Below, piece by piece: positions 1-64,000 of a stretch of DNA of 64,000 bases; positions within the stretch are counted from its first letter, which is position 1, and the number at the start of each line of letters is the position of its first letter. The translations under genes were made by a program, and so were the position numbers. The notes under the pieces are model-generated. The model was given only the letters and a program-made list of their open reading frames with translations. It made no database searches and was not told the DNA's origin. Location of the stretch: contig JBHGNT010000011.1 in the NCBI GenBank assembly GCA_043228905.1, positions 5,766,001-5,830,000 of the forward strand. Direction: 5' to 3'. Origin of the DNA: Azolla caroliniana. Taxonomy: Eukaryota > Plantae > Polypodiophyta.

Positions 1-398
1 CAGGAACAAAGGCACAGAGAACGTGCCGACAGCAGTTCCGGATCATCCGGGAGCAGGGGGAGTCATGGCAGCACCGGAAGATGGCAAGAGAAGACTGCAA
101 CGGAATGTTGGTACTGTGGCAAAAAGGGCCACAGAGAAAGAGAGTGCTTGAGAAAACGCGCCGATTCGGACAAATCTGGATCCGGCAAGGCCGGCAAGGA
201 TGGCCAGCAAAGCTCGCACTACACAAAGGGATCGGGAGGATCCAAGAACGGTAATGGGCCAGCCTTGGTGATGAAGCACGAGGCGAACTCGATGAAGAAG
301 ACCACTTCCAAATCGGAGGAAGTGTGGTATGTTGATTCTCGTGCGTCGAACCACATGACGAGCCACAAAGAGTGGTTCTCCTTCTTGGAGAAACCGGA
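1..398 (+). pseudogene. copia gag C-terminus (zinc knuckle) and protease start of copy A
   Basis: CCHC-type knuckle and WYVDSRASNHMTSHKEWF; reading resumes at ~850 after the solo LTR. Confidence 0.85.
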
Positions 399-500
399 TG
401 TCAGGAACAGTACTAAGATAGAGAAGGAATTAGTACTAAACGAAGGATTAGTACTATGAGAGGTGTAGAACTTCTTCAAGAGAAGGAAGAAGTGAGCGAG

Positions 501-555
<55 letters not shown>

Positions 556-844
556 TGATAAGAAAAATATGTATAAGAGAATATACAATGGTGGCTAAAA
601 GGCTTAAGACTAGCGTTGAACCAATTTGGTTCAACATACTGCCTAGTGCCCTCTTTTATAGTGTTTTCAGGAGTAATCCTGAAGCTTCTAGAATGTTCCA
701 GAGAAATCTGGAATATACACTAATTTCCTATAATAAAATGTAAATGAAAATAATATCCTACGTATTACAATAGATGATCTAATGGTCAAGAGCTCGACCC
801 ATATAACCTAAGGTCATGGGTTCGAGTCTTGCCATATCATGACA
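399..844 (-). mobile_element. Solo LTR (446 bp) inserted in the copia protease region
   Basis: Termini TGTCA...TGACA; 5-bp TSD CCGGA at 394-398 and 845-849; TATAAAAG on the minus strand near 653-660. Confidence 0.9.
504..552. repeat. (GA)n microsatellite inside the solo LTR
   Basis: Direct reading. Confidence 0.95.
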
Positions 845-969
845 CCGGATCAACCAGGAGTAGTCGAAACCGGAGACGACACTCCTCACCCAATCGTGCA
901 CGTCGGAGAAGTCCCTTTGAGCCACGTCGGAAAGAAGGGGAAGCTGATGAATGTAGTACACGTTCCGAC

Positions 970-1323
970 TGTCACGGATCATAAGCTCAAGAGATAAGCA
1001 AAAAGATAACCAAATGGACAAGAAAGAAGATAGTATTACAGGAAAGACTCCATAACTGGTGTTGTTCACCTTGAATTCCTTCAAGGTGAACTCCTCTATT
1101 TATACTACATGGCATGCATACTTGTTGCACGCATGTGAATCTACAATAGAGCATGTAGGTATGCATGCATGTGCCAAGTGTAAATACTACAAGGGAGCAA
1201 CTATGCACATGATGCTAGCAAAATAATAAGGACCAATTACATACATAACTATGTACTAGATATCTTGGTTAACTCATAATACTAGATTATAACATGGTCG
1301 TGTCAAGAGTTTGAATCTTGACA
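970..1323 (-). repeat. 3' LTR of the Tcn1-like chromovirus
   Basis: Direct repeat of 6229-6582 with about 8 mismatches by eye; adjacent to the PPT. Confidence 0.95.
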
Positions 1324-1376
1324 TTATCCCCCCTCCTACGCCGCCTTCCCAAATCGGCCGCTGGTTTGTGGGGATA

Positions 1377-4300
1377 TCAGTGATGAAAATCTTGGACGAC
1401 CTCTAGGGCATTTTGTAAATTTGTCGATGGTTCCCACGTGGCCTCAGACATGGGGTAACCCCTCCATAGGACGAGGTATTGCAAGTGTCGACGGTGCCAA
1501 CGCGACTCAAGGATTTGGTCGACCTCGTATTCCTCCCCTGTCGTCAATTGCACAGGTGGTGGTGGTGGGGCCTGACGTCCTGGGAGTTGTGAAGCATAAT
1601 GGGGTTCGAGGAGGGAGACATGAAAAACATCGTGAATCCAGAAGTGGGATGGAAGGGCGAGCCGGAAGGCGACGGGATTGATGCACTCGATGATACGGAA
1701 TGGTCCCAACTTCTTGTAATCAAGTTTCGCACATGGACGAGTAGTAGAGATGTGTCGACGTAACCACCAGACCATGTCTCCAAGGACAAAGTGTGGAGTG
1801 GAAGATCGATGGCGATCAGCCTGCTTCTTGTATTGTTCACTAGCAAGACTAAGCTCCAAGGATAAATCATGATGTAGTTCTTCCAAAATGTGGGCGCGAT
1901 CCTCCGCCGAAGGGTTCACGGAAGTGGTAGGAAGGGAAATGTTGAAGCGAGGATGTAAACCATAGTTGGCAAAGTAGGGAGTGACGCCAGTCGATGCATG
2001 GAGAGAATTATTGTAGGCGAATTCCGCGAGCGAAAGTAAGTTGACCCAATCATCTTGTTGGTAACTAACCGAGCACCGAAGATACTACTCAAGGATTTGG
2101 TTGACACGCTCCGTTTGCCTATCAGTTTGGGGGTGATAAGCAGAGGACAACTTGACAGAGATGCCTAAAGTTTGTAGCAGGCGCTACCAGAAGTGAGAGA
2201 CAAACTGGGGTCCGCGATCCGAGATGACATCATCGGGGAATCCATGTAAGCGTACCACATTGTTGAGTAGTAGATGCACCATTCCTTCTCCGGAAATGGT
2301 TTTGGAGCATGGAGTGAAGTGAGCCATCTTCGTAAACCGAACGACAATGACCAACACCGAGTCATAGCTATTGACCAAGGGTAGATCAGTTATCATGTCC
2401 ATAGAGATAGAGGCCCAAGGACGACGAGGACATGGAAGCGGTTGTAGTAATCTGTATGGCCGATGATGAATGGCTTTGGAGCGAGCACAAACCTCACAAC
2501 TCTTTATGTATTCTTTGACCAACTTCCATGGTTGTGGCCACCAATACCCCCGAGAGATTAGCTCGAGGGTTTTCGCGACCCCGAAATTACCTGCAAGTGG
2601 GTCATCGTGGCATTTCCGCAACACCCGAGTGCGACATGGGCCCTCTAGGACATATAAGAGATGACCTCGGAACAACAAACCCTCTTGTATGGTGAAGGTG
2701 TCAAGATCCTTCCTTTTGGTCGCCTTGGAGGGGGTTTGCAGACTATCTCGAATCTCGTTGGCGAACGCATCGGTCTTGGATGCATCAGTGATTTGTTGGA
2801 GTAAAGAATCATCCTGCAACATACAAAATGCAAAAAGATGCAATTGGTCGGGTTTCAAAAAACGTGTAGATTATTGAGCATAAGCAGCATCCCCAGGGCG
2901 AAGTGAAAGGTCAGCTCGGCAAGAAAGGGCATCAACCTTCCCATGTTGGCCACCAGGTCGAAATACGATCTCAAAATCGTAGTCAGCGAGAAATGTCGAC
3001 CAACGGGCCTGCCTTCGATTCAAAGTACAAGTGGTGGAAAAATAAACTAAATTTTTATGATCATTCACTACCTGGACACGATGTTGTGCGCCGGCCAAGT
3101 AGGGTCGCCATTCTTCAAAGGTAGCAATGATAGCAGCAAGCTCCTTGTCATAAATGGGATAATTGATTTCGGATGCCGTAAATTTTCGGGAATAGTAAGC
3201 CACTGGGTGCATTAGGTTGTTGTCATCTACCTGGGATAAGATGGCGCCAATGGCAAAGTCAGAGACATCGGTTTCGACTTGGAAGGGTTTTGTGGGGTCG
3301 GCATGTAGCAGCACCAGGGCAGTGATGAATGCGTGTTTGAGTGAGTCGAACGCATTTTGCGCCTCCGAGGTCCATAAAAATGGAGTGCCTTTATGGGTGA
3401 GAGCGATAAGAGGTTGTGCTAGGGTGGAAAACCTCTTGATGAAGCGACGGTAAAAATTCGCGAAGACGAAGAAGGATTGCACATCTTTAAGTCGCCTTGG
3501 AGTCGCCCACGCCTGAATGACAGAGACCTTCTTCATATCCATGGTGATGCCAGTGGGTGAGATGATGTAGCCCATAAATTCGATCGAGGTACGGTCGAAC
3601 TCGCATTTCTCGCCTTTGGCATAAAGGCCATGCTCGCGAAGTTTGGCAAAAACTAATCGCGAAGTCGCCTTGGAGTCGCCCACGCCTGAATGACAGAGAC
3701 CTTCTTCATATCCATGGTGATGCCAGTGGGCGAGATGATGTAGCCCATAAATTCGATCGAGGTACGGTCGAACTCGCATTTCTCGCCTTTGGCATAAAGG
3801 CCATGCTCGCGAAGTTTGGCAAGAACTAATCGGACTTGGCGAGTGTGCTCCTCCATGTTTGGCGAGAAAATGAGTGGGCGAGATGATGTAGCCCATAAAT
3901 TCGATTGAGGTACGGTCGAACTCGCATTTCTCGCCTTTGGCATAAAGGCCATGCTCGCGAAGTTTGGCAAGAACTAATCGGACTTGGCGAGTGTGCTCCT
4001 CCATGTTTGGCGAGAAAATGAGAATATCATCGAGGTAAATGACAACAAAAAGATCAAGATATTCCCGGAATATATCGTTCATCATATGTTGAAAAATTGC
4101 GGGAGCGTTAGTAAGACCAAAAGGCATTACCTTGTGTTCGAAATGCCCATACTGTGTTCGAAATGCGGTTTTCCATTCATCCCCCCGCTTGATGCGTACT
4201 AGATTGTACGCTCCACGCAGATCAACTTTGGAGAAGACACGCGCAACTCGGAGCCGATCAAGGAGTTCGGGGATCAAAGGTAGCAAATAGCGGTTGCGCA

Positions 4301-5156
4301 CAGTGAGTTTGTTGAGACCTCGGTAGTTGACGCATAAGCGTAGAGAGTCGTCCTTCTTCTTCACAAATAAAATGGGAGCCCCGGCTGGTGACTTAGAAGG
4401 TTGAATAAATCCTTTCTCGAGGTTCTCATCGAGATACACACGAAGGGCCTTCAACTCTGGTGCAGACAACGCATATAGAGGACCAAAGGGTGGACACGCA
4501 CTTTCTTGAAGATCAATCGGACAGTCGTAGAGCCGGTGTTCAGGCAAACGATCAGCATTACATTTTTCAAATACGTCGGAGAAGTGTTGGTATTTTTCGG
4601 GAATAACATGGAGTGTGTTAGAAATGGCGCCACAAACAAACCCATCCTGGACCGATGATGGGGTAGTCAATTCGGAGTCGACCGTCTCCAAAGGATAGGA
4701 AACTGAATTTACCTTCATACTTTTGCACGAGCATCTTGGCTTGCTAAATGTGATCGACCGGTTGCACCAATCCACTATTGGATTGTGCGCCTCCAACCAC
4801 GTTAGTCTTAAGAAGATCGGATGTCGAGGAGATGCGATGAGGTAAAAGGCGAGCTCCTCCTGGTGTGAGCCCACCCGAAGCCCTAATGGGATTGTAGCTT
4901 GAGTAATTGCACCTGACGAGAAAACGCACCCGTCGATGGCTTCAACTGGAATGGGTTTTGAGAGGCCAACTACAGGTACGCCATGTGCTTGGGCAAACGC
5001 GATGTCGATGAAGCAAGAAGATGCCCCAGACTCAAGTAAAGCAACAAACTGAATGGAACTAGAGTTAAACGAAATCCATACCTCCAATGTGAAATTGCCT
5101 GATGGTCCGGCAATGGAACCAAGAGAATGTGGGCGACGGGAGATGTCCAGTGGCAT
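1377..5156 (-). pseudogene. gypsy pol (protease, RT, RNase H, integrase, chromodomain) with stops and an internal duplication
   Basis: ORF pieces 2871-5156 ([43 protein letters not shown]), 2184-2858 (integrase zinc-binding region, ISDRGPQF) and 1377-1919 (KLGPF GPF motif, chromodomain YEVDQIL...YLVLWRGY...TWEP). Confidence 0.93.
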
Positions 5157-5161
5157 GGCTC

Positions 5162-6178
5162 CTACTGCAACCGAACGATGTCATTTTCTGGATGTTGGGG
5201 TCCGTTAGCTCGATGGAATTGTGGGCGAGTACTCTTAGGACAATGGCGAACGACATGACCGGAGGCGCCACAATACATGCACAAGCCATTAGCCCGCCGA
5301 AATTGTCGTTCAACATCAGTCAATGGCCGAAATCGGGCTTGATCAATTTCCATGAGGATAGGAGCATCTGCCAAAGTAGGCGAGTGTGAGGATGCCTGGG
5401 GTTGTATGACCGCGGCGTGGCGTGGAAGTGAATGAGGTGGAACCCAAGTCCGGTGCTCTTCTTGGTGAAATTCGAAAAGACGATTGCCAAAATGGACTGC
5501 TTGTGAAATCGCTTGGGATAACGAGGTGGGCTCCAGAAAGTTTAAGAGAAGATTTTTGACATTGCTTCGAAGGTCGTGCCGAAAGTGATCAGCTAAAGCT
5601 TGATCATCCCAATTGACGTCGCATGCTAGTTGTCGAAATTCTAAAGCATAGACCGAAGTTGCACGCGAACCTTGTTTGAGTGCATAAATCTTGTTAAGAG
5701 TTGTACGTCGTCGGTCTATCTCTCCAAATGTGGCCTCTAACTCGGCGAGGAAGGCGGGAAAGTCCTCCAATAGAGGTGACGAGGTTTCTACCAATGGTGC
5801 AAACCAAGCTTGGGCCAGACCGGAGAGAAGGGTGCCCACAAGGCCGACTTGTCGAAGACCATCTCCATAACGTTGAGGTTGTAACCGAATGATAAGTCAA
5901 ACTTGGTTGATGAACCCTCAGAAACGCGACCTCGTTCCATCAAATTTTTCTGGGAGGCTAACCTTAGGCTCAAGAAACTGTGACGAAGCTAGGCTAGATG
6001 TTGGTAGAAGATCAGGTTCTAGGCTAGGTTGTTGTGGGAGACTAGGGTTCGGGGGTTGTGAGGATAGGGAGGTACCGACTTGAAGTTCTTGTAAAGAATT
6101 TCGAAGAGCTTCATTTTCAAGCTGTAGTTGTCGTAAGGCTACCATTATTTGGCCTAACTCACTAGTTGAGTCGGACAT
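5162..6178 (-). pseudogene. gypsy gag (Sushi/PEG10-like) with a frameshift
   Basis: PKVSLPEKFDGTRS, retrotrans_gag core (LLSGLAQAW, LKQGSR), zinc knuckle CMYCGASGHVVRHC. Confidence 0.9.
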
Positions 6179-6215
6179 AGCTATGGCTTATGAGAGGGAG
6201 AGCTACGAGGATGGG

Positions 6216-6226
6216 AAGGTGAACAA
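6216..6226 (-). promoter_or_regulatory. Primer-binding site of self-priming type (TTGTTCACCTT)
   Basis: Lies 2 nt downstream of the 5' LTR; not a TGG tRNA-type PBS; exact complement of LTR sequence 6331->6321. Confidence 0.8.
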
Positions 6227-6228
6227 AC

Positions 6229-6582
6229 TATCACGGATCATAAGCTCAAGAGACAAGCAAGACAATAACCAAATGGACAAGAAAGAAGATAGTATTGAAG
6301 GAAAGACTCCATAACTGGTGTTGTTCACCTTGAATTCCTTCAAGGTGAACTCCTCTATTTATACTACATGGCATGCATACTTGTTGCACGCATGTGAATC
6401 TACAATAGAGCATGTAGGTATGCATGCATGTGCCAAGTGTAAATACTACAAGGGAGCAACTATGCACATGATGCTAGCAAAATAATAAGGACCAATTACA
6501 TACATAACTATGTACTAGATATCTTGGTTAACTCATAATACTAGATTATAACATGGTCGTGTCAAGAGTTCGAATCTTGACA
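6229..6582 (-). repeat. 5' LTR of the Tcn1-like chromovirus
   Basis: Direct repeat of 970-1323; TATAAATA at 6363->6356. Confidence 0.95.
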
Positions 6583-6587
6583 CCGAC

Positions 6588-9500
6588 AATCACGAAGAAC
6601 CTGGTGTCGGTTGAACAGATCGTCGACCAGGGGATGCAGGTGCGGTTTACGCACCATGGGTGCTTCATCGAGGAAGAGGGCCAGATTATTGCGCAAGGGC
6701 GCAAAGATGGGAGGATGTTTATCCTCGACACCAATCACGTCGACACCGCTCTGTTTGCAAAAGGACAGAAGGTCGAATCGGACATCGACCTGTGACACAA
6801 GCAGATAGGCCACGTCAATTACCGGAGGCTTCAAGACCTGCAAACGAAACAAGTTGTTTTCGGTTTGCCGAAGTTCAACGGCCGGAAGGCCCAAGTATGT
6901 GAAGCCTGCCAACTCGGGAAGCAACACTGGCTTCCATTCCCTACCGAACGTAACCGGAGTCGTAATAAGCTCGACCTTATTCATTCTGATGTGTGGGGAC
7001 CAGCACAGAATGTTAGTCTTGGCGGGAGTCGATATTTCGTCTCCTTCATCGATGACTATACGCGACACACCTGGATCTACCTCATTGAGCGGAAGAGTGA
7101 AGTCTTCGAGTGTTTCCAAAGTCTCCAAATCATGGTGGAACGGGAATCGGAGAGGAAGATCAAATGCCTGCGGTCGGATGGCGGAAAAGAATACTTTTCC
7201 GGCCAATTCAACAGTTATCTACAGCAAAAGGGAATTCGACGAGAGTTCAGCTACAGATACACACCGCAACAAAACGGTGTTGCTGAAAGGAAGAACCGAT
7301 TGCTTATTGATGCGGCAAGGGCAATGTTGGAGGAGAAGAGCATGCCCAAATTTTACTGGGCGGAGGCAGTCCGAACGGCTGTCTACATCTAGAACCGGAT
7401 CGGTGACAAGGTGTCAGCTCACGAGCTGTGTTTCAGACTCAAGCCGAATTTGAGACACCTTAAGATCTTCGGTAGCATTGCATATGTGCATGTACCGGAT
7501 GAGAAGCGGAGGAAGCTGGATGCAAAATCGGAAAAATGCATCCTAGTCGGCTATGCTCAAGAGCAAAAGGGTTATAAGTGTTATAACCCCCAGACAAAGC
7601 AGGTTAGAGTTAGTCGAGATGTCGAGTTCGATGAATCGGCATCATGGTATTCCTTACCGACTCCGACTTCCGATTCCGACCCGATGTCGGTGGATGAGGC
7701 TAGTAAGCCTGAACCAGCCCAGGTAGAGGATGATGAAGCGTGGACTCAGGATGAGAGTCCGGAATCATTCCGGTTGAGCGGGCCTAATGAGAGACTGAGT
7801 CAATCTGACCAGTCCGATGAGGAACCGGCGAGTAGTGGAGACTCCGCAGTGCACTCCCCGCGCAAGGAACCGAGGAGGCGGTTCACGCGAACAGAGAAGG
7901 GGAAGAAGAAGAAGCCGGAATTCGAAACCACCAACAATGAGTCGGATCGGTGTGCATCCGACTCCGGCAAGGAGAAAGGCGGATCTTCGGCAACAAAGAC
8001 TAAACTGGCCAAGAAGGGCCTCAAACCAGGTAACGGTGAGTTACGTCGGTCCACCCGCCAGAAGGATCCCGTCAAGCGGTACGGGTACAATGAGTACATG
8101 GCGCATCACTATGCGTACATGACTAAGGTGGCGGAAGTGCGTGAGCCGGAGAGCTACGCAAAAGCGGGAAAGGACGCCAATTGGCGTGCCGCTATGGAGG
8201 AAGAAATGCGGGCACTTGATGTCAACGAGACATGGGACCTAGTTGACCCTCCCCGTCACTGTAAACCGATCGGATGCAAGTGGGTGTACAAGGTAAAGTA
8301 CAACGCCGACGGTTCAATTAACCAGTACAAGGCCCGGCTAGTGGCGAAGGGATACGCGCAGACCCACAAAATCGACTACGACGAGACCTTCGCTCCAGTA
8401 GCGAAGATAACGACGGTTCGTGTGGTGTTGGCGGTTGTTGCAACAAGGGGTTGGCATCTTCACCAGATGGATGTGAAGAATGTGTTTCTTCAGGGTGATC
8501 TTGAAGAAGAAGTCTTTATGACTCAACCCCCCGGTTTTCAATCGGAGATGAACAAGTCGGCGGTATGCCGGCTAAAGAAGTCGTTGTACGGCCTGAAGCA
8601 AGCCCCTCGCGCTTGGAATGCGAAGATCACGCACCGGTTGCGTAAGATGGGGTTTGCGGCCTCCGACTCTTCATTGTTCATCCGGCAAGGCTCAGCCGGT
8701 CTAGTATGTATCCTGTTGTATGTTGATGATTTAGTCATCACCGGACCGGGTCTTCCAGAAGTCAACCGCATCAAGTCCCAGTTGTCGGACGCATTTGAGA
8801 TGAAGGACCTGGGGGACCTTCATTATTTTCTTGGGATCGAGGTGATCCGAACCCCCGACGGCATATTGCTCTCACAACGACATTACGTCTTGAATATGTT
8901 GTACAAGTTCGGCATGACAGAATGCCGACCTGTCTCCACACCCTTGGACCGGAACCAGAAGCTTCGTCCCAACTCCGAACCGGCCTGCAACGAGCAACAG
9001 TTCCGACAAATTGTTGGAAGCCTTATTTACTTGACTATCACGCGACCCAACATCAGCTATCTAGTCGGAATGATAAGTCAGTTCATGCAGAAGCCGACCG
9101 TGGAGCACCTTCAGTGCACGCCGCGGATACTGCGATATGTAAGCGGCATGAAGGACCAGGGCCTGTTATACCGGCGCAGTATACCCGAAGAGCTAGTCGG
9201 TTACACAGATGTCGATTGGGCCGACGATGCATCAGATCGCCGATCAACCTCCGGTTACATGCTTTCCCTATGTTGCGTGGCCGTTGCGTGGAGTAGCAAA
9301 AAGCAGCCAACAGTTGCTCTGTCGAGCACTAAGGCTGAGTATCGGGGCGCTACCATTGCCACCTGTGAAGCCATTTGGCTTCGGCGACTGCTGCAAGACC
9401 TACAGATCGAGGTACCGACCCCGATTCTGGTCTTCTACGACAACATAAGCAGCATGCAACTCGCCAAGAACCCGGTATTCCATGCTCGCACAAAGCACAT

Positions 9501-10125
9501 AGAAGTGCACTATCACTTCGTGCGTGAGCGTGTCCTGAGCGGTGAGGTCGAACTTCGGTATGTTCACACGGATTGGCAAGTGGCCGACATCTTCACCAAA
9601 CCGCTCAGATCGGACAAATTGCAGCACTTCACTGAAATGCTTGGTGTTCAACATCTCAATGTGCCACACTTGAGGGGGAAAACGGGCAAAGACACGGGCA
9701 AAGACACCGGAACGGGCAAAGGCAAAGAGACTGCCGATTGCGCCGGTGAGGGAAGAACCGACGAAGGGAGAGTCAAGAAGAAGAAAGGAGCCAAGTCGAC
9801 AAGGGAAGTCGACACGTCCGAACAAGTCAGAACAAGCGGCAGCGACGGTAGAGTCAAGAAGGACAGAGTTGACCGAAGGAAGAAGACCAAGATCCGGACA
9901 TGGTCCGATGTGGTGAAGGGCCTGGAACCAGAAGACGAATCAGGAGCAACCGATTCGGACAAGAGCTGGAACAAATCGGAGACAGTCGATTCGGTTCAAC
10001 AGACAGATTCGAAAGAACCAGATCAATTCAAGGCCAAGAGGACGAGAAGGCAGCAAAAGTCGATGCCAACACGAAGGAATCGGCGAACCGGAACGTGCCG
10101 AAGTCACAGCAGCAAGGGAGCTTAA
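6588..10125 (+). pseudogene. copia pol of copy A (integrase, RT, RNase H, charged C-terminal extension); two in-frame stops
   Basis: ORFs 6553-6795, 6865-7392 and 7411-10125 share one frame, broken by TGA at 6793 (Trp expected) and TAG at 7390 (Gln expected). Confidence 0.93.
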
Positions 10126-10317
10126 TTGGGCCTGTTGAGCAAACAAGCCGACCGAGGAGGTCGAGGTGCGCAGAACAAGAGGGGTCGCGGCAAATAGAAC
10201 CGGACCGGACGAGGAGCGCAAGCAAGGCGGAACAACGCCAGGAGAAGTCGGTTGGAAGAACCAACTGCCACAGAGGCTGACACTAGGATCCAACCTCAAG
10301 TTGAGCTTTTGGGGGAG

Positions 10318-10716
10318 TGTTGAGCGGCAAGCTCAACTGGAGCCGGATCGGCTGGATAAGCCTGAGCCGGCAAGCGAGACGGATCGGTAAGCCGGTGAGC
10401 AATCAAGCCGGCAAGCAACAGAGCCGGTTAGCCGGATCCAATCGGTAACCAGAAGCCTAGTATTAGTTTAGACTACTAGGTAGTTATAGTCTTGTAGTAA
10501 GTGTCAGATGCTCATGTGAGCATTGAAGTACGCGGTACTTTTGTCAATCCCACGAGGACTTGTATAAATAGTGCTACTGAGCACATTTGTATGTACAGAG
10601 TGTTTTTATCGTTTTTGAATATAGCTTTTATGTTCTGCTCTCTCTGTCTCTCCCGTGTACTCTGTGTATTCTCTGCTTTCTCTGTTTTCTAATGCTTCCG
10701 CAAGTAATCGTTTACA
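10318..10716 (+). repeat. 3' LTR of copia copy A
   Basis: Starts TGTTGAG after the PPT; TATAAATA at ~10563; ends ...gcttccgcaagtaatcgtttaCA, homologous to the LTR end of copy D. Confidence 0.8.
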
Positions 10717-11200
10717 AGTAGGTCAAGATAAAAGAAGCCGACCACTAGCAGCCGAGGAATGTAATCAAAATACAAGCAAATGTAAACATAGGCCGAGGAT
10801 CAAGAGAGAGTAGTTGGGACGCGACGATGAAGGAGAGAGCTATATAAATCGTGAAGTGGCGAAAACAAGGAGAGACCATAAGGAGATACAAAATATATAT
10901 CTAATTCGAGCCAGAGTGACTAAGCTTAGAAATCTAGATCTGTATTGAGAGAGTGAGCAATACCGATTTACTCAGTTTGTACTACCAGTGTATTATCTAT
11001 TAAGTAATCAATTACGTGTACGTTTTGGGTCCATCTGTGTGCCTGTTTCGTTTCCATTTCCATTTCCAATTGTGTTATCTGTTTTGTAAGTCGTGAGTAC
11101 GAATCGGTTGTAGCCGATTCTCAGAGTGTCCAACCAAAAAGGTGTAACGTTCAGCCCTACCTTAGTCTCTTACGTGACCGTGATTCCTTGACCTGATTAC

Positions 11201-11790
11201 TCATGAGGAGTAATCAAAGGTGTTCCCCAGGAAAGGAGCACTTGGCCTTGTCCATTTTAAAAGCTCACTTGAAACATAGGTTACATTTGTTGTTTTCCCA
11301 CTCGTCATCTTCTTCATTCCCTTGTTGACATAATCAATATCGATACATGTATTGCATGGTATTTCAATGTTCTCAACCATAGGAGCCACACGTTCATGCA
11401 TATATAGCCTTTGTACATTTTCTAGCATTTCTTCATTCGTAAAGTGACCTTTCACATCTTCTTTCTTGCCCTTGAGAGTGTCCTCATGCTCAATTTGGTT
11501 TGAGCTTAAACAAGTTTTTCTTTTCCATATCTTGCATTTGGAAATATCTTCTATTCTTTCTCCTCACTACCTATTTTCCCTTTTATAGACTTAAACCATA
11601 TGAGATACACCGTACATTCATCATCGAACCAAGATTTACATGGAAAATTAGACATCTTATGCCCACCAACATCCCTCTTAAATATTGATATCCAACCTTT
11701 AAAATGATATCCTTCAAATGTTGCCAATTTTCTTTAACATCGTTGCTTAGAGAAAAATTTAACAAATGGTTCTCCACTATGTGCAACTAT
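11201..11790 (-). pseudogene. Degraded non-LTR retrotransposon (LINE) ORF2 fragment
   Basis: KGMKKMTSGKTTNVTYVSSELLKW resembles the pre-RT motif K.MK.GKAPGPDG...ELLK; VKENWQHLKDII resembles the post-endonuclease linker. Confidence 0.5.
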
Positions 11791-12666
11791 GTGCCTAGCA
11801 ATGAATTAAGGTTTTTTGGTAGACAATAATCTTGTTTTCCCTTTTAAACGAAAGGTATGTAAGCATCTAGAGAAGAGTATGTGAATAAGCACAAATAGCT
11901 ATCGAAGTTGTGGCTAAGAAAGAAGTTGTCAATAAACGGATGGTCTTGGTAGAATAAATATGTCTTATTCCATTTTCTTCTAAACCCAATATTCTGAAGT
12001 GAGCAAGGCATACGAGTTCGTGGTTAATACCAAACTTTTGTTTGAAAACGATGAATATAAGAAACGCAACCGTTGACTAATCCAAAATAGAGATGATGTG
12101 ACTAAATTGCACAATTGTTAAAGAGATATGGACACTTCAATAGACTAATCATGCTATATAGAATTAGATGGCCTTAGGAAGGATACACGTTCTCTATTTT
12201 ATATTAGTGACTCATGGTGGGGTCCTACCAAACTTTTGTTTTAAACGATGAATATTGGAAACCCAATTGTGGGCTGATTCAAAACACCGACTCTGTGATG
12301 AAATTGAGGAATTGTTAAAGAGATATGGACACTCCAGCCTCACGAAGGATACATGTTCTCTACTTTATACTTGTGACTCATGGTGGGGGTGCTACCAAAA
12401 ACAGAGAAAGAAGAGAAAAGAAAAAAGGGATACAAACATTAGGCCTTTACATACAATGGAAAAGGTAAGGGGGGCCACATACATTACCATGGCCCATAAC
12501 CATGTAGGATGACACCTGGAACCATGTTGTTGGTCTACAACCTAAATGGTCTTTGGGTAGACCAAATAAAAGATGTCTTGTTTTCCTTCCCCTTTATGTT
12601 CTATAAAGAATGGAGAGGGGAGTATGGTCATTGGCACCATGTGTGTTGTGTAGAAGAAAAGATCAT

Positions 12667-14293
12667 ATGATGGAGGCTCTCCATCACTCGATTCTCGTTC
12701 TCACCATTCTTCTTCTTGTCTTACAAACATTGACGAATCGAGCCGATGCGTATGAGAATTTCACGGTCGGGGACACCCAAGGTTGGAGGCCTCGGCCCGT
12801 AGAGAACTACACCACTTGGGCCGAGGGAAAGAATTTCACCCTTGGAGATTACCTCAGTTAAGTCCACATTTTATGTTACATAAATGTGTGCATTCATTTT
12901 TATATGATGGGATCCCCTCATTATTTATACCTATGAACCCTTTTTAATTTGGGTCTCTCTCCATTGATTTTTGATATGGCTATGGAATCCTTCAAATGTT
13001 CAGTTTTTGGTCCTCTGGTTTTGTATAGCATCACAGATCTCTCCATTTATTCCTCCCCCTATATGAACAAAAAACAAGTAAATCATTTTCGCGAGATTAG
13101 CAGTGTATCTCTGCATTAAACAATATGCGCGGAAACACTTTAATAAGAGAAATTCCCCCGGCATATACCCGCAATTCCCGAGAAATATGCCGCTAGAAAT
13201 GGTCGATTACTAGGTCTAATGCCGAAAATGGTAAGCAAAAAAAATTTTAATCCATGAACCGGATTGCTCAATTATCTCTATATGTATGATCTACTTTACT
13301 ACATGCCACTTGTGGAATGTGGGAGTTAGAAACTGCATGAATGACCTTTGATCGTCTCCTCCGGTGATCGATTCAATCTCTCTCGAATGCTCATGTCGCA
13401 CCATATTTGACTTCCTACGACAATAACACTAAAAATCCATCTCTCTACCCTTTTCAATGTTTAGAGTTTCTCCATGGTCTCTTTGCAATTTCTAGACAAG
13501 AAGAAGTCTTCGAAATTGAGAAATCGGAGATAGATAGATAGATCTATGAGAATCTCGGGAGAACCAGAGGGATATTTCAGGGGAAGTTGTGGACATCTTA
13601 TAGGCCAATTTTGATGAATTCCCTTTTTAACTGTTAGTCATGATTCACAAACTATGTGGGTTTGTAAATACTTCCTTAAAACTAATAGTGCCCAAAAATA
13701 TATATGCAGTTTGGTTCTCGTTGGTTCATTCATTGTTTTGAGAAGCCTAATTCGGAAAAATAGTGGAGGCTTTCGGAAACCAGCATTTCTTCATTTCCAT
13801 AATAATCTAATTTGAAACCTAGATCTAGCTTCTAACCCTGATTGATCTCATTGCAGTCTTCAATTATGCGACGGATTACGATGTGATCCTCACCTACAAT
13901 TTCACCAAATACGACCAGTGCGACTATTTCAATGCAAGTGATGATGATTTCCAAGTATGGAGTGAAGCGGGTGTGTCGACATTATCCGAGATTCCATTAG
14001 TGCAAACTGGGCCTACCTATTTCTTTTGCAGTACCAACAACAGTATATTTTGTTTGGAAGATGGTATGAAACTCGCCATCAATGTCACACAAGGTGAAGG
14101 TTTGCCCCCTAGTTTACAAACACCTCCTCCCTCGGCCCCAAGTCCAAACCCTAGCTCGCCGTCCCCACCCAGCCCCCCTAGCAATTATGGAATCAAAAAC
14201 AGCTTCGCATCGTGCTTGAATATACACAATGAACTAGCATATGGTGTAGTGGCACTCATCTCATGTCTCATCCTTCTGCCTCTTGCATTATAG
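12667..14293 (+). CDS. Early nodulin-like phytocyanin (ENODL18-like), predicted secreted and GPI-anchored; exons 12667-12856 and 13857-14293 (alternative ATG at 12610)
   Basis: Signal peptide, NFTVGDTQGW...NYTTWAEGKNFTLGDYL|IFNY, TYFFCS...C...GMKLAINV, Pro/Ser-rich linker, hydrophobic C-terminal tail; GT-AG intron 12857-13856 restores the frame. Confidence 0.92.
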
Positions 14294-15567
14294 TCAATGG
14301 GCATGAGTAAACAAAACTCTTAGTCTCACAAACCCATGCCTAAATTATTGTACAAAACCTTTGCGAAGTTTGAATACCATTTGTCCATTTTGAGTTATTA
14401 GCCAATACAACAAAAAACTTAACTCATGAGTCATGCAAAGTTCTTTTCCAAACTGAGTAGAAGTTTGGATCCTAAGCAATCTTCATAGAGCTGAGTACAT
14501 TGGCTATAAATTGCTGATGAAAATGGTAAAAAATATGTAACTCATTGCATGTACATTGTACATCTATGACCATTGACAACACACCAATGATTTATGGCAA
14601 AGAAATGAACAATTGCATGTACGTTGTGTGATTGGGCCTAACAATAGAGTTAAAGCTTTTTTTGTTCAAAAGAATTAAGCCACTGTTTGATCAAGTTCAA
14701 AAGTTTAACTGAATGATAGTATAACATACCATAGCTAGTTTTGATATTAAGATCCACATACCGGTCATTAGAGCACTTAACTACCTTTAGAGATTATTTG
14801 GAGTAATGCTAAGTGATCTGAAGGATTCTTTACCAAAAGAATTAACTTGGTGTTTACTCAAAAGTAACGTGACATCTAGAGGAAACGAAATCTCTCCGAG
14901 AACTATGAAAAGCACGGTGTTTGGAATATATATTGGGCCCAAAATACAAAAAGTTCGCTTCCATCAAAAGAAGAGAAAACCTAAGGAGATCATAGATCAC
15001 CTGTTTCTATGAGCCTTATTAGTATATCTCTCTTGCTGCTTAGAACACAATTCAAGAGAAAATTGATAGTACTATACCAAAGAGGACACAATTAACAATG
15101 ATATGTGGTCTCATTCATGTATAGTACACACAAGTATTGTTTTCATATGATTCAATGTCTTCCTTATAACAAAGCCTTGTAAAGGTCCGACAATGTTGGC
15201 CTCAATGATTATTGATATACATGGATAAGTATACTAACTTGTGTTGCAACTTGTTGGGAGGGAGTACCAAAATGCTACCAGTTTCTACTTCAACACATCC
15301 ACATATATAGCGCATCCAATTTAATCTCTGTGTGCAACGAACCCCCTCATGAAAGGATATTTCCTCTTTCATGCGCACATCAGGCATCACGCGTGTATAT
15401 GTATGATCACTTCAGATGAGTCAATGAGGCAATCACAACTCTCACGAATCTTACTCGTATTAATGCCATAGGCAATAACTGAAGAGATTTTTCTTCATTG
15501 TGTCTCCGTAACTTGCCCATCGGACAAAAGAGAAAAATAAGTGTCAGAAAAATAAGCTAAAGAATCA

Positions 15568-18500
15568 TCATTGGAACACACGTTCAAACGCCAGTTTCCC
15601 AAACTCCAAATTTCCCACCATTGCAGAAGCGCTTAACACAGGTTGCCAAATCGTGGCGTCCTTGTCATTATTCAATGGTATCTTCTTAACCATTGCGAAA
15701 GCCTCACCTAGTCGACCCATACGGCTGAGAAGATCAATCATGCAAGTGTGGTGCTCTAATGCTGGGACAATGCCATACATTTTACTCATGCTCTCAAAGT
15801 ATGTCTGGGTCTTTTGGAATAGACCTTGTCGACTACACGCACTAAGAACCACCACGAAGGATATCGGATCTGGTCGAATGCCTTCTTCCAGCATCATCTC
15901 AAAGATTTGGAAAACATTCTCACTCTCTCCATGATGCACATACCCGGCCATTAGTGTTGTCCATGATACTACATTGCGGACATGAAGCTTGCCAAATACT
16001 TGTTGAGCTTTTCCAAGGGCGCCACATTTTGCGTACATGTCAACCAATGTGTTCCCAACAACAAGATCATCTACCAAAAATCCATGCCTCTCAATCTCAG
16101 CATGCACTTCTTCACCCTTATCTAAGGCACCCATCATGCCACAAGCCTTTAACCCACATATGTATGTGAGCGCATCTGCGAAAACCCCCTCAAACTGCAT
16201 TTGTTCAAAGCATTTCAGTGCTTCTTTACCATGCCCAGCTTGAACATATCCTGATATCAATGCAGTCCATGCAGCTATGTCTCGGCTTGGAAGGATGTCA
16301 AATACCTCCTGGGCAGCCGACAGGAAGCCGTGTTTGGCATACATATCAACCAATGTGTTCCCCACAACGGGGTCTTTTTCTAATAATGCCTGCTTCTTTA
16401 TCTCTGTATGTATCTCCTTGACCTTGTCCATAGCTCCTGTATACCCACAAGCTTTCAAGCTACAAGCAAGTGTAATAGCATTTGGGGACACACCCTCATG
16501 TTGCATCAGTTCAAAAAGCTCGAGAGCTTTCTTATTGTAGCCTTGTTCAGTGTATCCCGCAATTAGCATAGTCCATGACACCACATCTTGGATTTTGAGC
16601 TTAGCAAAGACTTTTCCTGCCATGTCAAATAACCCACATTTAATGTAGGTATCCACAAGGGTATTGCTGACAATGGGATCCCTAACCAACCCTTGCCTTT
16701 CAATCTCATCATACAGTTCCTGAACGTTTTCCAGGGCTCCTATGCTACCACAAGCTTTCAAGCAGCAAATCAGCGTGATAGCATCTGGACAAACCCCTTT
16801 CCATTGCATCTCCTTAAAACATTTCAAAGCATCCTCATGGAATCCATGATCAGTGTATCCTGCAATGAGTGCATTCCAAGGGACTACATCTTGGACTGGA
16901 ATCTTATTGAAAATTTCTTTTGCCTTTCCAAGCATGCCACATTTAGCATACATGTCAACCAAGGCACTACCAAACAAACTATTTGTTTCTAGCAAGCCCT
17001 GTCTTCTAATTTCATCATGTAGATCTTTACCCTTATCTATGTCTCCTACGCTACCACAAGCCTTCAAGCTGCATAGAAGCGTTACAGCATTCGGAGACAC
17101 ACCCATGACCTGCATTTGTTCTAAACACTTCAGTGCTTCTTTACCGTATCCATGCTCTGCATATCCTCCAATCAGTGCATTCCACAAGACTACATCTTTA
17201 ATTAGAATTCCATCAAATAATTTATGTGCTTTTTCAAGAGACCCACATTTGACATACATATCTAACAAGCTGCTGCCAATAAATAAGTTTGACTTCAACA
17301 AACTCTGGCTTTCAATTTCAGCATGTAATTCACAGCCCTTCTCTAGTGACCCTATAATTCCACAAGCTTTCAAGCTGTAAACATATGTGATAGCATTCGG
17401 GGATACTCTTTCAACTTTCATTTCTTCAAAAAAGTTTAGCGCTTCTTTACCATACCCATGTTCTACATGCCCTCCAATGATTGTGGTCCATGTGACAACA
17501 TTCCGAATCGGAAGATTATCAAACACATCTCGGGCATTCGGAAGCAAGCCACACTTTGCATACATTTCAACCAATACAGCCCCCACAAAAATATTTGTTT
17601 CCAGCAATCGATATCGATGGATCTCACCATGAATTTCTACGCCTTTTCTTGCATTTCTTGTACTGCCACAGGCTTTTAGAACTGAAACAAATGTGACAAT
17701 ATTAGGGGAGACACCCTGACCTTGCATCTTCACAAAACATTTCAGTGCCTTCTCACCACATCCACATTTAACATAGCCCGAAATTAATGCATTCCATGCA
17801 ACAACGTCTTTACTTGGAAACTTATCAAACATTTCCTGTGCCTTTGTAAGCAATCCACACTTCAGATACATGTCCACCAAAGCACTCCTTAACACAACAT
17901 ACTTCTCCACAACTCCCTGCCTTTCAAGGTCAGCATGTATTTCTATTCCCTTGTATATAGATCCTAAGACAACACACGCTTTCAAGGTGCAAAGGAATGT
18001 GACGTGATCAGGAAGAACACCTTCGAGTTGCATTTGCTCAAAGCAACATAGTGCGTCCTTACCACGCCTATGTTCGGCATATCCTCCTATCAAAGTCGTC
18101 CAAGACACAACATCTCGAATTGGAAGTTCATCAAACACTCCCTGTGCTTTAGAAATTGAGCCACATTTAGTATACATATCGACCAAAGCACTGCCAACAA
18201 AATGGCTAGTCTTGAGCAACCCAGCTCTATCAACAATCCTATGTAATTGGCTTCCTATTCCAATTTCTTTAAACTTGGCACATGCATTAAGCAACACCAA
18301 GGTAGTGGACTCCGTAGGATTATCCTTGAACAATTTCTCATACATTGCATAGGCAAGTTCTATCTTGCCAGATTTGATGTACTCAAATATGAGGGCACTC
18401 GAAGAACCCTCATTGTCAAATATGGATCTGTGGAAACCAAGATGAACACCATCCACTCTATCATGGATACAAAGAAGATGATTCTGCAATGAAATCGCAT

Positions 18501-18684
18501 AAACATCAATCCCTGTTTTGTGCATGTAGGCGTGCACCCTCAACAAGTTTGATGATGAATATCTTTCTTTGTTGCATACATACAAGATGTGTGCAATACT
18601 CTCGAAAGATGATCGGAGCCGCAGAGAACCTTCCCTTATACTCAGTATCCTTGCAACATCACTCCCTTTCCATGAACCGATCAT
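15568..18684 (-). CDS. PLS-class pentatricopeptide repeat protein with a partial E domain and no DYW (organellar RNA-editing factor type)
   Basis: Uninterrupted ORF of more than 1000 aa with eight LVDMY.KCG-type repeats in ~102-aa triplets, then HHTCMIDLLSRMG and WQPVLSAS. First ATG at 18684; an upstream exon is possible. Confidence 0.93.
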   Translation of the reverse strand: MIGSWKGSDVARILSIREGSLRLRSSFESIAHILYVCNKERYSSSNLLRVHAYMHKTGIDVYAISLQNHLLCIHDRVDGVHLGFHRSIFDNEGSSSALIFEYIKSGKIELAYAMYEKLFKDNPTESTTLVLLNACAKFKEIGIGSQLHRIVDRAGLLKTSHFVGSALVDMYTKCGSISKAQGVFDELPIRDVVSWTTLIGGYAEHRRGKDALCCFEQMQLEGVLPDHVTFLCTLKACVVLGSIYKGIEIHADLERQGVVEKYVVLRSALVDMYLKCGLLTKAQEMFDKFPSKDVVAWNALISGYVKCGCGEKALKCFVKMQGQGVSPNIVTFVSVLKACGSTRNARKGVEIHGEIHRYRLLETNIFVGAVLVEMYAKCGLLPNARDVFDNLPIRNVVTWTTIIGGHVEHGYGKEALNFFEEMKVERVSPNAITYVYSLKACGIIGSLEKGCELHAEIESQSLLKSNLFIGSSLLDMYVKCGSLEKAHKLFDGILIKDVVLWNALIGGYAEHGYGKEALKCLEQMQVMGVSPNAVTLLCSLKACGSVGDIDKGKDLHDEIRRQGLLETNSLFGSALVDMYAKCGMLGKAKEIFNKIPVQDVVPWNALIAGYTDHGFHEDALKCFKEMQWKGVCPDAITLICCLKACGSIGALENVQELYDEIERQGLVRDPIVSNTLVDTYIKCGLFDMAGKVFAKLKIQDVVSWTMLIAGYTEQGYNKKALELFELMQHEGVSPNAITLACSLKACGYTGAMDKVKEIHTEIKKQALLEKDPVVGNTLVDMYAKHGFLSAAQEVFDILPSRDIAAWTALISGYVQAGHGKEALKCFEQMQFEGVFADALTYICGLKACGMMGALDKGEEVHAEIERHGFLVDDLVVGNTLVDMYAKCGALGKAQQVFGKLHVRNVVSWTTLMAGYVHHGESENVFQIFEMMLEEGIRPDPISFVVVLSACSRQGLFQKTQTYFESMSKMYGIVPALEHHTCMIDLLSRMGRLGEAFAMVKKIPLNNDKDATIWQPVLSASAMVGNLEFGKLAFERVFQ

Positions 18685-21040
18685 ATCAATAAGATGACCT
18701 TGAAAGTATGTATTATTGATAGAAGCCAATTCCCAAAATCAACAGTATCCTTGAACTCATTGACTTCCTCACTGTAAGTTTGACTATGGACCCATCAAAT
18801 CAAGTTAATACATTTTACATAAGGAAATGCCACAGATTTCCATTAAACGTGAATCATTAGTATCCCTTTGCTGCAACTATTGGATGACTTTCATGAGTTT
18901 TCCAATGGAGCGAGTATATCATCAAGAAAAAAAACCTAAATCAAGCATTTATTGCAAGAAAATGCCACAAATATACATTGAATATGGGTTCATTAGTATC
19001 CCTTTGCACCCATAGAATGTCCTTCATGTGTTAAGCGATGGACTTATTGTATCAACAAGAAAAAATGAATAAAAACCTAAGAAAATGCCACAATTTTCCT
19101 TACAACCAATGATTAGTATTTATTTGTACCCGTGGAATGTCTTACATTGTTTAATCAATAGGCTTTACAAGGTATGCATTACAAGGAATCAGATGCTGAA
19201 AAATACATTAAATGTAAAACCCTCACAATAACGGCTCCATGAATCCCTTCCCTGAGTGGATCATTCGGATCGACACAAGCAACCTTGAAATTATGAATTA
19301 CAAACTGGGAAATTCGACAAACCTTCAATGCAGTTTTTTAACACCAATGATGCCTTTTCATGAGTTAATGGAAGGATGAACCGATAAGATTAAAGCCAGT
19401 ATCGGACAATAGAGAAATGCAACATATCTTTGGTTTTTTTCAAGCTGCAGTTCAAAAAATTTCGATTGGGGCTTCTTGAGCTCTCAGGCCTCTGGACTTT
19501 TCTGACAAAGAAGCTCTCTGAGTCTCTATGTTGTTCTCTCTCGGAGGACCCAGTTACTTCGTTTTCAGGAAAACCCAAGCATACCCCACCCCTCACTTCT
19601 TCATGGAATTCTTCAAAAACAATACCCCACCTCCCCATCCCTAATTTCCCCTTTCCATAACCTCAACAAAATCGATAACATGATCACTTACAAGTATTCG
19701 AAGAAATTGATGGCATTTACACTTAGATAGATAGAGACAAGTTATCGAAGAAATTGATAGCCTTACCATTTACATACATAGAGGCAACTTGTCGAAACAT
19801 AGGGAATTGAAAAGTGTGATGGGGAAGCAAGAGCCTTGAGATTTATAACCATTCCTCATTGTAATCTTGTCTCTCCTTAGGGAAAATAATGACCAATAAT
19901 CTATACCATAACAAGATATCAGGACCGCTTTACAATACAAATAAGTTGAGTTATACAAATGGAAAAGAGTGTACGCAATAACAGCACTACAATTTTAATA
20001 GAATTATGAAAGTCTTCATAAACAATTGGATAAAATGGTGGCTCTAACCCTTAAGGCTTTATATTCAGATTAGTATAAGAAGTAAAATAAAAAACTGAAA
20101 GCAAAATTCTGATTGGTTAATGCTCTTGATATCCTTATGTTTCTAAGTCTTTCCCAAGGTGCCCTTACATCTTGTGTTCCCAAGTATTTCAGAGATAGTC
20201 ACTACAAATTCCACAAGGATAACTACCAAATGAATGAACCCACAAGTTAATAATTAAGACGAGATCAATGAACCCAAATTATCAGTTAGATTAATAATTA
20301 CTAATTGCCTAAAACTTTGGACTTGCATTACAAATTAGGGAAAACAATTGATCACTAATCACCCAACATTTCATGAGCGACTCAACTTAAATGAAAGTTT
20401 AATGCAATTGATCAAATTAAATCGAAGCAATTACTTGAAGCATAGGAAAAAACACCAGGATGCACAGGTACATTCATTTGACAACATTCAGGTAAAAATA
20501 ACAAGAAACACATATAAAGGACAATTCGGAGTTTTTCCCGAAACCTCCCATGTTTTATAAAACTAGAATGAGTTAAATACATGGAAATATATTTGAATAG
20601 ATCATTACGTCAGTTCAAATATTATAAACTACAGAGATAAAACAGGACTCCCCAAGAAATACACATCTATTTGTCTCTTGTATTTTGTGTTATAGAAATA
20701 ACACAAAAAAAAATCCAACTACTAGTAATAACTGCTATTTGATCTTTTTCTTCCACATTACATCTACCAAAAAATGCAGCCAAAACTTAACGAAAAAATA
20801 TTCTTCTTTTAGAAATGCCCTATATCCATACTCTCCATTAGGTAATGGGTGAATCATTACATTATAATCAGTAGTGTCATTGTTAAGTCCCTCCGAATAC
20901 ATTGACTTGCACATGCATTGAGATTTTGCTGCTGTGGGTTAATTATATTTATCAATCATCTGTCTGAAACTTAACCCATTTCCAGAAACTTGGCTCGTGC
21001 CCAGGAAAGGTACATAAGTAATGAGCTACAACTTTTCACT

Positions 21041-24000
21041 TCAATAATCTCTATCTTCTTCAATATCAGATTCTTCATCGTCGTCGTCATCATCACCATC
21101 TTCTTCTTCTTCTTCTTCGCCATCGTCATCTTTTTGGTGTACACCTTCGTATTCTTCCTCTTGTTCTTTCATTATTTCCTTACCCTTCACCGAGCTTAAC
21201 ACAACCTTCTGCCCTTTCGATTCTTCAATGTCTTTCCGAAGCCGAGCCAAGTTCTCCTGCCTCTGAGTTTCTTCCTTCCGCTCTTTCTCCAATCTCTTCG
21301 CGTCCAGTTCTTTTCTGTAATGTCACAAAAGAAAATTGTAAGGAGAGAAATCTTCACCTAAAAAAGCAGAAAGGCAAAAGAAATAAATAAAAAAAGAGGA
21401 AAAAACCTGTATGTATCCATGTAGTCATCTGCACATGCATCAACACCTTTAAAGAAGTCATTGAGCCCAGCGCCAGTAACAGCTGACACGCCGACATTGC
21501 GCATATTCTGGTAGAACTCATCAAGAACAAGACATAAACTCCTACTCAAACTTGATGTATACGACTTCTCGCTATCTACCGCTGCTTGAAAAGCTTCAAA
21601 GTCTTTCATCCACTGCAAACCCATTTCAAAGATTCAAAACAATAGAAAGAACTACAAGGTAATAATTGCCACACATAAGTTGGCCACATACTACAAAATT
21701 TAGCCCAATCTTCTATATTTTTAGGGCTGCATAAGCTTACACATTCCCGTAACCTGTATCTTTAGTAAGACCATGAGGTTCATTACTTCTTTTTACCCCA
21801 GTCACTAATCATGAAAGTCACTGAGTAACCAAGATTGCACACATGAAGAACCAAAGCCAAACCTCATGGCAGACAAAGAATAAAAAATCCAACATCATGA
21901 AATTCAACAAATAAACAACTGAGACTAAGACTAATCCTCGCACAACCCACAATGTCAAATTGGATGAGCGAACAGTTTGTTGCATTTTATATATAATAGA
22001 ACCCACCTCAACAGCAAATTGATGTTGTGCAACGTCGATTTTATTGAACACTAGCAATAAAGGAAGGCGAGTTTTGTAGAGTATACTACACGCATACAAC
22101 ATGTTGCTCATGAATGTAACAGGATTTGTCGAACGCGGAGTGTCCACCATATAAGTAATAATTGTTGGAAAAGTGGAAGCAAATGCCTCAGTAATTATTG
22201 CACCAGAAGCTGACCATGTAAAGATTTCAATTTGTCCCGGCGTATCTACAAACACATAATCAAGCTCATTTGCTCTCTTCTCCACAAGTCCAACGACCTG
22301 AAAAAAGGAAGTTTGATACTTCAATCAGGCTAGGTAACATCAATATGCCAAAATAGCCCTAATTATTCACAAGATTCCCAAAGTACTCCATATTTTCAAA
22401 ATTCCCAAAACACACCTCAATTCCCAAACTACTTTCCGACCTACAATTTCTCTCCCTCCTTTCTCAACAATCTCTCACTACAGAATCTCTACCATTTGTA
22501 TATAGCATATAATATAGTGTCTCATATTTAGTATACAGTAATTCCACTCACTTCATCAAATTTGGTGGCAAATAGATTCAAGGATGTTAGAATGGCTCCA
22601 TTTGGACCTAGATTGTATTCCTTCATGACATTCTTGTAGTTAACAGTATCACGGATATCGATGTTGGCAGTGAATGGCAGCGACAGCACTGCAGGATCAA
22701 GATTTAGAACATATCCCTTAATGCCCAATGACTGGCTGTGAGCAACAAGGCGGTGAAGGAATGTTGTTTTCCCACTCCCTGTAAACAATAGCAAGAAAAT
22801 GTAAATATAGTACTGGCACAAACACAGACGTATATATCAAAAAATATATCGATAATCGATGTTAACTAATAGTGTCCTCATTCCATCTAAAACCCAAAGC
22901 ACCACATCATCAACCCAGAAGGTAATGAATCTTTCTGAATTCAATGAACATTAGTAATTCACAGATATCTCAAATTTAACAAGGTTTTGTTAGCTGACCG
23001 ATTTAACCAGTGCTTTTACTCAAAAATTTAACCATCTCATCATCACGGTTGTTTTTTAGAACTTCCATTTCAGAAAAGATAACGAAAAAGGTAGTTGAAA
23101 TTTACACTAAGTTCAGGTTTACATGCCATATCCTCATACAAACATGATTTGCATCCTGCAAAACTTTACGGTTCTTACTTTCGTTGCCCTTTTTGTTACC
23201 TTCATGACATTCTTTGTTTTTCTTCACCGATAAAATTATTATGACCTGATGTTGTGTACATGCATGCTCGTCAGCTGGGTGATAGCTTATTGATAACACT
23301 ATTTTCATAGACCACAACACATGAATGGACTATAAATGCATATATATTCAAACAGAACAGAAACACATAAAATAGATGAATTACAACAGAGCTATGTATA
23401 AAAATGTAACTGATTTTAAAAAGTTTAAAAAAAAAAGGTCTGATGGTTATAAAAAATTATTGCTGTTTGTTGATTATAAAATCCAAGCCATTATAGTTGC
23501 AATGTGTACTTCAAAGTGTATAACTGTTTCTGGTTGTGTCAACATTGGGTAATAATAACAGAATCCAATAACAATCAACTTAATGAATTTGTGATTCCAA
23601 GACCACTAATTTTTTATATTGAAAGTTCAACAGATTTGTATAGAACAAGTGAATTTGTTTTTTTTATCCCTTTTTCATTTGTTGTTATTGAGACCACTCT
23701 TCAGATAATTAAGCTCTCGCTCGTCGCTCTCTGGTTGTTGGCTAGGTGGTTTACACCATAGTATCAAAGTCATGGAATTGAGAGAACCCAAGTTCCATCC
23801 TCATGATTGGCTTCGCGCATCCCATGAATTGTATATGGTCTTCTGTGGACATTAATAACCTATCTGTCTATCTCTCCAGAATTTGAAACACAACTGCACT
23901 ATTGTGAAAGGTATACGAAAACCATTGGATGCTCAGAGTAGTATCTCTCTGTGGCCTATATAAATCGGCACCCATTTTAAATGGGAGATTATCGGATTAT

Positions 24001-24747
24001 CAAGGAAATTACACTTTTCCCAGACATAGAGCAATTCCATGTTATCCCATCAACATATACTCTGAAATATCCTAATTCACGCATGCACGGCAGTCATCTG
24101 CCTCAGTTTAAGTCATGCATAGCACAATTTCATTACATTTTTGAATCATCCAGATAGGTTCCACATAAAAGCAAAGCCAAGAATAAATTCACTCTGTTTT
24201 GATGATGTGAGCCACATCTGCAAAGATTTTCATTTCGGCACTCAATCTCTATCTCTCTCTGGTCCCAGGTATCATAAACAACCTCCAAAGAAGATAATAA
24301 TAACACACTGTCCATCTTTCTCTGGCCGTTAAATTGGTGATTGACACCGTACCGAACAAAAGACACAAAATTTAAAGAACCCAAGTTCAATCCTCATTAT
24401 GGGCTTGGCCCCATAGCACAGATCATATTTTGATGTATCATAAATGTTCATAATCACCAAATATACATATCTATCTTTCGTTCGTTCGTTCGTTTCCCCT
24501 CCTTTTCATTCATTCGCTCATTCATACATTCAAAGGGAAGCAACGACATACCTGCCATGCCCATAACAATGACAACAATGGGTTTCCTTCCAGAAGATTC
24601 TGCGTCTGTGTCATGATGAAGACCTTGCAGGTCACGAATGAGTTTCTTCTCTACTTCCCCTTCCCCTTCCTCAAAAGAGAGGTTCCCATCCTCTTCGCCG
24701 AGGCTCTTCTCAGACTCTGACTCTGACTCTGTCTCTGTCTCTCTCAT
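21041..24747 (-). CDS. GPN1: GPN-loop GTPase 1 (XAB1/QQT2 orthologue), 397 aa; exons 24747-24552, 22778-22552, 22297-22007, 21612-21407, 21314-21041
   Basis: GMAGSGKTT P-loop across exons 1/2, [35 protein letters not shown], acidic tail; all introns GT-AG, exon sum 1194 nt in frame. Confidence 0.96.
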
Positions 24748-24785
24748 TCCTTTGCTTTGTTTCTGCTTTGGCTCCAGGGGTTTAG

Positions 24786-24989
24786 TGTATGTATATGCAT
24801 ATATATAGGTATGTATGTATGTATGTATGTATGTATGTATGTATGTATACACTATACTGTATACATATGTGCATATATGTATTGTATGTATGTGTGCATG
24901 TATGTATACACTATACATATGCGCTATACATACATATATGTATTGTATGTGTGTATGTATTGTATGTGTGTGTGTGTGTGTATGTATTG
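24786..24989. repeat. Compound (TATG)/(TG)/(TA) microsatellite upstream of GPN1; continues at ~30792-30830 beyond the MULE
   Basis: Direct reading. Confidence 0.9.
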
Positions 24990-25492
24990 TGTCATAATAG
25001 ACACATCGGTGTGGCTCGTGTCTATTCTGCATCAAATCATAAAGAGGGTTGGTGAGGGAATCGCGGCCACAGACGGTGTAGGTCGCTTAGAGGAAGGCGC
25101 GTGCGATCTACACCGTCAGATTTCGATAAGGAAGAACGCGCGAAAAAAAAAGTTGTCAGAGGTCACCCAACTCTAACTGTTGCAAGTCGCCCAACCGATT
25201 GGTCGCCCAACCAAATGTATCATTTCGACCAAAATCTTCAAATAAGCTTGTTCATTACCCTTAAAACTTACAATAACATATCAAACGGTCACAAAATCCA
25301 ACCTTAAATTATTCAAAATCGACGATCTTTACCATACTTATGTTAAAACAAATAATCATATTAAAACATAAAAGTTAAAAGTTAAAAAACTTAAAACTTA
25401 AAATAGAGAACGTAAATCCACTTTAAACACTGTAAACCTAAATCAAAGGATGACATACTTGAAACATGAAACTTAAAACATAAATCAACATA

Positions 25493-25911
25493 CCCGTGAT
25501 GTGTTGGTGTAATGGTAATGGGGGGACACTCCAACCGCTAGGTTGGAGGTTCGAGTCTCCCCGCACCAGCATGAATGTGGTACCTAAAAAGTGCAGTTTG
25601 TGTTCGTAAGTGGCGACAACGCAGATGGTGACGGTGAAGGGCGGTTTGTGCCTGTAAGTGACGGTGACAACAATGATGGTTTCGACGATGAAGAAGGTAA
25701 AATGTAGCATGTCTACATGATGGAACGTGGTGCGAGTCTCATCATATCTCCTAGAGGTCATCTTGTGCATGTATCTCACTTGTACCATTCTGTACACCCC
25801 TTGATGGACTATGTATTGCTAATAAAACATGACTTCGTGTGAGTTGTAGCCTTCGGGCGAGCCAAAGATAAAAAAAAATACTAAAGTAGTATCTCTAAAA
25901 AATTAAAAAAT
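25493..25911 (+). mobile_element. Putative tRNA-derived SINE nested in the MULE
   Basis: A-box TGGTGTAATGG (~25505), B-box GGTTCGAGTC (~25548), A-rich tail 25870-25910, 17-bp flanking direct repeat AAACATAAATCAACATA (25476-25492, 25912-25928). Confidence 0.7.
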
Positions 25912-26086
25912 AAACATAAATCAACATATGACATACTCCCAAATGCACTCATAAATCCACTTTAAACATTGTAAACCCAAATGCACCGGTCCGCAAAACC
26001 ACTCAAGCTATGTTTATGGCTCATCCGAAGATGATGACAAGATGCGACCACAATTCTTGCAACAATCAACATTTGAGTCCCTTGAT

Positions 26087-27590
26087 CTAAAGGTCAAGGC
26101 ATCGCATCTTCTCTGTCGCACATATTGGCAACCGCCTCCTAGCTCGACTTGCACCTCTTTGCATGTTTCCTGTGTGTGCCTTGGAAGTGTTTGGGGAGCT
26201 GCCAATAAGATCTTGTGAAATGTTGATTGATGCTCCCCTTTTTGCACCAATTGCTTGCTTACACCCTATGGATCCACAGTCTTCTTCATTGGTTGGTTTC
26301 GGTGCACCTAGGTGATACACCAGTGTCTAACCTATTTCTTCAATGGACTCCATACATGCCAAAATTGTTGCATAGTCGAGGGATCGTAACCCTTGCCTAA
26401 GACATTGAATAGCCCCCTCAACCGTTTGTATTTTCGACTCCCATTCCTCCATTTGTGATGTTATAGGGTTTGTCTCCTCGACTGGTTCTACCTCTGTCTC
26501 CACTTCCGTCTTTGTGAAATGGTCATTGTGCATATGGGTTGCATGATCTATAAAAGGCAACAACCCACATAGATGTGGCATGTGCCTCTCAATAATCATC
26601 ATGATACCGAGTATATGCTTACATTTACTCGTAAGGTCTTGGCAATCACAATATGAACATTGGAGCGATACATTATACCATACATTCAGTTTTGTCAAGC
26701 TCAATGTTTTAAACCAATATCGGGGCTCATCCACAATATGCATTGTCGCATCATTAGTTTCATACCTCTCTAGTAGCATTTCGGCCTCTTTAAGTCTTGT
26801 TGTTTGATCCCTACAATTTGCACGTGGTGCAAATCTACCACTCTCACATATTTCTTGTCGTTGCTTGTACCATTCAATAACAGTACCCCCGATGCAAGTG
26901 CCAGTTTGACTGTCCCCGATTAAAAAATGCACAAGATCGGTAATTGATCGGTTTATCCTCCCTCTTAAGGCAGTATATTTGATAAACTGCCAATGTCTCT
27001 CCACAAGATTGGTAGTGTCAACATGTCCGTAGTTGAACATTCTACCAAATTTGGGCCACAGTTTCCTCCACACACATGTCAAGCCACACCATCCTCCTTC
27101 TATATATTGCCAAACACATGGCTTGTTTGCATATTCTACCTTTAACTCCTCACATTGGGCATTGAATGTGGATTCCGTAATGCATTGCATGAGTTGGCAC
27201 ATCCGATTATAAAGATGGCTTCTCTCAGTTGCACTTACCATTGGCAACAAGTTGTCCAACCATGCTTTTTTTGCGTGGAAGTGACACAACAAAAGTCGAC
27301 AATGTGTTTGCGACCTTTGCCCATTTGTAACTATCCAAGATAATCGGTCTGTTGCAACCACATTACTTATGGCATTATATGATGTCCAACTTTTATCGAT
27401 GACTATGGCATTTGGCCTCACATTGGGCATCCGTGCGAATATGACTCTCAAGCAAGTTTCTAAAGCTACTTGCTCATGGTTAGACCCCTTATCAGAACTA
27501 CATATCATGTACCATAATGGGATACCAACTCCCATGGCATTTGAGGCCACAACTACATATAATGGCAAGCCAAATTGGTTTGTTTTATGA
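26087..27590 (-). pseudogene. MULE DDE transposase with SWIM zinc finger (N-terminus missing or on separate exons)
   Basis: HKTNQFGLPL, IVIDKS, LLCHFH (CxxH), TTNLVERHW, SWIM CDCQDLTSKCKH; stop at 26327 followed by an in-frame continuation. Confidence 0.88.
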
Positions 27591-27594
27591 CCTG

Positions 27595-27820
27595 GATTAT
27601 GGTTAGGTGACCATATTAAAAGAGGTTGGGCGACCTGGATTATGAGGTTTGGGCAACCTGGTTGGGTGACCATATCAACATAGAATTAATTTTAAGAGGT
27701 TTGGGCAACTTGGTTGGGTCACCATAATAAAAGAGAATTAATTTTAAGAGGTTTGGGCAACCTGGTTGGGTGACCATATCAAAAGAGAATTAATTTTAAG
27801 AGGTTTGGGTAACTTGGTTT
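27595..27820. repeat. Array of GGTTGGGYRACC motifs in ~53-bp tandem units inside the MULE
   Basis: Same motif recurs at 25160-25212, ~30070 and 30340-30640. Confidence 0.85.
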
Positions 27821-27855
27821 ATTACCATTGATGTTTTTTACAAGGGTTGGAAGAT

Positions 27856-28142
27856 AGATTGGTTTAAAACAACTTTTTCAAATCAGCTCTTTCGAAGAGA
27901 TTAGCTTTTTTGCGAATCAATTGGTGTACATTTGAGATTGGTTTAAAACAACAAACCAACTTGAGATAAACAACTTGAGATTGGTTAAAACATCAAATCT
28001 ATTGGAGATCACAACTTGAGAAACTTTTAAAACAGCAAATCAACTTTAGATCACAACTTAGATTGGTTTACAACAGCAAATCAACTTTAGATCACAACTT
28101 GTGATTGGTTTAAAACAACAAATCAACTTGAGATAAACACTT
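27856..28142. repeat. ~40-bp minisatellite (GATTGGTTTAAAACAACAAATCAACTTGAGATCACAACTT-like), about 5-6 copies
   Basis: Direct reading of diverged tandem units. Confidence 0.85.
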
Positions 28143-28402
28143 GTTGTAAACAACATTTCCATTAATACGTAATCACGATATACAATGAGTCGATTCTTGC
28201 TATACAAAATTTGTGTGGATTCCAAAATATAGTTACAACATTAGCTCTATAGCAAAATCTGTGTTGAAAACAACATTCACAAAATTTACAATATGGAGCC
28301 ATCGGTCGCAGGTGCAAATCCTAGTACCCTTCGTGCCCACTCGTCCACATGAATCCGAAGTGAATCCACTTCGCGTTTGGTGAACCACATCTCTGTGCCT
28401 TG

Positions 28403-29025
28403 TCACCAAATATGTATAAGAACACATCTATACACAATCCACATGAATAAGGCATTGCAATTACAGTTACAAAAGTCAAAGATATCCATCCTTGTAAGAA
28501 CTCCCCCACCAGTAGGAATAGAGTTGTACCTCGAAACAACCCTAACCTTCAACTTCCGGATATATGTTTGCCGATTTCTGTTGTACTTGATTTCGGGGCC
28601 CATGAATCTTCTAAGTGATCTCTGACACTCATAGCTATTAAAGCATGCCCCCAGAATACCCTCCTCCTCCTCCTCTATACGCATCCCTCATGGTAGGACT
28701 ATGTCTATTCCATGTTCCCTGTGTAAATGTGATTCCATGTCACTTCTTTTGCGATACCACCTTGGCGAGAGGCGGCAATACTCAGTATAGATACACGCAG
28801 GGGTCTTGTTCCCATTTGCATCTCTTCCAACCTGATACAACGAGTTTGGGCGAGGAGCATCTGTTCCTTCTGTATGTGTTACATATTTAAGATTGACATA
28901 AAGATTGGCATAAAGATTGACATATTGCAACGACACCAAATCCACATACCATTTGGAGGAACATCTTGGTCGAATGTTGCCATGGCATGTATGGGCTCGA
29001 TCTGAGGCGCATGTGTCTGATCCAT
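28403..29025 (-). pseudogene. Spliced ORF with a C2H2-type zinc finger inside the MULE
   Basis: Exon 29025-28950, 80-nt GT-AG intron, exon from 28869 encoding CIYTEYC..WYRKRSDMESHLHREH; one TGA at 28690-28688, then in frame with ORF 28684-28403. Confidence 0.55.
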
Positions 29026-32000
29026 TATGTCCCCACTTGTACACATGTCGGCTGGCGAACTTCACCAATGTCTTCTAACGAAGACCCTTTAACAAATCAC
29101 GAGTTAACATACATGCATCAAACCCTAAACCAATATTAGGGGAGATTGGTTCGTGACATACCTCTCTTGAGTTGGATATATGTCACTGTTATCAAAATCC
29201 CACCAATCTTTGTACTTGGACTTGGAAGCTATCTACCACCATTCAAGTAATCAAACATTTTTTGAATTTAATACTCAAACACACACAATATTAAGTTTAA
29301 GCAAGCAAATCATTAAACCCTAAACCCGAAACCCTAATCCCTCACTTCTAAATCTCCCCATATGTTATATCCTACTTATCATGTTGCAATAATTAGATTA
29401 AGCAGGAATGAGACTCAAATCCCAATGTCCTATAAAATGAGTACTTTTTACATGATTAAGTTTATGTAGGATGAGGCACTAGTCCCTAAAGATGAATAGT
29501 TTTACATTAATTCAAATTTCAACATTTGTCTAAGTTGTAACAATGTCGAATGAAACCCAAAATCCCCCCACAAATGGCTAGTATTTTTCTATAAGTTCAG
29601 CTATAACCTAAGTTTCTAGCAATGCAAATTGAATCCCAAAAAACAAGCAAAAATCATCATCATAGCCCACATTAGGGATGATGGATATTGTACCCCGACG
29701 TGATGAAACACAATTGAATTGTGCATAAAATGCATACATGGAAAAGAAAGATTATTATGGAAAGATGAGAAATATTATTACAAAAATAATGTGAAGAACG
29801 GAGAGATTGTTAATATCCCTATTTTTCCTTGAATCCTCTCAATATTCTGATACAGAATGCTTGAGATTGTGTACAAAGTAACACAAAAACAAAAACAAAT
29901 TAGAGATTTATAAAGAAATACATTAGAAATTTACAAATTAGAGATTTATGAATACAAAATTGTTGCAGAAGTACATGAAAAAAAGAGAGATATTTCTGCT
30001 AAGAAGAGAGAGATTATTGTAAAAACAAACATGAAAAAGAGAGATGATTGAATAAACTTTTATTGAGTTGGTTGGGTGACCAACTCAACCTACTTATCAT
30101 TGTAATCCCTCAACTACTCCAAACCCTAATCCCTCAACTATTCCTACCGCATGTAAAAAAAACAGAAAAAGTGATGTAATAGGGTTTAGTACATACCTAG
30201 GAATAGTGATGGAGGAGATTGATTATTGTGTATGTCGATTGCAGGCCGCTTGATGCCCAACTCTTTCCCGGTAAAAGAAACCTAGCAATCTCGTTTTAAA
30301 AAATGAGAGATAATGACAGGTTTCAGGCTTTTATAGTCATCGGTTGGGTGACCTACATCTTTTATTGAGTTGGTTGGGTGACCAACTCAATATGAACCCT
30401 AAAGTAGTTGGGCAACTTGCTTAAACTGGTCACCCAACCGCTTTAAAAATAAACGGTTGGGCGACATGCATCTTTTATTGAGTTGGTTGGGTGACCAACT
30501 CAATATAAACCCTAAAGCAGTTGGGCAACCTACTTAAACTGGTCACCCAAGTGTTTTAAAAATAAATGGTTGGGCGACCTGCATCTTTTATTGAGTTGGT
30601 TGGGCGACCCTTTTAAAAATATATTTCGGTTGGGCAACCTCTGCACAACTTTATTTTTTGCACCTTCTTCCTTATCGAAATTCGACGGTGCAGATCGCAT
30701 GCGCCTTCTTTGAGCAACCTGCGCCATCTGTGGTCGCGATTCCCTCACCAACCCTCTTTATGATTTGTGTCATAATAGACACGTCGGTGTGTATGTATTG
30801 TATGTATGTATGTGTATGCATACATGCATGTGATTGAGTCCATATATGTAATTTACATAAACATTGACTTTGAGCTATTCATTTACAATATAATCAAACT
30901 TTTTTTTTTTTGCACATTTTCAATTCTGTCAATAACTCTTTTCTTCGAAGTGAGTGAGTGAGTACATGTTGAGCAATCGGCGCCCACCACTAAACCATGA
31001 AATTTCTTTAGACATGAAGATGTCCACGCGTGAACCTCTGACCATTTCCTCTTGTGGAAACTAACCGGCCCACCAATGAGCAAATGGTTTCTTAGAACTG
31101 TCTTCTACTCTCATCGAAAGGGGTTTCTTCACCTACTCTGAAACACGAACCATCGACAAATCTCCATTTGCATGCAACTTAGTGTTTCTGGGAAGCTCGA
31201 CCCGAACATCAACATGTAAACCCCGAATACTAGGACAATAAAATCTATTTCATCATAACCTTGGGTCATTCACCGGCTTGTTGTCATAGATTTTGGTCAC
31301 ATGGTATTTGCACTTTGTTTCGTTGTCATAGTTTTTGGTCACATGGTATTCGCACTTTGTTTTGATATTTATAGCTAATGTTTCTTCTCTCCTAATTATT
31401 TCTCCATTGGTTTTCTTAAGGTCAAGTATCGGTTACTACATTGAGAAAAATCACTCGCTTTGTGCCCTAATCATACTGAAATATAATGCCTTAATTAAAC
31501 TAATTCAATATTCTTAATCAAAGACTAATCCTTGAAGCAATGAATATATGATAATGAGGGTGATGAAGTAAAGTTTATGAATGTAAGCTTAAATAACAAG
31601 AAGGTTGGCATTCATATTTGTTAATATGGTAAACCAACAAACTATACTTGCCTCCTCAAGACACCTAATACGTCTTATAATCACATAATATAATCTGATT
31701 TGGTTTCAAAAAAAGTATAGTCTCTCGTTATCATTTGTAGTACATTGTTCATATGTGATAAGAAACAGAATTTGTACTTTACGTGATGTACTTCTATGAT
31801 GTGGAGCTCGACCCATTTCTACCATCCCCAAATGTCTCGCCATCTCAATCTCATTCTCACTTGTAATAAACTCACTCTTTGTTACCTCAAAGTATAAGAA
31901 GATAAACACAACCTTAAAAAAATCTTCTTCAAAGGCAACTTGTTGTCATGGCTCTAGCTTATTATCACAATACGATACTAACAAAATCATAGAGCTTAAA

Positions 32001-33056
32001 TATAGCACTTGTAATAAAACTTTGTGATTTTTTTCGTAAATCCATGTTCATGAACTTTTTAAGGATCAAAGTATCATATTCTAGCTATTTATTAAGGAAA
32101 TTGTTTTAAATAAATATTATATAGCTTTTAGTAATACCTTTAACTATGTATCGCGATTAATCTGATCAAAATCGTCCCTAATACATCCTAATCAACTTAT
32201 TATATGTGATATAGAAATAATTGAATGGCAACACAAGGCCTGCTTTCTTATATTGTATAGGAACTCTATCATTAGGGTTATAAATTAGGAATACAAATAT
32301 GTGAATTGATTGGAATTTTCATAAGATAATATCATGCCATAACATAATCTCATAATTACTCCCACACCATTGAGTCATTCAAATTTCCTTATATTGATTT
32401 GCCTTATTGTATCAAATGTGTAATTCTACCGAACCATATTGAATCCAAGTTTAGTATTACTTAAATAGATATAAGTTAGTCCACACTATAGGCAATCCAT
32501 TTGTTACTACCATCTTAGAAACATACACTTTCATGCATTTTTCTTTATCTATATGTAGGCAGTCTCTTGAGTGAAAGCAACAATCATTGAAGGGAACACT
32601 ACTCCATTCCATTGTTTAACATCTCAACCATAATTCCATAACCACATCAATACTTTCCACTCAACTTTTTGAGAGATCAATTCGCTTCATGCTTGGTCTT
32701 TTGGTTTCATTTGGTATCAATTACACCGTTCTTGTGCGAATGTTGTTAAATTAAGTCTAAGATTGGGTTCTCCCATTATACTCTTTGCATTTTCAAACCA
32801 ACATCCATTTCAAATATGCTAATGGTGTGTACATTTCAAATGACTCATTGACATTGGTGATGGCTGAGCCTCGATCGAGGTGTGTTGTTTGTTGCACGCG
32901 GACCTGGGAAAGAGCCGACATGGGCATCTGAAGGAGGTGACGATAACTTAACTGGGTCCTGGGTCGTGCGGCGAAAGGGAAGCCCTCAATGTGTTGTGTG
33001 TTACAGAGTGGGGATCTATAGAAATAGAGGTAATGGGGGTGATATATGTATTTGTA

Positions 33057-33069
33057 ATGTATGTATGTA

Positions 33070-33130
<61 letters not shown>

Positions 33131-33213
33131 GTGTGTATGTATGTATGTATGTATGTATGTGTATGTGTATGTGTGTACGTACGTACGTACGTATGTATGT
33201 ATATGTATGTATG

Positions 33214-33245
<32 letters not shown>

Positions 33246-33280
33246 TTTTGTAATGTATGTGTATGTATGTATATGTGTCT
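33057..33280. repeat. (TGTATG)n/(TATG)n microsatellite upstream of TML, followed by GA/GAA repeats at ~33385-33475
   Basis: Direct reading. Confidence 0.95.
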
Positions 33281-33486
33281 GTCTGTCTGTATTTATGTTA
33301 CGCATGAATGGGAAACAAAACACAGAGAGACAGAGAGAGAGGTCTGCAGATCTGAGCCTGCCCTCTGAGATCTGATAGAGGGAGGAAAGAAGAGACAGAG
33401 ACAGAGACAGAGACATAGAAGAAGAAGAAGAAGAAGAAGGAAGAAGAAGAAGAAGAAGAAGAGAGAGGGAGGGAGAGCGACCAGAT

Positions 33487-35406
33487 ATGGCTTGCTTAGC
33501 TCTTTCCTTGCAGCCAGTCAATGGTCCAGACATTCTGTTGCAAACACGAGAATGGTTCCCTCCAGCGAGAGCTCTGATCGCCTCTTCCAAGTTCAGGGAA
33601 AAACGCTCATCTTCATCATCATCATCATCATCACCGTCGCCATCGTCGGAAGTCAGCATAGCTATGGCAGAAGGCCTGGGGGATGATGCCCTTGCGGCCT
33701 CGGGCGGCCAAGTCATCGTCGGTAAGGAAAGCAAATTTAGGGTTTTCTATCGCTTAGTTAACACGATATATGTACTCGGGATTGCGAGCGTAGAGCAACA
33801 GGGAGAAGAGATCCACGCAAATGCATTCCAATGCGCGGGTATAGTAAATCAAGCTGTGAGTGTTCTTGTGGCTGTGTGTAAAGGTGTCGACGTGACCCCT
33901 GATAAGCTTCTTCGGAAGTATACTGAGATCTACTTAGCCCTAGATATGGTCTTAAGAGGTGTTGGTGCCACTCGCTTAGCTTCGATCCTAGCGTCTATCC
34001 AGGGTGAAGGTGTACCTCACTTGGTGTTATCTGCCATTGATGCGGAGAATCGCGCACGTGGATCGGATAGTTGGAATGTTGTCAAAGGTCAAGCTACGGA
34101 GCATCTAGCCAACATTGATGTGCTCTCTTCGGCAACTTTCGAGCTTCCTGAGGAGACGATCGCTGCGGGAGATGAGGTTGTGGCTACCATCACCACCACC
34201 ACACAAACATCAGGGTCTGGTACACAAATGATGATTGAAGAAAAGAAGAATACTCCGGAAAGTGGTGATGAAGATCCGTTTGCGATGAGCGATAAGATCA
34301 ATCGCCCCGAAGAACTCGCAGGAGGGTTTAAGAAAAGCAAAGAGCCTTCAGATCTAACACTGGCTCTTGCAGATATCGAAGTACCTAAACCGACTGCCAA
34401 TATCGCTTTGAGTTTGTCTGGAGTTGAGGGTTTCGAAGGAGATTATGGAGGGCTCGACTTTGAAGAAGAAAACATTGCCTTTGGTGGTGCTTTCGAAGGA
34501 GAGGATGGACCTTTCGGTGGAGGATTGGATGCAATATCATTTGGGGCAGTGGTAGAATCTCCACTTGAGAAAGGATTAGGTGGTCTTGAAGAATTGCAAA
34601 TCGGAGGAAAATCGGTGCCCAAAGTGGCTGATGAGGCCAAAAAACCCGATTCCTCTGTGCAGGAGCTTGTAATTGATGATAAACAAGGCAAGCCGATGCT
34701 TTATCTTTCTGAGGAGGTGTTTGCTGAGTTCAAAGGCTCGAAGCTTCGGCGAATTGGCTTACAAGGAACACTCTATGTGGATTATCATGGAACCCAAGAT
34801 ACTTCTTTTGCATTCCGATTGGACGGAGGGGCAGGCATCCGAAGAGCCATTCTCCGAAACTCATCTGCAAGCTCGTTAGGAAAGAACCTCTTTCATGTCC
34901 GAACTTCGGCATTGAAAGAACCTCTACCTATCATGAGGTATCGTCTACACCCTCGGTATACCCCATTGCCTATTCGGATTCGCCTCTTGACACGCCATAG
35001 TGGCTCCTTGATGTCGTTTATGATTCAATACATTGCCAACCCTTTCTTGCCCTCTCCTCTCAAAGGGGTCACATTCATCGTGTCACTGTCATATGTTCCA
35101 TCGCTATTGAAAATGTCTCCCAAGGGTACGCTTCATAGACACAGCAAAGAAATCCGATGGCTTATTGAGGAGGTTCCTTTGCAGGGTCCTCCAGGATGCC
35201 TTCGGGCCCAAATGCCTTTAGAATTGGAGGATGAAAATGGAGATAAAAAGTCAGGCGATAGAAAGATTAGATTGGAAGCTCGAGTGGAGTTCTCCGATAA
35301 AGGGAAGACTTTATCTGGCTTATCTCTTTTACCTGGTACAGAAGGGAATGCCGATTTCTTGGTTGGAATCCATAGTTTCAAAGCTGCCGACTATTCTTGC
35401 TCGTAA
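33487..35406 (+). CDS. TML: TPLATE complex muniscin-like subunit (N-terminal longin-like region, C-terminal mu-homology domain), intronless, 639 aa
   Basis: N-terminus MACLALSLQPVNGPDILLQTREWFPPARAL, GDDALAASGGQVIVGKES and CKGVDVTPDKL match the Arabidopsis TML family from memory; acidic GG-rich linker; mu-homology-like C-terminus. Confidence 0.9.
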   Translation: MACLALSLQPVNGPDILLQTREWFPPARALIASSKFREKRSSSSSSSSSPSPSSEVSIAMAEGLGDDALAASGGQVIVGKESKFRVFYRLVNTIYVLGIASVEQQGEEIHANAFQCAGIVNQAVSVLVAVCKGVDVTPDKLLRKYTEIYLALDMVLRGVGATRLASILASIQGEGVPHLVLSAIDAENRARGSDSWNVVKGQATEHLANIDVLSSATFELPEETIAAGDEVVATITTTTQTSGSGTQMMIEEKKNTPESGDEDPFAMSDKINRPEELAGGFKKSKEPSDLTLALADIEVPKPTANIALSLSGVEGFEGDYGGLDFEEENIAFGGAFEGEDGPFGGGLDAISFGAVVESPLEKGLGGLEELQIGGKSVPKVADEAKKPDSSVQELVIDDKQGKPMLYLSEEVFAEFKGSKLRRIGLQGTLYVDYHGTQDTSFAFRLDGGAGIRRAILRNSSASSLGKNLFHVRTSALKEPLPIMRYRLHPRYTPLPIRIRLLTRHSGSLMSFMIQYIANPFLPSPLKGVTFIVSLSYVPSLLKMSPKGTLHRHSKEIRWLIEEVPLQGPPGCLRAQMPLELEDENGDKKSGDRKIRLEARVEFSDKGKTLSGLSLLPGTEGNADFLVGIHSFKAADYSCS

Positions 35407-37869
35407 GATTGGTATACTCTTTGGTCTATTTGGCCAAATTTTCAAAGTTTGCTATACAGATTTTGCAAGAAACCATGTCCTATAGTGAAGCTGCCAATGG
35501 ATGGATATGTGTATGAATGTACTTGATTAAGAAAGCAGTGTATAATGAATGCATTTTGGTGGCCATAGATGTCACTGGAAATGGCGTCATTGTTCAAGGA
35601 GTTTCTCTCATTTTGCTTTCTCCTCCTATAGTCTGGTACGAAGGGAAATGTGAACTTGATATTTCAATGTGGGTTGTATGTGAAAATTTGTTTTTGTCAA
35701 GAACTATGTTCATTATGGGTCATTCATTTTTGTTGTTAAAAATAAAGCTTAGTGAAGGAAAATAATCTGTAGCAATAATCTTAACTTCAGTTGTAACAAA
35801 AAAACAGAAGGGGCCTATGGTATTGATGGCTTTAATTTGATACCTATTCTGATATGAGTTTGAGTCCATTTCAACCCTTGACAGACTTTCAGAAAAACCT
35901 TCAATGAGCTAAAAAGAAGGCTATGTTTGGTTGAACATCAAGGATTGCAGACAAACCTTCTATCTGATTGAAGATCTTGTGTTTTGCTTATTCTTATTAG
36001 GATTAACTAGACATATTCACACCAATGGATGGACAGATATTCAAAGCATTTGTTTTGGACTTTTTCACATTTGAAACTAGGCAGGTGGATGTTCAAGCAT
36101 TGGGCGAGACTTGGTAAAGTGTTTTAGGCTTGTATTATACAGGCTCTATCCACGATATATCATGTAGAATTTGATTGTTGATCTCACATGCTATGCAATC
36201 AATGTGAAGGATTTGATTTATGTTGCATTGTGATAAATGATGACTCGATGGTTGTAGCTACAATTGTTTTCGAATTTTTATATTCTACTAAAAAACAACT
36301 CTCTTCATATTGTCTTACGATACCAACCCTCTCCATATCTTATGACTGTGTATATATCATATATGTACTCAAACCTCTGTATCTTCTTATGGTACCTCGT
36401 CTAAAAGGATATAAGTTTGGTCTTTCAATGAGAATCCATGCATTGTGTTGTAAGAATTGGACATTACAGTCACACACTAGTACATTATCTTGTGCATGAA
36501 ACTTGATGTATCGAGAGGTTTAGGGTGATCATCTATCCTCTTAATACAAATATATCTTTTCTTCTTGTTTGTTTGTATTGTGATGGGAGTAGCCTCCCAT
36601 CAGTCCCTCACCTTGTTACAATAGTTGATTTGTCTTGTTTGCCATTACATTTATCGATCTTCTCTTGTTTGTTCAATTATTTTTGCTTCTCATCAGGGTG
36701 CATACCTTTGTATATATGTTGACTTAGGCGTGCCCTTGGTGTTTACTACTATTGAGAGAAATTTGTGTTATAGACACCCTCTTACCTCAAGTCCTCTGGT
36801 AGTATTGTTAGCCTTATAATCATGATGCACATAACCCATGTATATGTGTTCACTTAACAAGGATGATAACACAAGTTAAATAGGTATAAGGTCCATAAGA
36901 ATGTGGGAAATAATGGGGGGTATAAGAAGGATGAAGTTAAAGATTAACATTTGCATTTAAAGGATATTTATCCCAAGTGACAAGGACATCATAAAGCTTT
37001 GCACATAATCTAGAGTTTTTTTTTTTATACCAAAAAAACACTACTTCACATTAGTTAGCAAACAAAGTACATCAAAGTTCAACCATATTCAGCAAAATTC
37101 ACACTTCTCCCCACAACTAATCATAATCCCCACCCCCTCGTTTACAACAAAAGTATCCCACCGACTCTTTTTACATGGTAACTTGTACCACACCTATACA
37201 TATTTATATCTCCTGCCCACTAATGGAAGCCATTGGTGGAAACAACCATCTGGGTGCTTGGTAGTTCCATTTAAGCCCCGACGATGGTTTGACCATCATT
37301 GGAGAACCACTCCATTTCAACAGAAACTTTGACCAAGCCCTTTCTGCTTCATCAACCTAGAGGTATACATAAAATATGAAATGCTATAGAAATAATTTAT
37401 GGTACACTTGCTCTTAAGCATTCCATGACTCTGAAAAATATATGCAATCCATTGAGGGAACTCATTAGCAAGAGAACCAATTGTCATTGTTGACATCTTA
37501 AACATTCTTATTGCAAAATATCGTAGTTGAATTGTGAATGTACACACCTTCCTAAAGCAATTCAAAGGAAAACACAAATGCCAATGAGAATAGGAATTAA
37601 AGAATCCATGATTACATAAGGTTGATGCTTAAGGTCCCTCATAAGTTATGCCCAATATTGCAACCAGATGCAAAGGATATTTATTAAATCAATTTTAGCC
37701 CACAATGAGATTAAGACACGTTTAAAATTCAATCTTGATCTATAAAAAAGGAGAGCACATTGTTTGCTAACCAAACAATCCTAAATGACAATATCTTAGT
37801 GGGTATGTTCCTTTGACTTTTCATGATTGATTCTATTAGGAACCAATGCTTCCAAAACATATGAACTGG

Positions 37870-38712
37870 TGGATTGGCTCGCTAAAAGATTACAGTACGC
37901 GTCCGACCTACTGGCCCAGGAGCACAAGGATCGGGAGATGATCTAGAAGGCCATGCTCGGTGTGATTGAGTTGGAAGAAGGACAAGAACTACAAAGAATC
38001 GAGCAAAACCGCGATGCGAAAAATAAAGGTCAGGCGATTCAAATGCCTCCTCTTCCCATGGCCCTTGTCGAACTCTATAGGGAGTTCACCAGAACAAATA
38101 GAGCAATGAAAGACATGGGCACAGAGTAATGACGAACTGTCGGATCGACTTCGACAGATGGAAGAGAAGATGAAAGAAACTGACGACCATATGCAAAATT
38201 GTGATTTTGCTGGGATCCTGCACGTACCAGACAAACAATTATGGGATCAATTGTAGCCTAGCGAGAAGGAGGTCGAATGGGCCAATTAAAGAGCGAACGA
38301 AGCCGAGGAAAAAGTGAAGAAGATGGAAGATCGTATGTAGTTAGCAAAGACCAAGCTAGGGGCCCTGCTGGATGGCAAGGACAAGGCAATACACACCTTG
38401 AAACAACACGTAGAACCGCAAATGGCGGAGACGAAGCACGAGAAGGATAAGTTCAAGGAGCTGGAGGGGTATGTTCATATATAGGAGGAATAGTATGCCA
38501 ACCAAATGGCTAAGCTAGTGTTCGAGAAGTCAGAGATGCATACGGAGTACGAGCAACACAAAGGACAAATCGATCTGGAGAGAAAAATGAACTAACTAAG
38601 AAGTACAATGACCTCAAGGCCGAGTATGAAGAGAAATGTCTAGTTCCTACTGGTGGCAGAGGTGAAGCTAATGTTTGACCAAGGGTCGGCGGAAGCTCGC
38701 CTAGCAGAAATG
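37870..38712 (+). pseudogene. Decayed coiled-coil ORF of unknown (probably transposon) origin
   Basis: E/K/Q-rich heptad-like translation (LSDRLRQMEEKMKE, ANEAEEKVKKMEDR) broken by several TAG/TAA/TGA stops; truncated by a copia LTR. Confidence 0.45.
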
Positions 38713-40123
38713 TGTTAAGAGTTTTGTGTGGAAGCGTAGACAAACCGGCTCTGCCGGATACCAACAGGAAAACAGAGACAAGGTTTAATGGAAGCTTGAA
38801 AATACACAACAAATACACGAGAGAGACAAAGAGATCAGAACAGAACTTCTATTCAAAATAATAATACTTTGTACATACAAATATTCTATAGAACACTTTT
38901 TATACAAGTCCTTAAAAGGACTGACAAAAGTACTGACAAGTACTTCAATGTTCATATGAGAGACTCACACTAACTCCAAGGAATATGCCTACATACTAGG
39001 CTAAGATTGTAGGCCTCTAATGGCCTACCGATTACAATCTGATCCGGCTCTTGGTTCCATACACCGATCTGGATACCTATCCGGTTCTCCGTTCCGGATA
39101 CCGATCCGGATCCGGTTGAGCTTGTTAGCTCAACACTCCCCCTCAAGCTCAACTTTAGGTTGGATTGAGGTGTCAGTGTTTGTCGAGCCTTGTAGTCGGC
39201 CTCTTTTAGCGTCTTCTTTCCTTGCTCGCGCTCCTCGACCTGTTCCATTCTGCTTTCCACGACCTTCTTGGTCGGCTTATCTGCTCATAAGGCCCATTTT
39301 AGCTCCTTCGTTGTTGCGACTTCGGTGCTTCTCAACCCGTCAATTCCTCCGTGTCGATGTCGACTTCTGTTGCTTCCTAGTCCGTTTGGCCTTCAGTTGA
39401 TTCGGCTCCTCTGAATCAAACACCTCTTCCAAATCGGGGGCCTTCGATTCGTTCTAGCTCTTGTCCGAATTGGTTGTTTCCAATTCGTCCTCAATCTTCA
39501 GGCCCTTCACAACATCAGACCACGTCTAGGTCTTGGCCTTTTCTTTCCGGTCAGCCCTGTCCTTCTTCACTCTACCGCCGTCGCCGCTTGTTTTGACTTG
39601 ATCGGATGTACCGACTTCCTCAACCGACTTGGCTCCCCTTTCCATCTTGTCTCCCCATGTTTGGGTTGTTTCCTTTCCGGTTCTCCCCATATCAGTACTG
39701 GTTCTCCCCCTCAAGTGCGTTATGTCAAGATGTTGAATACCAAGCATCTCTGAAAAATGCTGCAACTTGTTGGTCCCAAGGGCCTTGGTGAAGATGTCGG
39801 CAACCTACCAATCCGTCCGGACATACCGGAGTTCGACTTCACCAGTGAGGACCCACTCGCGCATAAAGTGGTAATGCAATTCTATGTGCTTCGTCCGAGC
39901 ATGGAGCATGGGGTGCTTGGCTAGTTGCATGCTGCCTAGGTTGTCGCAGTAGATTGGGATCGGAGTTGGGACTTCGATCCGAAGGTCTTGCAACAGTCGT
40001 TGACGCCATATGGCTTCAGAGGTGGCAACGGTAGCGCCCCGATACTCAGTCTCAATGCTCGATAGAGCCACAATTGGCTGCTTTTTGTTGCTCTGTGCAA
40101 CAGTCGCGTTACCTAGAGAGAAC

Positions 40124-40937
40124 TGACAGGAATCCAACGTTCCTTATGCGCGACGCTCGGCCACAACCGAGCGTAGAATGATACATAGAAAACGGGAAAT
40201 TATAACACGACACAAAGGAGAGGAAGATACACAGGAGGTTTACGTGGAAAACCCAAAGAGGGAAAAACCACGGTAGCCCACAGGCTGCAAACTGTCACTA
40301 TGTGAGAATGTACAACAGTGAGTTCACTGAGGCAACGACCTCGTGCTCACAGATCTTCGCCACACGCGGCAGTTACAATAGAGGCAACGACCTCTTTCTC
40401 TCTCTCTCTCTCTGTACACTATTACGTGCTCACTCTTCTTCTTGCACCAACAAGGAAGAATAACAACAACTAAAAGTTTGCCCTAAGTCATATTTATACT
40501 AATATGACTTTTCGGCTATTTACAAATATAGCCTCGATGGGCTCTCAGAAACATATTTACGAATATGTCTCTTCCTCCGGTTCTCACCAGTCTGCACCAT
40601 CCGGCTCTCCGTAGCCGGGTACTCCTCATCCGGTTCATACCGGGCCTGTATCATCCGGCTCTCCGTAGCCGAGTACTCCTCATCCGGTCTTCACCGGGAC
40701 TGTATCATCCGGCTCTCCATAGCCGGGTACTCCTCATCCGGTCTTCACCGGGACTGTATCATCCGGCTCTCCGTAGCCGAGTACTCCTCATCCGGTCTTC
40801 ACCGGGACTGTATCATCCGGCTCTCCGTAGCCGGGTACTCCTCATACCGTTTCGGCCTCGGCCTATCGGCCTTGGCCGAGTTTGTTCGTCAGCACTGTTC
40901 TTCTTCCTTCCCATCCGGAGGGACCTGTCTCCCAACA
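40124..40937 (-). mobile_element. Solo LTR (814 bp), Tork/Tnt1-like family
   Basis: TG...CA; TSD AGAAC at 40119-40123 and 40938-40942; shares gtataaatatgacttagggcaaac and gggttttccacgt with the LTR at 62250. Confidence 0.9.
40595..40846. repeat. 54-bp tandem repeat, about 4.7 copies, in U3 of the solo LTR
   Basis: Unit tatcatccggctctccgtagccgagtactcctcatccggtcttcaccgggactg. Confidence 0.95.
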
Positions 40938-42446
40938 AGAACATGTAACCGGAAATGGACTGACGATCCTACGCATCACTGGCCCAATCGACATCTGTAT
41001 ATCCGACTAGCTTTTCAATTATACCATGTCGGTATAACAATCCCCGATCCTTAGTGCCGCTTACATACCTGAGTATTCGGTGTGTGCACTAAAGGTGCTC
41101 CACGGTTGACTTCTGCATAAATTGACTTATCACCCCGACCGGATAGCTAATGTCGGGTCGGCTGATAATAAGATATACGAGGCTTCCAACAAATTGTTGG
41201 AAGCATTTCACATCGCAGGTTGGTCCGGAGTCGGGATGAAGCTTCAGGTTCCGGTCTAGGGGTGTGGACACTGGTCGGCAACCAGTTATACTGAACTTGT
41301 ACAACATATTTAGCACATAATCTCATTGTGAGAGAAATATGACATCAGGGTGTGGATCACTTCGATCGCAAGGAAGTAATGAAGGTGCCCTAGGTCCTTC
41401 ATTTCGAATGCATCCGATAACTAGGACAACACTCGGCTAATTTCAGTGAGTCCGGGTTCGACGATGACTAAATCATCCATGTAAACCAAGATGCATACTA
41501 GACCTTTTGGACTTTTCCGGATGAACAATGAAGGGTCGGACTTTGAGGCCGCAAACCCCACATTACACAACCAGTGCGTGATTTTCGAATTCCAAGCATG
41601 GGGGGCTTGCTTCAAGCCATAAAGTGACTTCTTGAGTCGGCAGACTGCAGAGTTGTTCATCTTCGATTGAAAACCGGGGGGCTGGATCATGTAGACCTGT
41701 TTGTTCTTCACATCCATTTGGTGAAGATGCCACCCCCTTGCCGTAACAATTGCTAGCACCACATGAACCGTTGTCATCTTCTCTACCGAGGCGAAGGTCT
41801 CGTCGTAATCCATTATGTGGGTATGCGCATATCCTTTGGCAACTAATTGGGCCTTATATCGGTTGACCAACCGTCAACATTGTATTTCACCTTGAACACC
41901 CATTAGCAGCCGATTAGTTTGCAATTTCGAGGAGGGTCAACCAAGTCCCATGTGCTTGCGTCTCTTCCTCCATTGGGGCACGCCAATTCGCATCTTTTAT
42001 CGCCTCTACGTAGCTCTCCAACTCACACACTTCTGCCACCAGGTTTGTTGTGATTGTCGGGACGTGAAACACGTTCATAAGCTTCCCTTTTTGTTCGATA
42101 TGACTCAAGGGAGCTTCTCCAACATGTACGATCGGGTGAGGAGTGTCATCTCCGGTTTTGACAACTCTCGGTTCCTGCGGCTTTTCTAGAAACGAGAACC
42201 ACTCTTTGTGGCTAGTCATGTGGTTAAGACACTCCAGAGTCAATGTACCACACTTCCTCTGATCCAGAATGGGTCTCCTTCATTGAGTTTGGCTTGTGTT
42301 TCATCACAAAGGCTGGCCCTTTTTAGGTCTTTCCAGTCCCGGATCCTTCCGATCCTTCAACGTATGTGAGCTTTGCTGGTTCCCTTGTGAATTCTTGTGG
42401 GATCCGAATTTATCCGAATCGACGCAATTGTTCCAACACTCGCTCT

Positions 42447-43990
42447 TGTTGATGGAGGGGGGGTGAAGCCTCGAGGGGCTCCACCCCCCTCCCAAGGGGG
42501 TTACGATAGGGAGAGAGAAGGAGAGAGTGAAAATAAGAATGACAACAAAATGAGAGGGAAAAAGTTATATTACATTATGCCCCATGGGTGGGGTTTATAT
42601 AGTACAAGAGGTAACCGTTACAAATAAAGAATGAGACAAGTAGGGAGTTACATTACTTACCCACTTTCTCACCTTTGTACACATGCACACAAATGTGCAT
42701 GTGTTCATACACATACTCATCCTCATAGACTCATTTATACATACACATCAACTATATTATCATGTTCCACCCCTTATGCCTCCCCGGATATTCTTACCGG
42801 TAACACATGGCACACCTGTGGGACAGTGCATTGCACAGTGAACCCACTCGCCATAGCAACTCTCGACCGGAACTCCATCGATCGTCTCAACGCTCGGAAA
42901 CTCCCTCGGCCGGAACACAACTCTACGATCGATAACTTCGATCGGAGCTTTGCTTGATTCAAACATTCTTGTTCGGTCAGCACAACTTGCGATTGGATCA
43001 TACACCAACTGGCTAGTTCATTGTGGCATGGGTCATGAAATCATGTTGTGTTTTCGTGTATTATTTCTTTTATCATGTGAGTTGTGTTTTCGAAATTCCA
43101 TGATTTATACTCCTTGGTTTTAGATTTTTACCCTCAAGTTTTAAAATTTTATTTTTTATCCTTGAATTTTCGAAATTCTCTTCTTTACCCTTGAGCTTTA
43201 GAAATTTTGTCAAATGGGTCCAATGTTTTTGAAATTTCTTACTATGCCCTTGAGCTTCTGAAATTTTAGCTTCTCTTCTTCTTTCTTTTTATGTCTCTCT
43301 TTTGTCTCTGTTCTTTTTCTTCTTCTCCAATGTCGTCTTCTTTCTTCATTTCCTTCATATGCTCATTTGTGAAAGTGTAATCTTGATCTTCATGTGTTGC
43401 CTTTCCTAGTTCTGTCGAATTTGACTTTGCTCCTCCTTTCTTTCTGCTTCCTTCGCTCTATGTCTTCTCATCTTCTGTGGTGCCATGACCGGCACACCAA
43501 TGTTCATGACCCTGCAATCTGATTTGTTGGTAGAAGCGTGAATATCTCTGTGTACACCGCGTGATGCAACTCTTCTATGGTGAAAACTCATAAATTTGGA
43601 GACGATGGGTTGATAACAAGATAGGATGAGGGCAGTTGGAGGCAGGAAGAACCCTAAAATCCCCTAATATGGTTGTCTGTCTAACTCTTTTAACAAATTT
43701 GGAGAGCTGGGGGAGAGCCCAGAACCTCTATTCACTTAGTCTCTGAGCTCTTATTCTCTTATTTCCCCCTTTGAATCGTCTTCTTAATTCCCCCTTGAAT
43801 TGTCTTCTATTGTTGTTATTGCAAAATGGGATCCTAAACCTTCTTCTAAAAGAGGGGATGAATTGGTAGGGGTGTATATACTTTCTCTTCCATGAGACCT
43901 TTCTTCATCTTCCTTCTATGACTTGCATCTTCTAGGCATGAGGAAATAATTGTAATCACTGAAGGACTGGTTGTCTAGAACTATATTTGT
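42447..43990 (-). mobile_element. Truncated 3' end of another LTR element (LTR ~42447-42762, PPT, non-coding 3' region) inside copia B gag
   Basis: TG...CA segment with TATA, purine tract aggggtggaaca next to it on the minus strand; host gag resumes at ~43990 with a deletion; no TSD found. Confidence 0.5.
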
Positions 43991-45035
43991 GCCTCCGGTT
44001 TTGCTCCTGCCGGTCGCCGCTATTGCGTGCCAACCCATCTCATCCTCCATGTCAACAGGGCTGATCCACCTCTGTGTATAGCATCGGGTTGTCCGATTGA
44101 GTGGTCCTCGACCCCCTCGCATGGTTTTCTTCGACCATCAGCGTTGATTGCAGGTCAACAAAGGAGAATGGCTTCTCCCGGGTGAAAATCGTCGTCCGGA
44201 TTGGCCCGTACCGTTGTGCTAGACCAATAAGGTAGATCTGGACCATCTAATCTTTGTCCACCGTCATGTTGATGAACCCGATACGTCGCAAATCTCCTTG
44301 ATCTTGGTGGTGTAGTCAGTAATCGTCATGTCTCGTTGCCGGATACTATTGAGCTCTTGCCAAAGCTGCAACTTCCGAGCTATGGTACTTGCGGCGAAAA
44401 TCTTCTGGAGGTTTTCCTAGGCCTCCTTCGGCGACTTTGCATCTCTGATGTAGCCGAGCATTTGTTCGTGCACACAAGACGCGAGGTAGTACAACACTAT
44501 GCTCGGTCCTTGTTCCCATGCCAGGAAGTCCTTGTGTACTGAATCCGGCGCTGCTACATTTACTCCTTCTACGAAGCTCCAATATCCATGCCCCAATAGG
44601 TACTGGTGCATTTTATACGACTAGGACGCATAGTTGCTCTAGTCGAGCTTTTCTGTAGGAAACAAGCTCACCATGCTTCTGTCCATATCTTTCTTCTCTC
44701 TTCTATTCTTTACCGGTGATTAGGGTTTGTCCAACTAGAGGAGTTGTCGACAATAGAGGTTCTCAACCCTCGTGCTCTGATACCATGTTAAGAGTTTCAT
44801 GCGGAAGCATAGAGTAACCTGCTTTGCTGGATACCAACAGGAAAACGGAGACAAGGTTTAATGGAAGCTTGAAAACACACAGAGAATACATGGGAGAGAC
44901 AGAGAGATCAGAACATAACTTCTATTCAAAATAATAACACTTTGTACATACAAATTTTCTACTGAACACTTTTTATACAAGTCCTTAAAAGGAATGATAG
45001 AAGTATTAACAAGTACTTCAATATTCATACAAGCG

Positions 45036-45663
45036 ACGTCAGCTTGAACATTTCGCCAAATGAGTCTTCCATTTTCTTTTGCTTGAAGGTAATGAACCTT
45101 CACTCTGATATCAGTTTGTTGTAAAATGAGTCATGGCCACAACCAAGATTCAAGTAGAGATGGTAAATCGGAATATTGCACACTCATAGAGACAAAGCGA
45201 CACATGATGTTATCGTGGAAAAACCATGGGAGTTCACAGACTCTGAACAGAATCACTATATGAAGGAAAGAATACAACAAGAGACTCCAAAGGCAACAAT
45301 CTTGAGCTCTTCTTCATCCACCAATAGTTGCTACAGAGAAAATTGCTTCTCTCTCTCTCTCTCTCACGCGTGCACACACACACACACGCACACACACACA
45401 CATAGTTACAACGACTCTTTTCAATGATAATAGTTGTGTAAAAAAAAATCAATGTCGTTACCCTAGTTATATTTATACTAATATAACTTTTAGGGCTATC
45501 TACAAATATAGCCTGCAAAAGGCATATCAGAACATATTTATAGATATGTTTTCTTCTAGGTTCATCCCTTGATTCGACCGGATACCTTCTGGATCCGGTC
45601 CAGCTCCGAATCCATCCGATTTGGTTGGTGCTCTTTCCATTTGGAAAGACCTGTTTCCCATCA
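45036..45663 (-). mobile_element. Tork-like copia 5' fragment: LTR 45117-45663, mutated PBS, gag start
   Basis: LTR similar to 40124-40937; TGATATCAGAG (one change from the Met-i PBS) at 45113->45103; MEDSFGEMFKLT start, then fused to the copy B LTR. Confidence 0.72.
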
Positions 45664-46784
45664 CGGTTGCAGATCCTCCACGGGCCTCTTAAGCCATATG
45701 GCTTCGCATGTAGCGACAACCGCTCTTTGGTACTCGGCCTGAATACTCAACAATGTGACTCTTGGTTGTTTCTTGCTGCTCCATGCAATCGTTGCACTTT
45801 CCAAGGAGAAAGCGTATTCGGAAGTCGATCATCATCCATGTAGCCGACAAGTTGTTCGACGACACCTGTCCGATTGTTATGTACACATAACGTTGGTGAG
45901 GGTAGGTCACTAATATTTACATTAGTGAAGGGTATGTTCACTATTATTAAAAAGGGGACTAATGATTGGATAGAATGAATGATATGTGCATGCACTATCA
46001 TGATTTAGACAACCAATGAATAGAGAGCCTTTTAGAAAGGCACATCTATTCAAGGGGCCTAGGAAAAGGTATAAATATGAGGCTTAGATACCCTCATAGG
46101 ATGATCACGTCGGAAGGCTGCTGTCGTAGACACCGGTGGTGCGGGCTAGGCTTTCGTCTCGACGATCGTGTTTATCTCTTCCAAGGTATTAGTCATCCTA
46201 ATATCCGGCGGTATGGGACGTCGGTGGTAGGTTGGCTATGTCTAGATCATAGCTCGGGGGTGGTCGGGTGGAACGGGTTCTTCTATCCAATCTATTTTCT
46301 TCCTTTTTACTTGATTTGGTCTATTGATTAGTAATAGACTCTTAACAGTGGTATCAGAGCTTTTACTAACAATTTTTTTGTTGTTTTGATGTTTTTTGCG
46401 TGTGAGCGAGGGGGATCTAACAAGGCTCGTCATGCTCTTCTCAGGATCAAAACAACACTCTAAACCCGGTATTCTTCTTTTTTTGATCTCTTCTCTTTTT
46501 CTATTATGCGTTCTTTATGGTCGAATCAAATTGGTATTACGTTTTATTCTCTTTCTTTCTACCTCCTACTACGCTACGATTTTACTTATTATTATGCATC
46601 GGGCCGAGCGTGTTTGCACTAATCGCACACGCTCAATTCATGGCCTTTTGCATATTGCGATATATATCCCACTCTCTCCTCTCTTGAACTCTTACGATAA
46701 TAATTATTCTTGTGCATTGGGTCGAGCGTGTTTGCTCTAATCGCACACGCTTATCTCATGGCCGTTTTGCATATGATGTTGAGT

Positions 46785-47120
46785 ATACCACTCTTCCTCT
46801 CTATTGAGCCATCACTGGGCCGATTCTAAGGGATGATGTGGCCTTGACGAGGTGTATGTTGCCTACCTATGCCACTCTACTCTCTATTAAGCCATCAATT
46901 GGCCGATTCTATGGGATGTTGTGGCCTTGACAAGGTATATGTAGCTTACATATGCCACTTTCCTTTTTAATTAGCCATCAATTGGCCGATTCTAGGGGAT
47001 GATGTGGCCTTGACGAGGTATATGTCACTTACCTATGCCACTTTCCTCTTTAATTAGCCATTACTTGGCCGATTCTAGGGATATGTGGTGGTCTTGAGGA
47101 GGTGCATGTCAACTACCCTA
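46785..47120. repeat. ~83-bp tandem repeat, about 4 copies, in the long 5' UTR of the chromovirus
   Basis: Recurring gccatcaattggccgattcta...gtggccttgacgagg...tatgccact. Confidence 0.85.
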
Positions 47121-48101
47121 GGGTTTCGTATCTTAGGGCATGTTTGATTCCATACACCAAATTGTTGATTATTCTAATTAAATTTTAATTTCATAAGTAG
47201 TGTTTCACTTATATGATTTTCTAGTAATTATTATTTACCCGCCCACAATTAACTCTCCTTTTTCCACTTCCTTTTCATGTATAAAGTATTTACATCGTTT
47301 ATTTTTAATGTAACCTTTACGTGTAGACTATTTTTTCGTATGGAGTGGCTTGTTGAACGATTTTTTTTCAACGGGTCATCTAGGTTTAACTCTTATCATC
47401 AAGCCTTAGAAAACGAGTAAAACCATATGAGTTCCCTTATTGATGTTTTACTCATGGATTTGAGTATTACATCTTTGCGCACAACACCGTCATCACTTGT
47501 ATCAATTTGTGGCTTATGTCACAATTGTGCAAGTTATAACAATCATATTGGGATGTATATGTGCATACCTTGCACTTCCCATTTATTTGTGACATTGTTT
47601 TTTTCGTAGGTAACACATGGGTTCTTTTTTTTTACCCTTGTTTTCGACACTACTTAACTCTTATGAGTAGTGCCTTATTTTATCATTTTATCATCACGTT
47701 TGCTTATTGCTCGCAAGACTAGAATATTACTTGTGAGTGCACTTGTTTTTTCACGTAATACACTTTCTCGACCATATAATACATGATGGGTTGGCATTAA
47801 TATAAGGCTATCACGGAAATTTCATTGATGTAAGAACCATGGTTGAGCCTCGGGAAGCCGCCATGATTACTCAAGATAGAGATCCGAGAAATACATCTTA
47901 GCTATGTTTTCCCCCATGGTTTTTAAAACACCATAGTGTTACCATAGTTATCGGATCTCGAATCACATCTCATATGTCTAGAGGGGTAAAGACATGAGAT
48001 ACTTTCTTGGATAAAGTTCTTTCAATCAAAATTTCAAGCATTCATTTTGCTTGTGTATTTTCTGAACCCCCTTATTTTATTGCATACCCACAGCGTGCAT
48101 C

Positions 48102-51100
48102 ATGGAACAAGTTTTGAACGCAGTTGGAACGATCTCTCCAAATGAGACCTCTCAACCCCAATCCGCATCTCGCACACAAGCTGAGATCACTATTGAGCAA
48201 TTGCTCACTACTACCTTGAATCAATTGGCCGAAATGAGACAGGCCAATATGGCATTGGAAAAGAAATTCCAAGAATTAACTATTGAGTCCAAGAAAGAAG
48301 GTGAACCTTCCTTCGTAGTCACGCCTTTCAAGGGAGATAAGAAAGAAAGAACCGAGGAGGCCATTAGCACTTGGCTTGGTCGTTGGGAGTCTCACTTTGA
48401 GCTTCATCCCAAGCCCGATGCAGTCAAAATTGGTTATGTCGGTCGTGAGTTAGGTGGCCCAGCTGCTGCTTGGTGGCGTGGCCTAAGGACCACAAAAAAC
48501 TTACCCACAACTTGGGAAGGTTTCGTTGATGTTTTTAAGAAACAATTCTTGCAGCCACCTTCTCAAACCGAACAAGCGCAACACTTGCTCACATTGTCTA
48601 GTAAGCCATTTACCTCTCTCGAGGATTATGTGCATCACGCTCGGACCCAGATCCAAAAATCGGGACTTACGGGTGAGAAATGGTTTGTCGCTTGTTTTTT
48701 GAATGGTATTCCCAATGGGGATTATCATTGGATTGTCCATGACAAGGACCCCACAACTTTCGAGGAAGCCGTCAACATTGTGCTGCGATACCATAGGACT
48801 TCCAAGAAAGACCACAATAAACCTGAGTTCGCCAAAACTCCGAATGTCAAGTTCATTGGGAAACGTAAGCAATCCAGTGACACTCTTGACCGCGACTCAA
48901 AGAAACCGAACCTCTTCTGTGCATATTGCAAGAAGCAGGGCCACACAAAGGATACCTGTCGTCGTCTTGAGAGGAAGTCAATGAACACCCCTCCTCAAGA
49001 CAAATCTACGAGTCACACAGGTGAGTCTTTTGATATTGTTGAAGTTCATACCAATCACTTAAGTTTATGTGAATGCACTTTTCCTTCACATTTACTTGGA
49101 CCTAATGATTTACTCCGAGCAGTCGGATATATCAATGGAACACAAGCACATTTCTTGTTTGATTCCGGTAGTTCTCACAATTTTCTTAATGATCACTTTG
49201 TGCAGCAAATGGAGCTCCACATAAACGCAAGTGATCATATCTATCAAGTTCACATGGCAAATGGAAACGTTCAATACATCAGTGGCATTGTTTGTCAACT
49301 GCCAATTCAAATAGATACTTATTTGGAGAAGCTTGACTTTCATGTTATGAAATTACAATCCGCAGATGTCATTTTAGGATATCCTTGGTTTTTTAATAAA
49401 AACCCTTCTTTGTCCATTGATTGGGTTAATCACTCAATCACATTTGAACTTAATAATTGTAAACATTTTATTCAATGTTCCAAACTTCCTTCTCATTCAC
49501 TTGTGTCTTCTAAATCTTTAAGTGAGTATTCTAGTTCATTAATTTATTCGTGTGTAATTGATCCTGCGGTTCAATTTTATTATTTTAATATTGACGCCAC
49601 ACAATTACCACATTTTGAGCAACGATTACTCGACTCTATTTTAGAGGATTTTCAAGATGTGTTTCCTACTGAATTACCGCTTACTTTACCACCTAAACGT
49701 AATGTGGACCATCAAATTGAACTCATCCCTGGGGCTGCTCCTGTGAGCATTCCACCTTACCGACTTAGTCGATTAGAAGAGGATGGGATCGCTAAACAAC
49801 TTAAGGAATACTTGAGTATGGGCCACATTAGGTATAGTAAATCACCTTGGGGTGCGCCAGATCTATTAGTCAAGAAGAAGGAAGGTTCGTGGCGAATGTG
49901 TATCAATTATCGCCGTTTGAATAAAATGACAATTAAGAATGCATATCCATTACCTCGTGCCGATGATTTGATTGATCGTTTGCACGGGGCTCGATATTTT
50001 ACGAAAATTGACTTACGAACTGGTTATCATCAGATTCGCATCGCCGAGGATGATATTCCTAAAACCGCTTTTCGTACGCGCTATGGCCATTATGAGTTTT
50101 TAGTCATGCCATTTGGGTTGACTAATGCTCCAGCCACATTCCAACAAGCGATGAATGATGTTTTCTGAGATCAACTCGGTGATTTTGTTGTCGTCTTCTT
50201 GGATGATATTTTGATATATAGCCGTACCTTGCAAGATCATGTTCAACATGTTCGATTTGTTTTGCGAAAGTTGCGTGACAATTCTTTCTATGCAAAACAT
50301 TCAAAATGTGACTTCTTCCAAAAATCTATTGTGTACCTAGGTCATTTAATTACAGAAAATGGCGTTGAAATTGAACCTTCTCGTATTGAAAAGGTTAAAC
50401 TTTGGCCCATTCCTCGTAATATTCGTGAACTTAGATCATTCTTAGGGTTTGTTGGATTTTTACGAAAATCAATTCGTAACTATTCCAAATTGACTACGCC
50501 ATTAACTGACCTTTTAAAAGGTCATCCATGTAAGTCTGTCAAACCAATTTCATGGAATGAACAACTTGACAAATCATTTGAGACACTCAAGGAGCATGTG
50601 TGTCAGGCTCCCACTCTTCTATTACCAGACCCTTCTAAGCCTTTCTCAATTGAAACCGATGCTAGTGATTATGCTATTGGTGCCGTTCTTTATCAAGGTG
50701 GTCACCCTATTGCTTTTGAAAGTAAGAAGCTTGATGCTGCTCAATCTCGGTATTCGGTTCAAGAGAAAGAGTTGTTTGCGGTGATACACGCACTTAAAAC
50801 ATGGAGGCACTATCTCTATGGAAATAAATTTGTGGTTACAACATACCAGCAATCATTAAAGTATTTTTGTGACCAGCCCGATCTTGTTGGTCGTAAAGGC
50901 CGTTGGGCTGACCTTATGCAAGATTTTGATTTTTCCATACGATATCGCAAGGGTTCTATGAACATCGTTGCTGATGCTCTTAGTCGCATTAAAGAAGTTA
51001 ACATGCTTGGCTTCACGGAAATAAAATCTGATCTTTTAGATCACCTTCGAGGGAAATACCTTGATGACAGTTATTTCTCAAAATACTGGACGAAAGCCGA

Positions 51101-52505
51101 ATCTGGTTTAGATGCCGATACTAGCACCCTACCCTCGAAGGCGACCTTTCACATTACAAACGGTTTGCTCTACCGTAGTGGAAAGGTCTGTGTTCCAGAT
51201 TTACCAAATGTTAAACAGAATTTTTTTCATGAATGTCATGATGCACCATCTGTTGGTCATCCTGGAATACAACGCACACTCGTTCTCATCTCGTGTACTT
51301 TTTTCTGGCCTAAGATGCGCTCTGACGTGCATAAATACGTAACTCAATGCTTACAATGTCAGATTAATAAGTCGGAACGACTTAAAGCTGCTGGTCTTTT
51401 ACATCCCTTAGATATTCCCAACAATAAATGGGATAGTATCTCGATGGATTTTATTGTTAGTTTACCTCGTACACAGAGGGGTCATGATGCCATATGGGTT
51501 GTCGTTGACAGGCTAACAAAATTAGCTAGATTTATTCCTACAAAAACCACGGTAACCGCTCAACAGTTGGCTTATCAATTTGTTGATGAGTTATTTCGTT
51601 TTTATGGATTACCGATGGATATTGTTAGTGATCGAGATTCCAAGTTTACTAGTGACTTTTGGACTCAGGTCTTTAAGAAACTAGAAACTACGTTGAGCAT
51701 GAGTTCCGCAGATCATCCTCAGTCTGATGGACAAACTGAACGAGTTAATCAAATTATTGAGGACATACTTCGAGCTTATGTAGCAAAAACCCCTTCTAAG
51801 TGGGAGCAATACCTTCCTATCTTAGAATTTGCCTATAATAGCTCTAAACATACATCCACTGGATATAGTCCTTTTATGTTGATGTATGGTTTTCAGCCAC
51901 GTGCCCTAGTTGATGTTACGATTCATCGTGATACATTAGACAGTACACGCAATTTTTTGCAAGACATGAACCAAATGTTGCATATTGCCAAAGAAAATGT
52001 CAAGACAGCTCAAGATCGTGCTCGATTTTATGCTGATCAGGATAGACGTCCTCGTGCATTTACTATTGGTCAAAAAGTTTTTTTGCGTGTCCCGACTGAT
52101 TCTACGTCATTATCTACGGGCAAGTGCGCTAAGTTAGCCCCACGATATTGTGGCCCATTTGAAATCCTTAAGCGAGTTGGGTCATCTGCTTATCACCTTG
52201 CCTTACCTCGTAACGTTGGTATTCATCCTGTTTTTCACGTCAGTCGTCTAAAACCATTTTTAGGCTCTGGTGATAACACCATCACAATCCAAGATCTTGT
52301 AACATTAGAGGATTTTTCTTACAAACCTCATGTTCCTGAACGAATTCTTGATTCTCGCACTAAACGTTTACGTTCTAAAGAGATTCGGCTATTCAAGATC
52401 AAATGGATGGATAAACCTATTGATGATGCCACATGGGAACGCGAGCATTCGCTTAAGGCACAATTTCCTCACTTTATATTGCAAGAGTGCAATATTTTGA
52501 AGTAG
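48102..52505 (+). pseudogene. Single-frame gag-pol with chromodomain; one premature TGA at 50166-50168
   Basis: [39 protein letters not shown], integrase zinc-binding HHCC, VSDRD, GPF, PERILDSR...IKW..ATWE; both ORF pieces share a frame. Confidence 0.95.
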
Positions 52506-53343
52506 GGGAGTATGTTATGTACACATAACGTTGGTGAGGGTAGGTCACTAATATTTACATTAGTGAAGGGTATGTTCACTATTATTAAAAAGGGGACTAA
52601 TGATTGGATAGAATGAATGATATGTGCATGCACTATCATGATTTAGACAACCAATGAATAGAGAGCCTTTTAGAAAGGCACATCTATTCAAGGGGCCTAG
52701 GAAAAGGTATAAATATGAGGCTTAGCTACCCTCATAGGATGATCACGTTGGAAGGCTGCTGTCGTAGACACCGGTGGTGCGGGCTAGGCTTTCGTCTCGA
52801 CGATCGTGTTTATCTCTTCCAAGGTATTAGTCATCCTAATATCCGGCGGTATGGGACGTCGATGGTAGGTTGGCTATGTCTAGATCATAGCTCGGGGGTG
52901 GTCCGGTGGAACGGGTTCTTCTATCCAATCTATTTTCTTCCTTTTTACTTGATTTGGTCTATTGATTAGTAATAGACTCTTAACACCGATACATCAACGC
53001 CCTGTCCTTCATGCCGTTGACATATCTCAGGATCCTTTGTGCGCACTAAAGATGCTCGACCGTCAGTTACAACACTAACTAGCTGATCAAGTCGCTCGGA
53101 TAGCCATTTGGATAACCGTGTCGGGTCGCACGCCTTTAACGATTTGGCGCGAAGCTTGACATTTCTATCTAGAGGAGTTGCGATGGATTTACAATCCGTC
53201 ATTCCAAACTTGAAAAGCATACTCAACACACAATATTGTTGGCTGATCAGTATGCATTCGGGGGTGCATATCACTTCGATCCTGAGGAAGTAATGAAGGT
53301 CCCCTAGATCCCTCAAATGATGCCGCAAGTTGGGACTTCACAC

Positions 53344-54359
53344 TGTCGTGAAGATTCGTCACTACGTGCGGATCGTGAGACGGAACCACCGGGGTTCTGG
53401 ACCGGAAGGATTCGAAGTTTGCACTAGCTTTAGCGAGAAAGGATTTAAGATAGATTGAGAGAGAGATTAAGATTATGATTCCAATTTTGAAACAGATTGA
53501 GAAAGATTGAAATGGAGAGAGAGAGATTGAGATAAAGATTAAACCCTTAACTTTAGATTTGAGAGACAAGATTAATACATCACCAAATGGGATAACAAAT
53601 TTTCTTACTTTTTATTTCTTGATTAATACATAACTCATCTTCATCCACTCTTTTATAGATGCCCCCATGCATATGATGCATGTGAGGGTACAAGACATGC
53701 ATGTAATACATAAAATGCATGTTTGCCATTTGGCGCTCAAGCATTACATGTGTTGCATGATAACCATGTCACTCAATCAAGCTCTCATGTATAAGAATTT
53801 ACATGTGAAAGTATAATGATAAAATATAACTTAAAGAAATGACTCGGTTTTTTCGTTTCACACCGAAAATCTTCAAGACATTGTGCTTTGCGATCAACCT
53901 ATTTGACCGACCCGTCTATCCGGTCGGGTCCTGGTTCCGTCGCCGTCCGGATCCGTCCAAAACACTATTTGAATAACTTGGCCGCATCCATTCGTCCAAG
54001 TTATACAACCCAACCTTTTTGTGCTCCTAGCACATAGATGAAACATAAAGAGATATGGCTCTATTTATATACTCTTGAATCCTGATGTTGTCCTATCTAT
54101 GTGGGATAGCTCACAGTTTTGTTTTCCTCTTCTTATTCTAAAACTTCACACTCACATAACTTGACACTAAGTTGTCCGTTTCACATGAAGTAAAATGCAT
54201 TTGGAAGCCCTTGAAGACATCCATCTTTTTGTACCAAGATATTAAACTAATATAAAATAATATCTTCACTATTATTGTTTCATATTGTGTGTGAAGAACC
54301 ACACTCGATTTTGTACATTCCATGCAAATTTCACACCATTGCTGAAAATCTTCACAACA
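53344..54359. mobile_element. Solo LTR (~1016 bp) inserted in the RT of copy C
   Basis: Terminal inverted repeat TGTCGTGAAGATT / AATCTTCACAACA (12 of 13); host RT is collinear on both sides; apparent 4-bp TSD ACAC/ACGC. Confidence 0.78.
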
Positions 54360-56155
54360 ACGCAACTCATTTCATCAAGGTCGGCATTGGCGATGACTGA
54401 ATCATCCACATATAGCAGATTGCTTACCGGCCCAGGTCGACCCATCTGGAGGAACAATGAAGAATCTGACTTCAATAGAGCAAACCCCATACGACACAAC
54501 CATTGCGTGATCTTTGTGTTCCAAGCATGTGGGGCTTGCTTTAGTTTGTATAGGGACTTCTTCAGTTAGCTGACGGTTGACGTGTTCAATCCGGACTGAA
54601 ATCCGGGAAGCTGCACCATGTATAAATGTTCCTCGAGTTCTCCTTGCAAGAACACGTTCTTCATGTCCATCTGATGCAGATGTCATCCCTTTGATGCCGC
54701 TACCGCCAACAAGACACATACGATCGTCATCTTCGCGATTGGCGCAAATGTCTCATCGTAATCGATGTCGTGTTGGTGTGCATAGCCTTTGGCAACCAAT
54801 CAAGCCTTCTTTCGGTTGACGGAGACTTCGATGTTTTACTTGATCTTGTACACCCACCTCCACCCAATTGGCTTCACACCCTTGGGGGCATCAACTAGGT
54901 TCCATGTTTCATTCTCAGCCAATGCACGCCTCTTCCTCCATTGCGACACGCCAATTCGCATCCTTCGCGGCTTCTACATAGCTCTCCGACTCACATAGCT
55001 CCGCTAGTTTCGGCATATATGCATAATGATGTGCCATATAGTAGTTGTATCCATACCGAACTACAAGGTTCTTCTGGCATGTTGATTGGCCAATTTCTGC
55101 TTTGCCGATTTCATGGCCCTCTTGGCCGACTCCGTCCTCATCTCCGGAGATTCATCTTTGCTTCCGGCTGGTTTGAATTCACTCCGGTTCGATGCACTGA
55201 CCTCTTTGCCGTATTCCGATATCTTCATCTTCCCCTTGTCCTTGCACGTAAGACGTCTCCTCGACTTCTGGTGTGGGGACTGCACGACCGAGTCTTCACT
55301 ACTCGCCGGGTCATCATCTAACTGGTCATTACGACTCCGTCTCTCATTCGGCCGCTTAGACAAAATGATATCGAGATCTCTTCTAGAGTTCCATTGTCTC
55401 CCTCATTTAGTGAGTTGGCCTCACTAGCCTCACCTCCAACAATTGGCCCGGAGTCTTCGGGGGTCAAAGATGGAAGGGAGTACCAAGATGACAATTCGTC
55501 AAAGACTCACTTCAACTTGTCTCGTTCGGGGATTATAACACTTATAACCCTTCTGCTCTTGTGAGTAGCCGGCTAGGATGCACTTCTCGGCCTAGGCATC
55601 AAGCTTTTTCCGCTTCTCATTTGGCACATGCACATAAGCAATACTACTGCACACCCTAAGATGTCCCAAATTCGGCTTGGCACACCCAAAATACAGCTCA
55701 TGCAACGACATCTTTGCTCTTGAGACAGAAATCTGATTCTATATGTAGATGGTCATTCGGATTGCTTCAGCCCAATAGATCTTGGACATGCTCTTCTCTT
55801 CCAACATTGCCCTGGCCGCTTCTACCATTGTCCGGTTCCGTCTCTCGACCACATCGTTCTGCTCTGGCATCTATATGTAGGAGAACTCCCTCTGGATTCC
55901 CTTTTGCTGCAAATAGTTCATGAACTGGCGGGAAAAGTATTCTTTTTTGTCATTCAACCGCATACACTTGATTTTCCTCATTGTTTCCCTTTCAACTAAA
56001 CTTTTCAGGTCTCGGAAACAAGAGAAGACTTTGCTTTTCTTCTCGATGAGGTACATCCAAGTGTGGCGTCTGAAGTCGTCAATGAACGATACGAAGTATC
56101 GGCTCCTGCTCATGCTCACGCAACTTACCGGTTCCCATACATTCGTGTGGATTAT

Positions 56156-59100
56156 TGAAAAGAATGGCGTGCGGAAGCAATATAGGAAACCGAACAACAG
56201 AAAACACAGGTTTAATGGAAAGCTTAGGTTTGCACAGTATGCACGGGAGAGACATAGAGAGAGTAAACATGAGAACTTTTTCCAAAAATAATACTCAATC
56301 TGTACATCGTGTGTGTTCAATGAACACTTTTATACAAGTCCTTTTTAGACTGACAGAAGTACTGACAGTACTTCAATGCTCATTAAGGAGCCCCTACACT
56401 AACTCCCAAATATATTCCTTGCGGAATATCTTTCCGATGGCCTCCCGAATTCTGCACCGATCCGGCCTTCCTACGCACCGGTCTACGTACCGGTTTCCAA
56501 CTGATCGGTCCCAACCGATCCGGTCCTCGGCTTGCTCAGCCGATCTGGCCGATGTTGAGCTTGTCTCTCAACACTCCCCCTCAAGCTCAACTTGAGGCTC
56601 TTCGGGATCTTCGGGATCACCGCTCCAGTTCCTCTTGGCTCCACGCCTCGCTCGCACTCCTCAGCCTGTTCGACTCTGCGCGCTTCGACCCTTCCGGTCG
56701 GCTTGTTTGCTCCCACGGCCCTTCACAGATCCCTTGTTGTCGTGGTGTTGGTGCTGCTCCTGCTGCCTTCTTTTCCGCTTGGCCCTCGATTGATTCAGTG
56801 TATCCGAATCAAACATCCGAACCGACTCGACTACCTCCGATCGGTTTTCGCTCTCATCCGAGTTGGCTGTCTCCAACTCATCTTCGGTCTTCTCACCCTT
56901 GATGACGTCATCTCCCCCATGCTTGGTTGGCTTCGGCTCTTTCTTTCGGCTGCTCCCCTTATGTCCACTTTTGGACTCTTCCGCGAATCCGCCCTCGAAG
57001 TCGAATTCGTCATCCGACTCGGCGTTGCGGCCTCTTCCGCTCCCTTCCTGCTCCCTTGCGCAGTCTTTCGAGACTGTTCTCCCCCTCAAGTTTGGCACGT
57101 CGAGGTGACGCAACCCAAGCGCACCCGAGAATTGCCGCAACTTGTCCAGATCAAGAGGCTTGGTGAAGATGTCAGCAGTTTGCCGATCCGTTAGAACATA
57201 CTGAAGTTCGACTTCACCAGAAAGGACACGCTCATGGACAAAATGGTAGTGCACCTCAATGTGCTTGGTCTGTACGTGGAAAATGGGGTTCTTCGCGAGC
57301 TCGATGCTGCTGAGGTTGTCGCAATAGATGGTTGTTGTATCAGACACCTCCTCTTGGAGGTCCTTAAGTAGCCGCTTCAACCATATGGCTTCGCATGTCG
57401 CGATAGCCGCTCCTCGGTACTTAGCTTCGGTGCTCGACAGTGCAACTGTCCGCTGCTTCTTACTGCTCCACGCTATCGCGGCCCTCCCAAGAGAGAACGC
57501 GTATCCGGACGTGGATCGGCGATCAGCGGCGTTGCCAGCCCAATCAACATTGGTGTAGCCAACCAACTGCGAGGCTGTACCGGTCCGATATAGCAATCCC
57601 CGGTCCTTAGTGCAGCTTACGTACCGCAGTATGTGTTGCGCACAATTACGGTGCTCCTCGGTAGGTTGCGCCATGAACTAACTGATCACCCCGACTGGAT
57701 AACTGAGATCGGGGCGGGTGATTGTCAAGTGGATAAGGCTTCCGACAATTTGTCGGAACCTTGTTGGGTTGCATACCTTTCCGGAATTGGGGCGAAGCTT
57801 GACAATTCTATCCAGAGGAGTCGAGACAGACTTACAATCGGCCATCCCGAATTTGAAGAGCAAACTCAACACATAATGGCGTTGGCTGATCAATATGCCT
57901 TCGGGGGTACGGATCACTTCGATCCCGAGGAAGTAATGAAGATCCCCCAGATCCTTCATGTCGAACGATGCCGCAAGCTCGAGCTTCACGTGGTCGATTT
58001 CACCTAGGTCGGCGCCAGTGATGACCAAGTCATCAACATATAGTAAAATACTGACCGGACCGAGTTGACATTTCCGGATGAACAGGGAAGAGTCCGATTT
58101 TGACGCTGCAAAGCCCATTCGACGCAGTTGCTGCGTGATCTTCGCGTTCCAAGCACGTGAGGCTTGCTTCAATTCGTAAAGGGACTTCTTCAATCGACAC
58201 ACTGCTAACGTGTTCGTTCTGGAGTCAAATCTGGGGGGCTATACCATGTGCACCTGTTCCTCAAGCTCACCTTGCAGGAACGCATTCTTTACATCCATCT
58301 GATGTAAGTGCCACCCCTTTGCTGCAGCTACCGCGAGCAAAACACGAACGGTCGTCATCTTCGCGACCGGTGCAAACGTCTCATCGTAGTCGATGCCGTG
58401 TTTCTACGTGTAGCCTTTTGCCACTAACCGGGCCTTGTATCGGTTGACCGAGCCGTCGGTGTTGTACTTGACCTTGTACACCCACCTACATCCAATCGGC
58501 TTCACACCCTTCGGTGCGTCAAACAGGTCCCAGGTCTCGTTTTCCGCCAATGCGTGCATCTCTTCCTCCATCGCGGCGCGCCAATTCGAGTCCTTAGCCT
58601 CTTTTGCGTAGCTCTCCGGCTCACGCACTTCCGCTACACGGGTCATGTACGCATAATGATGCGCCATGTACTCGTTGTATCCGAACTGCACAACTGGATT
58701 CTTCTGGCGGGTAGATCGGCATAATCGGTCATTAGTCGATGTCGAGGTCTTCTCGGCCGACGCGGACTTCGCTCTTGAAGACCCGTCACCGCTTCCCTTG
58801 GAGTCGGACTCGCGTCGGTCTGACTCGTTCCTATCCGTGCCAGAATCCGACACCTTCTTCTTCCCTTTCTCTTTGCGCGTAAACCGTCTCCTCGGCTTCC
58901 TGTGCGGGGAATGCACGACCGAGTCTCCACTACTGGTCGGCTCTTCTTTGGACTGGTCGAACCGGCTCAGTCGTCCATTCGGTCCACTTAACCGAAACGA
59001 AATTGGACTCTCTTCGCGGGTGCCGATTTCAGGCTCATCTGGAGGCATCTCACTCTCACTGACCTCATCGTCAGAGCTCAGATTGGAGTTGAGATCCGGA

Positions 59101-61653
59101 TTCGGAGGCAAGTACCAGGACGCGGATTCATCAAACACAACGTCGCGGCTCACTGGCGCTTGTTTGGTGCACAGGTTATAACACTTATAACCCTTCTGCT
59201 CATCCGAGTAACCGACCAAGATACATTTCTCAGCCTTTGCGTCCAGCTTTCTCCATTTCTCCTTCGGCACATGTACATACGCAATGCTACCGAAAACTCG
59301 TAAGTGTCGCAAGTTCGGCTTCGTTTCGAAATATAGCCCGTGCGCCGACTCTTTGTCTCCGATCCGGTTCTGGATGTATACCGCGGTCCTTACCGCCTCG
59401 GCATAGTAGAAGTTGGGCAAGCTCTTCTCCTCCAGCATTGCCCGTGCCGCTTCCACAACCGACCGATTTTTCCTCTCGGCCACGCTGTTTTGCTCCGGCA
59501 TGTATCTACAACTAAATTCGCATCGAATTCCCATATGCTGTAGATAACCGTTGAATTGACCGGAAAAGTATTCTTTTCCGCCATCCGACCGCAAGCACTT
59601 GATCTTTCTTCCTGTTTCCGTTTCCACGAACCCTTTGAGGTCCCGGAAATAGTCGAAGACTTCGCTCTTCCTCTCAATGAGGTAGATCCATGTGTGCCGC
59701 GTGTAGTCGTCAATGAAGGGGACAAAATATCGGCTCCCGCCAAGACTAACGTTTTGTGCCAGCCCCCACACATCGGAGTGTATCAAGTCGAGCTTGTTTT
59801 GGCTCCGGTTATGCTCATTGGGGCAGGGAAGTCGGTGTTGCTTCCCAAGCTGGCAAGCTTCACAAATTTGTGCCTTTCGGCCACTGAATTTGGGCAATCC
59901 AAACACCACTTGTTCCGATTGCAGGTCCTAAAGCCGTTGGTAGTTGACGTGGCCTATCCGTTTGTGCCATAAGTCGATGTCCGACTCGACTTTTTTTCCC
60001 TTAGAGAACATTGCGGTGCCACCGTCAGTAGAGTCGAGGATGAACATCCTCCCATCTCTGCGCCCTTGCGCAATAACACGGCCTTCTTCCTCAATGAAGC
60101 ACCCGAGGTGTGTAAACTGGACCTCCATCCCTTGGTCGACGATCTGTCCGACCGACACCAAGTTCTTCGTGATTGTCGGAACGTGTAGCATGTTCATGAG
60201 TTTCCCTTTCTGCCTGACATGGCTCAGGGGAACTTCTCTGACATTCACGATCGGATGCGGAGTGTCGCCTCCGGTTGCGACTACTCCCAGTTGCATCGGT
60301 TTTTCTAGGTACGAGAACCACTCCTTATGGCTCGTCATGTGATTTGATGCACCGGAGTCGACGTACCACACCTCGTCCGATTTCGGGGTGGTCTACTCCC
60401 CCTGTTTCTGGAGGTTCCGGAATTGCTGTCGGCATCATTTCGGTGCCTCCTTCCTTGATCTTGCCAGCCCCCTCCATTGCGCACTGACTCGCCTCGTCCT
60501 CCACGTCACGGGGCCTATCTCCCTCCGTGTACAACATCTTGCTGTCGGTGTGCGTGCTCGTTGACGCACCCGCGTGGTTCTCCTCTACCAGGAGCATCAA
60601 CTGTAAGTCGAAAGAGGACAACGTATTCTCCCGGGTACACACAGTAGTTCGGAATGCCCCAAACTTCGACGCCAAACCCCCGAGACAGACCTGGACCATC
60701 TCGTTTTCCTCGATGTTCACATCGATGGAAGCTAAGGAGTCAGATATGTCCTTGATCTTCGAGGTATAGTCAGCCACCGACAAATCGCGTTGTCATAGGT
60801 TGCTCAACTCCTGTCGGAGCTGAAGCTTCCTAGGTGTGGTGCTTGCGGCGAAGATCTTCTTCAAATTTTCCCACGCACCCTTCAGCGTTTTTGCATCCTG
60901 AATGTAGCTTAATAGCTATTCGCCCACACAAGACGCGAAACAGTACAACACTCTGCTCGCCGATTGTTCCCATGCCGGAAAGTCTCTGTGTGTCGATTTG
61001 GGTACCGCGTCATTTGCTCCTTCGACATAGCTCCAGTAACCATGCCCAAGCAGGTACTGGTGCATCTTGTAGGACCAAGATGCGTAGTTGGTTCTGTTGA
61101 GCTTCTCCGTCGGAAGTGAGCTAGCCATTCCTCTGTCCATCGGTTTTCTTGTTCTTCTTCGTTGGTTTTTCCTTCAAGCAAAGTCGATTGCAGAGGTTCT
61201 CAACCCTCGCGCTCTGATACCATGAAAAGAATGGCGTGCGGAAGCAATATAGGAAACCGAACAACAGAAAACGCAGGTTTAATGGAAAGCTTAGGTTTGC
61301 ACAGTATGCACGGGAGAGACAGAGAGAGAGTAAACACGAGAACTTTTCCAAAAATAATACTCAACCTGTACATCGTGTGTGTTCAATGAACACTTTTATA
61401 CAAGTCCTTTTCGGACTGACAGAAGTATTGATAGTACTTCAATGCTCATTAAGGAGCCCCTACACTAACTCCCAAATATATTCCTTGCGGAATATCTTTC
61501 CGATGGCCTCCCGGTTTCTGCACCGATCCGGCCTTCCTACGCACTGGTCTACGTACCGGTTTCCAACCGATCCGGCCTAACCGATCAGTCCCAACCGATC
61601 CGGTCCTCGGTTTGCTCAGCCGATCCGGCCGATGTTGAGCTTGTCTCTCAACA
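56156..61653 (-). mobile_element. Ty1/copia copy D with both LTRs
   Basis: LTRs 56156-56573 and 61223-61653, TSD ATTAT (56151-56155, 61654-61658), PBS TGGTATCAGAGC 61222->61211, PPT from 56574. Confidence 0.96.
56661..61140 (-). pseudogene. copia gag-pol of copy D with several stops and a deleted zinc knuckle
   Basis: ORF pieces for gag, PR (WYVDSGASNHM), INT, RT (YVDD), RH and the C-terminal extension. Confidence 0.93.
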
Positions 61654-62249
61654 ATTATATCGAGCCGATTCTGGCTCTAATTCTTCTCATTCCAAAATGG
61701 AAGCCTATGTTCCTTCCTAATCTGACAAGCTTCACATATCTGGGCCTTCTGACCACTAAACTTTGGCCATCCAGAAACTACCTATTTCTACTACAAATCC
61801 TAAAGCTTTTGATGGTTGATGTGGCCTAACCGCTTATGCCACAGGTCGAAGTCGGATTTGACCTTTTGTCCTTACGCAAACATCGCGGCACTAACATCAT
61901 TGGTCTCGAGGATAAACATCCTCTCGTTTCTGCATCCACGCACGATCAACCAACCCTCATCTTCAATGAAGCAACCGTGGTGATTAAATCGGACCTGCAT
62001 GCCCTGATCCACAATTTGTCCAATAGATACCAAGTTCTTTGCAATTGTCGGGACATGCACCACATTCCGCATCAGGCCTTTTTGTTTGACATGGCTACGT
62101 GGTACATCACCCACATGTTTGATGGGGTGTATGCTGTTGTCATTAGTCTCGACAACTCCCAGTTGTTCTGGTTTTTCCAAGCTTGAGAACTATTTGACAT
62201 GGTTCGTCATGTAATTTGATGCTCTGGATACCAAACCTCCTCTGGCTTC

Positions 62250-64000
62250 TGTTGGGATTACGGTCCCTTCGCATGGGATGGTCGGATATCGGAGATGAAT
62301 GCCGACGAGCCCGGTTTCGGTTTCGGATCCGGATGACGAAGACCCCGGTTTCGGTACCGGATGACGAATGTACCCGGAGAGCGATCCGGATGCAGGGACA
62401 TATCCGTGAATATGTTCGCTATGGGCCCCTGAGGCTACAGTTGTAAATAGCCCAAAGTCATATAAGTATAAATATGACTTAGGGCAAACAGTTTTGCTGT
62501 TGCTTCTCATTTTTCTGTTTTTCCACTCAAGAGGAGTGAAGTGTAAGCAGCCGTGAGAGAGAGAGAGAGAGAGATAGAGCGCGAGAGAGGAAGAGGTAGA
62601 CGCCTCTGTGTATTTCCGCCGCCTGTGGCGAGGACAGCGAGCTCAAGGTCGTCGCCTTGCAGCTCGCCATTGTATACTTCTCTGTATAGTGTTGGGTTGG
62701 AGTCTTGTACTCCCGTGGTTTTTCCCGTCTGGGTTTTCCACGTTAATCCCTGTGTACTCGCGTTCTTGTTTTTTTTTCGTGTGGTTCCTATTTTCTGCTG
62801 CATTGATCCGCGATTACTCGGTTGTGGCCGAGTGAAGAAGGTGAATCGAAGCGTCTATTCCTTACAAACTGGTATCAGAGCGACTGTTGCAGAAAATGGA
62901 AGGCGGCGGCAGCGGGCAGCCGGGGATGATGGTGCTGAATGCACAGAATTACGCCGACTGGAAGATCAAGATGGAGGATCTTCTGATTGTTCGGGACCTG
63001 TACGAACCGATTGACAGGTCGGAAATACCGAAGGGGGTACTTGAGTCGGAGTGGAAGCTCCTGAACCGGAAAGCCGTAGCGACGATCCGACAATATGTCG
63101 ATGTAAGCGTCCTACAACATGTGGCGAACGACACCAACGCATATGAGATGTGGAAGAAGCTGTCGGGCCTCTACGAGAGGAAGAATGCGTTGAACCGGAC
63201 CTCCCTGATGAGGAAGATAGTGAATCTCAAGTACCGGGACGGCGAGAGTATGGTGGAACACGTAAGCACGTTCATGGGATTCGTGAATCAGCTTGCAGCG
63301 ATCAAGTTCCCGTTGGAGGATGCAATGCAAGCCATCATCCTGATGTGTACATTGCCGGAAAGCTGGGAGAACTTGGTGGTGACTCTTAGCACCTCCTGCA
63401 CCGAAGATAACTTGTCCCTACAAATTGTAAAGACAAGTATTTTGAACGAAGAAGCGCGTCGGAGAGATAAGGAACCGGCCTCCGACCCGAAGATGTTGTT
63501 TACCGAATCGGATCGGGGAAGACAATGGAACCGGAGTCCGCAAAGACGGGAGAAGTCGGGGACCCGGTCGCAGTCAAGAGGAAGGCCCACATGCTTCCAC
63601 TGTGGGAAGCCGGGGCACTTCCGAAAGAATTGTCAGCATTACCGAAAAGACAATGGAACCGACAACACCGATTCGAAGAAGTCACCGGAGAGAAACGGTG
63701 CATACCGGGGAGCCACGGACCGGAATGGTTCGGATCGGCGAGGACAGGACCGGAAAGGAATGACGGCACTCGCGGCAAGTGAAGAGGAGATCATGCTCAT
63801 TACCGAAGAAGGTGAACTAAACATTGCCGGCGATGAGACGACCTGGGTGGTCGATTCCGGAGCATCGTTCCACCTGACCCCGGAGAGAAGATACTTCTCA
63901 TCCTACACAGCCGGCGAGCATGGCTGTGTTCGGATGGGAAACGAAGGTACGTGCCGGATTGCCGGCATAGGAGACGTGTGGTAGACAACCCCGACCGGAT
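62250..64000 (+). mobile_element. Tork/Tnt1-like Ty1/copia element, 5' part (continues beyond the window)
   Basis: LTR 62250-62866, PBS TGGTATCAGAGC 62870-62881, gag follows. Confidence 0.92.
62896..63984 (+). CDS. copia gag and protease (ends at a probable premature TAG)
   Basis: NYADWKIKMEDLL, UBN2-like gag core, CFHCGKPGHFRKNC, WVVDSGASFH. Confidence 0.88.
   Translation: MEGGGSGQPGMMVLNAQNYADWKIKMEDLLIVRDLYEPIDRSEIPKGVLESEWKLLNRKAVATIRQYVDVSVLQHVANDTNAYEMWKKLSGLYERKNALNRTSLMRKIVNLKYRDGESMVEHVSTFMGFVNQLAAIKFPLEDAMQAIILMCTLPESWENLVVTLSTSCTEDNLSLQIVKTSILNEEARRRDKEPASDPKMLFTESDRGRQWNRSPQRREKSGTRSQSRGRPTCFHCGKPGHFRKNCQHYRKDNGTDNTDSKKSPERNGAYRGATDRNGSDRRGQDRKGMTALAASEEEIMLITEEGELNIAGDETTWVVDSGASFHLTPERRYFSSYTAGEHGCVRMGNEGTCRIAGIGDVW

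What the first reader, a model, noticed from the sequence alone, without database searches (positions are those of the whole stretch)
6216..6363. Self-priming chromovirus: the PBS pairs with the predicted first 11 nt of its own transcript
Seen: two nt after the 5' LTR the minus strand reads TTGTTCACCTT (6226->6216), not a TGG tRNA PBS. Its exact complement AAGGTGAACAA lies in the LTR at 6331->6321, starting 32 nt from the first T of TATAAATA (6363) at a C|A step, where a Pol II start is expected. Established: S. pombe Tf1 primes reverse transcription by annealing the first 11 nt of its mRNA to the PBS, and Tcn1-clade elements are shared by fungi and non-seed plants. Inference: this plant element is tRNA-independent and uses the Tf1 mechanism with the same 11-nt length.
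Basis: partly seen in the sequence, partly recalled or inferred. Interest (0 to 1): 0.8.

Follow-up and report, generated by a model that had tools for sequence, protein, structure and literature searches.

The report
Fern self-priming retrotransposon with anti-primer hairpin
This fern jumping gene has, where a tRNA would normally bind, an exact match to the predicted first 11 letters of its own RNA, so it likely primes its own copying as yeast Tf1 does (already predicted for its plant relatives), and its relatives also keep an extra matching hairpin that likely hides the spare copy of that primer.

Summary
A broken, recent chromovirus (LTRs 6582-6229 and 1323-970, 5-nt TSD) in a fern has a PBS (6226-6216) exactly complementary to LTR 6331-6321, 32 nt below TATA; 1 of 20,000 shuffles matched. 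Of 78 related loci, 37 show both sites. Six primer types occur and the PBS follows each. The duplex is exactly 11 bp in 29 of 38 rows. A second stem to the U5 end also covaries. RT groups with Cryptococcus and vertebrate elements (Tf1/sushi group).

Self-priming is therefore well supported but not new: Neumann et al. 2019 predicted it for 83% of 1500 plant Tcn1 elements. The start site and cleavage remain unmapped.

Its U3 arm covaries with primer and PBS (20 of 24 representatives). Its arm lies 13 nt below TATA, so it should form only at the RNA 3' end or in read-through RNA. It likely masks the second primer copy. I did not find it described in nine literature searches, but the classic Tf1 papers were unavailable. 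This scan noted self-priming candidates elsewhere (mostly copia), none for this sequence.

The parts
6229..6582 (-). 5' LTR, 354 nt
   Evidence: direct repeat with 970-1323, 8 differences; TSD outside
6583..6587 (-). target-site duplication, upstream copy (5 nt)
   Evidence: identical to 965-969
6356..6363 (-). TATA box
   Evidence: 43 nt from its first T to the primer 3' end in 34 of 38 rows
6339..6350 (-). U3 'anti-primer' arm: 5' arm of a 12-bp hairpin (loop 6338-6335, 3' arm 6334-6323) spanning the predicted start
   Evidence: fold; beats shuffles in 20 of 24 representatives; covariation
6321..6331 (-). predicted self-primer, nt 1-11 of the transcript
   Evidence: exact complement of the PBS; covaries with it; start site itself not mapped
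6316..6320 (-). conserved 5-nt linker right after the predicted cleavage site
   Evidence: near-invariant in alignments A3 and A4; role inferred
6309..6315 (-). R strand of the second leader stem (+17 to +23)
   Evidence: pairs with 6236-6230; 94% of cells paired, 3 of 7 pairs with double changes
6230..6236 (-). U5-end strand of the second leader stem
6216..6226 (-). primer-binding site, 2 nt after the LTR, starts TTG not TGG
5162..6178 (-). gag with CCHC knuckle; two in-frame stops in this copy
   Evidence: Pfam Retrotrans_gag; stops at 5920 and 5899; relatives
1377..5180 (-). pol (protease, RT, RNase H, integrase, chromodomain), overlapping gag in the -1 frame; three stops and an internal duplication (3489-3659 / 3662-3832)
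   Evidence: chromodomain has the Y/W/Y aromatic residues (motif recalled)
1324..1337 (-). polypurine tract
970..1323 (-). 3' LTR; carries the second primer copy (1072-1062) inside the hairpin (1091-1064)
   Evidence: fold of this copy
965..969 (-). target-site duplication, downstream copy

Best explanation
This is a broken copy of a high-copy fern chromovirus of the Tf1/sushi group whose PBS is complementary to an 11-nt LTR segment 32 nt below TATA, so the family likely primes reverse transcription with its own first 11 nt, and a covarying U3 hairpin arm likely masks the second copy of that primer at the RNA 3' end. Shown here: the complementarity, its covariation, the fixed TATA spacing, a second covarying stem between +17..+23 and the U5 end, and the covarying U3/R hairpin. 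Inferred from Tf1: transcription starts at 6331, the 5' end folds onto the PBS, RNase H cuts after base 11, and the 11-mer primes minus-strand synthesis. Inferred here: the arm starts 13 nt below TATA, so it is absent from correctly started 5' ends but present in the 3' LTR copy and in read-through RNA. There it would keep the spare primer copy from pairing with the PBS. I put self-priming at about 0.9, the hairpin being a selected structure at about 0.9, and masking as its main role at about 0.5.
For: Chance match in 1 of 20,000 shuffles. In 38 rows (37 of 78 loci plus the window) the uninterrupted duplex is 11 bp in 29, 12 in 3 and 10 in 1. Primer:PBS on 19 representatives: 99% paired, 7 of 11 pairs with double changes; the whole structure exceeds all 500 shuffles and all slid registers. 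One primer change (nt 5) needs three steps on the Gag tree and appears in primer, PBS and arm together. Hairpin: 95% paired, 4 of 12 pairs with double changes, two of them wholly upstream of the primer. Each arm folds best with its own primer type in 8 of 8 cross tests. There are five G.U cells on the sense strand against one A.C. The TATA-hairpin-primer block is the main alignable part of the LTR in six more distant relatives. RT tree: 99% support for a group with Cryptococcus and vertebrate elements. Literature passages: Tf1 mechanism (PMC7175516); Tcn1 prediction (PMC6317226).
Against: No start site was mapped: all runs laid were contigs, and the one recorded RNA run gave a single divergent contig. 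Five of 38 rows have a broken duplex (L022, L024, L047, L052, L068). The third duplex of the Tf1 'pretzel' reached p<0.05 in only 1 of 20. The hairpin is absent in 4 of 24 representatives (L053, L075, L070, L074), two of which (L053, L070) have a 10-12 bp primer:PBS match, so it is not required. With the arm attached to the leader, the hairpin outcompetes the PBS in only 19 of 34 arm-bearing rows. Novikova 2010 saw no self-priming signal in SM-Tcn1. The shuffle controls ignore relatedness, and many loci are near-copies or collapsed contigs.
Confidence: 0.8

Rival explanations
1. Self-priming is right, but the U3 arm is a docking site rather than a mask. The 11-nt RNA primer left on strong-stop cDNA would pair with the arm next to the 3' R, open the hairpin and help the first strand transfer.
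For: The arm is complementary to the primer and sits directly upstream of the R landing site. It covaries with the primer.
Against: Pairs 23-32, 24-31 and 25-30 of alignment A3 lie outside the primer yet are kept (two with double changes), which fits an intramolecular hairpin rather than primer docking. Retention of the primer on cDNA is recalled from Tf1 work and was not read here.
Confidence: 0.15
2. Self-priming is right, but the hairpin serves 3'-end formation, RNA stability or packaging, or acts on DNA at the promoter. It covaries only because its 3' arm happens to be the primer.
For: No canonical AATAAA lies in the LTR, so another 3'-end signal is plausible. Any hairpin built on the primer must track primer changes. 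Masking is thermodynamically incomplete in 15 of 34 rows.
Against: It does not explain why the hairpin always uses the primer as its 3' arm, also in L059 with a different primer and register. G.U pairs favour the sense strand, 5 against 1 (few independent events).
Confidence: 0.25
3. The element is primed by a tRNA, a tRNA half or another host RNA, and the LTR match is only a structural stem of the leader.
For: No start site or primer was observed directly. I could not scan the PBS against fern tRNAs, because no genome was held and no tRNA was found in the window or loci.
Against: The PBS begins TTG, so it cannot pair with a CCA end. Six PBS types each track their own LTR, and the duplex stops sharply at the position 32 nt below TATA.
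Confidence: 0.05
4. Transcription starts further upstream, the hairpin is a TAR-like 5' structure, and the primer is released by a different cut.
For: RNAs starting at 6350 or above fold into the hairpin with probability 0.99.
Against: The arm begins only 13 nt below the conserved TATA, too close for a Pol II start (own knowledge: about 25-35 nt). The duplex boundary coincides with TATA+32.
Confidence: 0.07

Closest known systems
Plant Tcn1 clade of chromoviruses (REXdb; Neumann et al. 2019, PMC6317226; Novikova et al. 2010, PMC2864245)
   Same: No tRNA PBS, an LTR-complementary tract of 10 nt or more within 0-5 nt of the LTR, 5-bp TSD, size in range (5.6 kb), overlapping gag and pol, chromodomain with aromatic residues, RT 66% identical to a Cryptococcus element.
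   Different: The host here is a fern; those papers report moss and club-moss, and Novikova's PCR survey found none in ferns. The passages I saw give no start-site geometry, no covariation and no U3 hairpin.
Tf1/Tf2 of Schizosaccharomyces pombe and the Tf1/sushi group (Tj1, Tosmo1-3, Tcry1, sushi-ichi, fungal Tcn1)
   Same: [quoted passage not shown]
   Different: Only two of the three 'pretzel' duplexes are supported here. The mechanism is proven in Tf1 and only inferred here. No U3 arm against the primer is mentioned in the passages read.
TAR lineage of plant Ty1/copia (Houba, Osr-1), predicted self-priming
   Same: PBS complementary to the element's own LTR (89% of 203 elements).
   Different: Different superfamily; this element is a Ty3/gypsy chromovirus.

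Membership tests
Ty3/gypsy chromovirus | domain order gag-PR-RT-RH-INT-chromodomain between LTRs, with TSD and PPT | tested here: met
Tf1/sushi group | RT groups with fungal and vertebrate chromoviruses rather than seed-plant clades | tested here: met
   quick tree of 50 rows, 197 columns, SH-aLRT 99, midpoint root; references are database hits named only by organism
Tf1/sushi group | PBS complementary to own LTR, no tRNA 3'-end match | tested here: met
Tf1/sushi group | primer is the true 5' end of the transcript | not testable with these tools
   only contig runs were available; the fixed TATA spacing is indirect support
Tf1/sushi group | [quoted passage not shown] | not testable with these tools
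   needs biochemistry
Tf1/sushi group | three-duplex 'pretzel' leader | tested here: inconclusive
   central duplex and U5-end stem covary; third duplex p<0.05 in 1 of 20
Tcn1 clade (REXdb) | placement with REXdb Tcn1 references by RT-RH-INT phylogeny | not testable with these tools
   reference files too large to read; the Cryptococcus hit P0079 is not named Tcn1, and its branch is unresolved against the fern group
Tcn1 clade (REXdb) | group I chromodomain with aromatic cage; overlapping gag/pol; 5-bp TSD | tested here: met
   cage residues judged by eye from a recalled motif
tRNA-primed plant chromoviruses (Reina, Tekay, Galadriel, CRM) | PBS starting TGG, complementary to a tRNA 3' end | tested here: not met
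   the PBS starts TTG or a mutated form in all 38 rows

The most novel reading that the evidence does not exclude
Fern Tf1/sushi-type retrotransposons carry a built-in anti-primer: a U3 arm that co-evolves with the self-primer and the PBS. It latches the primer shut at the RNA 3' end and in read-through transcripts, so that only correctly started 5' ends can prime. This would be an undescribed control element of self-priming and a three-way covarying RNA switch, in a plant group where the clade had been reported absent.
Probability: 0.45. Interest if true: 0.65.

Novelty: new variant of a known kind. Interest (0 to 1): 0.42.

Why it matters
Self-priming in plants has been a sequence-match prediction. 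The compensatory changes and fixed TATA spacing here add comparative support and give an exact, testable start site and cut site. Every self-priming element carries a second copy of its primer in the 3' LTR, and how that copy is kept from the PBS is a natural question. The covarying U3 hairpin offers a specific answer that can be tested on short RNAs in vitro. Abundant Tcn1-like families in a fern also bear on the horizontal-transfer versus retention debate for this clade.

Tried and rejected
No whole genome was held, so there was no genome-wide copy survey or tRNA scan; ARAGORN found no tRNA in the window or loci. Viral contigs gave no relative. A plasmid blastn gave nothing. Rfam gave no match at E up to 1. 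PDB sequence search gave Ty3 RT as best hit and no Tf1-group reference. The third pretzel duplex was not supported.

Read laying used contigs only and cannot show a start. No variant rows were listed in the PBS, primer or arm, but the tables are not exhaustive (omitted variants that one search listed), so I do not count this. The summed depth peak over 6321-6350 is only a hint of conservation. X16 is probably DNA, and X19 gave one divergent contig.

Rows dropped: 41 of 78 loci lacked one or both anchors (too little upstream DNA, truncated or rearranged 5' ends, or no detectable PBS). Alignment A3 (19 rows) held only the close arm-bearing group and left out L053, L059, L070, L074 and L075. Alignment A4 (19 rows) left out near-duplicates and the broken-duplex rows L022, L024, L052 and L068. 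The Gag tree is the quick tree; the careful search did not finish. PMC1940013 held no mention of priming.

Full report
Observation. The element lies on the minus strand between two 354-nt LTRs, 6582-6229 and 1323-970, which differ at 8 sites (K2P 0.023), with a 5-nt TSD and a purine tract before the 3' LTR. Two bases after the 5' LTR, 6226-6216 is the exact complement of 6331-6321, and TATAAATA starts 32 nt upstream of 6331. One of 20,000 dinucleotide shuffles of the LTR held such an 11-nt complement. Pfam gives gag, protease, RT, RNase H, integrase and chromodomain in Ty3/gypsy order. The copy is broken: two stops in gag, three in pol and an internal duplication. It is nested in a copia element. 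A host gene in the window has its best named hits in Adiantum and Ceratopteris at 63-68%, against 53% or less for named hits from other plant groups, so the host is a fern. Sequencing runs show a high-copy family in several related organisms.

Relatives. A Gag alignment fetched 78 loci from metagenome contigs. Thirty-seven carry both the LTR 11-mer anchor and the LTR-end/PBS anchor, which gives 38 rows with the window; the other 41 lack upstream DNA or a detectable site. The first T of TATA lies 43 nt from the primer's 3' end in 34 of 38 rows (42 in one, 45 in three). The uninterrupted duplex is 11 bp in 29 rows, 12 in 3, 10 in 1, and broken by mismatches in 5. Six primer types occur, at Gag identities down to 46%, and the PBS follows each. 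On 19 representatives chosen without near-duplicates and without four broken rows, 99% of primer:PBS cells pair and 7 of 11 pairs change on both sides. A second stem, +17..+23 with the U5 end, pairs in 94% of cells with 3 of 7 double changes. The whole structure exceeds all 500 shuffles and all slid registers; these shuffles ignore relatedness. On a quick Gag tree one primer variant needs three steps, forced by starred branches, though these may be gains or losses. A third 'pretzel' duplex was significant in only 1 of 20.

The missed hairpin. Bases 6350-6339 pair perfectly with 6334-6323, covering nine primer bases. RNA starting at 6331 pairs primer with PBS at probability near 1; RNA starting at 6350 or above folds into the hairpin (0.99; primer:PBS 0.09 with a shorter leader). 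The hairpin beats shuffles of the upstream 24 nt in 20 of 24 representatives. These are all 19 of the close group plus L059, which has a different primer and register; it is absent in L053, L075, L070 and L074. In the 19 close rows 95% of cells pair and 4 of 12 pairs change on both sides, two of them wholly upstream of the primer. Each arm folds best with its own primer type in an 8 by 8 cross test. G.U on the sense strand occurs in five cells against one A.C. In six more distant relatives the TATA-to-stem block, LTR positions about 219-280, is the main part that still aligns to this LTR. The arm begins 13 nt below TATA, too close to be in a transcript started from that TATA (own knowledge of Pol II spacing). 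It should therefore exist only in the 3' LTR copy of the RNA and in read-through RNA.

Mechanism. From Tf1 (passages of PMC7175516, and PMC5341516) I infer a start at 6331, pairing of nt 1-11 with the PBS, RNase H cleavage after base 11, and priming. The 3' R holds a second copy of the 11-mer and of the stem strand. If that copy paired with the PBS and were cut, the RNA would lose its strand-transfer landing site. I propose that the U3 arm masks it, and also disables read-through transcripts. Against this: the arm is missing in some relatives with a good primer:PBS match, and in a local competition model the hairpin wins in only 19 of 34 arm-bearing rows. Rivals are primer docking for strand transfer and a role in 3'-end formation. 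None of these steps is shown.

Comparison with what is known. RT (197 columns, 50 rows, quick tree) groups at 99% with a Cryptococcus element (66% identity) and vertebrate elements, apart from Tanacetum elements and the window's own tRNA-type chromovirus. This fits the Tf1/sushi group. Strict Tcn1 membership could not be tested, since the REXdb files were too large to read; those files list per-element self-primers and may bear on novelty. Neumann et al. 2019 (PMC6317226; passages and supplementary file 5 read) already predict self-priming for 83% of 1500 plant Tcn1 elements, from moss and club-moss. Novikova et al. 2010 (PMC2864245; passages) found no Tcn1-like clones in ferns and no self-priming signal in SM-Tcn1. 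The pretzel structure is described in passages of 10.1101/2022.12.06.519325 and PMC10085805. I also read passages of PMC3601003, PMC8282616, PMC13469084, PMC3350952 and PMC4600332. [quoted passage not shown]

Not found in print, within limits. Nine searches gave no description of a U3 arm complementary to a self-primer, and no report of Tcn1 in fern genomes (none; none of the 40 of 294 listed held the word Tcn1). The library lacks most subscription papers, and fern genome supplements may list Tcn1. Earlier notes of this scan describe self-priming candidates in other genomes, mostly copia, and none for this sequence; they did not change my reading.

Verdict. The additions are comparative support, the fern host and a covarying anti-primer hairpin of unproven role. 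Novelty: new variant of a known kind. Interest 0.42.

Noticed in passing
window 1-969 and 6583-10673, + strand: The element is inserted into a copia element: integrase and RVT_2 domains on the right, a Pol beta-barrel fragment on the left. Contig loose ends at 6583 resemble the empty site.
   Followed up: partly
window 45875-52985, + strand: A second, young chromovirus (LTRs about 473 nt, 99% identical) with a TGG-type PBS, recalled as tRNA-Met type; it served as the negative control.
   Followed up: partly
window 6316-6320; L001-L075: The five bases after the primer are nearly invariant down to 46% Gag identity, as are the last three primer bases. Together they resemble a tRNA CCA end and may be the RNase H recognition context.
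   Followed up: partly
L059:4271-4470; L070; L074; L061, L063-L066, L069: A separate, more distant clade has a different PBS with a 12-bp LTR match in L059 and L070. Only L059 has a U3 arm, in a shifted register, which hints at an independent gain or loss.
   Followed up: partly
L052, L053, L068, L075 and related loci: A distant group has a long (about 0.4-1 kb) leader between PBS and gag, a 10-bp primer match in L053, the same TATA spacing and no U3 arm.
   Followed up: partly
L026, L033, L045, L047: Close relatives carry long GC-rich repeated leaders upstream of gag.
   Followed up: no
window 33379-35403 (+), 15571-18738 (-), 26330-27685 (-): Host genes or fragments: a mu-homology-domain protein in one open frame, a PPR protein and a MULE transposase.
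   Followed up: partly
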